64,000 nt of DNA. Origin: Selaginella moellendorffii (Eukaryota; Plantae; Lycopodiophyta). Below the pieces are notes generated by a model. That model did not search any database. It was given only the letters and a program-made list of their open reading frames with translations, and was not told the origin of the DNA. Below, piece by piece: positions 1 through 64,000 of this stretch. The stretch lies in the NCBI RefSeq assembly GCF_000143415.4, contig NW_003314276.1, forward strand, positions 1,308,366 through 1,372,365. Direction: 5' to 3'. The position numbers and the translations under genes were made by a program. Each line of letters opens with the position of its first letter. Position 1 is the first letter of the stretch.

Positions 1-744
1 TTGGCGCACTTGTTTAAGAAATTCCTGCTTTTTTGGCTTTTCCCAATACATCTAGGTGGGAGAAAAGATTCTTAGTATCACTTTTATCTCCACCGTTCTC
101 ATGCAGATACCTTTGATTTGGCGTGAAAGAAACTGCACACGAACCAACCTTTTCGAGCTTAAATTTCTCTCACTTATCGCAAAAGAATGAAACTCTTTTG
201 AAGGGAAAAGAGCATGGAGATGAGAGGGAGAATAAACAATTAATGCTACAACTCTCGTGATTAATCAGCGCCACTCGCTCATAACCCTATTCATTTCAAC
301 AGTATTATTCCTCTCACAATCAATTATACAATTAATATCTAAAGCATTGAATGATTGTCTCCTTGGAAAGAACATGTGAAATCTATGTTCATAGTGGATT
401 TGTCCAATAAATATATCCAAGTACTGTTAAAAAATTGACATATCACTAGAATCTAGAAAGCAATTGCCATTAAAGAGAATGAAAATCATGACCATTGATC
501 ATGACTGTTGATTGTTACCATTGATTGTGACCGTTAATTTTTAGGGTTTTACTACTAGGGTTTGAGCAAGGAAGGGCGAGAGAAAAATACTTGAATGCTT
601 CAAGATGCTTCTCAATCAAGACGCTAGATGCTCTTCAAGAAAGACACATCTCAATCAAGGTATGCCTCTCTCTACTACTTTTCCATTTCCCCATCTTTTG
701 CTCCTATCTCGCAAGTAACTTGCGCCTCACGGCTACTTCGCGCT

Positions 745-1300
745 GGAATGATCGGTTCGGCAGCAAACCAATCTTCCCAGCACATCAGATTCTGGGTTTT
801 TTTTCCTTGTCATTCCATTGGCGCTAAGAAGATCGATACGGCGACGAAGCGATCTTCCTAGCACATTAGATTCTGGGTTTTTTTTTTTTCTTGTTTTTCC
901 ATTGGTGATGAGAAGATTGGTTCGGCGACGAACCAATCTTCCCAGCGCCAAGAGAACTGCTTCTTTTCTTCTTTTTTTTGTTCCCTTGGCACTGAGAAGA
1001 TCGGTTTGGCGACAAACCAATCTTCCCAATGCCAAGGGAACTTCTTCTTTTCTACTTTTTTTTTGTTCCCTTGGCACTGAGAAGATCAGTTTAGCGACAA
1101 ACCAATCTTCTCAGCTCCAAAGGAACTGCTTCTTTTCTTCTTTTTTTTGTTCCCTTGGCACTGAGAAGATCAGTTGAGCAATGAACCAATCTTCCCAGCA
1201 CCAAGGGATCTGCTTCTTTTCTTCTTTTTTTTGTTCCCTTGGTGCTGAGAAGATCGGTTCGGTGACGAACTAATCTTCCTAGTGCCAAGGGAATTGCTTC
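745..1300. repeat. ~84-bp tandem repeat x7 made of nested inverted repeats
   Basis: Units start near 745, 828, 912, 996, 1081, 1165, 1248. Each has a GAAGATYGGTTCG-GCGA-CGAACCAATCTTC-type hairpin; later units add CCAAGGGAAC...GTTCCCTTGG around a T-rich loop. Confidence 0.9.
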
Positions 1301-1343
1301 GTGGTTTTTTTAATTTTTATTCAAGTTTATTCATCATTTTCAT

Positions 1344-2330
1344 GCAGATATATAAATCATGCCACAACAGAAGAAGTGTGCCGGTCAACCTCAATGGACC
1401 CGTTATCCAGAAAAATGACTAGATTGTTGTGCTAGATTCACTAGGGACACCTCACAAGTTCAAAGCACTGCTTTGGAGGAAAACCATGGTGGGAGCAGTG
1501 GTGTCCAGATCCAAGTAATGGTTGATCCTGACCCATGTGTTAGCATGCAGAAGCTAGATGGTTCTAGAGAGCGTGGAAATGTAGAAGCTAGCTATAGCAC
1601 AGGAGAAGCTGCTAATGGTAGTGTCATAGGTGGTAATGCAGAACTTGGTGGCAAAAATGAGGCACCTAGTGCTATAGGTGGTGGGGCAGATCTTGGTGGT
1701 GGAAATGGCAAACATGTTGTTGCTCCTAAAGGTCACAGAAATGAGATGGTAACTATGCTAGAGGCCGACACGATCTTGAATGAGCAAGTATGCAAGACTA
1801 TTATCCAGGCTCAAGAAATTTTTTTAATATTTACTTAAGTGTTTTTGTTCTTTTTAAGCAGACATATAAATCATGCCACAATAGAAGAAGCATGCTAGTT
1901 AACCTCAATGAACCCATTCTCCAGGAAAATGACTAGATTGTTGTGCTAGATTCACTAGGGACACCTCACAAGTTCAAAGTGCTGCTTCGGAGGAAGACCA
2001 TAGTAGGAGCAGTGGTGTCCAGATCCAAGTAATGGTTGATCCTGATCCAAGTGTTAGCATGTAGGAGCCAGATGGTTCTAGAGAGCGTGGAAAAGCAGAA
2101 GCTAACTATAGCACAGGAGAAGTTGTTAGTGGTAGTGCCATAGGTGGTGGTGTGGAACTTGGCGGCAGAAATGAGGCACTTAGTGCTATAGGTGGTGGGG
2201 CAGATCTTGGTGGTGGAAATGGTGAACATGTTGCTGCTCCTGAAGGTCACAGAAATGAGATGGTAACTATGCTAGAGGTTGACACGATCTTGAATGAGCG
2301 AGTACACGAGACTATTGTTAAGGCTCAAGA
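1344..2330 (+). repeat. 514-bp tandem duplication of the first coding segment of the ParB-MTase gene
   Basis: TATAAATCATGCCACAA at ATG 1359 and ATG 1873; the units are colinear up to GGCTCAAGAA. Confidence 0.9.
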
Positions 2331-2871
2331 AGGAACTATCAGCAGGATGTTAGGTGAAATGGCTTGGAAAGGATCCCAACATCTTGAGATTCCACTTTGC
2401 CGTCTTAAGCAGAGTCACTGGGTGTGCTCAGCTTACGACCTCAACATGGCTATTTATACCTCTTTCACATAGGTTGGATTCAGGCACACTACTGGATCAT
2501 TTATTGTGTCGTCATCATTCCCCAAAACAAATCACATAGACATGGTTACTCACAAGATTGAGTAGACTTGGGATCAAATATGGCAGAGGAAATCTCAAGA
2601 GTTTGATACTTTGATGGCGTGCCACATAGAGACACAAGCCTTTGTAGGCTGGATTTTCTTCATTATTGATGGAAACCACCGGTGGCTTGCATTTTGGAGA
2701 TGTATCCAAGAGAAGTTCCAAGACAATGACAAGTGACATATTTATGTTCTAGTGACACTTGTGGAGCCACATGATCAAAACCAAGCTGTGAGGCTCAACT
2801 TGGCATGTCACAAGATCAACATGTAAGAATCTTTTACTAGTAACCTTTATTATCACCAACTATGTTACAGG

Positions 2872-5308
2872 TGTAATCGACTAAATTTTCCATTCTACTT
2901 TAGTCACTTAACCACACCTCTGACCACTTGGAGGAATCTCATTCACAACCTCCCTACGTCCAATCCAGGACTTGGGACTTGCTAGCCCCGAGAATGGCAT
3001 CCATGCCACTCAACATTTGCACTTGGTCCAAGTGCTCCACGTGTCCGATCCCATGATCGACAACCAAAGGTACCACTGACATCTCGGCCCGTTACGCTAA
3101 GGCCATGCCCATTCACCTTTGCTGCGCAAATGGTCCAATACCACTTGCATCACCATCCCGTCTCTCCAAGACTGGGCCATCTGTCTACGAGGGGTCATCC
3201 TAGATCCACTCGTTAGCATCCTTAGGATGCCCACAGACCTGGGGAATCGCCTTCCCCAAAGTCCCTTTGTCAGTTCCTATCAAGTCCCTTTCTGCCCCTG
3301 GCCGTGTTTGCCAACACTGCCACTGGATCGAGGCCCACAGGCCCGACCACTAAGTCCCACGGTCCTCTGGGACTTCCTCACCACACGACTGTGTCCTTGG
3401 TCACTACCCCAGAGGACTGCTCCTCTTCCTTTCCACAGTCTGGGCCTTTGGGACGACATTTCGGAACACCGTGGCCTTACGCGAGCCACCTAGGTACTCT
3501 CCCCACCTATCGCCTTTAGGTGCTCTAGCCATGGGCTTAGAGCGAGGTTCCGTTGAGCCACGCCTGGTATCCAAGTAGGTAGTGCCACCCACACTTGGAC
3601 TGGGAGCATCGGCCAGTCGATCTCCCAGGGGAACTAGAGCCGGCTCTTGAACACTTCACCAAGCTACCCCGCTTGTCGGTCCGTATTCACTCTAGTCTTG
3701 GACTTCCCAGTGGTCAGTTCATCACCCAACACTGGGTCTGGCCTTCTTGGGCCAAACTGGCCTTTCCTGGCCAAACTGGCTCCACTGCAGTCCTCCCCCT
3801 ACTATACTTTTGGAGCTCACCAAACCCCCCAGGGTCTGGGAGACGAACGCTTTGGGCTTTCACCCTCTCAGGCTCCGGACTCGGACTCGGACTCGGACTC
3901 GGACTCGGGCTCGGACTCGGGCTCGGGCTCGGTCTCGGCCTCGGCCTCGGTCTCGGTCTCGGTCCCGATCTCGGTCTCGGTCTCGGTCTCGGTCCCGGTC
4001 TCGGTCTCGACTTCGGACTCCATCTCGGACTCCATCTCGGACTCCATCTCGGACTCCATCTCGGACTCCATCTCGGGTCCATCTCGGACTCCATCTCGGA
4101 CTCCATTTCAGGTCCATCTCGGGTCCACCTCGGACTCCACCTCGGACTCCATCTCGGACTCCATCTCGGACTCCACTTTGGACTCCACTTCGGACTCCAA
4201 CTCGGGTCCATCTCGGGTCCACTTCGGACTCCAACTCGAGTCCATCTCGGACTCCACTTCGGACTCCAAGTCGAGTCCATCTCGGACACTCCCACGTGTC
4301 ATGTGTTGGTCCTTTTGGGTCCCTTTTTGGAGCCTCGCCTTTTGCTCGCTTCGTGCTCGTTCCTCGAGCACTTCGTTGGGAGTTCCACTCCCGCTCTTGA
4401 CTTTTCAAGTCGGAGCTTTTGGTCCAAACGTGTTACGCTCGTTTGGCTCTCGCTTCGGCCACTACCATGTGGCGCCCTTCCAGCTCCACTTTGGGGCCTA
4501 GGGATTTTGTGTCTCACACTCAGGTCCATCTCGGACTCCATTTCAGGTCCATCTCAGGTCCATCTCGGACTCCATCTCGGACTCCATCTCGGACTCCATC
4601 TCGGGTCCATCTCGGACTCCACTTCGGACTCCAACTCGGGTCCACCTCGGACTCCACTTCGGACTCCATCTCGGACACTCCCACATGTCATGTGTTGGTC
4701 CTTTTGGGTCCCTTTTTGGAGCCTTGCCTTTTGCTCGCTTCGTGCTCGTTCCTCGAGCACTTCGTTGGGAGTTCCACTCCCGCTCTTGACTTTTCAAGTC
4801 GGAGCTTTTGGTCCAAACGTGTTACGCTCGTTTGGCTCTCGCTTCGGCCACTACCATGTGGCGCCCTTCCAGCTCCACTTTGGGGCCTAGGGATTTTGTG
4901 TCTCACACTCAGGTCCATCTCGGACTCCATCTCGGACTCCATTTCGGGTCCATCTCGGGTCCATCTCGGACTCCATCTCGGACTCCATCTCGGACTCCAT
5001 CTCGGGTCCATCTCGGACTCCACTTCGGACTCCAACTCGGGTCCACCTCGGACTCCACTTCAGACTCCATCTCGGACACTCCCACGTGTCATGTGTTGGT
5101 CCTTTTGGGTCCCTTTTTGGAGCCTCGCCTTTTGCTCGCTTCGTGCTCATTCCTCGAGCACTTCGTTGGGAGTTCCACTCCCGCTCTTGACTTTTCAAGT
5201 CGGAGCTTTTGGTCCAAACGTGTTACGCTCGTTTGGCTCTCGCTTCGGCCACTACCATGTGGCGCCCTTCCGGCTCCACTTTGGGGCTTAGGGATTTTGT
5301 GTCTCACA
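2872..5308 (-). repeat. 3' LTR of LARD copy 1, with 6-bp (GGACTC/GGTCTC) and 12-bp (GGACTCCATCTC) arrays and 3 copies of the terminal ~400-bp module
   Basis: Direct repeat of 9413-11472; terminus GGGATTTTGTGTCTCACA ends at 4518, 4907 and 5308. Confidence 0.95.
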
Positions 5309-8300
5309 ACTCCACCACCCATAGACGAAGTTCGATGTCCTCATCGAACGGTGAACCATTTTATAAAGTAACACCCGCATGTGTTACCATTTCCATTCTT
5401 GGCACGTAGCCAATATTTGTCAATGGTGTGACATTGAAGGCTCACCATGCCTTCTCCATATTCGTCAATGGTTGGACATTGAAGGCTCACCATGCCTTTT
5501 GCATATCCTCTAAGGAGGGTAGTCTCTCCAACTTAGAGACTGATTGGACCACATATAGTGGTTCTCTCCTTTTATTGGTTTAGTTCTCGCTAAACCTCTT
5601 AGAGACCCTTCTCTAAGTCAATCCCACTACTCCTTCTCGAATAGTCTCAATTTCCATCAATATAACCTTTGCACTTTGGAACTTTGAATTTTGACTTCTT
5701 GGAGTCAATTTCCTAGGTGTCTCCGACACCTTGCATTGCACCTTTTGTGCAACTCCACTTCCCATCCTAGGAAGTTCTTTACTCGAGGGCACCATCATCC
5801 TCTCTTCTATTTCGTGCCAAAGTTCCAGTTATCATACTTTGTGCTAGGGCTGTTCATGGCCCTATCATTTGGCTACCTTACCGCTCCCTCCTTTGGAGCT
5901 TCCACTTTCGCCAAACCGGAGCATTTCGGAATCCCTCCTTGGAAACACACTTCCTTTCCCGCAACTTGTTAGCGTCCAACACATTAGTGTTCCTCGCCTA
6001 ACTTTGTCACTTGGATTCCTCCCAAGGAATTCCACGGCCCTATCTTGGCCACTCATCTTTTGCTCCTATCCGTTGATTGTTGCACCAAGCAACATCGAAT
6101 CTCTACCTCCCTCCTTGAGGTATTGTTTCGGTTCCATAGCAAAGACTCTTCTTTGCCAAGTCCGGAGGATGTTCACCCCTAGTACGTCTCTTTAGCATCT
6201 TCTGCTATGGGCTCTATCCACGGCCCAACTTCGTGACCCTCCCATGGGTCTTTCATAGAGACTACTTTCCTCGGACTCACTATGCCATCTCACGGACATA
6301 GTTTATTTCCCTTAGGTGCTCTTCCCACTTGGTCATCACGACCAAGCCACACCACCTTAAACAGTTCAATTTCAACATTTTGAACCAGGAACTTCATTCC
6401 TTAGCCAACCAAGGACCTTGTCCTTATCTGGCCATAAGATCACTTAGTGATCTCACCTTGGCACCTTAACAGAGTTGCCAAGAGGTACTTGGTCTTCTAG
6501 ACCTCCAAGTTGTTGACTATAACCCCAGGGGCATCCCCCACACTTGGCGGTGCACCCAAGCCAGCCCTTACGGCCAAGGGTTCATAGCAACTGAGATTAG
6601 GTGTCCCCATCTCACTCACCACGACCTTGGTGCCACTTGCACCAAAGCGTTCAAGTTAGATATGCCGAGCTTTCACACTAAGCAATCTAACCGTGCATCA
6701 CGACTCCGAGGCATCCCTCGCTTGGCAGTGTGCCCAAACCAGTCTCCCCACTGAGAGTCCATGACCACCGAAATATGAGTGTCCTCATATTCCAAACCAT
6801 CACCATGCCCTAGTGATTTGGGACTCAAACCCAAGCACTAGAGGGTCGGGACTCGAACCCAACCTCCGTATATGCATCTACGGACGGCATCACACAAGAT
6901 GCCTGGCGTGACTCCCCACGCCGGTGCACCAACTTATTTTTTAAAGCGCGCTACAGATCACAGCTTAGGAACCTAGTTCCTCCACACTGCCAAGTCCTCT
7001 CACTTGACATGTCTGTGATCATGCATGGACTCCTCCATGCTCGGCCCCATGGCCCACCCTTTTTGAAGTTATCACCTTCAACTAGGGTATTTGTTCCCCC
7101 GACGTGCCAATCTCGCTTGGCAAGTCCTCCGACCACTGTAACATGGTTCCTGTATAAGCGTGAAAGCCCTTGACCATCGACTTTCGTTCAAAACCCTCTC
7201 TTTGAACACTCGGGAACTACTTCCCTAACCTTGATAGCCTTGCCTCATGGCAAGCTTCAAGACCACGCTTCTGCTGCGCCACTCTGATTTCGTGCGTTTC
7301 ATGAACCATTTACACTTGGCCTTTCTAGGTACTAAGCTACCTAGAATCGTCTTTGGGAATCTTGAAGGAACTCTGTCCCTCAGCTTGCTAAGGCCTCCTT
7401 TTTTGCAAGCCTTCCAAATGCCACATAGTCTAACATGGACAATTCCATATTTTAGACTCTCCATGGCATCACGGTTGTTAGCGGCAACACCCTCGAGCCC
7501 CCACTTGATTCTCCACTCCCAGCTGGCATAACGAACCTTGGTTATGCCCTTTGATTCCTACGGTTCGGTTCTATCCCCTTACTTCTTGCTTTTTGGCTTC
7601 ACACCTTTCCTTTGGTCATTCTCCTCCAGACCAGGAGGATAGCTTTGCACTTTCGTTCATGCTTTAGCAAGTATTCTTAGGGATGAACTTACCCAATAGC
7701 CTAGGGAGTGGTTCCTCGATCCGGATATGCTCACCTTATAATCCCACACACTGGGATTACATTGTTGCTTATGGGCCTTTACATGCCCATCACTAGCCTT
7801 GCCAAAATTCCATTTTTGGCTTTGTCCAACTCGGGTAGACAGTCCTTTCCTGTCTCCGCAACCTTGGACATTTGGATAGCACCTTCTATCCATCATTCGC
7901 TAGGGACTTAGTCCCTTGGGCTTTATCCATTGCCCTCGCGACATCAAACACCACCTTCTGGTGTTCTACAGTTTTCGGGTGTCCCAATGATGGCTTTCTT
8001 GACAATGAGTATTTCCTTTTATGACATTGACTTACTATATCGCAACACAAGCAACTTATCCCCCGTAAGGGTATATCCAACTTCCCTATGCTATTAAGAA
8101 GTCTTGGGTAGCTACCTTCTACCCGTTTAACCAGTTATTTTGCACCTCTTGCTTAGTTGCCTCATAGTTGTCAAGTCCTACAACTCATTGCTTGGTGCTT
8201 TCACACCTCCATCATCATCTGGATCACCACACTCCAACTGCATGCTCTGCAGCTTAGGCTATGCTATTCCCATTTCCATTGGGATTCCTTTGGCAAGGGG

Positions 8301-9412
8301 TTCTCATGAACCCACCAACATAGCCTCAAGGTATCACACCTTGGCACATTTGGTGTCTCCACACCATCGGCTCCACGAGCCTACCTCTATGACATTTCCC
8401 CTTCATGTCTAAGTCTTTGCCAAGACCAACACCGCTCTTTCTCATGCCAACCATCCGTTAGCACTGCACCACAGAGGTCACACACAACTTTATGTCAAAG
8501 TTGTTTTCTTCTGGGAACACCTTTCCCATAACTTTAGAATGGCATATTTTGCCATCGATAAGATACCCTCTGTTCTCATCCTTGGATCCTATGATCCCCC
8601 CCCCCCATCCTTTGTGGGGTACAACACACCTCAGTTCAAATGCTTCCATCAGTCCTTTTAGGACCATCCGTTGACTCTACTTGAGTCATCCAGCAGTTTT
8701 GGACTTGGTTAATCCACAGACCCGTAAGGTCCTACTTGTGAGGCACTAGCTCACTGGAATACACTTCTTGCATTCCTGTCCTACTCAAAAGGACTATTTT
8801 CACAAGTGTTACTCCGACACTTGATTTTGTTCTCTGGGGCAACTTTTGCCCCTTAGGACTACTTGTCCATGTGATGAGAACACCAACTCATCCACTTAAT
8901 ACACCCCCAACTCCTTGGGTTGTTGCAGCATTTATTAGAGGTAGCCCTGGCTACCTTTTCAAGGGCTTGAGTCCTCTTCCGTATTTGACCTCCCACGGTC
9001 ATTACTTCTGGTCTCACATTCATGAGCACCAACCTCAACTATATGAGGAAAATCTTGTGACTCTTTTATTGCTTTGGAGTTTTTATCTTTCCCGTGATCC
9101 CAACTGTAGTTGTTTACCACAACTACATTAGCCAGTTTGCTAAGTCAAACGCTCATCTGGATCACATCCTCAACTTTTTTGAGGAAAACCATATACTGTT
9201 CCCAAGATCCCAAAGTCGTTCCATTATTGGCCCTTTTCTATCCACCACCTCGTCTACAAGTTCACACATGAACTGTAATGGAGAGCCATGTCTTCCCGAC
9301 TTGTTACTCCTCAAGGATAGGCCCACTCCTCGGACCTTCCGATGCCAACACTAGTGGTGATATACTTGAGCACCAATAAAAGTCGGACTAAGGAACAGCT
9401 CCGATACCAAGT

Positions 9413-11472
9413 TGTAAGCGACTAAATTTTCCATTCTACTTTAGTCACTTAACCACACCTCTGACCACTTGGAGGAATCTCATTCACAACCTCCCTACGT
9501 CCAATCCAAGACTTGGGACTTGCTAGCCCCGAGAATGGCATCCATGCCACTCAACATTTGCACTTGGTCCAAGTGCTCCACGTGTCCGATCCCATGATCG
9601 ACAACCAAAGGTACCACTGACATCTCGGCCCGTTACCCTAAGGCCATGCCCATTCACCTTTGCTGCGCAAATGGTCCAATACCACTTGCATCACCATCCC
9701 GTCTCTCCAAGACTGGGCCATCTGTCTACGAGGGGTCATCCTAGATCCACTTGTTAGCATCCTTAGGATGCCCACAGACCTGGGGAATCGCCTTCCCCAA
9801 AGTCCCTTTGTCAGTTCCTATCAAGTCCCTTTCTGCCCCTGGCCGTGTTTGCCAACACTGCCACTGGATCGAGGCCCACAGGCCCGACCACTAAGTCCCA
9901 CGGTCCTCTGGGACTTCCTCACCACACAACTGTGTCCTTGGTCACTACCCCAGAGGACTGCTCCTCTTCCTTTCCACAGTCTGGGCCTTTGGGACGACAT
10001 TTCGGAACACCGTGGCCTTACGCGAGCCACCTAGGTACTCTCCCCACCTATTGCCTTTAGGTGCTCTAGCCATGGGCTTAGAGCGAGGTTCCGTTGAGCC
10101 ACGCCTGGTATCCAAGTAGGTAGTGCCACCCACACTTGGACTGGGAGCATCGGCCAGTCAATCTCCCGGGGGAACTAGAGCCGGCTCTTGAACACTTCAC
10201 CAAGCTACCCCGCTTGTCGGTCCGTATTCACTCTAGTCTTGGACTTCCCAGTGGTCAGTTCATCACCCAACACTGGGTCTGGCCTTCCTAGGCCAAACTG
10301 GCCTTTTCTGGCCAAACTGGCTCCACTGCAGTCCTCCCCCTACTATACTTTTGGAGCTCACCAAACCCCCTAGGGTCTGGGAGACGAACGCTTTGGGCTT
10401 TCACCCTCTCAGGCTCCGGACTCGGACTCGGACTCGGACTCGGACTCGGGCTCGGGCTCGGTCTCGGCCTCGGCCTCGGTCTCGATCTCGGTCCCGATCT
10501 CGGTCTCGGTCTCGGTCTCGGTCCCGGTCTCGGTCTCGACTTCGGACTCCATCTCGGACTCCATCTCAGACTCCATCTCGGACTCCATCTCGGACTCCAT
10601 CTCGGGTCCATCTCGGGTCCATCTCGGACTCCATCTCGGACTCCATTTCGGGTCCATCTCGGGTCCACCTCGGACTCCACCTCGGACTCCATCTCGGACT
10701 CCATCTCGGACTCCACTTCAGACTCCACCTCGGACTCCATCTCGGACTCCATCTCGGACTCCACTTCGGACTCCACTTCGGACTCCAACTCGGGTCCATC
10801 TCGGGTCCACTTCGGACTCCAACTCGAGTCCATCTCGGACACTCCCACGTGTCATGTGTTGGTCCTTTTGGGTCCCTTTTTGGAGCCTCGCCTTTTGCTC
10901 GCTTCGTGCTCGTTCCTCGAGCACTTCGTTGGGAGTTCCACTCCCGCTCTTGACTTTTCAAGTCGGAGCTTTTGGTCCAAACGTGTTACGCTCGTTTGGC
11001 TCTCGCTTCGGCCACTACCATGTGGCGCCCTTCCAGCTCCACTTTGGGGCCTAGGGATTTTGTGTCTCACACTCAGGTCCATCTCGGACTCCATCTCGGA
11101 CTCCATTTCGGGTCCATCTCGGGTCCATCTCAGACTCCATCTCGGACTCCATCTCGGACTCCATCTCGGGTCCATCTCGGACTCCACTTCGGACTCCAAC
11201 TCGGGTCCACCTCGGACTCCACTTCGGACTCCATCTCGGACACTCCCACGTGTCATGTGTTGGTCCTTTTGGGTCCCTTTTTGGAGCCTCGCCTTTTGCT
11301 CGCTTCGTGCTCGTTCCTCGAGCACTTCGTTGGGAGTTCCACTCCCGCTCTTGACTTTTCAAGTCGGAGCTTTTGGTCCAAACGTGTTACGCTCGTTTGG
11401 CTCTCGCTTCGGCCACTACCATGTGGCGCCCTTCCGGCTCCACTTTGGGGCTTAGGGATTTTGTGTCTCACA
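9413..11472 (-). repeat. 5' LTR of LARD copy 1, with 2 copies of the terminal module
   Basis: Adjacent to the PBS; terminus copies end at 11071 and 11472. Confidence 0.95.
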
Positions 11473-14400
11473 ACAGGCTTAATCAGTTTGCTTTCCAAGC
11501 ACATACCTTGGTCCATGATATCGAGCACCTTTAATATGCTGGCATGCTTTCTCTCGAGGAAATCTAGATGCTGTATAGTTGTGAGGTTATGGAAGCAATT
11601 CAAGCAAAGCTTGTAGCACATAAAAGCCAAGAGTTGCTTACTGGGTATCAGGTGCCTATAGATTTTTTGGTTGCAGTCTGGGCAAAGGTATCCTTTTCTT
11701 GCATGAACTTGTGTTTTCTACTCACAAGTTTTCCTTTTAGCCAATTGTCAAGGCGGAGCAAAACTCATATTTGAAGATTACACAAGTAACATATGAGGTG
11801 CAAAAGAACCTTGAACTGCAACAAATTGAGCAGCGTATTTTGAACTCGAAGAAATTAATGGTGAAGAAGCTACTTGCAATTGCGGATATTCGACGCAATA
11901 AAGATTGGCTGGATTGCATTGCAGAGATATGTTCTCGTGGCAATAAGTTAGTCCCTTTTATCTTTCTCATTCCACTTTGAAATCTTTATCCTTACAGGAA
12001 ATGGTAAAGCACCTAAAGAATTGATCTATAACATCACAAAAAACAAGCTCTCCTTCAATGAACAAACCTCTTGCTTGGAGCTCTTCAACACTTGGCATTG
12101 TAACAATGATAAGAGGTTGGAGAGCAAACTTGAGAATATGATGAAGGAGAAGCTCTATATCACTTAAAGTATTGTGGCTATTGAGGAGCTACTTCAAGTA
12201 TGGGATATGAAGTTTCTTACTAGTGCTTGCATCGGCATAACACTTCCAGAATATGTTCGAGCTTCCCTTCAAGATCTTGGGGATGGATGGCTTCCTGATG
12301 GCAACTCAAGCTCTATGGGTTTCAAGACTAACCATTTTTCTCGCACCACATGGCATATAGGTATATTGCAAGAAATTGACTTGTTTATTTAATCATGGCT
12401 CTTTTGTAGGTATTTAAACCATTGCCCAGGTGCTCCAGTGTACACCACAAGTGTTTTTCTCAAGCTCTTAACTGGTGGGAAGAAACTTGGTATGTATGAG
12501 CCAGAGTTCCATTGTCCCACTGCGTGGGAGCGAGAACTTTGTCCATGGTACTTGGAGTTGTGGCGGCAAATGCCATCATCACCTTTTGAACTTGATCTTT
12601 ACCTCAAGTGTCATCCAGGTTTGATGAGTAAAATTTCCTAGTAATAACTTATGTTTCTACTTTATTGTAGAGGCACTTTTGGAGGGAGTGGAGATGCCTC
12701 AAGATAGGGACGAGATTCATATTGAGCAGACCGAAGACAAACGAGTGGAGAACCCGGCTGAAAACTCTCCTGCCCCATCTCATCCTACAGCAATTGCTCA
12801 TTCCCCAAATCCTATTGCCGCTACCCGTCCAGCCCCGACTGCTCGAAATGTACGAAGGCAGCTCCATAGTAAGGACGTCCAAGAGAGTAAGAACTTGATT
12901 TCCAATGACCTTGCTTATTGTAATTTGGTTGTAGATGTCAGAAAAACCAACTATCACTCTATACGTCGACGTACAAATGCATTCTTTCCATCCCTCCCCA
13001 CTGCTACAGAGGATGACCTCCAAGAGTTATCTTCATTGGCTTCACATAAAGAAGTATGAAAAAAAACATGTATTAACTTTAATATTTCCCGGTTTTGAAC
13101 ACTATTCAGGTTTGCCCTCTTTCTCCTACGGGAAGTGTTGGCAATGTGGAAATAATTATTGGGGATTACTTTTAGCTTTCCAACAACATGAGCCAAGAGT
13201 CTTTTATGTTCCATCAATGGATGCGAGGATTGGGAATGAACAATACTTTCTGTATCAACCTTGCATTCTTCGATCTGCATGATGGGTTATCACCTTTACA
13301 AGGTGACACTCCATCTTGAAACATCCTTCAACCGGACCATATTTCTCAAACGGTGGATATGGCATCCAAGGTGTTGCGATATGAGGGCATTATGCTAGTC
13401 ATTCTTCCCTATTCTTTATTTTGGGGAGGTCTTCTTGCAACGATAGTAGAGAATGATGACTCTAGATTGGTTGAGTTTGCATCAAGCTACCTACTCTCAA
13501 ACATCCCAGTCGAAATAAAAGGAGCAAATGGCCAAATCCAAAAGGTTTGCATTTCCTTATTTTTCATATCTTAAATTGATTGCCTCTTTTCATTGTAGGT
13601 TTTAGCATGGAACTTCCATGCTCTCTGCCGTTACTCTTGCCGTCACAATATTACACGAGCTGATGAGCGTGCAAGTTTAGCATTGCCGGGATATGATAGC
13701 TCAACAAATATCATCCCAAATGTCATCGATGAGGACCATCATATAGAGTTCCCTGGCTATCGACACCATTCACCAAAGGCCATGCAAATCCTCTTAGAGT
13801 TGTTTTATCCTCTTAAGGGGATTGTGCTTGATGTTACAACAGGTTTTGGTTCAATAGTGCTGGCGGCTAAAGAGACTGGGTGTGCAGTTTTTGCACTAAA
13901 GAAGGAGAGTGCATTTGAAGGTGTTCTTGGGATATTTCATAACAGGTGATAATAAAGTATAAATTTCTCATTATAGTAATTCCATCATGGTTGTGTATAT
14001 TAGATGGATCGATGACGTGGGTTATAATTTGCTATGTTATACAGAAGCAATGGCACAAACTCATATATAACAAGAGCCCACAGTTAGAGAGCATAATACT
14101 ATATGAACTCCTCTTTTTGTGGATGTGGATGCTAAGGAAGACTAAGTTTAGTTTTTTTTTTTTAGTCAAATGTTTTAGTTTTTTAATCAAAGTGAGTTTC
14201 TTTTTTGACTTATGATATTTATTTTCTTATTAGACTTATATTATTTAACTTTTTCTTGGACTGAAAATATGTCTTAGGTTTTGAATAGAATTGTTGGTTC
14301 GTCCCGAACCAATCATTTAAACATCAACTTTTGTATTTGGTGGATTATATTGACTTTCATTGACTTAAGCTCAGCTCGTGAGCTCAACTCAAAAACTACC

Positions 14401-15412
14401 CAACCCCATCACAGACGTAGTGATCTTGTGTTTCTCACAGTTTGTCCATTGTAGCTAAAGGTGGCTCTCTCTAAGAAGACACCAAATCTGGAGGATGTAG
14501 TGGTGATTGTCAGTCACCTGTTTCAAGAGGATGGCCTTCTTTGGGACTTCTTGAAGTGCCAGACACCCATCTCATGGCCGTTTTAACCAAGGAAATGAGA
14601 AGAACCTTGACTGTCATGCAAAACATTGTGGATGGGATCACAGAAAATTTGTTTATTTATTTGTTTTTCTGGCCTCACTTTTGCAGCTGCCTGGCATAAG
14701 CAACCCCGAGTGCCAACCCGGTGGGAGGAAAGCTCCAGGGAGACTTTTGAGATGGCTTTGCTTGAGAAACTTAAGTTTGTTAATCCATACACGCTAAAAG
14801 CTCAGATCATCCGGTGGGACACAATGAGCCCCTGAGTCTGCATGGAACCAAAACAATAAACTCACAATGGAAAGCTCAATGGATTCAGCTTTGCACCATT
14901 TGGAAATGGCCAACGGCCTTGCTGTGAGTGTGTGACACAAAAAGCACCACACTGTTTTGATTGAGAGCTCGCAATCGATCAAGAAGAAACCACTTAAAGA
15001 AAAACCGATGCTTTTGCTTGGCTCCTGTTTTAGATACACTCACTTCCAACTCGCTGCCTCTACTTCCGTTTAGTACATACACTATTTTACAATTGAACAT
15101 CAAGTATCATAAGATGGTGGACGACTTACTAGGGTCGAAGCCTCTCCTCATCTCTGCCATTCACGTGCTGGTCGTGGTCGTTGATGTCCTTCACTTACAA
15201 TTCTATGCTTTGGCGTTGCCTCGGTGGTCCGCACGGCTTTAAAATGGTGGGCCCAGATCACATGGCCGGACTGAAAGCACGTGTTTTGACAGAGATAACC
15301 AATCAGGCGCTCTTGATTTTAAAGCACGTGTTTTTCTCTCACATGCTTGACAGGCCTATAAATGTATGCAAGAATTGCTGTGACTTGCCAACATCGAGAA
15401 GTCATTGGAACC

Positions 15413-16198
15413 ATGCTTCTTCGTGCTCTATCGCTCTTTGCATTGTGTTTGCTGGTTTCCGCAGCACCAGCATCACCCCCTCCTCCTGGTTCATGTTCAT
15501 CCGACGCTGACTGCCCGGAGGCATACCCCTGCTGTAGTTCATGGGGAGACTGTGGCAACAAAGCCCCATGGTGTTCGTCGCCTCCTCCACCGCCTCCACC
15601 ATGCAAGTCTCCTTTATATGGTACTAGTGCTGATGGTACTGCCTTCAGTGGAAGTCTTACGAGTACGCCACTGGAGGGGCTACGCATAATCAGCGGTTGT
15701 GTGGTTGATGCCATTCAGTGGAAGTCTTCGGGTTCTTCTTGGACTCAAATGTATGGAACGAACTCCTGTTCAGGATGTTTACCACAGCCGCCTCCGCAAG
15801 CTGGTCTGAGAAGCACATCCTACGAGGTCTTTTTAAGTTAACGTTTTTCTTACTTTCTCAATTTCTTTCTGCAGATCTCTTTGGGCTCGGATGAGTACAT
15901 TTACAAGGTATCGGGTACAACTGGAACAGACAAAACATGCGGTGCTGGTTGGGCGGGAGAAGGTGTTGTTTCGCTGACTGTGCATGTCAAGAACATGAAA
16001 ACTGGTAAAACCAAACCATATGGTCCATTTGGTACTTCGACGAGTGGCACTTCCTTCGAAACAGCACCAGGCAACATAGTCTCGTTCTTTGGATATGCAA
16101 GCCCCAAGTCATATATGAAAGGCATCGGTGTTATCTATTCGACGTGCCCATCCAGTTCTGTTCAGACCACCCCCATGGGGGCATTTAGCATCATTTAA
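15413..16198 (+). CDS. Secreted chimeric lectin: signal peptide + hevein-like chitin-binding domain + Pro linker + jacalin-like domain (exons 15413-15826, 15875-16198)
   Basis: TATAAA about 55 bp upstream; hydrophobic N-terminus; CSSDADCPEAYPCCSSWGDCGNKAPWC; jacalin-type motifs SGCVVDAI, DEYIYKVSG, YGPFG, IVSFFG, IGVIY; GT-AG intron keeps frame. Confidence 0.85.
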
Positions 16199-18153
16199 GG
16201 AGTTGCCAAACTATGGTGCTATGCCAGACTATGTAATAAAGATTTGGTGCTATGCTAAACTATGTAATAAAGATTTTGGTGCTATACCAAATTATGTATT
16301 ATCTGAGCAGCGCGCAGGGCTCCAGAGAATACAAGTCGGACTGCTAGCAAAAATGATCTATCTATCTATATGCTATTTTGAGTGCCCATCCTGAAGCATG
16401 AGACGCATTTTTTGCGTCGCTGTCATCTTCCATCGCCTCCAATGGCGTCTTCACTTCCATGGTTGGGCGGGATCTTGTCTAATTGTTCTTTGCTTCGTCC
16501 TAGGAGGCTATCTAGCCTATCTATGAGGCTAAAGGTGTTGGTTCTTTTCTCATTGAGCTTAACAATGGGACTACATGCCAGATTGACCACAAAATTTTTT
16601 CCTATATCTTGTTCAATTTTCTGGAAATCAATGCAGTATTACTTTTTTTTTTCTTTTATGCCCCTTCTTTTTGTTCACCTAATGGCAGAGTAATATATTC
16701 ATCCTTTACAACAGCCTTTCCCTCATTAGCAATTGGTGTAATTACTTAATACTATGACCAAAACTAAATAATCACATTCAATTAATGGTAACATTTATGG
16801 TGTATAGTATAATTCTTTTTACTTTTACTGCTAATCCTTGAGTTTCTCTAAATTTCTTCTATGAGATGATTATAAGGATGATTTGTATTATTAATTTGAT
16901 CATTTTACAATGATTACTATCTATCATTCTTCAAATGATATTTGGCATTTGCACAAATTTCCCAAATGTTTACAAAGGATAATTTTACAATGATACAATG
17001 TTTTAAGCACAGACACTTCTGCAGATTAAAGTTGTGGGAATACTAAATTAGCACACGATGTGATTATACAAGAACTTTGCTGTAAAATGCTAATCTGTTG
17101 TCTTGAGAGCCACAGCCTCCACCCACATAGTGAAGAAATTTATTGCCAACAAGTAATAGTGGCTACGTAAAGATGCTAGAGATAATGGGCAAGTGTAAAA
17201 TGGACTTGAAAAGGTAATGAACTGAAAGGGAAAATGTTGCTTCAAGGATTGAACTGTTAGCATATGCCTCTATGGCCTTGAAAATAACAGGCCAATAAAA
17301 ACCACCATTGTTGATCCTGCAAAATGGCCTTTATAAAGGTGAAAGACTTTGACTTTAGCTTCTGTCAAGCAGCACAGTCAAGCTGTCAACAAGAAAAATT
17401 CTGAGCCTTGATCTCCAAAGCCCGTTGCCACACCATTGGCAAGTTGTCTGGGGACTCTTGTGATGCAAATTTGACCTTGGTGTCAATGGGTGCACAATAG
17501 ATTTGCTTTTGTCAACTGCCCAGGGTTTGCTGGGCAATTTATACTCTTGGTTCTAGTATGCTCAAGAGTTGATTACATAGGAACTCTAAGGTTGTCAATG
17601 TAAAGTTAAAGGAGTGGTTCATTCTTGATGCAACTTAAAATAAGGGTGACCTTGAGTTCCCTCGTCCACCCATGTGTTGGACCGCTTTGTAGCTTTGCTA
17701 AGATTTGTCAATGCTTATTCCCATTGAGTGGTACACTCTAAGCCGGCAGCATGCTTGGCAAGCCCTGGTCGCTGGCCCTGAGCACTGTGTTGCCCAAGAA
17801 TCTCTGCTTAAACTCATTTCTTGGATTTTCAATGACAAAGCTTCTTTTGTCACACTAATTGTGGCGAGTTTCTTTGGAGTAGCCTTCTGGTCGCTGGAAA
17901 CGATTCGGTATGCCGAGAGCCTCTGTGGCGCCACCTTGAGCAGGTGACGATGTAGAGACAGATTTTCCCTCTCACTTCTCTTGCAACATTGGCAGACGTC
18001 ACAAAGCAAGCTTAAATGATGGAGAAAACCGAGCAGCTCCGGCATTTGATCTGAAAGCTCGTCGCTCTCAAAGACAGGCAAACGTCCTATTGTTGTTCTT
18101 TCTCTACAGTAAAAATTTTGAGCTCAAATGACGAGAGCTGAGTACGTAGGTAG

Positions 18154-18985
18154 CTACTCATTACTGTCCTGCCACGACTCAAGGGCCGCAAAAAACCTCT
18201 GTCAACCGAAGTAGACCCCCTCGATGATAAGAGCAGTCAGGTCCCTGGGCTCGTCGTCATCCTCGCGAGCACTCTCGAAGCACTTGAGGTAGACATCCCG
18301 GTCCACAAACTCGTGGTGGCGGCCAGAAGCAGCGGCAGCAAACAAGACATTGGGAAACACAGCCACGCTGCGATCCAAGTAGGCCAGCATCATCCTCCTG
18401 CATCGCCCATTCCCATCCACAAACGGATGGACGCACTCAAACTTGTAGAAGAATTCCGAGGCCAGCACCAGGAGCTGCTCCACCGTCTTGCAGCTGATTG
18501 TCGTCCGCTGCAGATCCGCGTTGGTCTTGCTCACCAACTTGGACAGCTTCGGCCGGATTGCCCAGGCATCCGCGTAGAAGTGCTGCCTTCCGCTGCTCGA
18601 AGCCTGCGATGTCCGGCCTGCCCGACTCCACCTGAGCTTGTCGTTGTTGACGCTGGGAGCCTCCTCCTGATCCTAGAGCCACCATGTCTTGTTGAATGCT
18701 CGGGACAGGCAGCGGACTTGTTCCAATCTCTCGTCCGGAGCCACCACTTTGTCGTCCAAGTCCACTTGGAGCTGCTCCAGGGCGTGGAGTGTTTCATCCC
18801 GTTCCAGCTCCAGCTTGTTCACCTGGAACAGGAAGTCGGCCATGGCGTCGCACTGCGCGTACACGTCCAGCGCCCATGCTTTGGCATCGCCGTCCAGCGC
18901 CTGGAACCTCTTCGCGTACCCGCAAATGGCGTCCGCCATGCTGCTCGTCGCCGGGGCTCCGTCGCCATCGCACCTCCGCCCATCT
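18154..18985 (-). pseudogene. Fic-domain pseudogene (duplicate of 48193-49134)
   Basis: HPFVDGNGRCRR; several deletions/frameshifts and a TGG>TGA stop at 18202 relative to the intact copy. Confidence 0.9.
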
Positions 18986-19328
18986 TATGCCCTAACCTCA
19001 ACCAACAAGGGCTCCCTTTTATACCCTTTTCATTTTAAAGTTTACAAAAGGTGGCTATGTATAAAGCTTTCTCAAATTTGTATAAACCTATATTCCGAGA
19101 ATATTCCATGGCCCCTCAAAATACAAACAATGTGTAACCATCTTTGTAGTACTTGGTACCTGAGAACCGAACATGCTATCCAGCTGGCCTGTTGAAATCC
19201 CACAAACTCATTTTCACAGCACAGGAAAGTGTTTGTCCATACCTCAAGTATCACTTCAATCATGCTCGAGCCCGCTTCTTCCCCTTGTTTTGCAGCGCAG
19301 AAGCACGAAATCAGCTTGAAATACAAAG

Positions 19329-20835
19329 ATGTCACACCCTGTCCAAAGATCACATTGCCAAGGTGAGAATCTCAACACTCTAGAATCCTCAAGTCTCACC
19401 TCCCGCGAGAATTCCAGGCAACAACAGCCATGGACAAGTTCCTCCAAAGCGTCGACTCGAATCCCCATAGACGAGACGCAGCCGAGCCTTGCTACTCGCT
19501 GCACGAGCCAGGAGAACTCGTCTATGGAACCGCTCTCGTCTTTCACGGATTCGGGCAATTCCACAGTTGCTCGCGGACTACCTGTTTGACAATGGCTTCA
19601 ATGTCTACCAGCCTTGCCTTGCTCGCCACTATCTCGGAAATCCGACTCTAAACTGGCCGTAGGTGACACATCTTAAAGTTCGCTCTTTACTTTCATCTCC
19701 ACCCAGGTTGATCTCAAGCCGGAACTGAAAGAGAAGATCCGGCAAAACTTCCTCAAGGATCCGGTCCTAGCCAAGGAGCTCTATACCTCTGTAAGTCTTC
19801 TGCTATAACGTTTTCATCCTGCTGACAGTCTGCTGGCCTGTGTTCTTCGTGATTGTTGTCCCAAGACACCATGCAGCCAGTTCGCTCCCTTTCCCCCGAA
19901 ATGTCTGATATAATCGCTGCGCTCGACCAAGGTGATCGTAGCCAGGATTTCCAGAGGTCTGTGAGCGCGGCTCTTCACCTCCAAAATGAACTAACCACTT
20001 GGCTGCCAGGTTTTTCGACTCGAGCCACTTGGACTACTTCACGGAAGCCGAGCAGCGACTAGAAGATGTGCATGCTCTGCCAGGCCCGATCTTCGCGATA
20101 GGCATCTCGATGGGAGGTGCCACTGCGTTGCATCTCGCCAACACTTATCCAGACACAATCTCGAAAGTCGTAGCGTACGCCCCGCTCCTGAAGGTAGGAC
20201 GAAACTTAGCCTTCGAAAGACAAGAACCGTGAACAAACTTACTAATGATCGATCGATCTTCTGGCCAGACCATGGATGATTCAAGGAGAGAATTTGCTCT
20301 GGCGATCGGCCCGCTGGACGTGAAAGAAACCGGATGGGAGCCGTCGCTCCAGTTCACAGTGGGATGCCTTGTGGCAATCGACCTGTGTGGGACTCGCGTT
20401 AGCCAATCCAACATAGATAATCTCCCAAAGAAAGTCACTACCTTGCTACTCTTCACGGCAAACGAAGACTCGGCCGACCTTCCAACGCAGGAGAAATTCG
20501 CGCAACGATTAAAATCCATCTCCTCCGGTAGGATGCTTTGATCTTCAACAATGTGGAAAAATTCTCCCGTCGCTACTGTCCCAGATGGAGTGCCACACCT
20601 GCATTACACATATCGCCGCGAGCTGGAAGTCCCGCACGCGATGATCCACCCAAACGAGGTAGGAAATCGAGAAATTCTCGAGAGATTTCTAACCTCTCGC
20701 TTGGCGCAGAGGCCGATCGCGAACAAGCTGTGGAGAAAAATGTACCAGGAGACATTTCGATTCCTGACCGCCGGGAGGGCGCGGTCGATTCGCTGCGCCA
20801 AGACGAAACCCTACCCCAAGTACCATAAACCCTAA
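19329..20835 (+). pseudogene. alpha/beta-hydrolase pseudogene (duplicate of 49493-51019)
   Basis: GISMGG retained; frameshifting deletion near 19560, CAG>TAG near 19659, deletion near 20780. Confidence 0.85.
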
Positions 20836-21080
20836 AACCGCAAGCTTTTATCTCCTCGTGAGAGCAAGCAAACTAAACGCTACGAGCTAGAACTTTGGAT
20901 CATAACAGATAGAAGTTTTTCGTTGTGATCATCTTCTCAAGCTCCTGTTACTTTCAAAAGAACTTAGAACCCTTTGGAACTTGACGCTTGCTCAACCTGC
21001 ATGGAAGAAAGAACGTCGATGAGAACACGAGAAAAGAGAGAACCACCATTGGAACTCGGCATGGATGGTGTGGAGTCGCT

Positions 21081-21636
21081 TCACTGCTCACCATCCGAAG
21101 CTGTGGATTGCTGGCCTTGAGCCTGCAATTGCTGGGCTTGGGTTTGTTGATCCAGCTGCCACTGCTGCTGCTGCTGCTGCTGTGGCAACGCCATGTACTG
21201 CATTGGCGGCCGCTGCTGCTGCGTGTAGAGCACTGGATCCATTGGAATGGCCGGCCTTCCAATCACTCCCCCAGGAATCATGTAGAGTAGCATGTCTGGA
21301 GCTCTGATCGGCAGCACGGATCATGAGACACCCAGCGCCTTGTCCTTGGCATCCTTGCATGGCACGATGTCCACCAGGAAATCAAAGATGTCCGTGCGAG
21401 TGACTGCCGCCGCAATGTCATTCTTCTGGAGCATCTCGCGTGCAGCGTCAGCTCCAGGATGAACATCTTGCATGCCTTGGCAAAGAGCACAGGTGCCTCA
21501 CTTGAGATCATCCTCATGTCCTTGTCTGCCTTCATGATCTTCTTGATGTGCACTAGGGGCAAGCTGTGCATCTTGAAATCCATCATCTCCTAGATATCTT
21601 GCATCTGCCCCACCCAAAAGTCTTGCATTTGCTGCA
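21081..21636 (-). pseudogene. 5'-truncated NF-YC pseudogene
   Basis: Homologous to 51323-51917 ([15 protein letters not shown]); histone-fold deletion; ends abruptly at retroelement sequence. Confidence 0.9.
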
Positions 21637-21699
21637 TCTGTCTTTGACTCTGGAGTAGCAGTTGATGCTATGTAGTTATTGTTGAACAATCAAACTTAA

Positions 21700-22028
21700 T
21701 TGATGGTGGCATTCATAGCATGTGGTATAACTTCTCTTGGTCTTGTTACTAATCTTCAAGTTTGGCCAGAGTTGTTTTGTGGGAGTCCTAGAGATGATAT
21801 ATACTATTGGTTCGATTACTTTACAGTGATTATTACATATTATTCTTGGGATGATATTTGGTATTTGCATGAATTTCCCATGTGTTTCCAAGGGACAACA
21901 CTTCAATGGTACAATGGTTTGAGTGTAGTCAATCATGAGGATTAAAGTATTCTCTTAAACATCTTTAAATATGCATTTGAACATATCAACGATGATGTTT
22001 TCTAACAAATGTATCATCTTCATCAAGG
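21700..22028 (+). mobile_element. Ty3/gypsy gag remnant
   Basis: PELFCGSPRDDIYYWFDYF...WDD...FQGTTLQWYNGL, a retrotransposon gag pattern. Confidence 0.55.
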
Positions 22029-22422
22029 TGTAAGTTCTTGAATTCGGACTTCCTGGGAGATCACCCAACCCAATACTATTCAAACCTATTCAAACCCAAG
22101 GATGCTTAACCCCAAATACCTTAAAATCCTTAATCAATTAAAAAAATGGGTGCACTCTTATTCATGGGGCTTTTTCTTCTATATTTGAACTCCATGGATT
22201 GTTTCTTAAGTCGTTCTCTTTGGTTACTTACAATCCACTATCCTTTTCCACAAGTTCACATCCTCGTGAACGGAAGCTGAGAGCCATAACTTTCCCAAGA
22301 GCCTTGCTCTTTTGACACCCTACCCCTTGGGTCGAGCTTAGCCAAAGCAAACTAGACTTGCCAAATGTCAATCAGCATATGGTATGATTCCCTTAGCCAA
22401 CTAACAGAGTCAGACCAGCTAT
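22029..22422 (-). mobile_element. Cassandra-like TRIM remnant: 204-bp LTR (22029-22232) with 5S rRNA-derived segment, PPT and partial interior
   Basis: TGTAAGT...ACTTACA ends; 22046-22110 resembles the reverse complement of the plant 5S internal control region; minus-strand purine tract GGAAAAGGATAGTGGAT abuts the LTR. Confidence 0.7.
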
Positions 22423-25400
22423 TGTAAGGAACCAACTCTCGAGGTGTCGTAGGCTAAAAGATCCCCAAAGGCACGACCAAAATGATAAAGAGTTCATCGA
22501 ATGGGACTGAGTTTAACATCGAGTCCAAGACTGACTTTGAGACCGAGTTCAAGATAGAGTTCGGGATCAAGTCGAAGGCCAACTCTGAGACCGAGTTCGA
22601 AACCAAGTTCGAGATCTGAGATTGGGTTCAAGACCGAGTCTAAATATTAATATATGTTGTGGGGTGAAAGCCCAAAGCATGTGTCTCCCAAGGGGGGTAC
22701 AGGGGGTTCCAAAAGTATAGTAAAGATAGTGGGGTTTAGGAATTAATTTTAAAGGAATTTTCTAGTGGTGTTTCTAAATTGACTTGAGGTTGAGACTGGG
22801 GTTTAGGGGCCTTAGGTAGGAGTGAGTATAGACTCGGGTAGTACTAGAGGGGCTACCCAAGAAAGTGCTCAAGAGTAACTCCCACTCCCAAAAGGGAAAT
22901 CAATTGCGGTGGTGGAGTGGTGCCCCACTTAAGTACCTTACGACTCATTGGTCCTCACCCCTTTTTAGGGGCTTGTGCCTTCCTTTCGGGATGGAAATGG
23001 GGGAATAGAGGTACCCATACTTGACTATTAGGCTATGGTGTTTCCCACTGGTGCTCTGAAGCAAGTCTTACACCCAAGGTTTGGGATTTAAAAGGTCCAA
23101 TGATCAAGTCTTGTTATACCAAGGGATGTTAAGAACTTGGAGGCTTGGTGTGCTTGGCTACTTGTGCTTATGGGGATTGTAGCCGAATCTTAAGTCCAGT
23201 CTAACCTAGGGAGGGAGATTGGGAGAGATTTGCGAATCCATAGATGGATTGCTAACACTTTGTTGCTTATGTAGTGAATAGCTGAAATCAAATAGGACCA
23301 AGTAGGAGCTAGTACAATAGGCAAGAACCTTAGCGATGAAACTTAACTAAGGGCAAGGCAGTGTTGGTCAAATAGACAAGGCAAGCTGGCAAATTGGAAA
23401 GGAAAAATTTATGACTTACAATTTGGTATCAGAGCCTTTTCTTTAGTTTTAGTGAAGGATAAAGGCCGATTGCTGGGAGATGGCAAAGATAGGGCATAAA
23501 AGAACCAAGGCGAAGACAAAACCTCCTCCAGAGCTGGAGCCTTCAGTCGAACAAGAATCTATGGATGAGGAATCCTTTACATAAGGAAGACTTTAGTGAA
23601 GAAACTTTTAAATAGGAGTCTAGTGGCAAGGTTCAGTTGTCCAAGGCTTGATTGGACGTTCTAGAAGGACAACTGGCACAAACCAATTCCCTGTTAAAAA
23701 CTCTCATACGCAAGCTAAAACATGATGAGAAGCGGAAGAAAAAGCAAAAGACTGCATATGCTGGTAGCGCAAAAGGCATTGCCCCTTTAGTGGGGACTGA
23801 GGCGGAACCGAACAAAGTCGAACAAACTGAAGTGGAATCAATCCCTCGGGGATGGTCTAAAGTTGAGTTGAGCTCACGAGTTAAGCTCAATTCAACACAA
23901 GTCTGCTCAAGTCAACACAGTCAACTAGAAGTCTTACAAAGGAAATCTAAATTGAGCAAATGAAAGTTCTAGCAAACTTTAAAATATTTAAATACGTAAA
24001 TATCTGAGTTAAAAGTTTTTATAAGATTAAATTGTTTAAAAAAGGCAAAGTTCACAAAAACCTATCTTTTATAAAGTTATATTATTTTATTATGACTACT
24101 GCTATAGCTGTTATATTTTGATTTGACTACTTAATATTTTGAATAATTTTACAGCTGTAGATACTATTCCTTCATTCAGAAGATTTTTTAGGGTTCTTGA
24201 GAAGATGGGAAGCAAGGAAAATACAAGATCTATGAGTAGAAGTTGCAATGGAAAAGAATTTGAGAATGCTAATTTTGTTTTACTACCACAATTTCCATAT
24301 TACACTCGTGGTCCTTATTACCCATCTAGGAATGTAGAGACCACTTGATAAAAATGCTTCTGTTATTTCTAAAACAACAATTTAGAGCAAGAGAAATGAA
24401 GAAATGAATAGCAAGGCGGAAAGCATTAAGAAATTTACTCCATAAAACTTTTTATGACATTTATAATTTACATATTAATTCGTATCAAAAGCTTTGTTGC
24501 TTGCCTATATCGCAATCTTCTCATATAATAAGACCAAGGTATATTTTTGCAGTGAATCCTCATTAAAAGTTTTCGAGAGTTGTTTGTGAATAATAATAAA
24601 AGAAATCGAAATCTTTCAAAAGACTCAAAAGTAAAATCATATCAAAGAATCAACTTTATTTACATTTCCAAGACTGAAAAGCAATTTCACATAAGAGAAT
24701 GGTAGCATGCCAATGTGCTCTGCCACTGAAATATGGTCTATATTTCCTTACAATCTATTTCCCTAGACATTTAGCATGTGTAAAAAAGAATATATGTGTA
24801 GCAAAGTAGGATTTCATCATAATGATAAAGTATGTGTATACATGATAATCTAAAATTTTAGAAGCTCTTATGTTTACAAGCAAGCTATGATTATAAAGCC
24901 CCATTTCCAAGACTGATATTTAAAGAATTTGAGTATTTTGAGTATTATCAGTGTCATAATAAATAAACCTCATTCCCAAGACTAAAACTTAGTATATAAA
25001 CTATTTAGAAAAGTTATAGTCATCATAGTTTTTTTGTTCTTCTTGAGCTCCTTGGAAGTTTCCTTTTGAGGAAATATCTTCCGGCGGATGAAATGGTTCC
25101 GTCCCCAAAATATATTCCAGTTCATCCAACGAAATTAGTTGCCGAAGCGCTCCCTCGCAACTGGTACAAGCATTGGCTATTGCAAAATATGGGGTTTTTA
25201 GGCCACCCTATAGTGGAATGTAAGATCTAGAATTACTTTACTATACTATAGTATTGCCACTATTAAAAGAAAATATATAATAAAATGATATTAATTATAG
25301 GTAACATACTTTGTTCTAGAAAGTGCTATCATATCACATATAACTGTTTACAAAATGTTGAAGGAGGAGATGGCAACACACAAGTGCTACAAAGTGATGG

Positions 25401-25744
25401 TGATAGGTGAGAATGATAATTTGCAATTATGATATCTGACATTGACACTGACATCTGACACTTTCACTGACATCTTACAGTTTTACTGACATTTAACACT
25501 TTCACAAACATCTAATATATAACAAGCTTTTCATTTTATGTAAGGATGCAATTAACTTTCTTCTACCTCATCATCAACATATTGATTTCTTTTATGCTTC
25601 CTCCTATATTAGTATTGTGGGGAAGATTCACTTTGCATATGTTGAGCCATGGCTTTGCATAGTCAGGGAGACTTCCAAAGCCTCCAATTCTAGAAACTCC
25701 AAGTGACTGTGATATATAAATAGAATTAAACATATATTGAAATT

Positions 25745-28171
25745 TTAATAAACATAATTCCTTGAGGTTGGAAATCCTCTGAACCGGCGTTTAAAGAAAT
25801 GATGTTCTTCAATAGCAAACACCAACCTACCAAAGTCATGTGCTGCCTCCACTATAGAACCACTACCTACTATGTAATCAATCACAGCACCATCTGATGG
25901 GCAATAGAGCTCAAGTAAGACTTGTATCGCCAATAGAGTTCGAAATCTATACCCTGGAAACGTCTTGCGGATTTGCTCATCCACAAGGTTGGGTATGAAC
26001 TGTTGTACCCAGACAAAACATGTGTTGTATGTTTGCTATCACGAAACCCATCATGTGTGTTTCTGCAGAAAGCATGATAGGTCTATATCATAATCTAGAA
26101 AATAAAAATGTTTAGAAATTAGATAAAAATATATAATACATACTCACCTTTTCAAGCTTCCCTTGGACGCCCCTCATATTGATGCTAATAGGATCCATAA
26201 TGCATCTGGAAGAAAATGCCTTGAAATGCACTTCTGCTACGCATGTCATAAGCTTATACATCCAGTTGGGGTCGTTTGGTAGGATGAAGATGACATGGCC
26301 AATTTCGAGCATAAGTGTTTTGGACAAGAGGAATGCATTGTGCATGTGGTCAGGTGTGAGAAAGTTCCAATCCTCAACTTTCCCATCAATATCTGAAAGA
26401 CCATCTGGAAAGTCAAAGAGAATGAAGTCCGCAACTGGGAGCAAGGGCCTTTGTATCTTTCGGCACCAACGGTTGNNNNNNNNNNNNNNNNNNNNNNNNN
26501 NNNNNNNNNNNNNNNNNNNNNNNNNNNNNNNNNNNNNNNNNNNNNNNNNNNNNNNNNNNNNNNNNNNNNNNNNNNNNNNNNNNNNNNNNNNNNNNNNNNN
26601 NNNNNNNNNNNNNNNNNNNNNNNNNNNNNNNNNNNNNNNNNNNNNNNNNNNNNNNNNNNNNNNNNNNNNNNNNNNNNNNNNNNNNNNNNNNNNNNNNNNN
26701 NNNNNNNNNNNNNNNNNNNNNNNNNNNNNNNNNNNNNNNNNNNNNNNNNNNNNNNNNNNNNNNNNNNNNNNNNNNNNNNNNNNNNNNNNNNNNNNNNNNN
26801 NNNNNNNNNNNNNNNNNNNNNNNNNNNNNNNNNNNNNNNNNNACCTGATCCGGATCTTGGTTGTTTGATGGTTGAACTGAAGCCTGATCCTAGCTGTCTG
26901 GTGGTGGAATGCGAACTTGATCTGGAGCTTTCTCATCTTCGTCTCTATCATCACTGGCATTGCCATCATTGTTAGTATTGACAACTTCCTCGTGATCTAG
27001 TGTACAAGTCTCCTTCCCTAGGAGCTCCAACTCCCAAGGGCATTCTATCTTCCGTGCCTTTGGAACTCTTACAAACATTGTTCGGTACATTCCTCCATCC
27101 TTTACGCCTTTTGTAACAAGTTGAGTGAAAACTAGTGCCTCAAATGGCATGCCTCTATATCAAATATATATGTAAACAATATATATTTAAAAAAAGTCTT
27201 AGAAATCATATTATACCTATAAGTTGCATGTCGCATGAAATAAGGCTGACTATATTGGCAATCATAAATTGTTGTGCTTGTAGACTTCTCTGGCAACCAC
27301 CCCTTTTCGATCCCTTCCAATGATGTATTGATATAGGTGTTGAAAGACATGAATGTGCCATCTAGATCGTCACCAATGTGTGGTGCCAAGAACTTCTCAC
27401 CTTCACTTATAGTTTGCGTGATGTAGACAGCCCTTCTCATTATGTTCTTAAATAGTTCTAACAGTCCTTTCTCTTTGTTCATCAAGCAGACATTGAGGAA
27501 CTCTAGAGTCTCTATCTATTGCTTATATAGAAGTTTCAATTTTGCGATATTGTAAATTATGTCATCTAGAGTTTTGTTCACAGCAAAAGTAACATATGCA
27601 TAATTGAGAAAAATGAAGTGTGATAAGAAACTTACATTCATGAGAAGAAGCTTTGGCTCTAGTCTCTAGCCACTCCTTTGGCCTATGATTGTCTGCAATG
27701 CATACTAGTTTCTTCAACTTTGAAGACTTTGCATGCTGAATTTTATGCTCAATTTATACAAACTTAGTCGAGAGCTCTTCCCGACTCTTCTCCGAATATA
27801 CAAGTTCGTAAGCATCTTGCTTGACCTTCACCAAAGGCTAAAAACCAAAACAATTAAAAGGAGCCCTTATAAAATGAAAGGGAAAGACATACCTTGCACC
27901 ACATAACGAGCATAAAACTGATTGGGTTGTTGAACCAAATTGTACCGCCATTTCGAGTGCGTGAGTGCCAAACAAATGTTGCGAAATCATCATCATAATG
28001 TTGGCAGATGTCATCCTCACTTAAAAGTGAATGTGCCAAAATGAATGTGAAGTAAGAGTCAGTTGTTATCTTCTCATCCTCTTGTAGTTCAAGTGGAGAA
28101 GTCATGCTAGTGTCGGTGCCGAATTCACCAACTCCAGCTCCAACTTCAGCTCCAACTTCAGCAATATTCAA
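25745..28171 (-). pseudogene. Divergent paralog of the methyltransferase-like gene (ParB domain not seen; spans assembly gap)
   Basis: PISFMLVMWCK|PLVKVKQDAY, KKLVCIAD..KEWL, GWLP, ADFILFDFPDGLS (26403-26414), FPGYR...LLELYCPSDGAVIDYIVGSGSIVEAAHDFGRLVFAIEE; colinear with copy A, sharing at least the K|P intron position. Confidence 0.8.
26476..26842. other. Assembly gap (367 N)
   Basis: Run of N. Confidence 1.
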
Positions 28172-28238
28172 AGTCGTTAGTAATGCTTTCCAGTTTTTGC
28201 GCCTCTTAATTGATGTGCACTTGTTTTTGTATAAGCTT

Positions 28239-28990
28239 ATGAGTGAGCTTCCATCCTCCTATAATGGCAACATTTTCTTTGAGCTACCACCACTTGTTAG
28301 CAGTATAGGTTCCAAATGGAAGGGGATGGAAACCAAGCAGGATGTCCACAATTGGTGCAAAATCAAGACCATATACTTCCAACATTTTGAAAGCATAGTG
28401 TCTATAGTTTATTGTGGCGAGCATTTAAATTGTGTGGATGAAGCATGCAATCAAAACCATTGTAGAAATTTTATATTTTTTGAAGGGTCTACAGTCAATC
28501 CTCCAGCCTGTGACACCATTTCTGTTGAATTCAAGTATCCATTCTGCAAAAATGCTCCTCTATGTTATGCTATTTACGAGGCCAAGATGTATTATTTTCT
28601 TCCATGGGATGGAGTGGCTGGAAGAGCTACAGTGTATGTTGGCACACATGCATCTAATGCAAGAAGGGTTACAAAGGAGTTCTCTCAACCGTTTCAAAAA
28701 TGTTGTGTAGGAAGAGACTATAAGAAACTCATTTACAACTCCAAAGCATGTTCAAAAGACTGTCTTCAAGGATTTTATCGCAAACACCTTACTCAATCCA
28801 AGTTGCCAAAAGACTCAACTAAAAAAGACTAGCTTGCGGGACTTATTACGAGGAGTACAACTTGCTACTAGCCTAAGGAGGTACATTCGTTATATTTCAT
28901 ACATTATAATATATCTTTTTATTACATTTTATTGTTTAGGATAAAATCTTGGATATGTGAATCTTGAGAGGGTGGTTTATGTGTGGTTTA
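28239..28990 (+). pseudogene. Truncated Cys/His-rich WRKY/GCM1-like zinc-finger gene, probable transposase N-terminus
   Basis: FFELPP..GM...DVHNWCKIKT..YCGEHLNCVDEAC..FCKNAPLC..AKMYY..RATVYVGTH, followed by a frameshift; no catalytic DDE region visible. Confidence 0.5.
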
Positions 28991-29809
28991 GTTATGCTAT
29001 GCAATGGGATAGTTATTGCATGTCCTATCCCTTAAACCCTGCAAAGAAAGATTGTGAGAGTTAAAATTATCAACACTAGAACCCACAGATATTAGTGTGT
29101 ATTTCCCTCTTTTTGAATGAAAGTATGAATGAAGATCCATAAATTCTAGACAGTATGCTATGACAAACCCCTTAAGAATGTATTCTAGAAAAGAACCAAG
29201 TCTTTCTTTTATATATAATAAGCTTACATCAACAGTTAGTATTTTTTTCCTTTCAAACGGTTATATAGCTTTATATAGAATCTTATTTCAAAATTAATAA
29301 TTTTTTAATTCTGACAAACTTGACATTTACTAGCCAGAAAGCACAAAGTACAGATTTAAGGAAGTGACAAGAATACTTTTTTTACAAACATCTTATTTTA
29401 TATTCTGAAAAATATCCCTATTATGGCATGTAGTAAATATTTAAATTGTTAGAACAAGAAGTATTGTTTAGAATATTTTTATCTATATAATATGTAGAGA
29501 GTTATGAAATTATTAAATTTGCCATAACCTTAATATTTTAAAGTTTTTAATGTTTGTATTAAATTTCAATTGAAACTTTAGTTCAACTCTTCAACTCATG
29601 AGCTTAAGTATAGTCCATGCTCAATTCCTCAAGTAGTTCCTAAGTACAAACCAAAGCCCCCACTGGTCTTCAAGGGAGTGAATGACTATAAAGTGGTAGA
29701 GGATTAATTTTACAATATGGAGGATTACTTTTGAGCATTTGTCTCTCTATTATTTCCTCTTATGTTTTTATTTTATTCTTTTATTCCCTTTTCCGATCCC
29801 TTCGACAGT

Positions 29810-30790
29810 CTTTGTGTTGCAACAATTGACCGACTCATGAAGGAGTATGCCAATCTCTTTGAATTTGACTTGTTTTTTGGGGCTAAGATTGCAACACATC
29901 ATTCTATTCCAACTAGGGATGTGAACTTTATTTTGTGACAAAGTCTGATAGGAGTATTCGTTTCTGCATCAACTATTATTCATTAAATGAAGTGACAATT
30001 TTGGATGTGTACCCTTTTCCTCACATTATTAATTTTGTAAATCATTTGGGGAGAAGTCATTTATTCACCAAGTTAGATCTTGCTTCTAAGTACTAGCAAG
30101 TGCCGATGGCTAAAGAAGATATTCTCAAAACTACTTTTTGTACACTATTTAGTTTGTAAGAGTTTTTGGTGATGCCATTTAGTTTGAACAATACTTCAAT
30201 GACTTTCCAATGGATGATAAACAAAGTTCTTTGTTCCATGATTGAATGATGTATAGTGCTTTTTAGGCAAGGTGCAATATCTTGACTATTTTGTTGATTA
30301 TCTTTCTAATCATATTACACCATTACAAGCATTGTTGAAGTTGTCAACATCATCTTCATTAGGTTTATGGATTGTGAGTGAATGTTTATATATCTCAAAG
30401 AGTTGTTAACAACTCCTCTAGTTTTGGCATATCCTGACTATACTTGACTTTTCATTTTATGCATGGATACTTTTGATATCAGTCTTGGAGGTGTGTTGAT
30501 GCAAGAGAGCCCAAATATGCCTATTCAGTACCATCCTATTACATACATTAGCCTTACAACTAATGAAAGTGAATTACTCTACAATAAAGAAGAAGTGTTT
30601 AGCAATAGTTTAGGGTTTCAAAAAACTTTATGGTTTTTGGATATTATTATAAGGTAATCATGCTACAGTTACTTCTTTATTAAAGCAAAAGAACTTGGTT
30701 GGTCATATTGTTCGATGAGCTTTGAAGTTTCAAATATGAAAGTTTAATATTGTTCATCGCCTAGGGAGTGATGTTGACGCCCTTTTTTAA
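29810..30790 (+). mobile_element. Degenerate Ty3/gypsy RT/RNase H fragment
   Basis: IRFCINYYSLNEVT..YPFP, FTKLDLAS, EFLVMPFSLNN, PLVLAYPD, LGGVLMQ with stops. Confidence 0.85.
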
Positions 30791-33410
30791 ACTCCTTTTC
30801 CTTCTTTACTCTCTTCTCATATTTTTTATGAACTTGTTATTTTAGTATTTGTGGACTTTTTAGATGAGGATACTATGGATCAGTACTATTGCACTAAGCC
30901 TTTTTTTTCTTTGAAAAGCTACTTAAACTGTCTAGTTTGGCATACATTGCCAATAAACTCAAGTTCAAATTGTTTAGCCAACAATTTTTTGAGAAAAATC
31001 CAAAAGAAGAAGGAATGGAGTTTGTTTAATATAGAAAATATAATTACTTACTCTAGAATTCTTTCATTTTGAGCAAGTTCTCTCTTGGGCTTTTAAGGGA
31101 TACATTTTTCAATAGTGTATCACAATTTTTCTAAACATACATAAATAGGAAAATTGGGCACTTGTAACTTTTGTCTTCAACTCCAACTTAAAAAGAGCTA
31201 AAGCCAGCTTTAGTGAAGAACAAATTAAGGAATTATTCACCCAAATCTTATGAGGCTTTGACAGATGCAAAATCATAATTAGAACATTATGCTATCTCAA
31301 AGCTTTAATCCAAGGTACTTTAGCTTGGACAACTACTTAAACATGGTTTGAGAGTAGATTTATCCCGAATTTAAGTCTCCCACATATATTGCAAGAGTCT
31401 ATGAGACTTGAACAAGATTCATAAGTAAAAAATTTAGAAGTGCTTATCATGAACCACTCTAACTGTTTGAACCATTCTACACTTAAGGCTCATCTCTTAT
31501 ACATAAAAAGCTTACTCAAATATTTGAGACTCAAAAATTTGTCATACAAGCTTTGTATTGACCATTAATGCCTATTGGCAAGAGGCTAGAGAAAAATTTA
31601 CCTTGAAGAGTAGTTTTTGTCTAGATTTGAAGCAAAGTCTTTCACAAATTAGCTATCATATGCTTAAAAAGCTACCTAATATAATTCCACAAGTAAATTA
31701 ATCAGAATAGGCTATCGTGCACTAGACAATTTAACCCTTATGTTGATTCTATAAAGCAATTTCACGGAATGATCTCTATGCCTCGTTCAAATTAATCCCT
31801 AGTGTTGATCTATTTAAAAAAGGTTTGCCTAAAATTTGCCAAGAGTAATAGGCCACTCTTTCTAATTTCACAGTTGTAAAGACAAAGTTAATTGTAAGCC
31901 AGAGGGTAAGACCCACTGTGAAGCAAACAAACTATTCTAGAATTGACTCTCACGTGCTACAGACCTTTCACTAAATTAATCATAAACACAAACAAAAAGG
32001 GAAGGTCCTTTTGCGCACCTAGATGGAGAGATTGAGGATTGTCAGAAGATATATTTTACTTATGGACCCAGACAGAAGTTGGTTAATCCCAACTAGGCAA
32101 AAGTATAAGAAAACAAAAATTAAACTATCTTGTGTGCCTAATTAAGCCAACGAATGATAAATTTAACGAAATTTCTTAAATAACTCAATAAATTGAGATA
32201 TTTGACAATATTCTGCTCAAGGTATACAAAAGTTTGACTCTTGGTACCTTTACTATTGTTAAAGAAGGTGTGATAATACACCTAGATTGCTTTGTAGGTA
32301 CATAGTGTAAACGAAATCTATACTAGTTGCAAAAAAAAACATTTTCTGTCAAATTTTAATGAGCACAATGGTAATTACAAGAATAGCAATAAACACCGCT
32401 ATCATATATCCATCCTTTTTTGAAATTAAAGGAAAGGACCCACAATTGTATATTGAGCAATACATATAAGCAATTAAACTCAATCAAACAAATGGGCAAA
32501 CAAAATTTTTTTTCCACTATACGTTAAAAAACAAAGCCAAAAATTGGTACTATGACAATGATGTTAAAAGTCTTGGCATATTTAATGAGCAAATAAAATT
32601 TTTCTTTAAAGCGTTCTCCATGGAAACAAACCCAGGAGAAAACTATAATGAGTTGCAAAAGCTTCATCAAGGAAATTCTAAGACAATCTAGGAATATACA
32701 ATTCAATTCAATAAGTGTTATAAACATTCTAAAGACTTAATATTATGCCTATATATACAGGGCCTTAAAAACATTTATCGTGAATATGTGATAAAGAGAG
32801 TTTATATAGATTTTGATGACTTGAAAAAAGCCATGATTGCCTACCAAGATTTCATAAAACAATATGACATAGTAGATATAGTAAAATCAGACGAAAAAAT
32901 GACTCCTATAAACAAAGAAACTAATCATCTAAAAAAGCCTTAAATTGCAAATTAATCTCAAATAAGGGATTTGGTGCACAAGATGCAAAAATGAAAATCA
33001 TAACAAGAGAGAATGCAAACTCCAATTGATCAAGTGCCAAATTTATGAAAAAGAATGGATTCAGCTAAGGAATGTAGAATCTTGTTTAAACAACTAAGAA
33101 GCTAAACTGAGTTGATAAAACAACACATAAGCAAAGCTATCCACCTAACAATAGAAATTATTGTAGGAGGAACAATTACAATGATAAAATTGAAGTGCCA
33201 AACATGAATACCCATGTGCTGAAAGGCAAGAGCACCATCGGGATTATCCGTCTAAGGGTAATTTTTGAGATTATCCACCTAGTCATGAGGAAAATAAGCC
33301 TAAAGATTATAATTGGCATAGAGAATACAATCAATCTAGAGGTTACAATAGGCCTAGATATTATGAAAAGCTAAAAGAGTATGATCAAGCTAAGACTCCT
33401 ACTTGGTATT

Positions 33411-36400
33411 TGTGAGACACAAAATCCCTAGGCCCCAAAGTGGAGCCGAAAGGGTGCCACGTGGTAGTGGCCGAAGCAAAAGCCAAACAAGCATAACACG
33501 TTTGGACTAAAAGGCTCCGACTTGAAAGGTCGAGAGCGGGAATGGAACTCCCAATGGAGTGCTCAAGGAACGAGCATGAAGCGAGCAATAAGCGAGGCTC
33601 AAAAAAGGGACCCAAAAAGACCAACACATCACACGTGGAAGTGTCCGAGATGGAGTCCAAGATGGACCCGAGTTGGAGTCCGAGATGGAGTCCAAGGTGG
33701 ACCTGACATGGAGTCCGAGATGGACACGAGTTGGAGTCTGAGGTGGAGTCCGAGATGGAGTCCGAGATGGACCGAGATGGAGTCCGAGAAGGACCCGAGA
33801 TGGAGTCCGAGATGGACCGAGATGGAGTCCGAGATGGAGTCTAAGATGGACTCGAGATGGAATCTGAGATGGAGTCCGAGATGGACCCGAGATGGAGTCC
33901 GAGGTCAAGACCGAGACCAGGACTGAGACCGAGACCGGGACCGAGACCGAGACCGGGACAGAGACCGAGGCCGAGGCCAAGACCGAGCCTGAGCCCGAGT
34001 CCGAGTCCGAGTCCGAGTCTAAGTCCGAGTTTGAGTCTGAGAGGGTGAAAGCCCAAAGCGTTCGTCTCCCAGACCCTGGGGGGTTTGGTGAGCTCCAAAA
34101 GTATAGTAAGGGGTAGGGTTGCAGTGGAGCTAGTTTGGCCAGGAAAGGCTAGTTTGGCCCAAGAAAGGCCAGACCCAGTGTTGGGTGATGAACTGACCAC
34201 TGGGAAGTCCAAGACTAGAGTGAATACAGACCGACAAGCGTGGTAGCTTGGTGAAGTGTTCAAGAGCCAGCTCTAGTTCCCCCGGGAGATCGACTAGCCG
34301 ATGCTCCCAGTCCAAGTGTGGGTGGCACTACCTACTTGGATACCTGGTGTGGCTCAACGGAACCTCACTCTAAGCCCATAGCTAGAGCACCTAAAGGCAG
34401 AAGGTGGGGAGAGTACCCACGGGGCTTGCGTAGGGCCACGGTGTTCCGAAATGTTGTCCCAAAGTCCCAAATGGGGGAAAGGAGGAGGAATAGTCCTCTA
34501 GTGTAGTGACTACGGATATGGTCACATAGTGAGGAAGTCCCAGAGGACAATGGGACTTAGTGGCCGGGTCTGCGGGCCTTGATCTAGTGGCAGTGTTGGT
34601 GAACATGGCCATGGACGGAAGAGGGACTTGGCAAGAACTGACAAAGGGATGTTGGGGAAGGCTATTCCCATGTCTGTGGGCATCCTAAGGATGCTAAGGA
34701 GTGGATCTGGGATGACCATTTGTGGACGGATGCCCCAGTCTTGGAGAGACGAGATTGTGATGCAAGTGGTATTGGACCACCAGTGCAATAAAGGTGAATG
34801 GGCATGGCTTTAGTGTAACGGGCCGATATGTCAATGGTACCTTTGGGTGTCGGTCTTGGGACTGGACACATGGAGCACTTGGACCAAGTGCAAGGGATGA
34901 GTGGCATGGATGCCATTCTCGGGACTAGCAGGTCCCAAGTCCTGAATTGGACTTAAGGAGGTTGTGAATGAGACTCCTCCAAGTGGGCAGAGGTGTGGTT
35001 AAGTGACTAAAGTAGAATGGAAAATTTAGTCGCTTACAACTTTATATCCGAGCTATTCCTTAGTCTGACTTTTATTGGTGGCCAAATATATCACCACTTG
35101 TATTGGAATTGGAAAGTCCTAAATATGGACCTATCCTTGAGGAGTAGCATGTCGAGAGGACATGGCTCTCCACTCAAGTTCATGTGTGAACTTGTGCACA
35201 ATGTGGTGGATGGAAAAGGGCCAGTAAGGGGACGACTTTGGGATCTTGGGAATAGTATAAGGGTTTCCTTAGAGAGCTAAGGATGTGATCCAGATGAGTG
35301 TTTGATGCAGCAAACGGGTTAATGTAGTTGTGGTAAACAACTATAGTTGGGATCATGGGAAAGATGCAGACTCCAAAAAAATAAAGGAGTCACAAGATTA
35401 CCCTTATATAGTTGAGGCTGGTATTCATAAATTTCAGATCGGAATTGGTGACCATGGGAGGTCAAATACAGAAGAGGACACAAGTCCTCGAAATGGTAGC
35501 CGAGGCTACCTCTAATAAATGCTGGAACAACCCAAGGAGTTGGGGGTGTACTTAGAGGATGAGTTGGTATACTCATCACATGAACAAGTGGTTCTAAGCG
35601 GCAAAAGGTTGCCCCAAGAGAACAAATCAAATGTTGGAGTAACACTTGCAAAAATGGTCCTTGTGAGTAGGATCTGAATACAAGAAGTTGTATTCTAGTG
35701 AGCTAGCATCTCAAAGGTAGGACCTCACGGGTCGTCGGATGATAAAGTCCAAAAAGCTGGATAACTCAAATACGAGTCAAGGAATAATCCTAAGGGATTG
35801 GTTGAAGCATTTGGACTGAGGTGTATGGTGCCCCCTGAGGTATGGGAAGGATCATAAGATCCAAGTATGAGAATATTAAGTATCTCATTGATGGCAGAAT
35901 GTGCCATACTAAAGTTGTGGGAAAGATGTTCTTAGAAGAAAGCAACTTTGGCCTAGAGTTGGGTGCAAACACTATGGTGCAGTGCTAACGGATAGTTAGT
36001 ATGAGAAGCAACCATATTGGTCTTAGCAAAGACCTAGACATTAATAAGTAGTGTCATAAAGATAGGCTCGTAGGCTAATAGTGTGAAGACACCAAATGTG
36101 CCAAGGTGTGATACCTTGAGGTTATGTTGGTGGGTTCATAAGAACCCCTTGCCAAAGGGAATCCCAACGGAAATGGGAATGGCATAGCCTAAGCTGGAAG
36201 GCATGTGGTAGAGTGTGGTGACTAAAACAATGATGGAGGTGTGGAAGCACCAGCAATGAGTTATAGGACTTGACAACTATGAGGCAACTAAGCAAAAGGT
36301 GCAAGATAATTTGTGAAACTGGAAGAAGGTAACTACCTAAGACATCTTAATGGTATAAAGAAGTTAGATATACCCTTATGCAGAATAAATTACTTATGTT

Positions 36401-39400
36401 GTGATATAGTAAGTCAATGTCGTAAAAGGGAATGCTCATTATCTAAGAGGCCATCATTTGGGACACCCAAACACTCTAGAACACCAGAATGTGGTGTTTG
36501 ATGTTGCCAGGGCAATGGATAAGGCCCAAGGGACTAAGTCCCTAGCAAATGATGGATAGAAGGTGCTATCCAAATGTCCAAGGTGGCGGAGATGGGAGAA
36601 GACTGTCTACCCAAATTGGACAAAGCCAAAAATGGAATTTAGGCAAGGCTAGTGATGGGCATATAAGGGCCCATAAGCAATAATGTTAATCCCGGTGTGT
36701 GGGATTATAAGGTGAGTATATCTGGATTGAGGAACCACTCCCTAGGTTGTCGAGTAGGTTCATCCCCAAGAATACTTGCTAAGGCATGGTAGAAAGTGCA
36801 AAGCTATCCTAGGCGAATAACCGAAGGAAAGGTGTGAAGCCAAAAGCAAGTAGTAAGGGGATAAAACCAAACCATAGGAATCGAAGAGCATAATCAAAGG
36901 TGTTTATGCTAGTTGGGAGTGGAGGATCAAGTGGGTGCTCGAGTATGTTGTTACTAGCAACCATGATGCCATGGAGAGTCTAAAATATGGAATTATCCAT
37001 GTTAGACTATATGGCAACTAAAAAGCTTGCGAAAAGGGAGGCCTTAACAAGCTAAGGGACAAAGTTCCTTCGAAGTTCCTAAAGATGATGCTAGGTAATT
37101 TAGTACCTAGAAAGGCCAAGTGTAAATGGTTCCTAGAGCACACAAAATTAGAGTGGCGCAGCAGAAGCGTGGTTTTGAAGCTGGTCATGAAGCAAGGCTA
37201 TTAAAGTTGGGGAAGTAGTTCTCGAGTGTTCAAAGAGAGGGCTTTGAACGAAAGTCGATGGTTAAGGACTTTCATGCTTATGCATGAACCATGTTACAAT
37301 GGCCGGATGTAGCGCACCTTATATCTCTCCCCTTAAGCCAACTGGAAAAGGGGCAATTGCTTGATGAGAGAGCCCTTAGTGGCTATTTTATCCCCATCTA
37401 TCTCCTAAGGTTCCAAGGATCCACGGTGACAATATATCCAAATCTCATCCCATGATCACATGCGCTACACTCACCCCCCCTTCAGAGATGTCAATGTCCT
37501 CATTGACTATTGACTAACAACCCCTACTGAGCCAAGGGGAACCAACACCTCCATTTCCGCACTCAATCTACCAATCCTTCCATTGTGTAGACCAGCTATT
37601 TCATATGAGGCAACTAGTCATCCACCCGTACCGCAGTCCCACGGTGGATACCTTCGTCCGTGGATACTCCACACAAGAGGAAGGACGTACGCATGGATGC
37701 CCAATACGTACGATTTCAAATTTAGAGGTAGGAATATACCTTGCTCAAGGGTATATTATACTTTTAAGTAGCCACTAATCAATGGGAATCGAACCCGTGC
37801 CATTTGCTCTGATACCAACTATAGCGCACCTTATCTCTCTCCCCTTAAGCCAACTGGAAAAGGGGCAATTGCTTGATGAGAGAGCCCTTAGTGGCTATTT
37901 TATCCCCATCTATCTCCTAAGGTTCCAAGGATCCACGGTGACAATATATCCAAATCTCATCCCATGATCACATGCGCTACACCGGATGACTTACTAAGTG
38001 AGATTGGCAAGTGTGGATAATGGAGCAACAATTAATGGATAAAAGCAAAAGACTAGTGGCCAAGTGTGGGCTATGGAGTTCATTGGAAGGAATCCAAATG
38101 GCAAAGTTAGGCATGGAACATTAATGTGTTGGATGCTAACGGATTGTGAGAAAGGAAGTGTGCTTCCAAGGATGGATTCCCAAATGCTCCAAGTTGGCAA
38201 AGGTGAAAGCTCCAAAGGAGGGAGCAGCGAAGTAGCCAAAAGATAAGGCCATGGATAGCTCTAGCACAACTTACGATGGCTGGAACTTGGTGCCAAAAGC
38301 AACATAAAATAGAAAGGAGGACGATGGCACCCTCAAATGGGGAGCTTCCTAGGATGGGAACTGAAGTTGCACAATATGTTCAATGAAAGGTGTCAAAGAC
38401 ACCAAAGAAATTGACTTCGAGAAGTCAAAATTAAAAGTTCCAAGGTGAATTGGTTATGTCAATAGAAGTTGGGATTACTCGAGAATGAGTAGTGGGGTTA
38501 AGCTAGAGGACGGGTCTCTAATGGGTTTGGAGAGAACCACCTGAGGTGGTCAAATGAGTCTCTATGTTAGAGACACTATGCTCCTTAGAGGTTGGACAAG
38601 GCATGGCAAGCCTTCGGTGTCAAACCATTGACAAATATTGGCTAAGTGTCAAGGATGGTGAAGGTAATACATGCTAGTGTTACTTTATAAAACGGTTTAT
38701 CGTTCGATGAGGACATGGAACTTCGTCTATGGGTGGTGGAGTTGTGAGACACAAAATCCCTAGGCCCCAAAGTGGAGCCGAAAGGGTGCCACGTGGTAGT
38801 GGCCGAAGCAAAAGCCAAACGAGCGTAACACGTTTTGACTAAAAGGCTCCGACTTGAAAGGTCGAGAGCGGGAGTGGAACTCCCAACGGAGTGCTCAAGG
38901 AATGAGCATGAAGCGAGCAATAAGCGAAGCTCCAAAAAGGGACCCAAAAGGACCAACACATCATACGTGGAAGTGTCCGAGATGGAGTCCAAAATGGACC
39001 CGAGTTGGAGTCCGAGATGGAGTTTCGAGGTGGACCCGACATGGAGTCCGAGATGGAGTCCGAGATGGACCCGAGTTGGAGTCCGAGATGGAGTCCGAGG
39101 TGGACCCGAGATGGAGTCTGAGATGGACCCGAGTTGGAGTTCGAGGTGGAGTCCGAGATGAAGTCCGAGATGGAGTCCAAGGTGGACCCGAGATGGAGTC
39201 TGAGATGGACCCGAGTTGGAGTCCAAGGTGGAGTTCGAGATGGAGTCCGAGATGGACTGACATGGAGTCTGAGATGGAGTCTGAGAAGGACCCGAGATGG
39301 AGTCCAAGATGGACCCTAGATGGAGTCCGAGATGGACCGAGATGGAGTCCGAGAAGGACCCGAGATGGAGTCTAAAATGGACCCGAGATGGAGTCCGAGA

Positions 39401-40784
39401 TGGAGTCCGAGATGGACTCGAGATGGATTCTGAGATGGACTTGAGATGGAGTTCGAGATGGAGTCCGAGATGGAGTCCGAGATGGACCGAGACGGAGTCC
39501 GAGATGGAGTCTGAGATGGACCCGAGATGGAATCCGAGATGGAGTCCGAGATGGACCTGAGATGGAGTCCGAGGTCAAGACCGAGACCAGGACTGAGACC
39601 GAGACCGGGACCAAGACCGAGACCGGGATTGAGACCGAGACTAAGACCGAGACCAGGACAGAGACCGAGCCCGAGCCTGAGCCCGAGACCGAGGCCGAGC
39701 CCGAGTCTGAGTTCGAGTTCGAGTCCGAGTCCGAGTCCGAGTCCGAGTCCGAGTCTGAGTCTGAGTCTGAGTTGGAGTCTGAGTCCGAGTTTGAGTTTGA
39801 GTCTGAGAGGGTGAAAGCCCAAAGCGTTCATCTCCCAGACCCTAGGGGGTTTGGTGAGCTCCAAAAGTATAGTAAGGGGGAGGACTGCAGTGAAGCCAGT
39901 TTGGCCAGGAAAGGCCAGACCCAGTGTTGGGTGATGAACTGACCATTGGGAAGTCCAAGACTAGAGTGAATACGAACCGACAAGCGTGGTAGCTTGGTGA
40001 AGTGTTCAAGAGCCGGCTCTAGTTCCCCCAGGAAATCGACTGGCTGATGCTCCCAGTCCAAGTGTGGGTGGCACTACCTACTTGGATACTTGGTGTGGCT
40101 CAACGGAACCTCACTCTAAGCCCATAGCTAGAGCACCTAAAGGCAGAAGGTGGGGAGAGTACCCATGGGGCTCGTGTAGGGCCACGGTGTTCCGAAATGT
40201 TGTCCCAAAGTCCCAAATGGGGGAAAGGAGGAGGAGCAGTCCTCTAGTGTAGTGACTACGGATACGGTCACATAGTGAGGAAGTCCTAGAGGACAATGGG
40301 ACTTAATGGCCTGGCCTGCGGGCCTTGATCTAGTGGCAGTGTTGGTGAACATGGCCATAGACGGAAGAGGGACTTGGCAAGAACTGACAAAGGGATGTTG
40401 GGGAAGGCTATTCCCATGTCTATGGGCATCCTAAGGATGCTAAGGAGTGGATCTGGGATGACCACTCGTGGACAAATGGCCCAGTCTTGGAGAGACGAGA
40501 TTGTGATGCAAGTGGTATTAAACCACCAGTGTGACAAAGGTGAATGGGCATGGCCTTAGCATAACGGGCCGATATGTCAATGGTACCTTTGGGTGTCAGT
40601 CTTGGGACTGGACACGTGGAGCACTTGGACCAAGTGCAAGGGATGAGTGGCATGGATGCCATTCTCGGGACTAGCAGGTCTTAAGTCCTGAATTGGACTT
40701 AAGGAGGTTGTGAATGAGACTCCTCCAAGTGGGCAGAGGTGTGGTTAAGTGACTAAAGTAGAATGGAAAATTTGGTTGCTTATA
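33411..40784 (+). mobile_element. Non-autonomous LTR retroelement (LARD-like), copy 2, same family as 2872-11472 in opposite orientation
   Basis: LTRs 33411-35038 and 38743-40784; TSD GTATT/GTATC; decayed PBS after 35038; PPT GGGTGGTGGAGT 38731-38742; interior homologous to copy 1 but lacking about 1 kb. Confidence 0.93.
37308..37981 (-). mobile_element. TRIM (674 bp) nested in LARD copy 2
   Basis: 162-bp LTRs 37308-37469 and 37820-37981 (TGTAGCGCA...TGCGCTACA); TSD CCGGA; perfect PBS TGGTATCAGAGC (37806-37817, minus); PPT GGGGGGGTGAG. Confidence 0.95.
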
Positions 40785-42529
40785 GTATCTTAGGCTATAC
40801 AATCAAATTGAATCATCAAGCAAAAATGATAAGCCTCCTAAAGGTACATAGCCTACAGCTAGACAAATTGAGGTAGAATGGTTAGATACAGAAGAGCTAC
40901 CTAGTGTTTGTGTCATGACTAAATCCCAACAAAGAAGAGCTGAATTTGAATGCTAAGATAAAAGGAGTGATAATGAAGTAGAAATCATCCCTAACTCTCA
41001 ATGGTGTTAAAAGAAAAAGATCAATGAAGAAATCACTCAACAACTCCAAGACTTAGAACCACAAGTCAATTTGGAGAATGGTGATTTTAACACAGAAAGT
41101 TTCACGCCTTTACAAATTGACATGAATTTACCACTATTATAAAAGGAAAATCTTATACTAAAGCTAAATGGTAAAAATGAGAAAAGGTAGCAAAAGGCAT
41201 TTAAATGCCAGAATTACACTCACTTTAAGCTAACTTCTCATTATAGCATCTTACCTTAGAGCTATATTGCTTAAAGAGATCTTGTCTAAAAAGGAAGAAA
41301 CTTTAATCTCATCTATGGCCATTACAATTAAGTTAAAGGACTGTGATGATAAAGTTTTTACAATTGATATAAAGATTAGCAAGAATTTTTTATTTGGAAC
41401 TCTTATCGATAGTGGCTTAAGCATAAATATTTTAGAAGAGAGTATTTGCAAAGAATTAAGCTTAAGCCCAATTCAATCAGCCCTATTTAATGTACGAATA
41501 GCACATGATTGGAGTGTCAAACCCATCAGAATTATTAGAAATGTCTTAACCAATGTGGCTGACCTAAAGTACAAACTCAATTATGTCATACTTAAAATGA
41601 CATGACAAGATTTTGCCTACAAAACTCTATTAGGTAAACCTTGGTTAAAAATTGTTTACACAAACCAAGATTGGAAAAATGGTTTTGTGCATATAGAGTA
41701 AGGCAACAAAAAAAAATCGTGCCCATTACTTCCACCATACAATTGGAAAGGAAAAATCAACCTTTCAAAACTTAATTTTATGATTGGGAGGAAGACTTAA
41801 ATGATTTCCAAGAATAACAAATATTAAAAACTTTCCTTGAAATTAAGCCAATTTCAAAAGTTTATCTTTATTTAATACTCAAAAAAGTACCTAAGCAAAA
41901 AACCCTTAGATTAAAAATTAGTTCAGTTATAAAAGATTTCTCCTTAAAGGAGGATCTTGCCTATAAAATTGATTAATAAAGAAATTATATTTTACATGTT
42001 TCTTATGATCAACCATTTGAGCAAATCAATTTAACAAATGAGGATAATTTTCATACTATCACAATTACTCACGAATTGCAACGTGAATTTCACAATTAGG
42101 CTATAAATCTACTAAAAGGGTATAAAGACATTTTTGTTTAGTTTTACACATATTTAAGAGGCATTCCGTCATAATTATGTATGTATCTTATTGAGATACT
42201 CTTGGAAATATGCCTAAAAGGTAAATGCTCTATAGAATAAATCTTAATTACCAAAATAAACTCATTGAGGAAATTGATAAACTTCTTTATGTAGGATTCA
42301 TTTATCAAATCCAGAATGCTCAATGGCTTTCACCACTTGTGATTGTGCTTAAAAAAAATAGCAAGTGACGAGTTTGTATAAATTATAAAAAGTTAAATGA
42401 TGCAATAAAAAAAAAATATTCCCTATTCTTTTCACAAATGAAATTCTGGATTTAGAATAAAACTTTCCATTACTCAATTCCCTTTGTCTCGCTATAAGTT
42501 CTTCTACAATATAATAGCCTTCCATAATC

Positions 42530-42591
42530 CTTCAAGTGGTCGAAAGTGTGGTTAAGTGACTAAAGTAAAATGGAAAAATTAATCCCTTACA
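42530..42591 (+). repeat. Fragment of LARD-family LTR 3' end
   Basis: GTGTGGTTAAGTGACTAAAGTAAAATGGAAAA...CTTACA matches the LTR end at 35038. Confidence 0.75.
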
Positions 42592-43208
42592 TTAAAGAAA
42601 TCAAATCATCCATCAAGAACTTGTCAATCTATGCCAAAGTGTCAAGCTTATCATTATAAAGACCAAGCTCAACAACCTAGAGCAAGATTTGGAAAATCTA
42701 ACTACCTAAGGACAAACAATAGCTTTATCATGGGGGAGTGATGAAAAGGTAAATGTTTTATTTTGTATATCTTTCCAGGCAAAGCAAAAGAAGGAAACTT
42801 AAGCGAAATGGAGTTATGCTTAAATTTAGGCATCCAAAGAAAAAATAACTCAACCTAGGCAACACTTGTCATAGTTAAAAATAGTTATAAAATTATGTAG
42901 TAGCACTTAGATGTTCTAGAAAACAACCCCCACTCACTATTGTACGTATTTGTATTAAATTAACCATCTTTTTTTCTGTTTATGACTGTTTGTGCAAAGT
43001 AAAGTTGAGAGAGTGACATATATTTATCCTTACTCATGCCTTTGGGGTTTAAGGCTGAGTTTTATTCTATTCTCTTCTTATTATTTTTCTCTTTTTTTCT
43101 TCTTTATGTTTTTATCTATGTTTGTTTGTCATTATTTTGTAGGCAAGGGCAAGAACATGAGTATAGGCAAAAAAAGCCTTACTCAAGATTGCATTAGGAT
43201 AAGAAACT

Positions 43209-44590
43209 TGTTAGAGCTGAAATCCAAGGTATGATAGGTGCCTTAAGGTCATATTTAATGGCAATTTTAAAAGAAATTCCTGGACATAGCTAATATATAG
43301 TTAATGGTTCTTTCTTGTTTCAAGTAAACACTTTTTTTAGTTTCCTTCTAAATGTTCATTCTTTACTCTCATTTTTGGCTCTTTATCATGGTATTGGAGT
43401 AGGATCAAAAGGATGGAAATTCTGCCATTGTCACTTTGGCAATTCCATTTCCATTTTTGATAACTTCTCAAGTTGGAGATATTGAATCCTTAAAAGCAAG
43501 GGAGTTTAGGTTGTTGTCAATAGTGATGAGCTGAAGTCAGGCTACAAGGTGGATATCTGGAATTGGTGTGAGGACCATGGCATGGTGATGATTAGGTTTG
43601 TGGTGATAGAGAGCATATTGGATGATCTTGTCTTTAGTGAGAATTACATCAATAGCAAGTTGTGGAAGAAGCTGTGTGCACTGTAAAGTTTTGCTATGAA
43701 GGATCTTAGAGAAACTTGATATTTTCTTAATCTTGAGATTCACCATGATACAAAAACAAAGTCTCTTTACATCTCTAAATATCAATATTTAACAAAAGTC
43801 CTTCTTATTTGCTTATGAAACATAAGTAATATTAAGTTCTTGATAAAAATTGAATGTCCTTCCAACAAGAAGGATTGGTAGAAAATTGGCTAAGAGCAAT
43901 GATAACATAAGCCAAATTTGGACAGTTGCACACCATAGTATATATATCATACTCCCAAAAAATGGTACTTTTGCCATGGCTCGACACTCTTGGCAAAAAA
44001 CATCAAGACAACCAAATTTGTGATATGTTATACAAAGTAAGCTTTTGTTTTTGACAAGTGGTGGTTTTTCTTTTGTTACTTACAGCAACATTAGCTTGAC
44101 AGAGATAGCCATAAATCCACAACAAGGTGTTTTTTCTAACTTGGAACAAGTCTTGTTCTTTAAACCAACAAGAAGCAAACTCACATTACTTTTTCCTCTA
44201 TAGAAACAAAGTATCTTGCTACCTTAATTGCTTCGAAGGAAATTCTTTAGTTTCAAAAATTTCTTGGAGCTCTTGGGAAATCCTCCACATTAATTACTCT
44301 TCATGTTGACAATAAAAGAATTATTGATTAGTTGCAACACTAGAAGTTTCGAAAAACTATCACTATGTCAAAGATCTAATACATATAGAAATTCCATTGG
44401 AGTCATGGCCAAGCCTTGACTAAGGAAGGCACTAACAACAATCAAGGAGTGTTAGAGCTGAAATCCAAGATGTGATAAGTGCTTTGAGTCATATTTAGCA
44501 GTAATTTCAAGTGAAACCTTTAAACATAACAATAGTTCTTTCTTGTTTCAAGTAAGCAATTGTTTTCTGAAAAGATTCTATTCATTCTTT
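43209..44590 (+). mobile_element. Internally deleted Ty1/copia remnant
   Basis: LTR starts TGTTAGAGCTGAAATCCAAG at 43209 and 44450; decayed PBS TGGTATTGGAGT at 43389; RT-like YFLNLEI...LYIS..YLTKVL. Confidence 0.7.
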
Positions 44591-45414
44591 GACCTAACTA
44601 CCACTTAGGCGCAGTAGAGCATGGTCTCTCAATCGTCAACCCTAATCCCTAATCGAGTAGGAGACTGGTCTTTCATAGGGATGATCTGGCCACATACTGA
44701 GGGCATCGCTGCAGCCTCTAGTGCTCCTGGATCCAGCACTCTACTCTTGCAAGTGTTGTTTTTCTGGCCTCACTTTTGCAGCTGCCCGGCATAAGCAACC
44801 CCGAGTGCCAACCCACTTAAGTTTGTTTCCAATCCAATCCATACACGCTAAAAGCCACTTGGAACCAAAACAATAAACTCACAATTGTGTCACACACTCA
44901 CAGCAAGGCCGTCGTTGGCCATTTCCTAATGGTGCCAAGCTGAATCCAACCACACTATTTTGATTGAGAGCTCGCGATCAATCAAGAAGAAACCACCTAA
45001 AGGAAAACCGATGCTTTGCTTTGCTCCTGTTTTAGCTACACTCACTTCCAACTCGCTGCCTCTACTTCCGTTTAGTACATACACTATTTTACAATTGAAC
45101 ATCAAGTATCATAAGATGGTGGACGACTTACTAGGGTCGAAGCCTCTCCTCATCTCTGCCATTCACGTGCTGGTCGTGGTCGTTGATGTCCTTCACTTAC
45201 AATTCTATGCTTTGGCGTTGCCTCGGTGGTCCGCACGGCTTTAAAATGGTGGGCCCAGATCACATGGCCGGACTGAAAGCACGTGTTTTGACAGAGATAA
45301 CCAATCAGGCGCTCTTGATTTTAAAGCACGTGTTTTTCTCTCACATGCTTGACAGGCCTATAAATGTATGCAAGAATTGCTGTGACTTGCCAACATCGAG
45401 AAGTCATTGGAACC

Positions 45415-46200
45415 ATGCTTCTTCGTGCTCTATCGCTCTTTGCATTGTGTTTGCTGGTTTCCGCAGCACCAGCATCACCCCCTCCTCCTGGTTCATGTTC
45501 ATCCGACGCTGACTGCCCGGAGGCATACCCCTGCTGTAGTTCATGGGGAGACTGTGGCAACAAAGCCCCATGGTGTTCGTCGCCTCCTCCACCGCCTCCA
45601 CCATGCAAGTCTCCTTTATATGGTACTAGTGCTGATGGTACTGCCTTCAGTGGAAGTCTTACGAGTACGCCACTGGAGGGGCTACGCATAATCAGCGGTT
45701 GTGTGGTTGATGCCATTCAGTGGAAGTCTTCGGGTTCTTCTTGGACTCAAATGTATGGAACGAACTCCTGTTCAGGATGTTTACCACAGCCGCCTCCGCA
45801 AGCTGGTCTGAGAAGCACATCCTACGAGGTCTTTTTAAGTTAACGTTTTTCTTACTTTCTCAATTTCTTTCTGCAGATCTCTTTGGGCTCGGATGAGTAC
45901 ATTTACAAGGTATCGGGTACAACTGGAACAGACAAAACATGCGGTGCTGGTTGGGCGGGAGAAGGTGTTGTTTCGCTGACTGTGCATGTCAAGAACATGA
46001 AAACTGGTAAAACCAAACCATATGGTCCATTTGGTACTTCGACGAGTGGCACTTCCTTCGAAACAGCACCAGGCAACATAGTCTCGTTCTTTGGATATGC
46101 AAGCCCCAAGTCATATATGAAAGGCATCGGTGTTATCTATTCGACGTGCCCATCCAGTTCTGTTCAGACCACCCCCATGGGGGCGTTTAGCATCATTTAA
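45415..46200 (+). CDS. Secreted hevein-jacalin chimeric lectin, copy 2 (exons 45415-45828, 45877-46200)
   Basis: Protein identical to the 15413-16198 product. Confidence 0.85.
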
Positions 46201-48192
46201 GGAGTTGCCAAACTATGGTGCTATGCCAGACTATGTAATAAAGATTTGGTGCTATGCTAAACTATGTAATAAAGATTTTGGTGCTGTATTATCTGAGCAG
46301 CTCGCAGGGCTCCAGAGAATACAAGTCGGACTGCTAGCAAAAATGATCTATCTATCTATATGCTATTTTGAGTGCCCATCCTGAAGCATGAGACGCATTT
46401 TTTGCGTCGCTGTCATCTTCCATCGCCTCCAATGGCGTCTTCACTTCCATGGTTGGGCGGGATCTTGTCTAATTGTTCTTTGCTTCGTTCTAGGAGGCTA
46501 TCTAGCCTATCTATGAGGCTAAAGGTGTTGGTTCTTTTCTCATTGAGCTTAACAATGGGACTACATGCCAGATTGACCACAAAATTTTTTCCTATATCTT
46601 GTTCAATTTTCTGGAAATCAATGCAGTATTACTTTTTTTTTTCTTTTATGCCCCTTCTTTTTGTTCACCTAATGGCAGAGTAATATATTCATCCTTTACA
46701 ACAGCCTTTCCCTCATTAGCAATTGGTGTAATTACTTAATACTATGACCAAAACTAAATAATCACATTCAATTAATGGTAACATTTATGGTGTATAGTAT
46801 AATTCTTTTTACTTTTACTGCTAATCCTTGAGTTTCTCTAAATTTCTTCTATGAGATGATTATAAGGATGATTTGTATTATTAATTTGATCATTTTACAA
46901 TGATTACTATCTATCATTCTTCAAATGATATTTGGCATTTGCACAAATTTCCCAAATGTTTACAAAGGATAATTTTACAATGATACAATGTTTTAAGCAC
47001 AGACACTTCTGCAGATTAAAGTTGTGGGAATACTAAATTAGCACACGATGTGATTATACAAGAACTTTGCTGTAAAATGCTAATCTGTTGTCTTGAGAGC
47101 CACAGCCTCCACCCACATAGTGAAGAAATTTATTGCCAACAAGTAATAGTGGCTACGTAAAGATGCTAGAGATAATGGGCAAGTGTAAAATGGACTTGAA
47201 AAGGTAATGAACTGAAAGGGAAAATGTTGCTTCAAGGATTGAACTGTTAGCATATGCCTCTATGGCCTTGAAAATAACAGGCCAATAAAAACCACCATTG
47301 TTGATCCTGCAAAATGGCCTTTATAAAGGTGAAAGACTTTGACTTTAGCTTCTGTCAAGCAGCACAGTCAAGCTGTCAACAAGAAAAATTCTGAGCCTTG
47401 ATCTCCAAAGCCCGTTGCCACACCATTGGCAAGTTGTCTGGGGACTCTTGTGATGCAAATTTGACCTTGGTGTCAATGGGTGCACAATAGATTTGCTTTT
47501 GTCAACTGCCCAGGGTTTGCTAGGCAATTTATACTCTTGGTTCTAGTATGCTCAAGAGTTGATTACATAGGAACTCTAAGGTTGTCAATGTAAAGTTAGA
47601 GGAGTGGTTCATTCTTGATGCAACTTTTCATATACCAATATAACTGTCTCCTCAAAATAAAGGTGACTTTAAGTTCCCTAGTCCACCCGCTGGACCGCTT
47701 TGTAGCTTTGCTAAGATTTGTCAATGCTTATTCCCCATTGAGTGGTACACTCTAAGCCACTTGGGGTTGATGTTCATCAAGTAGTATTGGCAGCATGCTT
47801 GGCAAGCCCTGGTCGCTGGCCATGAGCACTGTGTTGGCTGGCCCAAGAATCTCTGCTTAAACTCATTTCTTGGATTTTCAATGACAAAGCTTCTTATTGG
47901 TCACACTAATTGTGGCGAGTTTCTTTGGAGTAGCCTTCTGGTCACTGGAAACGCTTCGGTATGCCGAGAGCCAGGCTTGGCTCCGTGGCACCACTTGGAG
48001 CAGGTGATCGATGTAGAGACAGATTTTCCTTATCACTTTTCTTGCAACATTGGCAGACGGAGAAGTCACAAAGCAAGCTTAAATGATGGAGAAAACCGGC
48101 ATTTGATCTGAAAGCTCGTCGCTCTCAAAGACAGGCAAACGTCCTATTGTTGTTCTTTCCCTACAGTAAAAATTTTGAGCTCAAATGAGTAG

Positions 48193-49134
48193 CTACTCAT
48201 TACTGTCCTGCCACGACTCAAGGGCCGCAAAGAACCTCTGCCAACCGAAGTAGACCCCCTCGATGATAAGAGCAGTCAGGTCCCTGGGATCGTCGTCGTC
48301 CTCGCGAGCACTCTCGAAGCACTTGAGGTAGACATCCCGGTTCACAAAGTCGTGGTGGCGGCCAGCACCAGCAGCAGCAGCAGCGAACAAGACGTTGGGG
48401 AACACAGCCACGCTGCGAAGCAAGTAGGCCAGCATCATCCTCCCGCATCGCCCATTCCCATCCACAAACGGATGGACGCACTCAAACTTGTAGAAGAATT
48501 CTGAGGCCAGCACCAGGAGCTGCTCCACCGTCTTGCAGCTGATTGTCGTCCTCTCCTCCTCGAAGAGCCGCTGCAGATCCGCGTTGGTCTTGCTCACCAA
48601 CTTGGACAGCTTCGGCCGGATTGCCCAGGCATCCGCGTAGAAGTGCTGCCTTCCGCTGCTCGTGATCGTCATTGCAACCTCGTTGCCGGACCGAAACAAG
48701 CCCGCGATGTCCGGCCTGCCCGACTCCATAAGCAGCTCGTGTGACTGCCTGAGCTTGTAGTTGTTGACGCTGGGATCCTCCTCCTGATCCTGGAGCCACC
48801 ATGTCTTGTTGAATGCTCGGGACAGGCAGCGGACTTGTTCCAATCTCTCGTCCCGAGCCACTACTTTGTCGTCCAAGTCCCCTTGGAGCTGCTCCAGGGC
48901 GTGGAGTGTTTCATCCCGGGTATCAAAGCCTTCCAGCTCCAGCTTGTTCACCTGGAACAGGAAGTCGGCCATGGCGTCGCGCTGCGCGTACACGTCCAGC
49001 GCCCATGCTTTGGCATCGCCATCCAACGCCAGGAACCTCTTCACGTACCCACAAATGGCGTCCACCATGCTGCTCGTCGCCGGGGCTCCGTCGCCACCGC
49101 ACCTCCAAAAGGGCCTCTCCGCGTATCGCCCCAT
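48193..49134 (-). CDS. Fic/DOC-domain protein (putative AMPylase), intronless, 313 aa
   Basis: Canonical HPFVDGNGRCGR motif in an uninterrupted ORF. Confidence 0.9.
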   Translation of the reverse strand: MGRYAERPFWRCGGDGAPATSSMVDAICGYVKRFLALDGDAKAWALDVYAQRDAMADFLFQVNKLELEGFDTRDETLHALEQLQGDLDDKVVARDERLEQVRCLSRAFNKTWWLQDQEEDPSVNNYKLRQSHELLMESGRPDIAGLFRSGNEVAMTITSSGRQHFYADAWAIRPKLSKLVSKTNADLQRLFEEERTTISCKTVEQLLVLASEFFYKFECVHPFVDGNGRCGRMMLAYLLRSVAVFPNVLFAAAAAGAGRHHDFVNRDVYLKCFESAREDDDDPRDLTALIIEGVYFGWQRFFAALESWQDSNE

Positions 49135-49492
49135 CTGTAAGCCCTAACCAACAAGGGCTCCATGTTATACCCTTTTCATTTTAAGGTGGCTATGTATAAA
49201 GCTTTCTCAAATTTGTGTAAACCTATATTCCGAGAATATTCCAAGGCCCCTCAAAATATGCAATATGAGAGCCTAAACACTGTGTAACCATTTTCATGCA
49301 TGGATATTTGTAGTACTTGGTACCTGAGAACCGAACATGCTATCCAGCTGGCCTGTTGAAATCATTTTCACAGCACAGGAAAGTGTTTGTCCATACCCCA
49401 AGTGTCACTTTAATCATGCCGGTTGCAGCTCGAGCCCGCTTCTTCCCCTTGTTTTGCGGCGCAGAAGCACGAAATCAGCTTGAAATACAAAG

Positions 49493-51019
49493 ATGTCACA
49501 CCCTGGCCAAAGATCACATCGCCAAGGTGAGAATCTCAACACTCTAGAATCCTCAAAGTCTCACCTCACGCGAGAATTCCAGGCAAAAACAGCCATGGAC
49601 AAGTTCCTCCAAAGCGTCGAGTCGAATCCCCACAGACGAGACGCAGCCGAGCCTTGCTACTCGCTGCACGAGCCAGGAGACCTCGTCTATGGAACCGCTC
49701 TCGTCTTTCACGGATTCGGGCAATCTCCACAGCAGTGCCAGTTGCTCGCGGACTACCTGTTTGACAATGGCTTCAATGTCTACCAGCCTTGCCTTGCTCG
49801 CCACTATCTCGGAAATCCGACTCTAAACTGGCCGCAGGTGACACATCTTAAAGTTCGCTCTTTACTTTCATCTCCACCCAGGTCGATCTCAAGCCGGAAC
49901 TGAAAGAGAAGATCCGGCAAAACTTCCTCAAGGATCCGGTCCTAGCCAAGGAGCTCTATATCTCTGTAAGCCTTCGGCTATGACGTTTTCATCCTGCTGA
50001 CAGTCTGCTGGCCTGTGTTCTTCGTGATTGTTGTCCCAGGCGGAAGACACCATGCAGCGAGTTCGCTCCCTTTCCCCCGAAATGTCTGATATAATCGCTG
50101 CGCTCGACCAAGGTGACCGTAGCCAGGATTTCCAGAGGTCTGTGAGCGCTGCTCTTCACCTCCAAAATGAACTAACCACTTGGCTGCCAGGTTTTTCGAC
50201 TCGAGCCACTTGGACTACTTCACGGAAGCCGAGCAGCGACTAGAAGAAGTGCGTGCTCTGCCAGGCCCGATCTTCGCGATAGGCATCTCGATGGGAGGAG
50301 CCACTGCGTTGCATCTCGCCAACACTTATCCAGACACAATCTCGAAAGTCGTAGCGTACGCCCCGCTCCTGAAGGTAGGACGAAACTTAGGCTTCGAAAC
50401 AAAAGAAGAAAGAACAAACTTACTAATGATCGATCGATTTTCTGGCCAGACAATGGATGATGCGAGGAGAGAATTTGCTCTGGCGATCGGCCCGCTGGAC
50501 GTGAAAGAAACCGGATGGGAGCCATCGCTCCAGTTCACAGTGGGATGCCTTGTAGCAATCGACCTGTGTGGGACTCGCATCAGCCAATCCAACATAGATA
50601 ACCTCGCAAAGAAAGTCGCTACCTTGCTACTCTTCACCGCAAACGAAGACTCGGCCGACCTTCCAACGCAGGAGAAATTCGCGCAAAGACTAAAAGCCAT
50701 CTCCTCCGGTAGGATGCTTTGATCTTCAACAATGCGGAAAAATTCTCCCGTTGCTACTGTCCCAGATGGAGTGCCACACCTGCATTACACATATCGCCGC
50801 GAGCTGGAAGTCCCGCACGCGATGATCCACCCAAACGAGGTAGGAAATCGAGAAATTCTCGAGAGATTTCTAACCTCTCGCTTGGCGCAGAGGCCGATCG
50901 CGAACAAGCTGTGGAGAAGAATGTACCAGGAGACATTTCGATTCCTGACCACCGGGAAGGCGCGCCAGGACGAGCTCGATTCGCTGCGCCAAGACGAAAC
51001 CCTACCCCAAGTACCATAA
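49493..51019 (+). CDS. alpha/beta-hydrolase (carboxylesterase/lipase-like), multi-exon; start could be 49596
   Basis: LVFHGFGQSP oxyanion-type motif, GISMGG nucleophile elbow, late Asp/His candidates (NEDSAD, VPHAM); short GT-AG introns, e.g. 49838-49881. Confidence 0.8.
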
Positions 51020-51322
51020 ACCCTAAAACCCCAAATTCTCGGGAGCAAACTTTTATCTCCTCGTGAGAGCGAACAAACTAAACTCTAGAACTTTGGATCA
51101 AACCTGAGAGATCTATTCCTATCCTAGATAGAAGTTTTTCGTTGTGATCTTCTTCTCAAGCTCCTGTGACTCTCGAAAGAACTTAGAACTCTCTGGAACT
51201 TGACGCTCGCTCTACCTGCAAGGAAGAAAGAACGTCGATCAAAACACGAGAAAAGAGAGAGAACCACCATCGCCACTCGCCTGGAAGAACTTGGAACTCG
51301 GCATGGATGGTGTGGAGTCGCT

Positions 51323-52078
51323 TCACTGCTCGCCATCCGAGGCCGTGGATTGCTGGCCTTGAGCCTGCGATTGCTGGGCTTGGGTCTGTTGATCCGGCTG
51401 CCACTGCTGCTGCTGCTGCTGCTGCGGCGACGCCATGTACTGCATTGGCGGCCGCTGCTGCTGCGCGTAGAGCGCTGGATCCATTGGAATGGCCGGCCTT
51501 CCAATCACCCCCGGAGGAGTCTGCCCAGGAATCATGTAGTACTGCATGTCCGGAGCTCCGATCGGCAGCGCTGATCGCGAGACACCCAGCGCCTCGTCCT
51601 TGACATCCTCGCGCGGCACGATGTCCACCAGGAAATCGAAGATGTCCGTGCGAGTGACCGCCGCCGCGATGTCGTTCTTCTGGAGCGTCCGCCGCTTGTT
51701 CTCCTCGGTGTGCATCCACGCGCGCAGCGTCAGCTCCAGGATGAACATCTCGCACGCCTTGGCGAAGAGCACGGGCGCCTCGCCCGAGATCATCCTCACG
51801 TCCTCGTCCGCCTTCATGATCTTCTTGATGCGCGCCAGGGGCAGGCTGTGCGTCTTGAAATCCATCACCTCCTGGACCTCTTGCATCTGCCCCATCCAAA
51901 ACTCTTGCATCTGCCGCTGCTGCTGCTGCTGCAAATGCTGGTAGCTCATCCCCGGCGCTGGGAATCCCCCCGCTGGCTGCCCCGCCGCGATCTGACCTAG
52001 CGCCATGCCCGGAGGAGCCCCAGCGCCCGCCATTCCCTGCCCGGCGTACTGCGATTCGTTCTGCGAGCTCTGATCCAT
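51323..52078 (-). CDS. NF-YC: Nuclear factor Y subunit C (HAP5-like histone fold)
   Basis: [64 protein letters not shown]; Q-rich flanks. Confidence 0.97.
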
Positions 52079-53205
52079 GCTCACCCCTGCCACGGCCAGG
52101 AGGAAGGATCTCAGCTAGAGCGCCGCGCGGCGGCGAGGGATTTTCCGGGAGGAAAGATTGGAAATATCGGGCCTACCTGGTGGATCGCGCTCGCGTCTCC
52201 CGGCCTGTGCGCCTTAGGGCTCGCGCTTCGTTGCAGGCCGTAAGATCCCACTAGTCCGTTGCCCTTCACTGACGGCCGTCAATCGGGGGCTTGGCACGTG
52301 GTGCTCCATCACACCGTCTAATTTAAAATTTCTAGGGGTTAGGGTTTAATATTGAAAAAGTACTAACTAAATTAAAGTGGTATAACAATTTTTTTAATAG
52401 TGTAATATTTTTAATATTTAATATTATTTTTAATTTATTAAATTAGCTGATCCTTATTTCTAAAAATTGATTAAACAATCCCAAATTTGTGTAGCTTATA
52501 AAATATTTATTTTTACTAAATAGATTTCAATTGTTACTTGCCTCACTCATATAATTTTTAAGAACTCTAGATATATGAGAATAAAAAAATTTAAATACTC
52601 GACATACATACTGAAAGTTGTTGAAGAATTTTTTGATATAAAAATCTTAATCCGAAATCAAGAATAATCTTCATTATAATGTAGTCATTGGTATTAGAAA
52701 TAAATAATTTATCATAAATAAAATAAGAATGTAGATTGAATTCTATTTTATATCCTAAAGGCAAAAAAGTTAATCTCGCAGTTCTATAATTTATTTTATG
52801 TAAAGTAGAATGTTATTGATGTTATTTTAGATTATACACTTTTAACTGTGAAAACAAAACTTACAAAAATCAGATTTCTTTTTTATCCCACTATGGTTCT
52901 GTTTGATTTATACAAGTTACCCACCGCTTTCTTCATTGAGCTGCCTTCGTTGGTATGAAAAAAAAACCTTCCCAACGTCAAAGGAAAGCACTGGCAAAAA
53001 ACCATCCAGCCGATACACTCTGCCTGTTAGCAATTTGTCTGTCATGTGATCTATAATACAGCACCAGTCGTGTCTTGTCTTTCTGCCGCTGCACCACCAA
53101 AATTATTCCAAAACCGAAATACTCCCGAGAAAAATGTACACCTTGCACCAAAAAAACACTCCCTCCCACCTCAGCTTCCCGCTTGCCTGCCTCGTCGTGT
53201 TGATT

Positions 53206-56200
53206 TCAATCCTTCTCAACGTCCGAAGAACTCTGGCCACCGTTGTCATTCTCGTCGTCTTTGCTGGAGCAGCTGCTGCTGCTAGAGGTTTCAAAATGGC
53301 AGAGGCCATTTCGTTCTTTTCCCGGACGAGTTCTGACGTTAGACCCAACGGGGAATGGCTCCTGCCAAGATCCAAACAAGAAAAGTTAGAAGAGTGTATA
53401 AAAGTCTGCGCAGTATTGCTTACAGGATCGCCCAGGTTGGGACCTTCCGAACGAAACAGAATTGGGCGGCATCTCTTGTCTTCGTTCATGAGGCTTGAGT
53501 TTTGGAAATGTGCGACGAGGGCAACCTTGCCTTGTATTCGAGCGTAAGCCAGAGAAGCAACCTTCTCGCTGTTGAACTTCTCCCACTTCTTTCCATTGAA
53601 GGTCTGTAAGATCGAGAATGAGAATGCGCACGAAGAAAACAACGGTGTCAAACCTTGAAGAAAGGGACGATATGCACAGGTGCAATCATGTTGATGAAAG
53701 CATACCCCACGTTACACTTATTCTGAAAGGAGAACCAACAATCAGCAAGAATGTAAGGATTTCTCGTTATACGATTACCTTAAAATCAATAGGTAAGTAG
53801 ATGAAATCATAGGTACCGCGATGATGTTCGTCAATTGTTGACAACAGCATCTTCGACGTGTACCTAGACACTCAGTAGCAGATCAGAAAAGTTCAAACTC
53901 GTAAAAATGAAAGAGAACTTACTTGTTTGGTATGTTTTTTATCATCAGTGTTGTCCGTAAGTCTTCCCCGCGAAGAATACGCTCCAAGTCAAGCTGATAC
54001 TTCTTGTTCTCTGCCAGAGTCAAAGTGCTGTCGGTTCTTCGGCTTCTACAACGGTCGCTAAAAGTCTCCAAAGTCGCACCATTTGGAAAGGAACGGGGCC
54101 TAAGTTGTGGTGACATAACACCCAACCTGGGAGAATCCACCAATCCTTTCGATGTAGCAATAGCAGCCAGGTTCAAACCGCCGTGAGTGAGGCCAGCCCC
54201 CTTAGAACCATTCATTCTCAGGCCGCCGAGAGATCCTGGCCATCCTAAGGCTGATCTCTCGGCCAAGTCAGAGTAGTACCTATTCTGGCCATCCATCAGA
54301 CTCTGCTCGGTAAATGTTGCTGAATAATCTGCAGCTCGGCTATGCCCGTCCGCATGGTACATGGAATTCGCGGAGTATAGCGAGCCCGAACTGTTCCATG
54401 GCAAGTCCCCGCTTCTCGAAGCAGAAACTCCAAAAGCTGGAGAGAAATAAAAATGGCATGATCAGTCCACGATGACTGTTTGATTGCTGAAAACTTACCT
54501 CTGGATGATTGCTCGAGAGACGGCACGTCACACAAGCTCGAGACTGCCCTCTGAAGGGTACCAGCATCTAGCTCGTCATAATTTCCAAAGCCGGGTGGAA
54601 CCCGTGTTGGACTGTCGAGGTCAGGAATCTGTAACGATGGAAATTGCTGACGGATTCGAAGGCCAACAGACCGCTCCGGTTGTATGAAAGAATCAGGATT
54701 TGCGGACATGCCGTTTCGTAGCGGAGAGGACACACGTGCAGGTAACGAACCAGCATTTACGTTTAGAGGCTTGATACCCAAGGAACCAAAAGTGCCTCGC
54801 TCGTTCAACTTATTCATAGGAGTACTCCACTGCGGTGAATGCCCTGGAGTGCAATCAGTTAGATAAAATAAATAGAACGTCGTGCATAAAACAAACCTGC
54901 AGGCGAAGCACCCAATGATGCCTGAAGTTGCTGACACCGAAACTCTTCCTGCTCCAGCTCTTGAGTGAGCTGTTGCATTAGGCTGAAAAATAAATCTCAA
55001 AAATCGATTCCAATGCTTGCAGTAGTCGAGCACATTACCTTCTTCGAGCACCACCGGGACGACTGGGTTCCAGCTTTATACGCTTTCCTGCGATGTCGCT
55101 TCTGTTCAAGGCTCTCAAGGCAGCTTCAGCTGCCCTGACATCGTAAAACTCTATAAACTTGTGGTGCTTCTTGTGTGGGGTCTCACGTATCTGACGTAGT
55201 ATCATCCACATGTGAGAAGCCTGTCTAGTACAAGAGCTTGTACTCACCTCTTTGATCTCACCATAAACACCAAAAATATGCCGAAGGTCGTCGTTGGTCA
55301 CTGAGGCGTCGAGATTAAATACCACTAAAGTGCCCTGGTTAACATCTTTATCTGAGGGGTTATCCTGCAAGAGACCGTGTTAGTTCCATGCCGTATATTG
55401 CTACACAATACCTTCGGAATGGAAAAGTGAATATCTAACTTTCGACGCCTGAGCGGTTTGTTCTGGAGGGCGCGCATTGCAGTACGGGCTGCTCGAATGT
55501 CGTAGTAGGAAATCATCACGAATCCCCGATGCTTACAGGCGGTATACAAAGTGCGAATGGCACCATATTGCTGGTGAAAAGGGAGAGGACACAAAATGAG
55601 CAAAGAAAAGGTAAAACAAGATTTCGTTACCTCAAAAAGTGCTCGCAGCTCCACATCTTCAACGTTACTGTTTATGTTCCTCACAAAAAGCGTTCGCGAA
55701 GGATGCTCGCCGTAGGGGTGCTCCCCGGCCAACACTGCGGCTGTGTTGCCACCAATCTGATAGTTGTTCAAGTAAGGATCACCCTCCAGCTCCAGGCCAC
55801 CCCCGCTGTTGAAAATGTCGTAGTCATCCTCGTTACTGTTCCGCTCGTAAGCATAGCCCACCTCGGCTAAAAGATCCTCCTCCGCATCAGGAAGAAGTCT
55901 GCCTAAAGCGTGTGACTCGAGCTCTTGCATCGATCCGAAAAGCTCGTCAGTTTCAGTCTCGGCATCCGGATCAGAGACTACCGTCGGTTCCGACAGTTTG
56001 ACTGCATGCATAGCAAAAAAAAAAAAAAAACAGAGAGAAGATCAGAGTAAGAGAAAAAGATGATTTTAGTAGTAGTAACTTACGTCTTTGCTGGAGCGTA
56101 TTTGGTAGAGAGTGGGCGAGCCCATTTATCGGAGAAACCGGGGGGAATGGGTTTCTTCCTCTCCCATTTTCTAACCAACCATTGGCGTTGTTGGCGACAC

Positions 56201-56357
56201 CGTCGTGATTTCTAGCTAGATTGTGAAGCCCATTCGCCCAGTCCGGCTCGGCAAGCGACCACCCGTGCTGGGAGAAGGCCTCGAATTTTCGAGCGCCAGC
56301 GGGGAAGAGCTGGCCGACGCTGCGAGTTTCCATCTCCATCGCAGAAAGCTCCTGCAT
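53206..56357 (-). CDS. AML: MEI2-like RRM RNA-binding protein (AML clade), paralog 1, multi-exon
   Basis: GEHPYGEHPSRTLFVRNINSNVED, RRRKLDIHFSIPK, NQGTLVVFNLD, RTTLMIKNIPNK, WEKFNSEKVASLAYARIQG. Confidence 0.95.
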
Positions 56358-56901
56358 TCACAGATTTTTCTCACAGCGTCAGGCACCAAGAATCCACGCC
56401 ATGGCGGGCAAACCTGGCGAGGGAGTGAAATTACGCCGCGAGAGGGACTACGCTCGCCCTAGCACGAAAGCGCGCGATCAATTGAGCGCGAGAGAAGAGC
56501 TCCGGGGAGACGACAAGGAGGAGCGTGTGAATGAGGGAGCGCGATCATGACGAGGAGCCTAAAGCAGGGGAAGAGAGGGAATCGAGTAGATCCAAGCGAA
56601 ATATCCAGCGGGAACTTGATCTTGGGGCGGGAATCCATGATTTGGAGCTCCTGGAGCTCACAGCAGCGGGATCACCAAGCCAGAGGAATCCCATGCGTAG
56701 CTTACATGATGCAGATCGGCACAATCCAGAGCTCGAAGCGGCGCCTGTTCGATGCGTCCTCCACTGCCGCGATCGATCGATGCTCCATAGCTCTCTCTTC
56801 TCTTTCTCTCTCTTCTCTCCCTCGCGCTCTCTCTTTCCCTCTTCGTACAAAAACCACGCAAAAACAAAGAAAGAAAAGGGAAAGAACGCACCAACACGCA
56901 T

Positions 56902-56950
56902 ACACACCCTCTCTCTAGCCCGCGGGCAGACACGGGCAGCGCGGGCAGGC
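56902..56950 (-). promoter_or_regulatory. Conserved upstream element of AML paralog 1
   Basis: ACACACCCTCTCTCTAGCCCGCGGGCAG plus CGGGCAG repeats, shared with 63163-63228. Confidence 0.55.
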
Positions 56951-58125
56951 CTGCCCGTTTCGCCCTTGCCGGCCGGCGCAAGATAAGTTTTCACGAGCAG
57001 CTTCCCGGCAGCATTTCCGTTGACCTGACGCGGCACGATCGCCGCCGTTGTGGCCTGAGATGGACGGGCAGGATTTGGCGGGCCAGAAGCTCGTTTGTCG
57101 TTACTCGCGTTGGTCCCAATGGCCATGTGGCCCAATGGGGCCCTTGCGTGTTGTCCTATTGGCTCAATCTTATCTCTACGGATTCTAATTTCTTTTTCTT
57201 TGATTGATCGAGAGGAGATGGTAGGGTTAGCTAACACCACCTTTGCTTTGTTTCTATCTCCCGCCCCGGAACAAAAGATATTAGGGCATGGAGAGGACGT
57301 GGCCTGTGGCTCTTTCACGCTGAGTGTGATTGTCTGCGTAGATCGCTCGCACAGGAAAAACGATGCAAGTGGTCCCTGGAGAAATGAATGACCCAATGGT
57401 TTTTTGTACATATAGTCAAGGAATTCACTTGGAGATCCAGGCACCAACTTTGGCAAAATGTGACCCCGCCAACCATAGATTGCGGAATGAGATCTTCTAA
57501 TTCAATGAAAATTGGCTGTCCATGTGTGTCACGCTTGCAAGAAACACTTAAATTGGCAGTGATCAAAAACTATATTAAATCAAAGAATGTTTAAGTTAAA
57601 TCCATTTTTCGAAAATAAAGCTGGCAGGGTGAAAAATACGTACAACTGGCGCCACTTTTTCGAAGCATTCAAATTTCGAAGCTTCCTTCTTCCCAGGGCA
57701 AAGAAAAAGCGAGGGAATCCAATCCATACACACGTCACGGGTTCGAATTCTCCTCCTTTATTTGAATTTTTTTTATCCCGGCCAATAGTTTTTTCGTGGA
57801 TTGGTAGGCTTAATGATGTGCACTGCCGCGGCTGCTGGCGCAACCTTTTTCTCCTCCAATCAATCATTTGGTCACACAAAAGTTGGGGCATATGCTCTGT
57901 AGTACGGCCAAAGATTCCACCCAATTCCTTGGTTTCGAGATGAGAACCTTTGAGCGAAAGTTATAAAACGTTACAACGGAGTATAATTCCATAAGAGAAA
58001 AATTTTAGTGTAGCAGCCAAGCAGCAGACATCGAGAAGGCATTCCTTTCGCGGCCCAAAAAATTGATATCTGCCTGGAAAAACCGAAAAGTAGCGTAGCG
58101 ATGGACGATGAAAGCTTTCATCTTC

Positions 58126-59332
58126 TCAAAGGAGGTTCCGCAAGAGCCTCGCGAAGACCCGCCACGATGGCCACAGCCAGTCGATGGCGTCCTCGTACTT
58201 GGTATACAACCACAGCGCCAAGCGAGCCAACGCTTCCCTGAGATCGCGAAGAGCTTGAGTTTTCACGTACCGGATCGCCCAAACTCTGGAGCTCGACGCA
58301 AACTTCTTGGCGTTGGAGATGCCTGTTCTCAACTCCTGTTGGAGCTTTCCCGTTCTCACGTCGGACAAGAGTTGGAGTCCTCGCTGATTCAGTGCCTGGA
58401 CCCTCGCTGCTCCATACTTTTGGTACAAGCTTCCAGCGTAAATCCCTGCCTGGATATAAAAGCTCATGGCCAGAGGGCCCAGCGTCCATACTCGCCACAG
58501 ATCATCCGAGACTGCTTTTCCAAACCGGACAGTCACAGCCGCGTAGAAAATGCCACTGGAAAGAAAGACGAAAAACTTTAGCATATAGAACATAGAATTT
58601 TTCTACTTACAATACGATCACCGGCCATTTTATCGCGGGATGGATGCTCCACCAAAGTGTCGACGGTTGAGGAGGTTTTAGCGTCTGCAGCTTTTGCTTC
58701 AACACCTGTTTCGCGTCGGCGCTCTTTCTTCTAACTTCCGTGATTGCCAGGAGCTCCCTCGCGACCTGGAGAGATCCGCGATCTTTTAAGTTTTGCCTCC
58801 AGTGCTGCAGCGAGCCTTGTAACTGCTGCCACAATCTTTCTCTTTGTTGCCAGTCGAGCGTAGGCGTCGAGGAGGATGATGTCGGTGAGTCGTTGCCGTC
58901 GGACTCGTTCTCGGCAACGTCTTGGAATGACACAGCACGAAAAGTTTGTTTCCTGTTCGTTGCTTTTGGAAACAGCATAAGATATCCGTGTGGATCAAGT
59001 TGTGAGGATCTAGAAAAAAAGAAAGCAACATAGGAGAGACTTCACATACTTGCAAAGAAAGAAAGAAAAAAATATTGAAAACTTCGCTACCTTAACACAA
59101 TCTTTGAAAAACTGTGCGTCCAGGACGATTGTAGATTCGTGTTCTCGACGTAGCTACACGTACAGAGGGATTTTTCTTTCACCGAGCGTACAAAGCTTGG
59201 GTGAGAAACACAAGCTACGTGAAGACCCTGCAATGAAAGGAAAGTTATTAAAAACGTAAGTCGCGATTTGTTTAACACGAACACCAAGAGCGCTGCTCTC
59301 TAGAAACTTACTCCAACGTTAAGTGCTGTCAT
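58126..59332 (-). CDS. EMB2759-like membrane protein, multi-exon
   Basis: IHPAIKWP, FGKAVSDDL..VWTLGPL, GKL, WLYTKYEDAIDWLWP..R pattern recalled for the EMB2759 family; short first exon MTALNVG followed by GTAAG. Confidence 0.65.
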
Positions 59333-59967
59333 CTTCAAGCTACGCGGCGAGCGAGTGGAAAAAACAATAGAATTCCCGGAGAATCCTTTCGTTTGGATTC
59401 ACAATCCACTTCTCGCGAGGAATCTGTAAGCGCGGATTAAAACTCACGGCACTGGAGCACGAATTAGGGCCGTGGGAAGGAACACAGGCAATCCACATTG
59501 GATGGAGCTTATGGCTCCCGAAAGGAATCAACCGCAGCGAAACCTCGCAAGCAATCCAATGCCAGGCGCGGGCGCGCTGGATTCTTACCGGGCAAGGCGC
59601 TCTCCACAATCGCCCACTCCCCGCTCGCGCTAAAGCCCTGAATCTCTTTGGCGAGGAAAGGAAATCTCCATCGTTAAAAATCTCTTTTTATCCCTTTGGC
59701 CTTAACTAGCTGAAACTTTCAAGCTTGGAACTTGTTATGTTAGCCAAGCTCTAATATAACTCTCAAAACCATAGTTTGATGGCCTCTCTCTGTACAAAAA
59801 TCGATGCTTCTTCTTCTTCTTTTCATCGGAACGAAGAAACCATCGATCAATCCAAACAAAATACACCGCCTGCTAGAAAGATCCTTACGGACTTCCCACA
59901 GCTCTCTTGCCGCAGCTAGAAAAAAAGAAGGAACTCGTACAAAAGCTCGCACCTCTCTCCATCTCGA

Positions 59968-62852
59968 TCACAGCGAAGAGATTTCGAACTGGCAGTTTCC
60001 AGCCGGCTCGGGCCGAGCAGCACAAAAGTGTTGCTGCAACAAGCAAATCTTAGATCGATGAAGAGCTATCTCCTAAGCACTACTTACCGGATTGTTTTCC
60101 GAAGGGAAGAGTATTGGACGACACCTTTTGTCCTCGTTCATGAGGCTCGAGTTTTGGAAGTGTGCGACCAGCGCGGCCTTGCCCTGGATCCGTGCGTAGG
60201 CGAGAGAAGCAACCTTTTCGCTGTTGAACTTCTCCCACTTCTTGCCGTTAAAACTCTGAAAGTCACAGAGCCACCAACAAGGATTACAACCAGAGGAGCG
60301 AGAGAATTGATCGAACCTTGTAAAAGGGGACGATGTGAGCTGGCTCGGTCATGTTGATGAATGCATAGCCAACGTTGCATTTGTTCTGCACAGGCAAAAG
60401 CCGATCAATACCAGGGAAACACTTTTGCTCGCCTAAAATCACCTTAAAGTCAATTGGTAAATAGATGAAATCGTAGGTACCACGGTGGTGCTCGTCAATT
60501 GTCGACAGAAGCAGCTTTGATGTGTACCTAAAAGCCGAAAAACGTAAATATGACCGCAAGACTGGAATGCTTACTTGTTTGGTATGTTTTTTATCATCAG
60601 CGTCGTCCGCAAGTCATTCCCGAGGAGGATGCGTTCCAAGTCCAGCTGATACTTCTTGTTCTCCGCAAGCCCCGCAGAAATTTCACCCCTCCGGCTCTTG
60701 CAACGTTCGCTAAAATTATCCAGTGACCCAGCACCATTGACAAATGGACCAGTTCTATATAGCGGTCCCAACCGTGAAGAATCCACAAGGCCACTGAAAG
60801 CCTGATTGGATCCTTTCATATTCAGGCCCCCAACCGGTCCTGACCATGACATGCCCGGCAAGTCAGTGAAGAAGCCATTGTGACCGTCGACTAGCTTTCG
60901 ATCCGCAAAGGCTGCGGAAAGTTCCATACTCGCCCGGGTGGAGTCCAAATGCCTGTCTCCCACAAAACTTTGTAGTTGAGAATGGAACGGACTGGAATTA
61001 CTCCAGAGTGACTGCTCTGTGATTCTCGTACCCGTAAGAACTGCACAGTCGAGATGTCAGTCACACCGTAACGAGAAAGATAACATCTTCGTACCTCTGG
61101 GTGAGTGGTCGAGCGATGCCGACACTTCTCGTAAGCTAGAGGGTCTTCTCTGGTCATACACACCAAAACTGGTGGGGTCCTGGTCAGAGATCTGTAAAGA
61201 TGAAAATTGCTGACGCATGAAGTGACCAGAGGACCGACCGAGAGAATCAGGAATGTTAACATGTAATGGAGAAGAGACCCGGGCAGGAACGCTACCAACA
61301 CCGTTTGGATGCTGGCTAGCAAAGGAGCCGAATGAAGAGTGCACAGCTCTTATTCCTGGATCATTCATTCGAAGCGTGCTGCTTCCCCAGTGTGGCGATT
61401 GCCCTGCCGCAAGGTATTACACTTGAAACACGTAAGCATCTATGCAACTTCAGGAAGCATACCTGAAGGTGACGAGTCCAAAGGTGTCTGCATCTGCTGG
61501 CACCGAAACTCTTCCTGCTCCAGCTCGTGGGTGAGCTGTTGCATTAAGCTGAAACAATCGCTTCAAAACTCTGTTTCCTGGCTTCCACACAGACACGTAC
61601 CTCCTACGAGCACCACCAGGGCGACTGGGTTCCAGTTTGATACGTTTCCCCGCAATATCGCTTCTGTTCAGCGCTCTTAGCGCCGCTTCAGCTGCCCTGA
61701 CATCGTAAAACTCAATAAATTTATGATGCTTCTTGTGTGGTGTCTCGCGTATCTGAATTACAAAAGAGAGTTGCATACGTAAACATTGTCACCGAAAAGA
61801 CAAAAAGACAGCATACCTCTTTAATTTCTCCATAGACACCAAAAATTTGTCTCAGGTCGTCGTTTGTGACTGACGTGTCCAGATTAAATACAACTAGCGT
61901 CCCCTGGTTGACATCTTTATCGGACGGGTTATCCTGACGAAGCGAGCATTAGCGTAAGAAGCAACTCAGAAATTCTGAGTACCTTCGGTATTGAAAAGTG
62001 GATGTCCAGCTTTCTTCGCCGTAGAGGTTTGTTCTGGAGACCACGCATGGCACTCCGGGCAGCCCGGATGTCGTAATAAGATATCATCACAAATCCGCGG
62101 TGTTTACAAGCGGTATACAGCGTGCGAATATCACCGTATTGCTTAAAAGAAGAGAAGGTAAAAAACAAAACGTGTGTCACGCGCGCTCAAGAAAACCGAA
62201 AACAAATGCAGCCTCACCTCAAAAAGTGCTCGAAGCTCCGCATCTTCAACGTTACTGTTGATGTTGCGAACAAAAAGCGTTCTAGAGGGATGTTCTCCAT
62301 ACGGGTGTTCTCCTGCCAAAACATTCCCGGTAAAGTTCCCGTTTGTGCTTGCGATGTCACCCTCCAGCTCCATTCCACCACCACTGTTGAAAAAATCGAA
62401 CTCATCATCGTGAAGAGAGCCCAGATTGTATCCAGAATCGGCTAAAAGGTCCTCTTCGGCATCCGGAAGGAGAGTCCCCAAGGCATGCGACTCGAGCTCT
62501 TGCATAGAACCAAAGATGTCGTCACCCTCCACATCCTCGGAAGCAAGCGGCTCTAGACAATCGCAAATATCAGAAAAAAGGAACTCGAGGAAAGAGAGAA
62601 CTCACGTCTTTCAAGAACTAAGTTTGGCAGCGAGCAAGGAGCACTAAGAAGGCGATTTAACTGTGAAGTGGCCGAGAACATCGACGATCCAACTGGCGCA
62701 TCAAAATCCACCTTGCCCGTGTGGAATTCATTGCTACACCATCCGGAGTCCGAGAAGGCTCCAAATTCACGCCCGCCAGCGTGACTGGGGAAGAGCTGCG
62801 AGGTATTGGATGCCATCCAGGCAGCCGATCCTGCGCGAACACTCCCGCTCAT
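59968..62852 (-). CDS. AML: MEI2-like RRM RNA-binding protein (AML clade), paralog 2, multi-exon
   Basis: Same RRM1/2/3 motifs and a similar intron layout to paralog 1. Confidence 0.95.
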
Positions 62853-63162
62853 CAGCACAACATCAAAACCCTAGAGCGTGGGAAAAACAGAGTCTAGAGA
62901 TCGCGGCAGTGGAGCGCCGCAAATTCGAGCTCCCGGAGCTCGCCAGGGCCGAAATTTCGAGAATGAAGGCGCGAGGGACACTCACATGACGTGAATCGCA
63001 GCATTCCGGAGCTTAGATCGATCGCGCCGAGATGAGGAACACGATGCGCTCGCCGCCGCGCCCGCCGCTGCTGGTGCCGCCAGGGATTCCTCCTCCCCCG
63101 CCAGCGTCCAAGAGCACTGCTCGCCATTTTTGCCTAGTCGATTGAAGCACAAAGAAAGGGGC

Positions 63163-63228
63163 ACACACCCTCTCTCTAGCCCGCGGGCAGGTCGGGCAGG
63201 TCGGGCAGGTCGGGCAGCCACGGGCAGC
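63163..63228 (-). promoter_or_regulatory. Conserved upstream element of AML paralog 2
   Basis: Same core as 56902-56950, with five CGGGCAG units. Confidence 0.55.
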
Positions 63229-64000
63229 CAGTCAGGGGCCGGGCATCATCTTATCCCAAAAATGTCTTTGTCTTTGACATTAAATCCCGCGAAACAAGCA
63301 CACTTATCACTTTTAAAAGCCCGAGCTCGAAGAAATAAAATCGTCCTAAACGCTAAACAAGAGAAGATTAGCCTCGAAGTCGAGGAACTCAGAAAATCAA
63401 AGAAATCCAAAGCCTCGAAAACGTTACCACATCACCTAGTCGATCAAGCGCTGCAAAGCTGGAAGAAAATAATCTGTACAGACAGAAGAACAGTACCTAT
63501 CAGAACGAGCAGCGATTCGAAAAACACGAAAGAAGCCTTTCCAGTCTCGAGAAGGCGAGGAGGATTACTACTAACAAAGAACAAGGAGAGAGTCTCAATC
63601 ACCCAGGACGCAGAGAAGGCAAAAGATCTCGCAAGAACACGGACAAAGCAAAAGAAAAAAAACTTCGAGACGCGAATCTCACCGGGTGAGTCGCGATCCG
63701 TTTTGATGTGTCCGCTCGCAGTGGCTGCAGCCAATCCGAATGGATCCGTTCGTGTGCATCGATGAACGGGCTCCACGCCAGTTTATCCCTGGAAAATGGA
63801 AAACTCCCTCCAATTAGCACAGGCAATACTTCACATCACCTGATGTTTACCTGATGTTTATGTTGCTAGTGAGATAAGCTTCCACCACTGCTCCCTAGTA
63901 CAATAATGTAGGCAGGCGCCTTTGCTTTCCCTTTCGCTACTTTTTATCGCTCCTCTCTCTCTTGCTTCACTGCGAGCGAGAAAAATCCATCGCGGATGAG

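Follow-up and report, generated by a model that had tools for sequence, protein, structure and literature searches.

Element B, a 5775-bp insertion at 23848-29622 of the 64,000-nucleotide Selaginella moellendorffii stretch analyzed here (the window), is probably a non-autonomous, internally deleted and decayed copy of a two-gene, cut-and-paste DNA transposon family with terminal inverted repeats (TIRs), a reading to which we assign a probability of about 0.8. B entered a decayed, high-copy LTR-retrotransposon via an 8-bp staggered cut, later lost its middle, including the ParB-like part, the palindrome array and the greater part of the transposase gene, and has gathered changes of the C-to-T type as well as one or more stop codons. 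All copies underlying the family reading come from this one species. A complete element would be about 7.6 kb long, with a transposase-like gene at one end reading outward and an accessory gene transcribed oppositely, toward a GGGG-type terminus. The former is predicted to encode a Cys/His cluster and a DDE-like core bearing a C-x2-H motif, and to end in a SWIM finger; the accessory product would combine an N-terminal DGNHR (ParB-like) region with a C-terminal region like that of beta-class (PF01555) N6/N4 DNA methylases.

Ends and target site of element B

The following features delimit B and the comparable end of element A, which lies in the same window:

23840..23847, unstranded: left target-site duplication (TSD) AATCCCTC, the same octamer as the single one in uninterrupted host copies
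29623..29630, unstranded: right TSD AATTCCTC, with one C>T difference
23848..23880, plus strand: TIR at the gene-downstream end (GGGG-type), with an 18-nt exact match to A
29589..29622, minus strand: TIR at the transposase-side end (GAGC-type), matching the same-side ends of the inner element of locus L003 and of locus L005
14375..14407, minus strand: GGGG-type right terminus of element A, after which comes ATCACAGA; the terminus matches the left end of B

At the left junction GAATCAATCCCTC passes into GGGGATGGTCTAAAGTTGAGTTGAGCTCACGAG at 23848, and at the right junction CTCATGAGCTTAAGTATAGTCCATGCTC passes into AATTCCTCAAGTAG at 29622; the two flanking octamers are identical at seven of eight positions. 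In contigs of public S. moellendorffii runs, 23843 is joined to 29627 with four ambiguous letters, equivalent to a joint of 23847 to 29631, which omits 5783 bases (5775 + 8) and leaves one octamer. Further contigs join 23847 to 29638 or 29669 via diverged host sequence, and one X3 contig has 98 letters resembling the left flank immediately before 29627. As read from the contigs, these joints represent empty sites in paralogous copies, each holding the octamer once. Within the window, where the gag-like part of the host is single-copy, no empty site was found. Since TC precedes both octamers, B alone would also allow a TSD 9-10 bp long; with 7 of 10 positions identical from base 1, the TIR register favors 8 bp. 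For B and L003 alike, the length of the TSD is uncertain by 1-2 bp.

The TIRs of B are short and imperfect. Its left end and the reverse complement of its right end align with a local score of 21, against 12.2 +/- 2.2 for shuffled sequences (6 of 2000 reach 21), and the alignment lies at an equal offset from both ends. Subterminal TTGAC-like repeats follow the left TIR up to about 23925. The 8-bp TSD with one mismatch and the short TIRs claimed in the original prediction are therefore borne out by the octamers, the empty-site joints and the TIR score. That prediction also held that excision of B restores the host frame, and indeed the left ORF of the host stays open for 25 codons after excision, whereas the other two frames stop within at most 4 codons; taken alone, this is weak evidence. 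Remnants resembling RT lie downstream in the host, itself a decayed element.

Termini common to A and other loci

The predicted alignment of B's left terminus to A's right terminus is upheld by 18 exact bases shared between the former and the reverse complement of the latter, with a score of 47 that none of 2000 shuffles reached; the chance expectation of this match is 0.06 even with 3 mismatches allowed. A GGGG[AT]TGG start is common to the left end of B, the right end of A (14375-14407), L003 (13808) and L005 (13046), and the GGGG-type terminus can be written as GGGGWTGG..TTGAGYTGAGCTCACGAG. The corresponding pattern for the GAGC-type is GAGCMTGG..GAGCTCATGAG; the reverse complement of 29589..29622 (GAGCATGG...TTAAGCTCATGAG) matches the inner element of L003 (7163) and L005 (5441) at an equal offset.

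The expectation that the termini would be repeated in the genome likewise agrees with what we find: the same termini bound the same gene at three further S. moellendorffii loci (L003, L004 and L005). The flank repeats of the other copies are 8 bp long, with 9 bp possible in one: those of L005 are ATCAGCTT and ATCAGCTC (7/8 identical), and those of the inner L003 element, which sits within an ORF of another family member, are AAGGAGAA(G) on both sides (8 or 9 bp). Together, the junctions, the empty-site contigs and the terminus matches to other copies confirm that B defines the ends of the element. Many related contig pieces were found at 90-99% identity, indicating that the B subfamily is multicopy.

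The two genes and their arrangement

The interior of B contains the following features:

25745..28171, minus strand: MTase-like pseudogene lacking the ParB-like part, by homology to A and to an intact copy
26148-26474, minus strand: motif-IV-like exon of this gene
25745-25996, minus strand: motif-I exon of this gene (PF01555 positions 171-216, E 0.0018)
26476..26842, unstranded: assembly gap inside the gene (367 N, an estimated length; zero depth in contigs)
25430..25513, unstranded: 19-bp tandem array of 4.4 copies (TGACATCTGACACTTTCAC), downstream of the stop codon of the MTase-like gene
28203..28880, plus strand: N-terminal Cys/His-rich remnant of the transposase-like gene (46-50% identical by tblastx to L003 3505-4110 and L005 8516-7933)

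The Cys/His-rich remnant, which reads away from the MTase-like gene, shows conservation among B, L003 and L005. In L005, a near-complete copy, the transposase-like gene is transcribed divergently from the accessory gene; in it a Cys/His cluster is followed by a DDE-like core and, at the C-terminus, a SWIM finger. This two-gene layout is colinear with the L003 pieces and with the remnant in B. The SWIM finger, deleted from B itself, is visible as CxC..CxH in L003 7367-7975 (Pfam SWIM, 13.7 bits against a cut-off of 19.6), and ESM Atlas placed it with SWIM clusters (0.93-0.94, 185-190 shared features); the Atlas results for the plus-strand ORF of B (0.51) and the DDE-like fragment of L005 (0.85) were uninformative. 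Pfam CxC models gave no match on the Cys/His-rich ORF, whose fragments are decayed, and the KDZ_trans, MULE, FAR1/WRKY and hAT models found no catalytic domain on stop-free fragments; no intact family transposase was recovered. A WRKY/GCM1-like label for 28239-28990 was rejected, having no Pfam support; this ORF is the N-terminal part of the longer transposase-like gene. As B keeps only this N-terminal remnant and lacks the ParB-like part, it is non-autonomous. B thus supplies the ends of the element without being a full element, and the original prediction did not mention the transposase-like gene. A family transposase that recognizes the roughly 33-bp termini and the subterminal TTGAC repeats would have mobilized B in trans.

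The MTase-like gene of B was predicted to be a paralog of that of A with low identity and a shared intron, and the comparison substantiates this: the two are 30-44% identical in their two best exons and have three intron positions in common. One of these falls between VWAK and PIVK in A and between MWCK and PLVK in B, each bounded by GT..AG, and two more junctions of B are common to A and the genic copy (see below). An in-frame TAA lies at 27754-27756. The CpG observed/expected ratio is 0.38 in B versus 1.03 in the genic copy, and the differences between B and related contigs are mostly A/T in the window and G/C in the relatives. By these sequence comparisons, the gene in B is a pseudogene paralog of that in A. 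The flanks of the gap are colinear and on the same strand with an intact homologue, P0001 (residues 244-315 before, 410-507 after); the missing ~94 residues and an intron are compatible with 367 N, which supports the continuity of the gene across the gap. One X3 contig extends 145 nt into the gap from 26843, and ORFs called across 26476-26842 are artefacts of the N. The length of the 19-bp array differs among related contigs (joints of 25453 to 25545 and others).

Affinities of the accessory protein

The similarity of the C-terminal exon to the SAM-binding part of PF01555 DNA methylases stays below Pfam's threshold: four of five members match positions 171-217 (best E 2.9e-4, 17-19 bits against a gathering threshold of 26.7), and an hhalign comparison with a true PF01555 methylase, a partner chosen by pattern scan, reached 93% probability. 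Across all ORFs of A and B, Pfam returned only this weak PF01555 match, and PDB profile searches only sub-threshold methyltransferase motif-I matches. Profile searches with the motif-IV-like exon gave no match. The catalytic motif IV, (D/N/S)PP(Y/F/W), is absent from the accessory gene copies examined; five copies invariably have F-D-x-P-D-G in place of DPPY, and A's own copy has D-L-H-D-G. With motif IV changed to D-x-P-D-G, the accessory protein may not be a classical methylase.

The ParB label rests solely on the DGNHR motif of the N-terminal region, a part absent from B; searches with Pfam, PDB profiles and homologues for a ParB domain (PF02195 or a structural match) were all empty. AlphaFold2 models from shallow alignments were too poor to use (pLDDT 47 for P0001 and 37 for P0007), and Foldseek on them gave nothing significant, the PF01555 methylase 9c3u ranking 4th at a discounted E of 0.085. 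Among 1.84 billion representative proteins all homologues of the accessory gene came from one species. Word-indexed searches with P0001, the Cys/His ORF of L003 and the ParB-like region found nothing outside Selaginella, and scans of metagenomes and viruses with the conserved exons, the ParB-like alignment being too variable for this purpose, found no relatives. The accessory protein would most likely bind the element's own palindromic repeats and SAM; our best guess as to function, a tentative one, is that it may mark or shield the element from host silencing.

Origin of the accessory gene

In both haplotypes, an intact copy without TIRs (L001/L002, comprising LOC112341316 and LOC9661604) is flanked by ordinary genes, ribosomal L29/PH_SMPa on one side and Sina-ZnF on the other. 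This genic copy has a GC content of 0.49, is not depleted in CpG (1.03), and is nearer to A and to B than A is to B, and its introns are common to all three lineages. These features would suit a Pack-MULE-style transduplication, in which the host gene was picked up once, introns included, to become a functionless passenger in A and B. We nevertheless regard this as somewhat unlikely: the gene is whole and keeps the same place and orientation, adjoining the GGGG-type terminus, in two subfamilies that have diverged beyond DNA alignment except at the termini; the A-type copies pair it with a palindrome array (84-bp unit); Pack-MULE captures are usually partial and short-lived; and the protein searches gave no homologue outside Selaginella to mark an old host gene. 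The common terminus, orientation and introns in two deeply diverged subfamilies argue that the gene was inherited with the element rather than captured by one copy. Hence, of the claim that it is ancient, stable cargo and not a one-off capture, the stability and inheritance stand and "ancient" is undated, all homologues found being from one species. Both a single capture from a host gene and the reverse, domestication, could account for the intact genic copy; three lineages lacking an outgroup allow a single unrooted topology.

Superfamily assignment and comparison with known systems

The combination of a SWIM finger and an 8-bp TSD fits Zisupton/KDZ or Mutator-like elements (MULEs). The original prediction had left MULE, hAT and KDZ/Zisupton undecided; this is now narrowed to the first and last, hAT being disfavored by the SWIM finger. 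On sequence features, the family most likely belongs with Zisupton/KDZ, for which we see roughly even odds, with a MULE lineage as the next, possible but less probable, placement.

Zisupton/KDZ elements, known from fish, fungi and algae, are defined by CxC, KDZ transposase and SWIM regions and an 8-bp TSD, and some fungal copies have TET/JBP dioxygenase genes as cargo (PMC12730594; bioRxiv 10.1101/2024.08.15.608186). The Selaginella family shares with them the TSD (7/8 plus the empty-site joint in B; 7/8 in L005; 8 or 9 bp in L003), the TIRs, the C-terminal SWIM finger (seen in L003, sub-threshold in Pfam, and a trait of MULEs as well) and a second gene for a DNA-modification-type enzyme within the element; its Cys/His-rich N-terminal part may correspond to their cysteine cluster. 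It differs in that Pfam KDZ and CxC models were undetected on the decayed fragments (PF18758 had no match on the stop-free L005 and L003 fragments, the core being broken by stops), and from the fungal elements in its methylase-like rather than dioxygenase cargo and its lycophyte host.

MuDR, Jittery and VANDAL (with the anti-silencing gene VANC) are comparable in having a DDE transposase followed by a SWIM finger and a divergent second gene, and Mutator-like elements have a gene-capture habit and TSDs that can be 8-9 bp. However, MULE TSDs are typically at least 9 bp (about 9, range 8-11) and plant MULE TIRs are usually long, against 8 (+/-1) bp and about 33 bp here; the MULE DDE domain PF10551 and a WRKY/FAR1-type domain gave no match in B 28104-28829, L003 3355-4050 and the L005 fragments, all short and decayed, even with E values of up to 1-5 admitted.

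Elements of the red-algal Plavaka, Zisupton and Mutator groups carry PAG2 (PF01555 methylase + SET) and PAG3 (ParB-like + 2OG oxygenase) beside tandem inverted-repeat arrays (bioRxiv 10.1101/2025.02.11.637652). By description, these too are DNA transposons that encode a methylase-like domain of PF01555 type along with a ParB-like region for DNA binding, and tandem palindromes likewise lie beside the Selaginella gene (A: 729-1317); unlike PAG genes, the Selaginella protein unites both parts, lacks SET and oxygenase domains and has the motif IV form D-x-P-D-G. ParB-linked methylases of phages and plasmids, and their transfers to eukaryotes, have been described (PMC4738411). The accessory protein follows their domain order (ParB nuclease-like N-terminus, then PF01555) and the beta-class arrangement of motif IV before motif I; in contrast to them, it is detectably similar only in the motif-I region, lacks DPPY and is encoded with spliceosomal introns.

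Membership in hAT, the classic plant superfamily with an 8-bp TSD, would explain the short TIRs and the octamers of B and L005 (7/8 each, with the empty-site joint of B). We consider it highly unlikely, as the termini begin with GGGG or GAGC instead of the usual YARNG consensus, the transposase-like gene terminates in a SWIM finger, and neither a BED finger nor a hAT dimerisation domain turned up in the Pfam scan of stop-free fragments, which cover the decayed core only in pieces. Sola elements, which reportedly have a 4-bp TSD and a DDD transposase, were rejected because of the 8-bp TSD. Finally, that B is a rearrangement or assembly artefact with chance end similarities is barely credible: the gap inside B, its weak TIRs (score 21, reached by 6/2000 shuffles) and the origin of the contig evidence in paralogous copies with short sides would allow it, but independent contigs show the exact predicted empty site, at L003 and L005 the gene is likewise enclosed by both kinds of terminus, each locus with its own flank duplications, and the 18-nt exact match to A has an expectation by chance of 0.06, 3 mismatches allowed.

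Biological implications

Transposon cargo of a DNA-modification type is known in fungi (TET/JBP genes in KDZ and other elements) and recently in red algae, and literature searches found no land-plant transposon with such cargo. The Selaginella family would carry this theme into a vascular plant. B itself is a dead deletion derivative, whose value lies in fixing the ends and TSD of the element. The family presents three states of one gene (element-borne, decayed and possibly domesticated), a system that allows the cargo's possible help against silencing and its recruitment by the host to be tested. In a fuller and, in our estimate, unlikely scenario, the accessory protein would be a self-recognition device, its ParB-like end binding the element's own tandem palindromes and its methylase-derived end marking or shielding the DNA against host silencing, and one copy (LOC112341316 + LOC9661604) would have been domesticated by Selaginella as a host gene. 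If true, this would give land plants an equivalent of the TET/JBP genes borne by KDZ elements in fungi and of the PAG genes in red algae.

Insertion of B into its host repeat

Host sequence switches to GGGGATGGTCTAAAGTTGAGTTGAGCTCACGAG at 23848, and B, the decayed transposon copy, ends with ...CTCATGAGCTTAAGTATAGTCCATGCTC at 29622, with an octamer on either side:

Target-site duplication (TSD) of B, from the window sequence
23840-23847, left copy: AATCCCTC
29623-29630, right copy: AATTCCTC

The right octamer differs from the left by one C>T change, in line with the C>T decay of B. As TC precedes both octamers, the duplication could from B alone measure 8-10 bp; for the terminal inverted repeats (TIRs) to align from base 1 (7/10 identical), the TSD must be 8 bp. 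Since the window holds no second copy of the surrounding host part, public contigs of the same organism were aligned to 23740-29720. Three contigs from run X1 join 23843 to 29627 with 4 ambiguous letters, a joint equal to the predicted excision product 23847|29631 (5783 bases skipped, i.e. 5775 + 8). Other contigs join 23847 to 29638 or to 29669 via diverged host sequence, and one contig from run X3 has 98 letters of left-flank-like sequence immediately before 29627. The host repeat is very abundant and these contigs stem from its copies elsewhere, so the empty sites are paralogous, each with a single AATCCCTC octamer. Octamers and contig joints agree with the 8-bp TSD with one mismatch noted originally.

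Excision of B lets the host ORF run 25 codons further, and reverse-transcriptase-like remnants lie <300 bp downstream; the host is a decayed LTR-retrotransposon. The proposal that excision restores a gag frame holds for the ORF extension; the identity of this ORF as gag is plausible.

Termini shared across copies

The two ends of B are weak but significant inverted repeats (score 21 against 12.2 +/- 2.2, matched by 6 of 2000 shuffles). Its left end, compared with the reverse complement of the right end of the related element A, shares GGGG[AT]TGG at base 1 and has an 18-nt exact match, scoring 47, which 0 of 2000 shuffles reach; the alignment of these termini proposed earlier is upheld. Identical kinds of termini are present at three S. 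moellendorffii loci fetched via homologous proteins:

Termini at related loci
L003 inner element: GL377758.1, 7163-13808, both termini
L005 element: GL377575.1, 5441-13046, both termini
L004: GGGG-type (gene-downstream) end at 11887

The termini are therefore repeated, against the possibility that they would prove unique to the window. On the transposase side, the L003 and L005 ends begin GAGCC/AAGCT..TGGGTAGG..GAGCTCATGAG, and the GAGCTCATGAG variant recurs at equal offset in the right end of B. The two ends can therefore be told apart and are conserved between subfamilies. The flank repeats are ATCAGCTT / ATCAGCTC at L005 and AAGGAGAA(G) at either side of the L003 inner element. At L003 7154-13817 one family member sits in the coding sequence of another, splitting its ORF as VMKEKE | KEKAYISQ; an uninterrupted paralogue reads VMKEKAYISQ, which provides a clean target site for this insertion.

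A two-gene element

The element had been described by its MTase-like gene; this cargo is present, but a transposase-like gene, found in L005 and L003 and as a remnant in B, had been omitted.

Genes of B and palindrome array of A
28171-25745, minus strand: MTase-like gene of B, colinear with the gene of A and the intact proteins P0001/P0005
28104-28832, plus strand: ORF of B, transposase-gene remnant homologous to L003 3505-4110 and L005 8516-7933
729-1317: palindrome array of A, ~seven 84-bp units, upstream of its ParB-like region

In L005 the homologous part, which is Cys/His-rich, opens a 3.4-kb minus-strand gene, followed by a DDE-like core (motifs e.g. WIYFNH..GW..HMYD and FRGFMA..VFGG..C-x2-H-like); the transposase-like gene closes with a canonical SWIM finger, intact at L003 7367-7975. 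On the gene content of these loci, the complete element runs from one TIR through the transposase gene and the accessory gene, both transcribed outward, to the other TIR. Between the two genes, A-type copies carry ~seven units that are each a long palindrome, GAAGATCGGTTCG..CGAACCAATCTTC nested within TTCCCTTGGC..GCCAAGGGAA, and a similar array occupies L003 4800-5260; the accessory protein may bind these palindromes. The array is not present in B, which retains just ~230 transposase codons and so could have moved only in trans.

Zisupton elements are defined by a CxC cluster, a KDZ transposase, a SWIM finger and an 8-bp TSD (bioRxiv 10.1101/2024.08.15.608186; PMC12730594), and are the best fit for this family; membership is putative, as the Pfam KDZ, MULE, FAR1 and hAT models gave no match on the short stop-free transposase fragments. 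The SWIM finger and the GGGG/GAGC termini make a hAT affiliation unlikely, and Sola conflicts with the TSD.

The accessory gene and its genic copy

Every detectable homologue of the B gene comes from Selaginella moellendorffii (assembly GCA_000143415.2), among them P0002, a close paralogue of element A; this places the window in that lycophyte or in a near-identical haplotype. A, B and a genic copy have three exon junctions in common, at ~P0001 residues 44, 232 and 505. The last exons of A and B are 44% identical, and the motif-IV-like exon of B is ~30% identical to that of A-type copies; the DNA of A and B is alignable only at the termini. The description of a colinear, low-identity paralog with a common intron is accordingly sustained. 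The B gene has an in-frame TAA (27754-27756) and has lost everything upstream of ~P0001 residue 30, the DGNHR region included. An assembly gap cuts it between P0001 residues ~315 and ~410; the two sides are ordered on the same strand, the estimated 367 N fit ~94 lost residues plus an intron, and putative continuity of the gene is supported.

From the stop codon of this gene to the terminus, B has 1.9 kb of AT-rich sequence (23881-25744) against 0.46 kb in A, with several length variants among related contigs; additional subterminal repeats or an old nested insertion may account for it. An intron of the A gene contains an LTR retrotransposon (2872-11473, span 2867-11478; TG..CA ends, 5-bp TSD ACAGG) with long arrays of 12- and 23-nt repeats in its LTRs, and an inverted second copy lies at 33400-40800 (85-92% identity to 2866-10300). 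A ~7-kb segment occurs twice, 30 kb apart (15013-21640 and 45015-51922; 87-99% identity); either a segmental duplication or an assembly effect could explain this.

The genic copy is intact in both haplotypes of one locus (L001 10001-13177; L002 10001-12870), 116 bp past one host gene and 350 bp ahead of the next, and no element termini were found there. Annotation divides it into LOC112341316 and LOC9661604; the L002 haplotype has an extra partial tandem duplicate and a ~8-kb insertion. The cargo may derive from this copy, or this copy may itself be a domesticated one, the data favouring neither. The genic copy has a GC of 0.49 and a CpG o/e of 1.03, compared with CpG o/e values of 0.31-0.66 in element copies. 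Thousands of contig pieces align to B at 90-99% identity, differing mainly in that these relatives carry G/C at positions that are A/T in the window. This bias and the CpG depletion point to a silenced, multicopy subfamily undergoing methylation-driven C>T decay.

The last exon matches PF01555 positions 171-217 in 4/5 family members (best E 2.9e-4), at a sub-threshold 17-19 bits (gathering score 26.7). When prokaryotic genomes were scanned with a pattern, a true PF01555 methylase emerged, to which the family profile aligns with 93% probability across the PPDG-[AI]V-[LV]-D-x-x-AG-x-G region. In the upstream exon, an invariant F-D-x-P-D-G takes the place of the DPPY of beta-class enzymes, and profile searches with this exon gave no match. 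The accessory protein is, by these motifs, MTase-like and probably no classical catalyst. The ParB label is based on the DGNHR motif; this region found no support in Pfam, in PDB or homologue searches, or in an AlphaFold model.

Relation to known systems

The initial observation on B is confirmed; the reading of the MTase-like gene as ancient, stable cargo of a transposon lineage is partly supported and now extended. A literature search found no earlier report of the Selaginella family. In red algae, PAG2 (PF01555 + SET) and PAG3 (ParB-like + 2OG oxygenase) are accessory genes of Plavaka, Zisupton and Mutator elements and lie next to tandem inverted repeats (bioRxiv 10.1101/2025.02.11.637652). 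TET/JBP genes occur in fungal KDZ elements and others (PMC12730594), and DNMTs in dinoflagellate and charophyte retrotransposons (PMC5890265). The family in Selaginella represents a variant on this theme of elements with DNA-modification-type genes.
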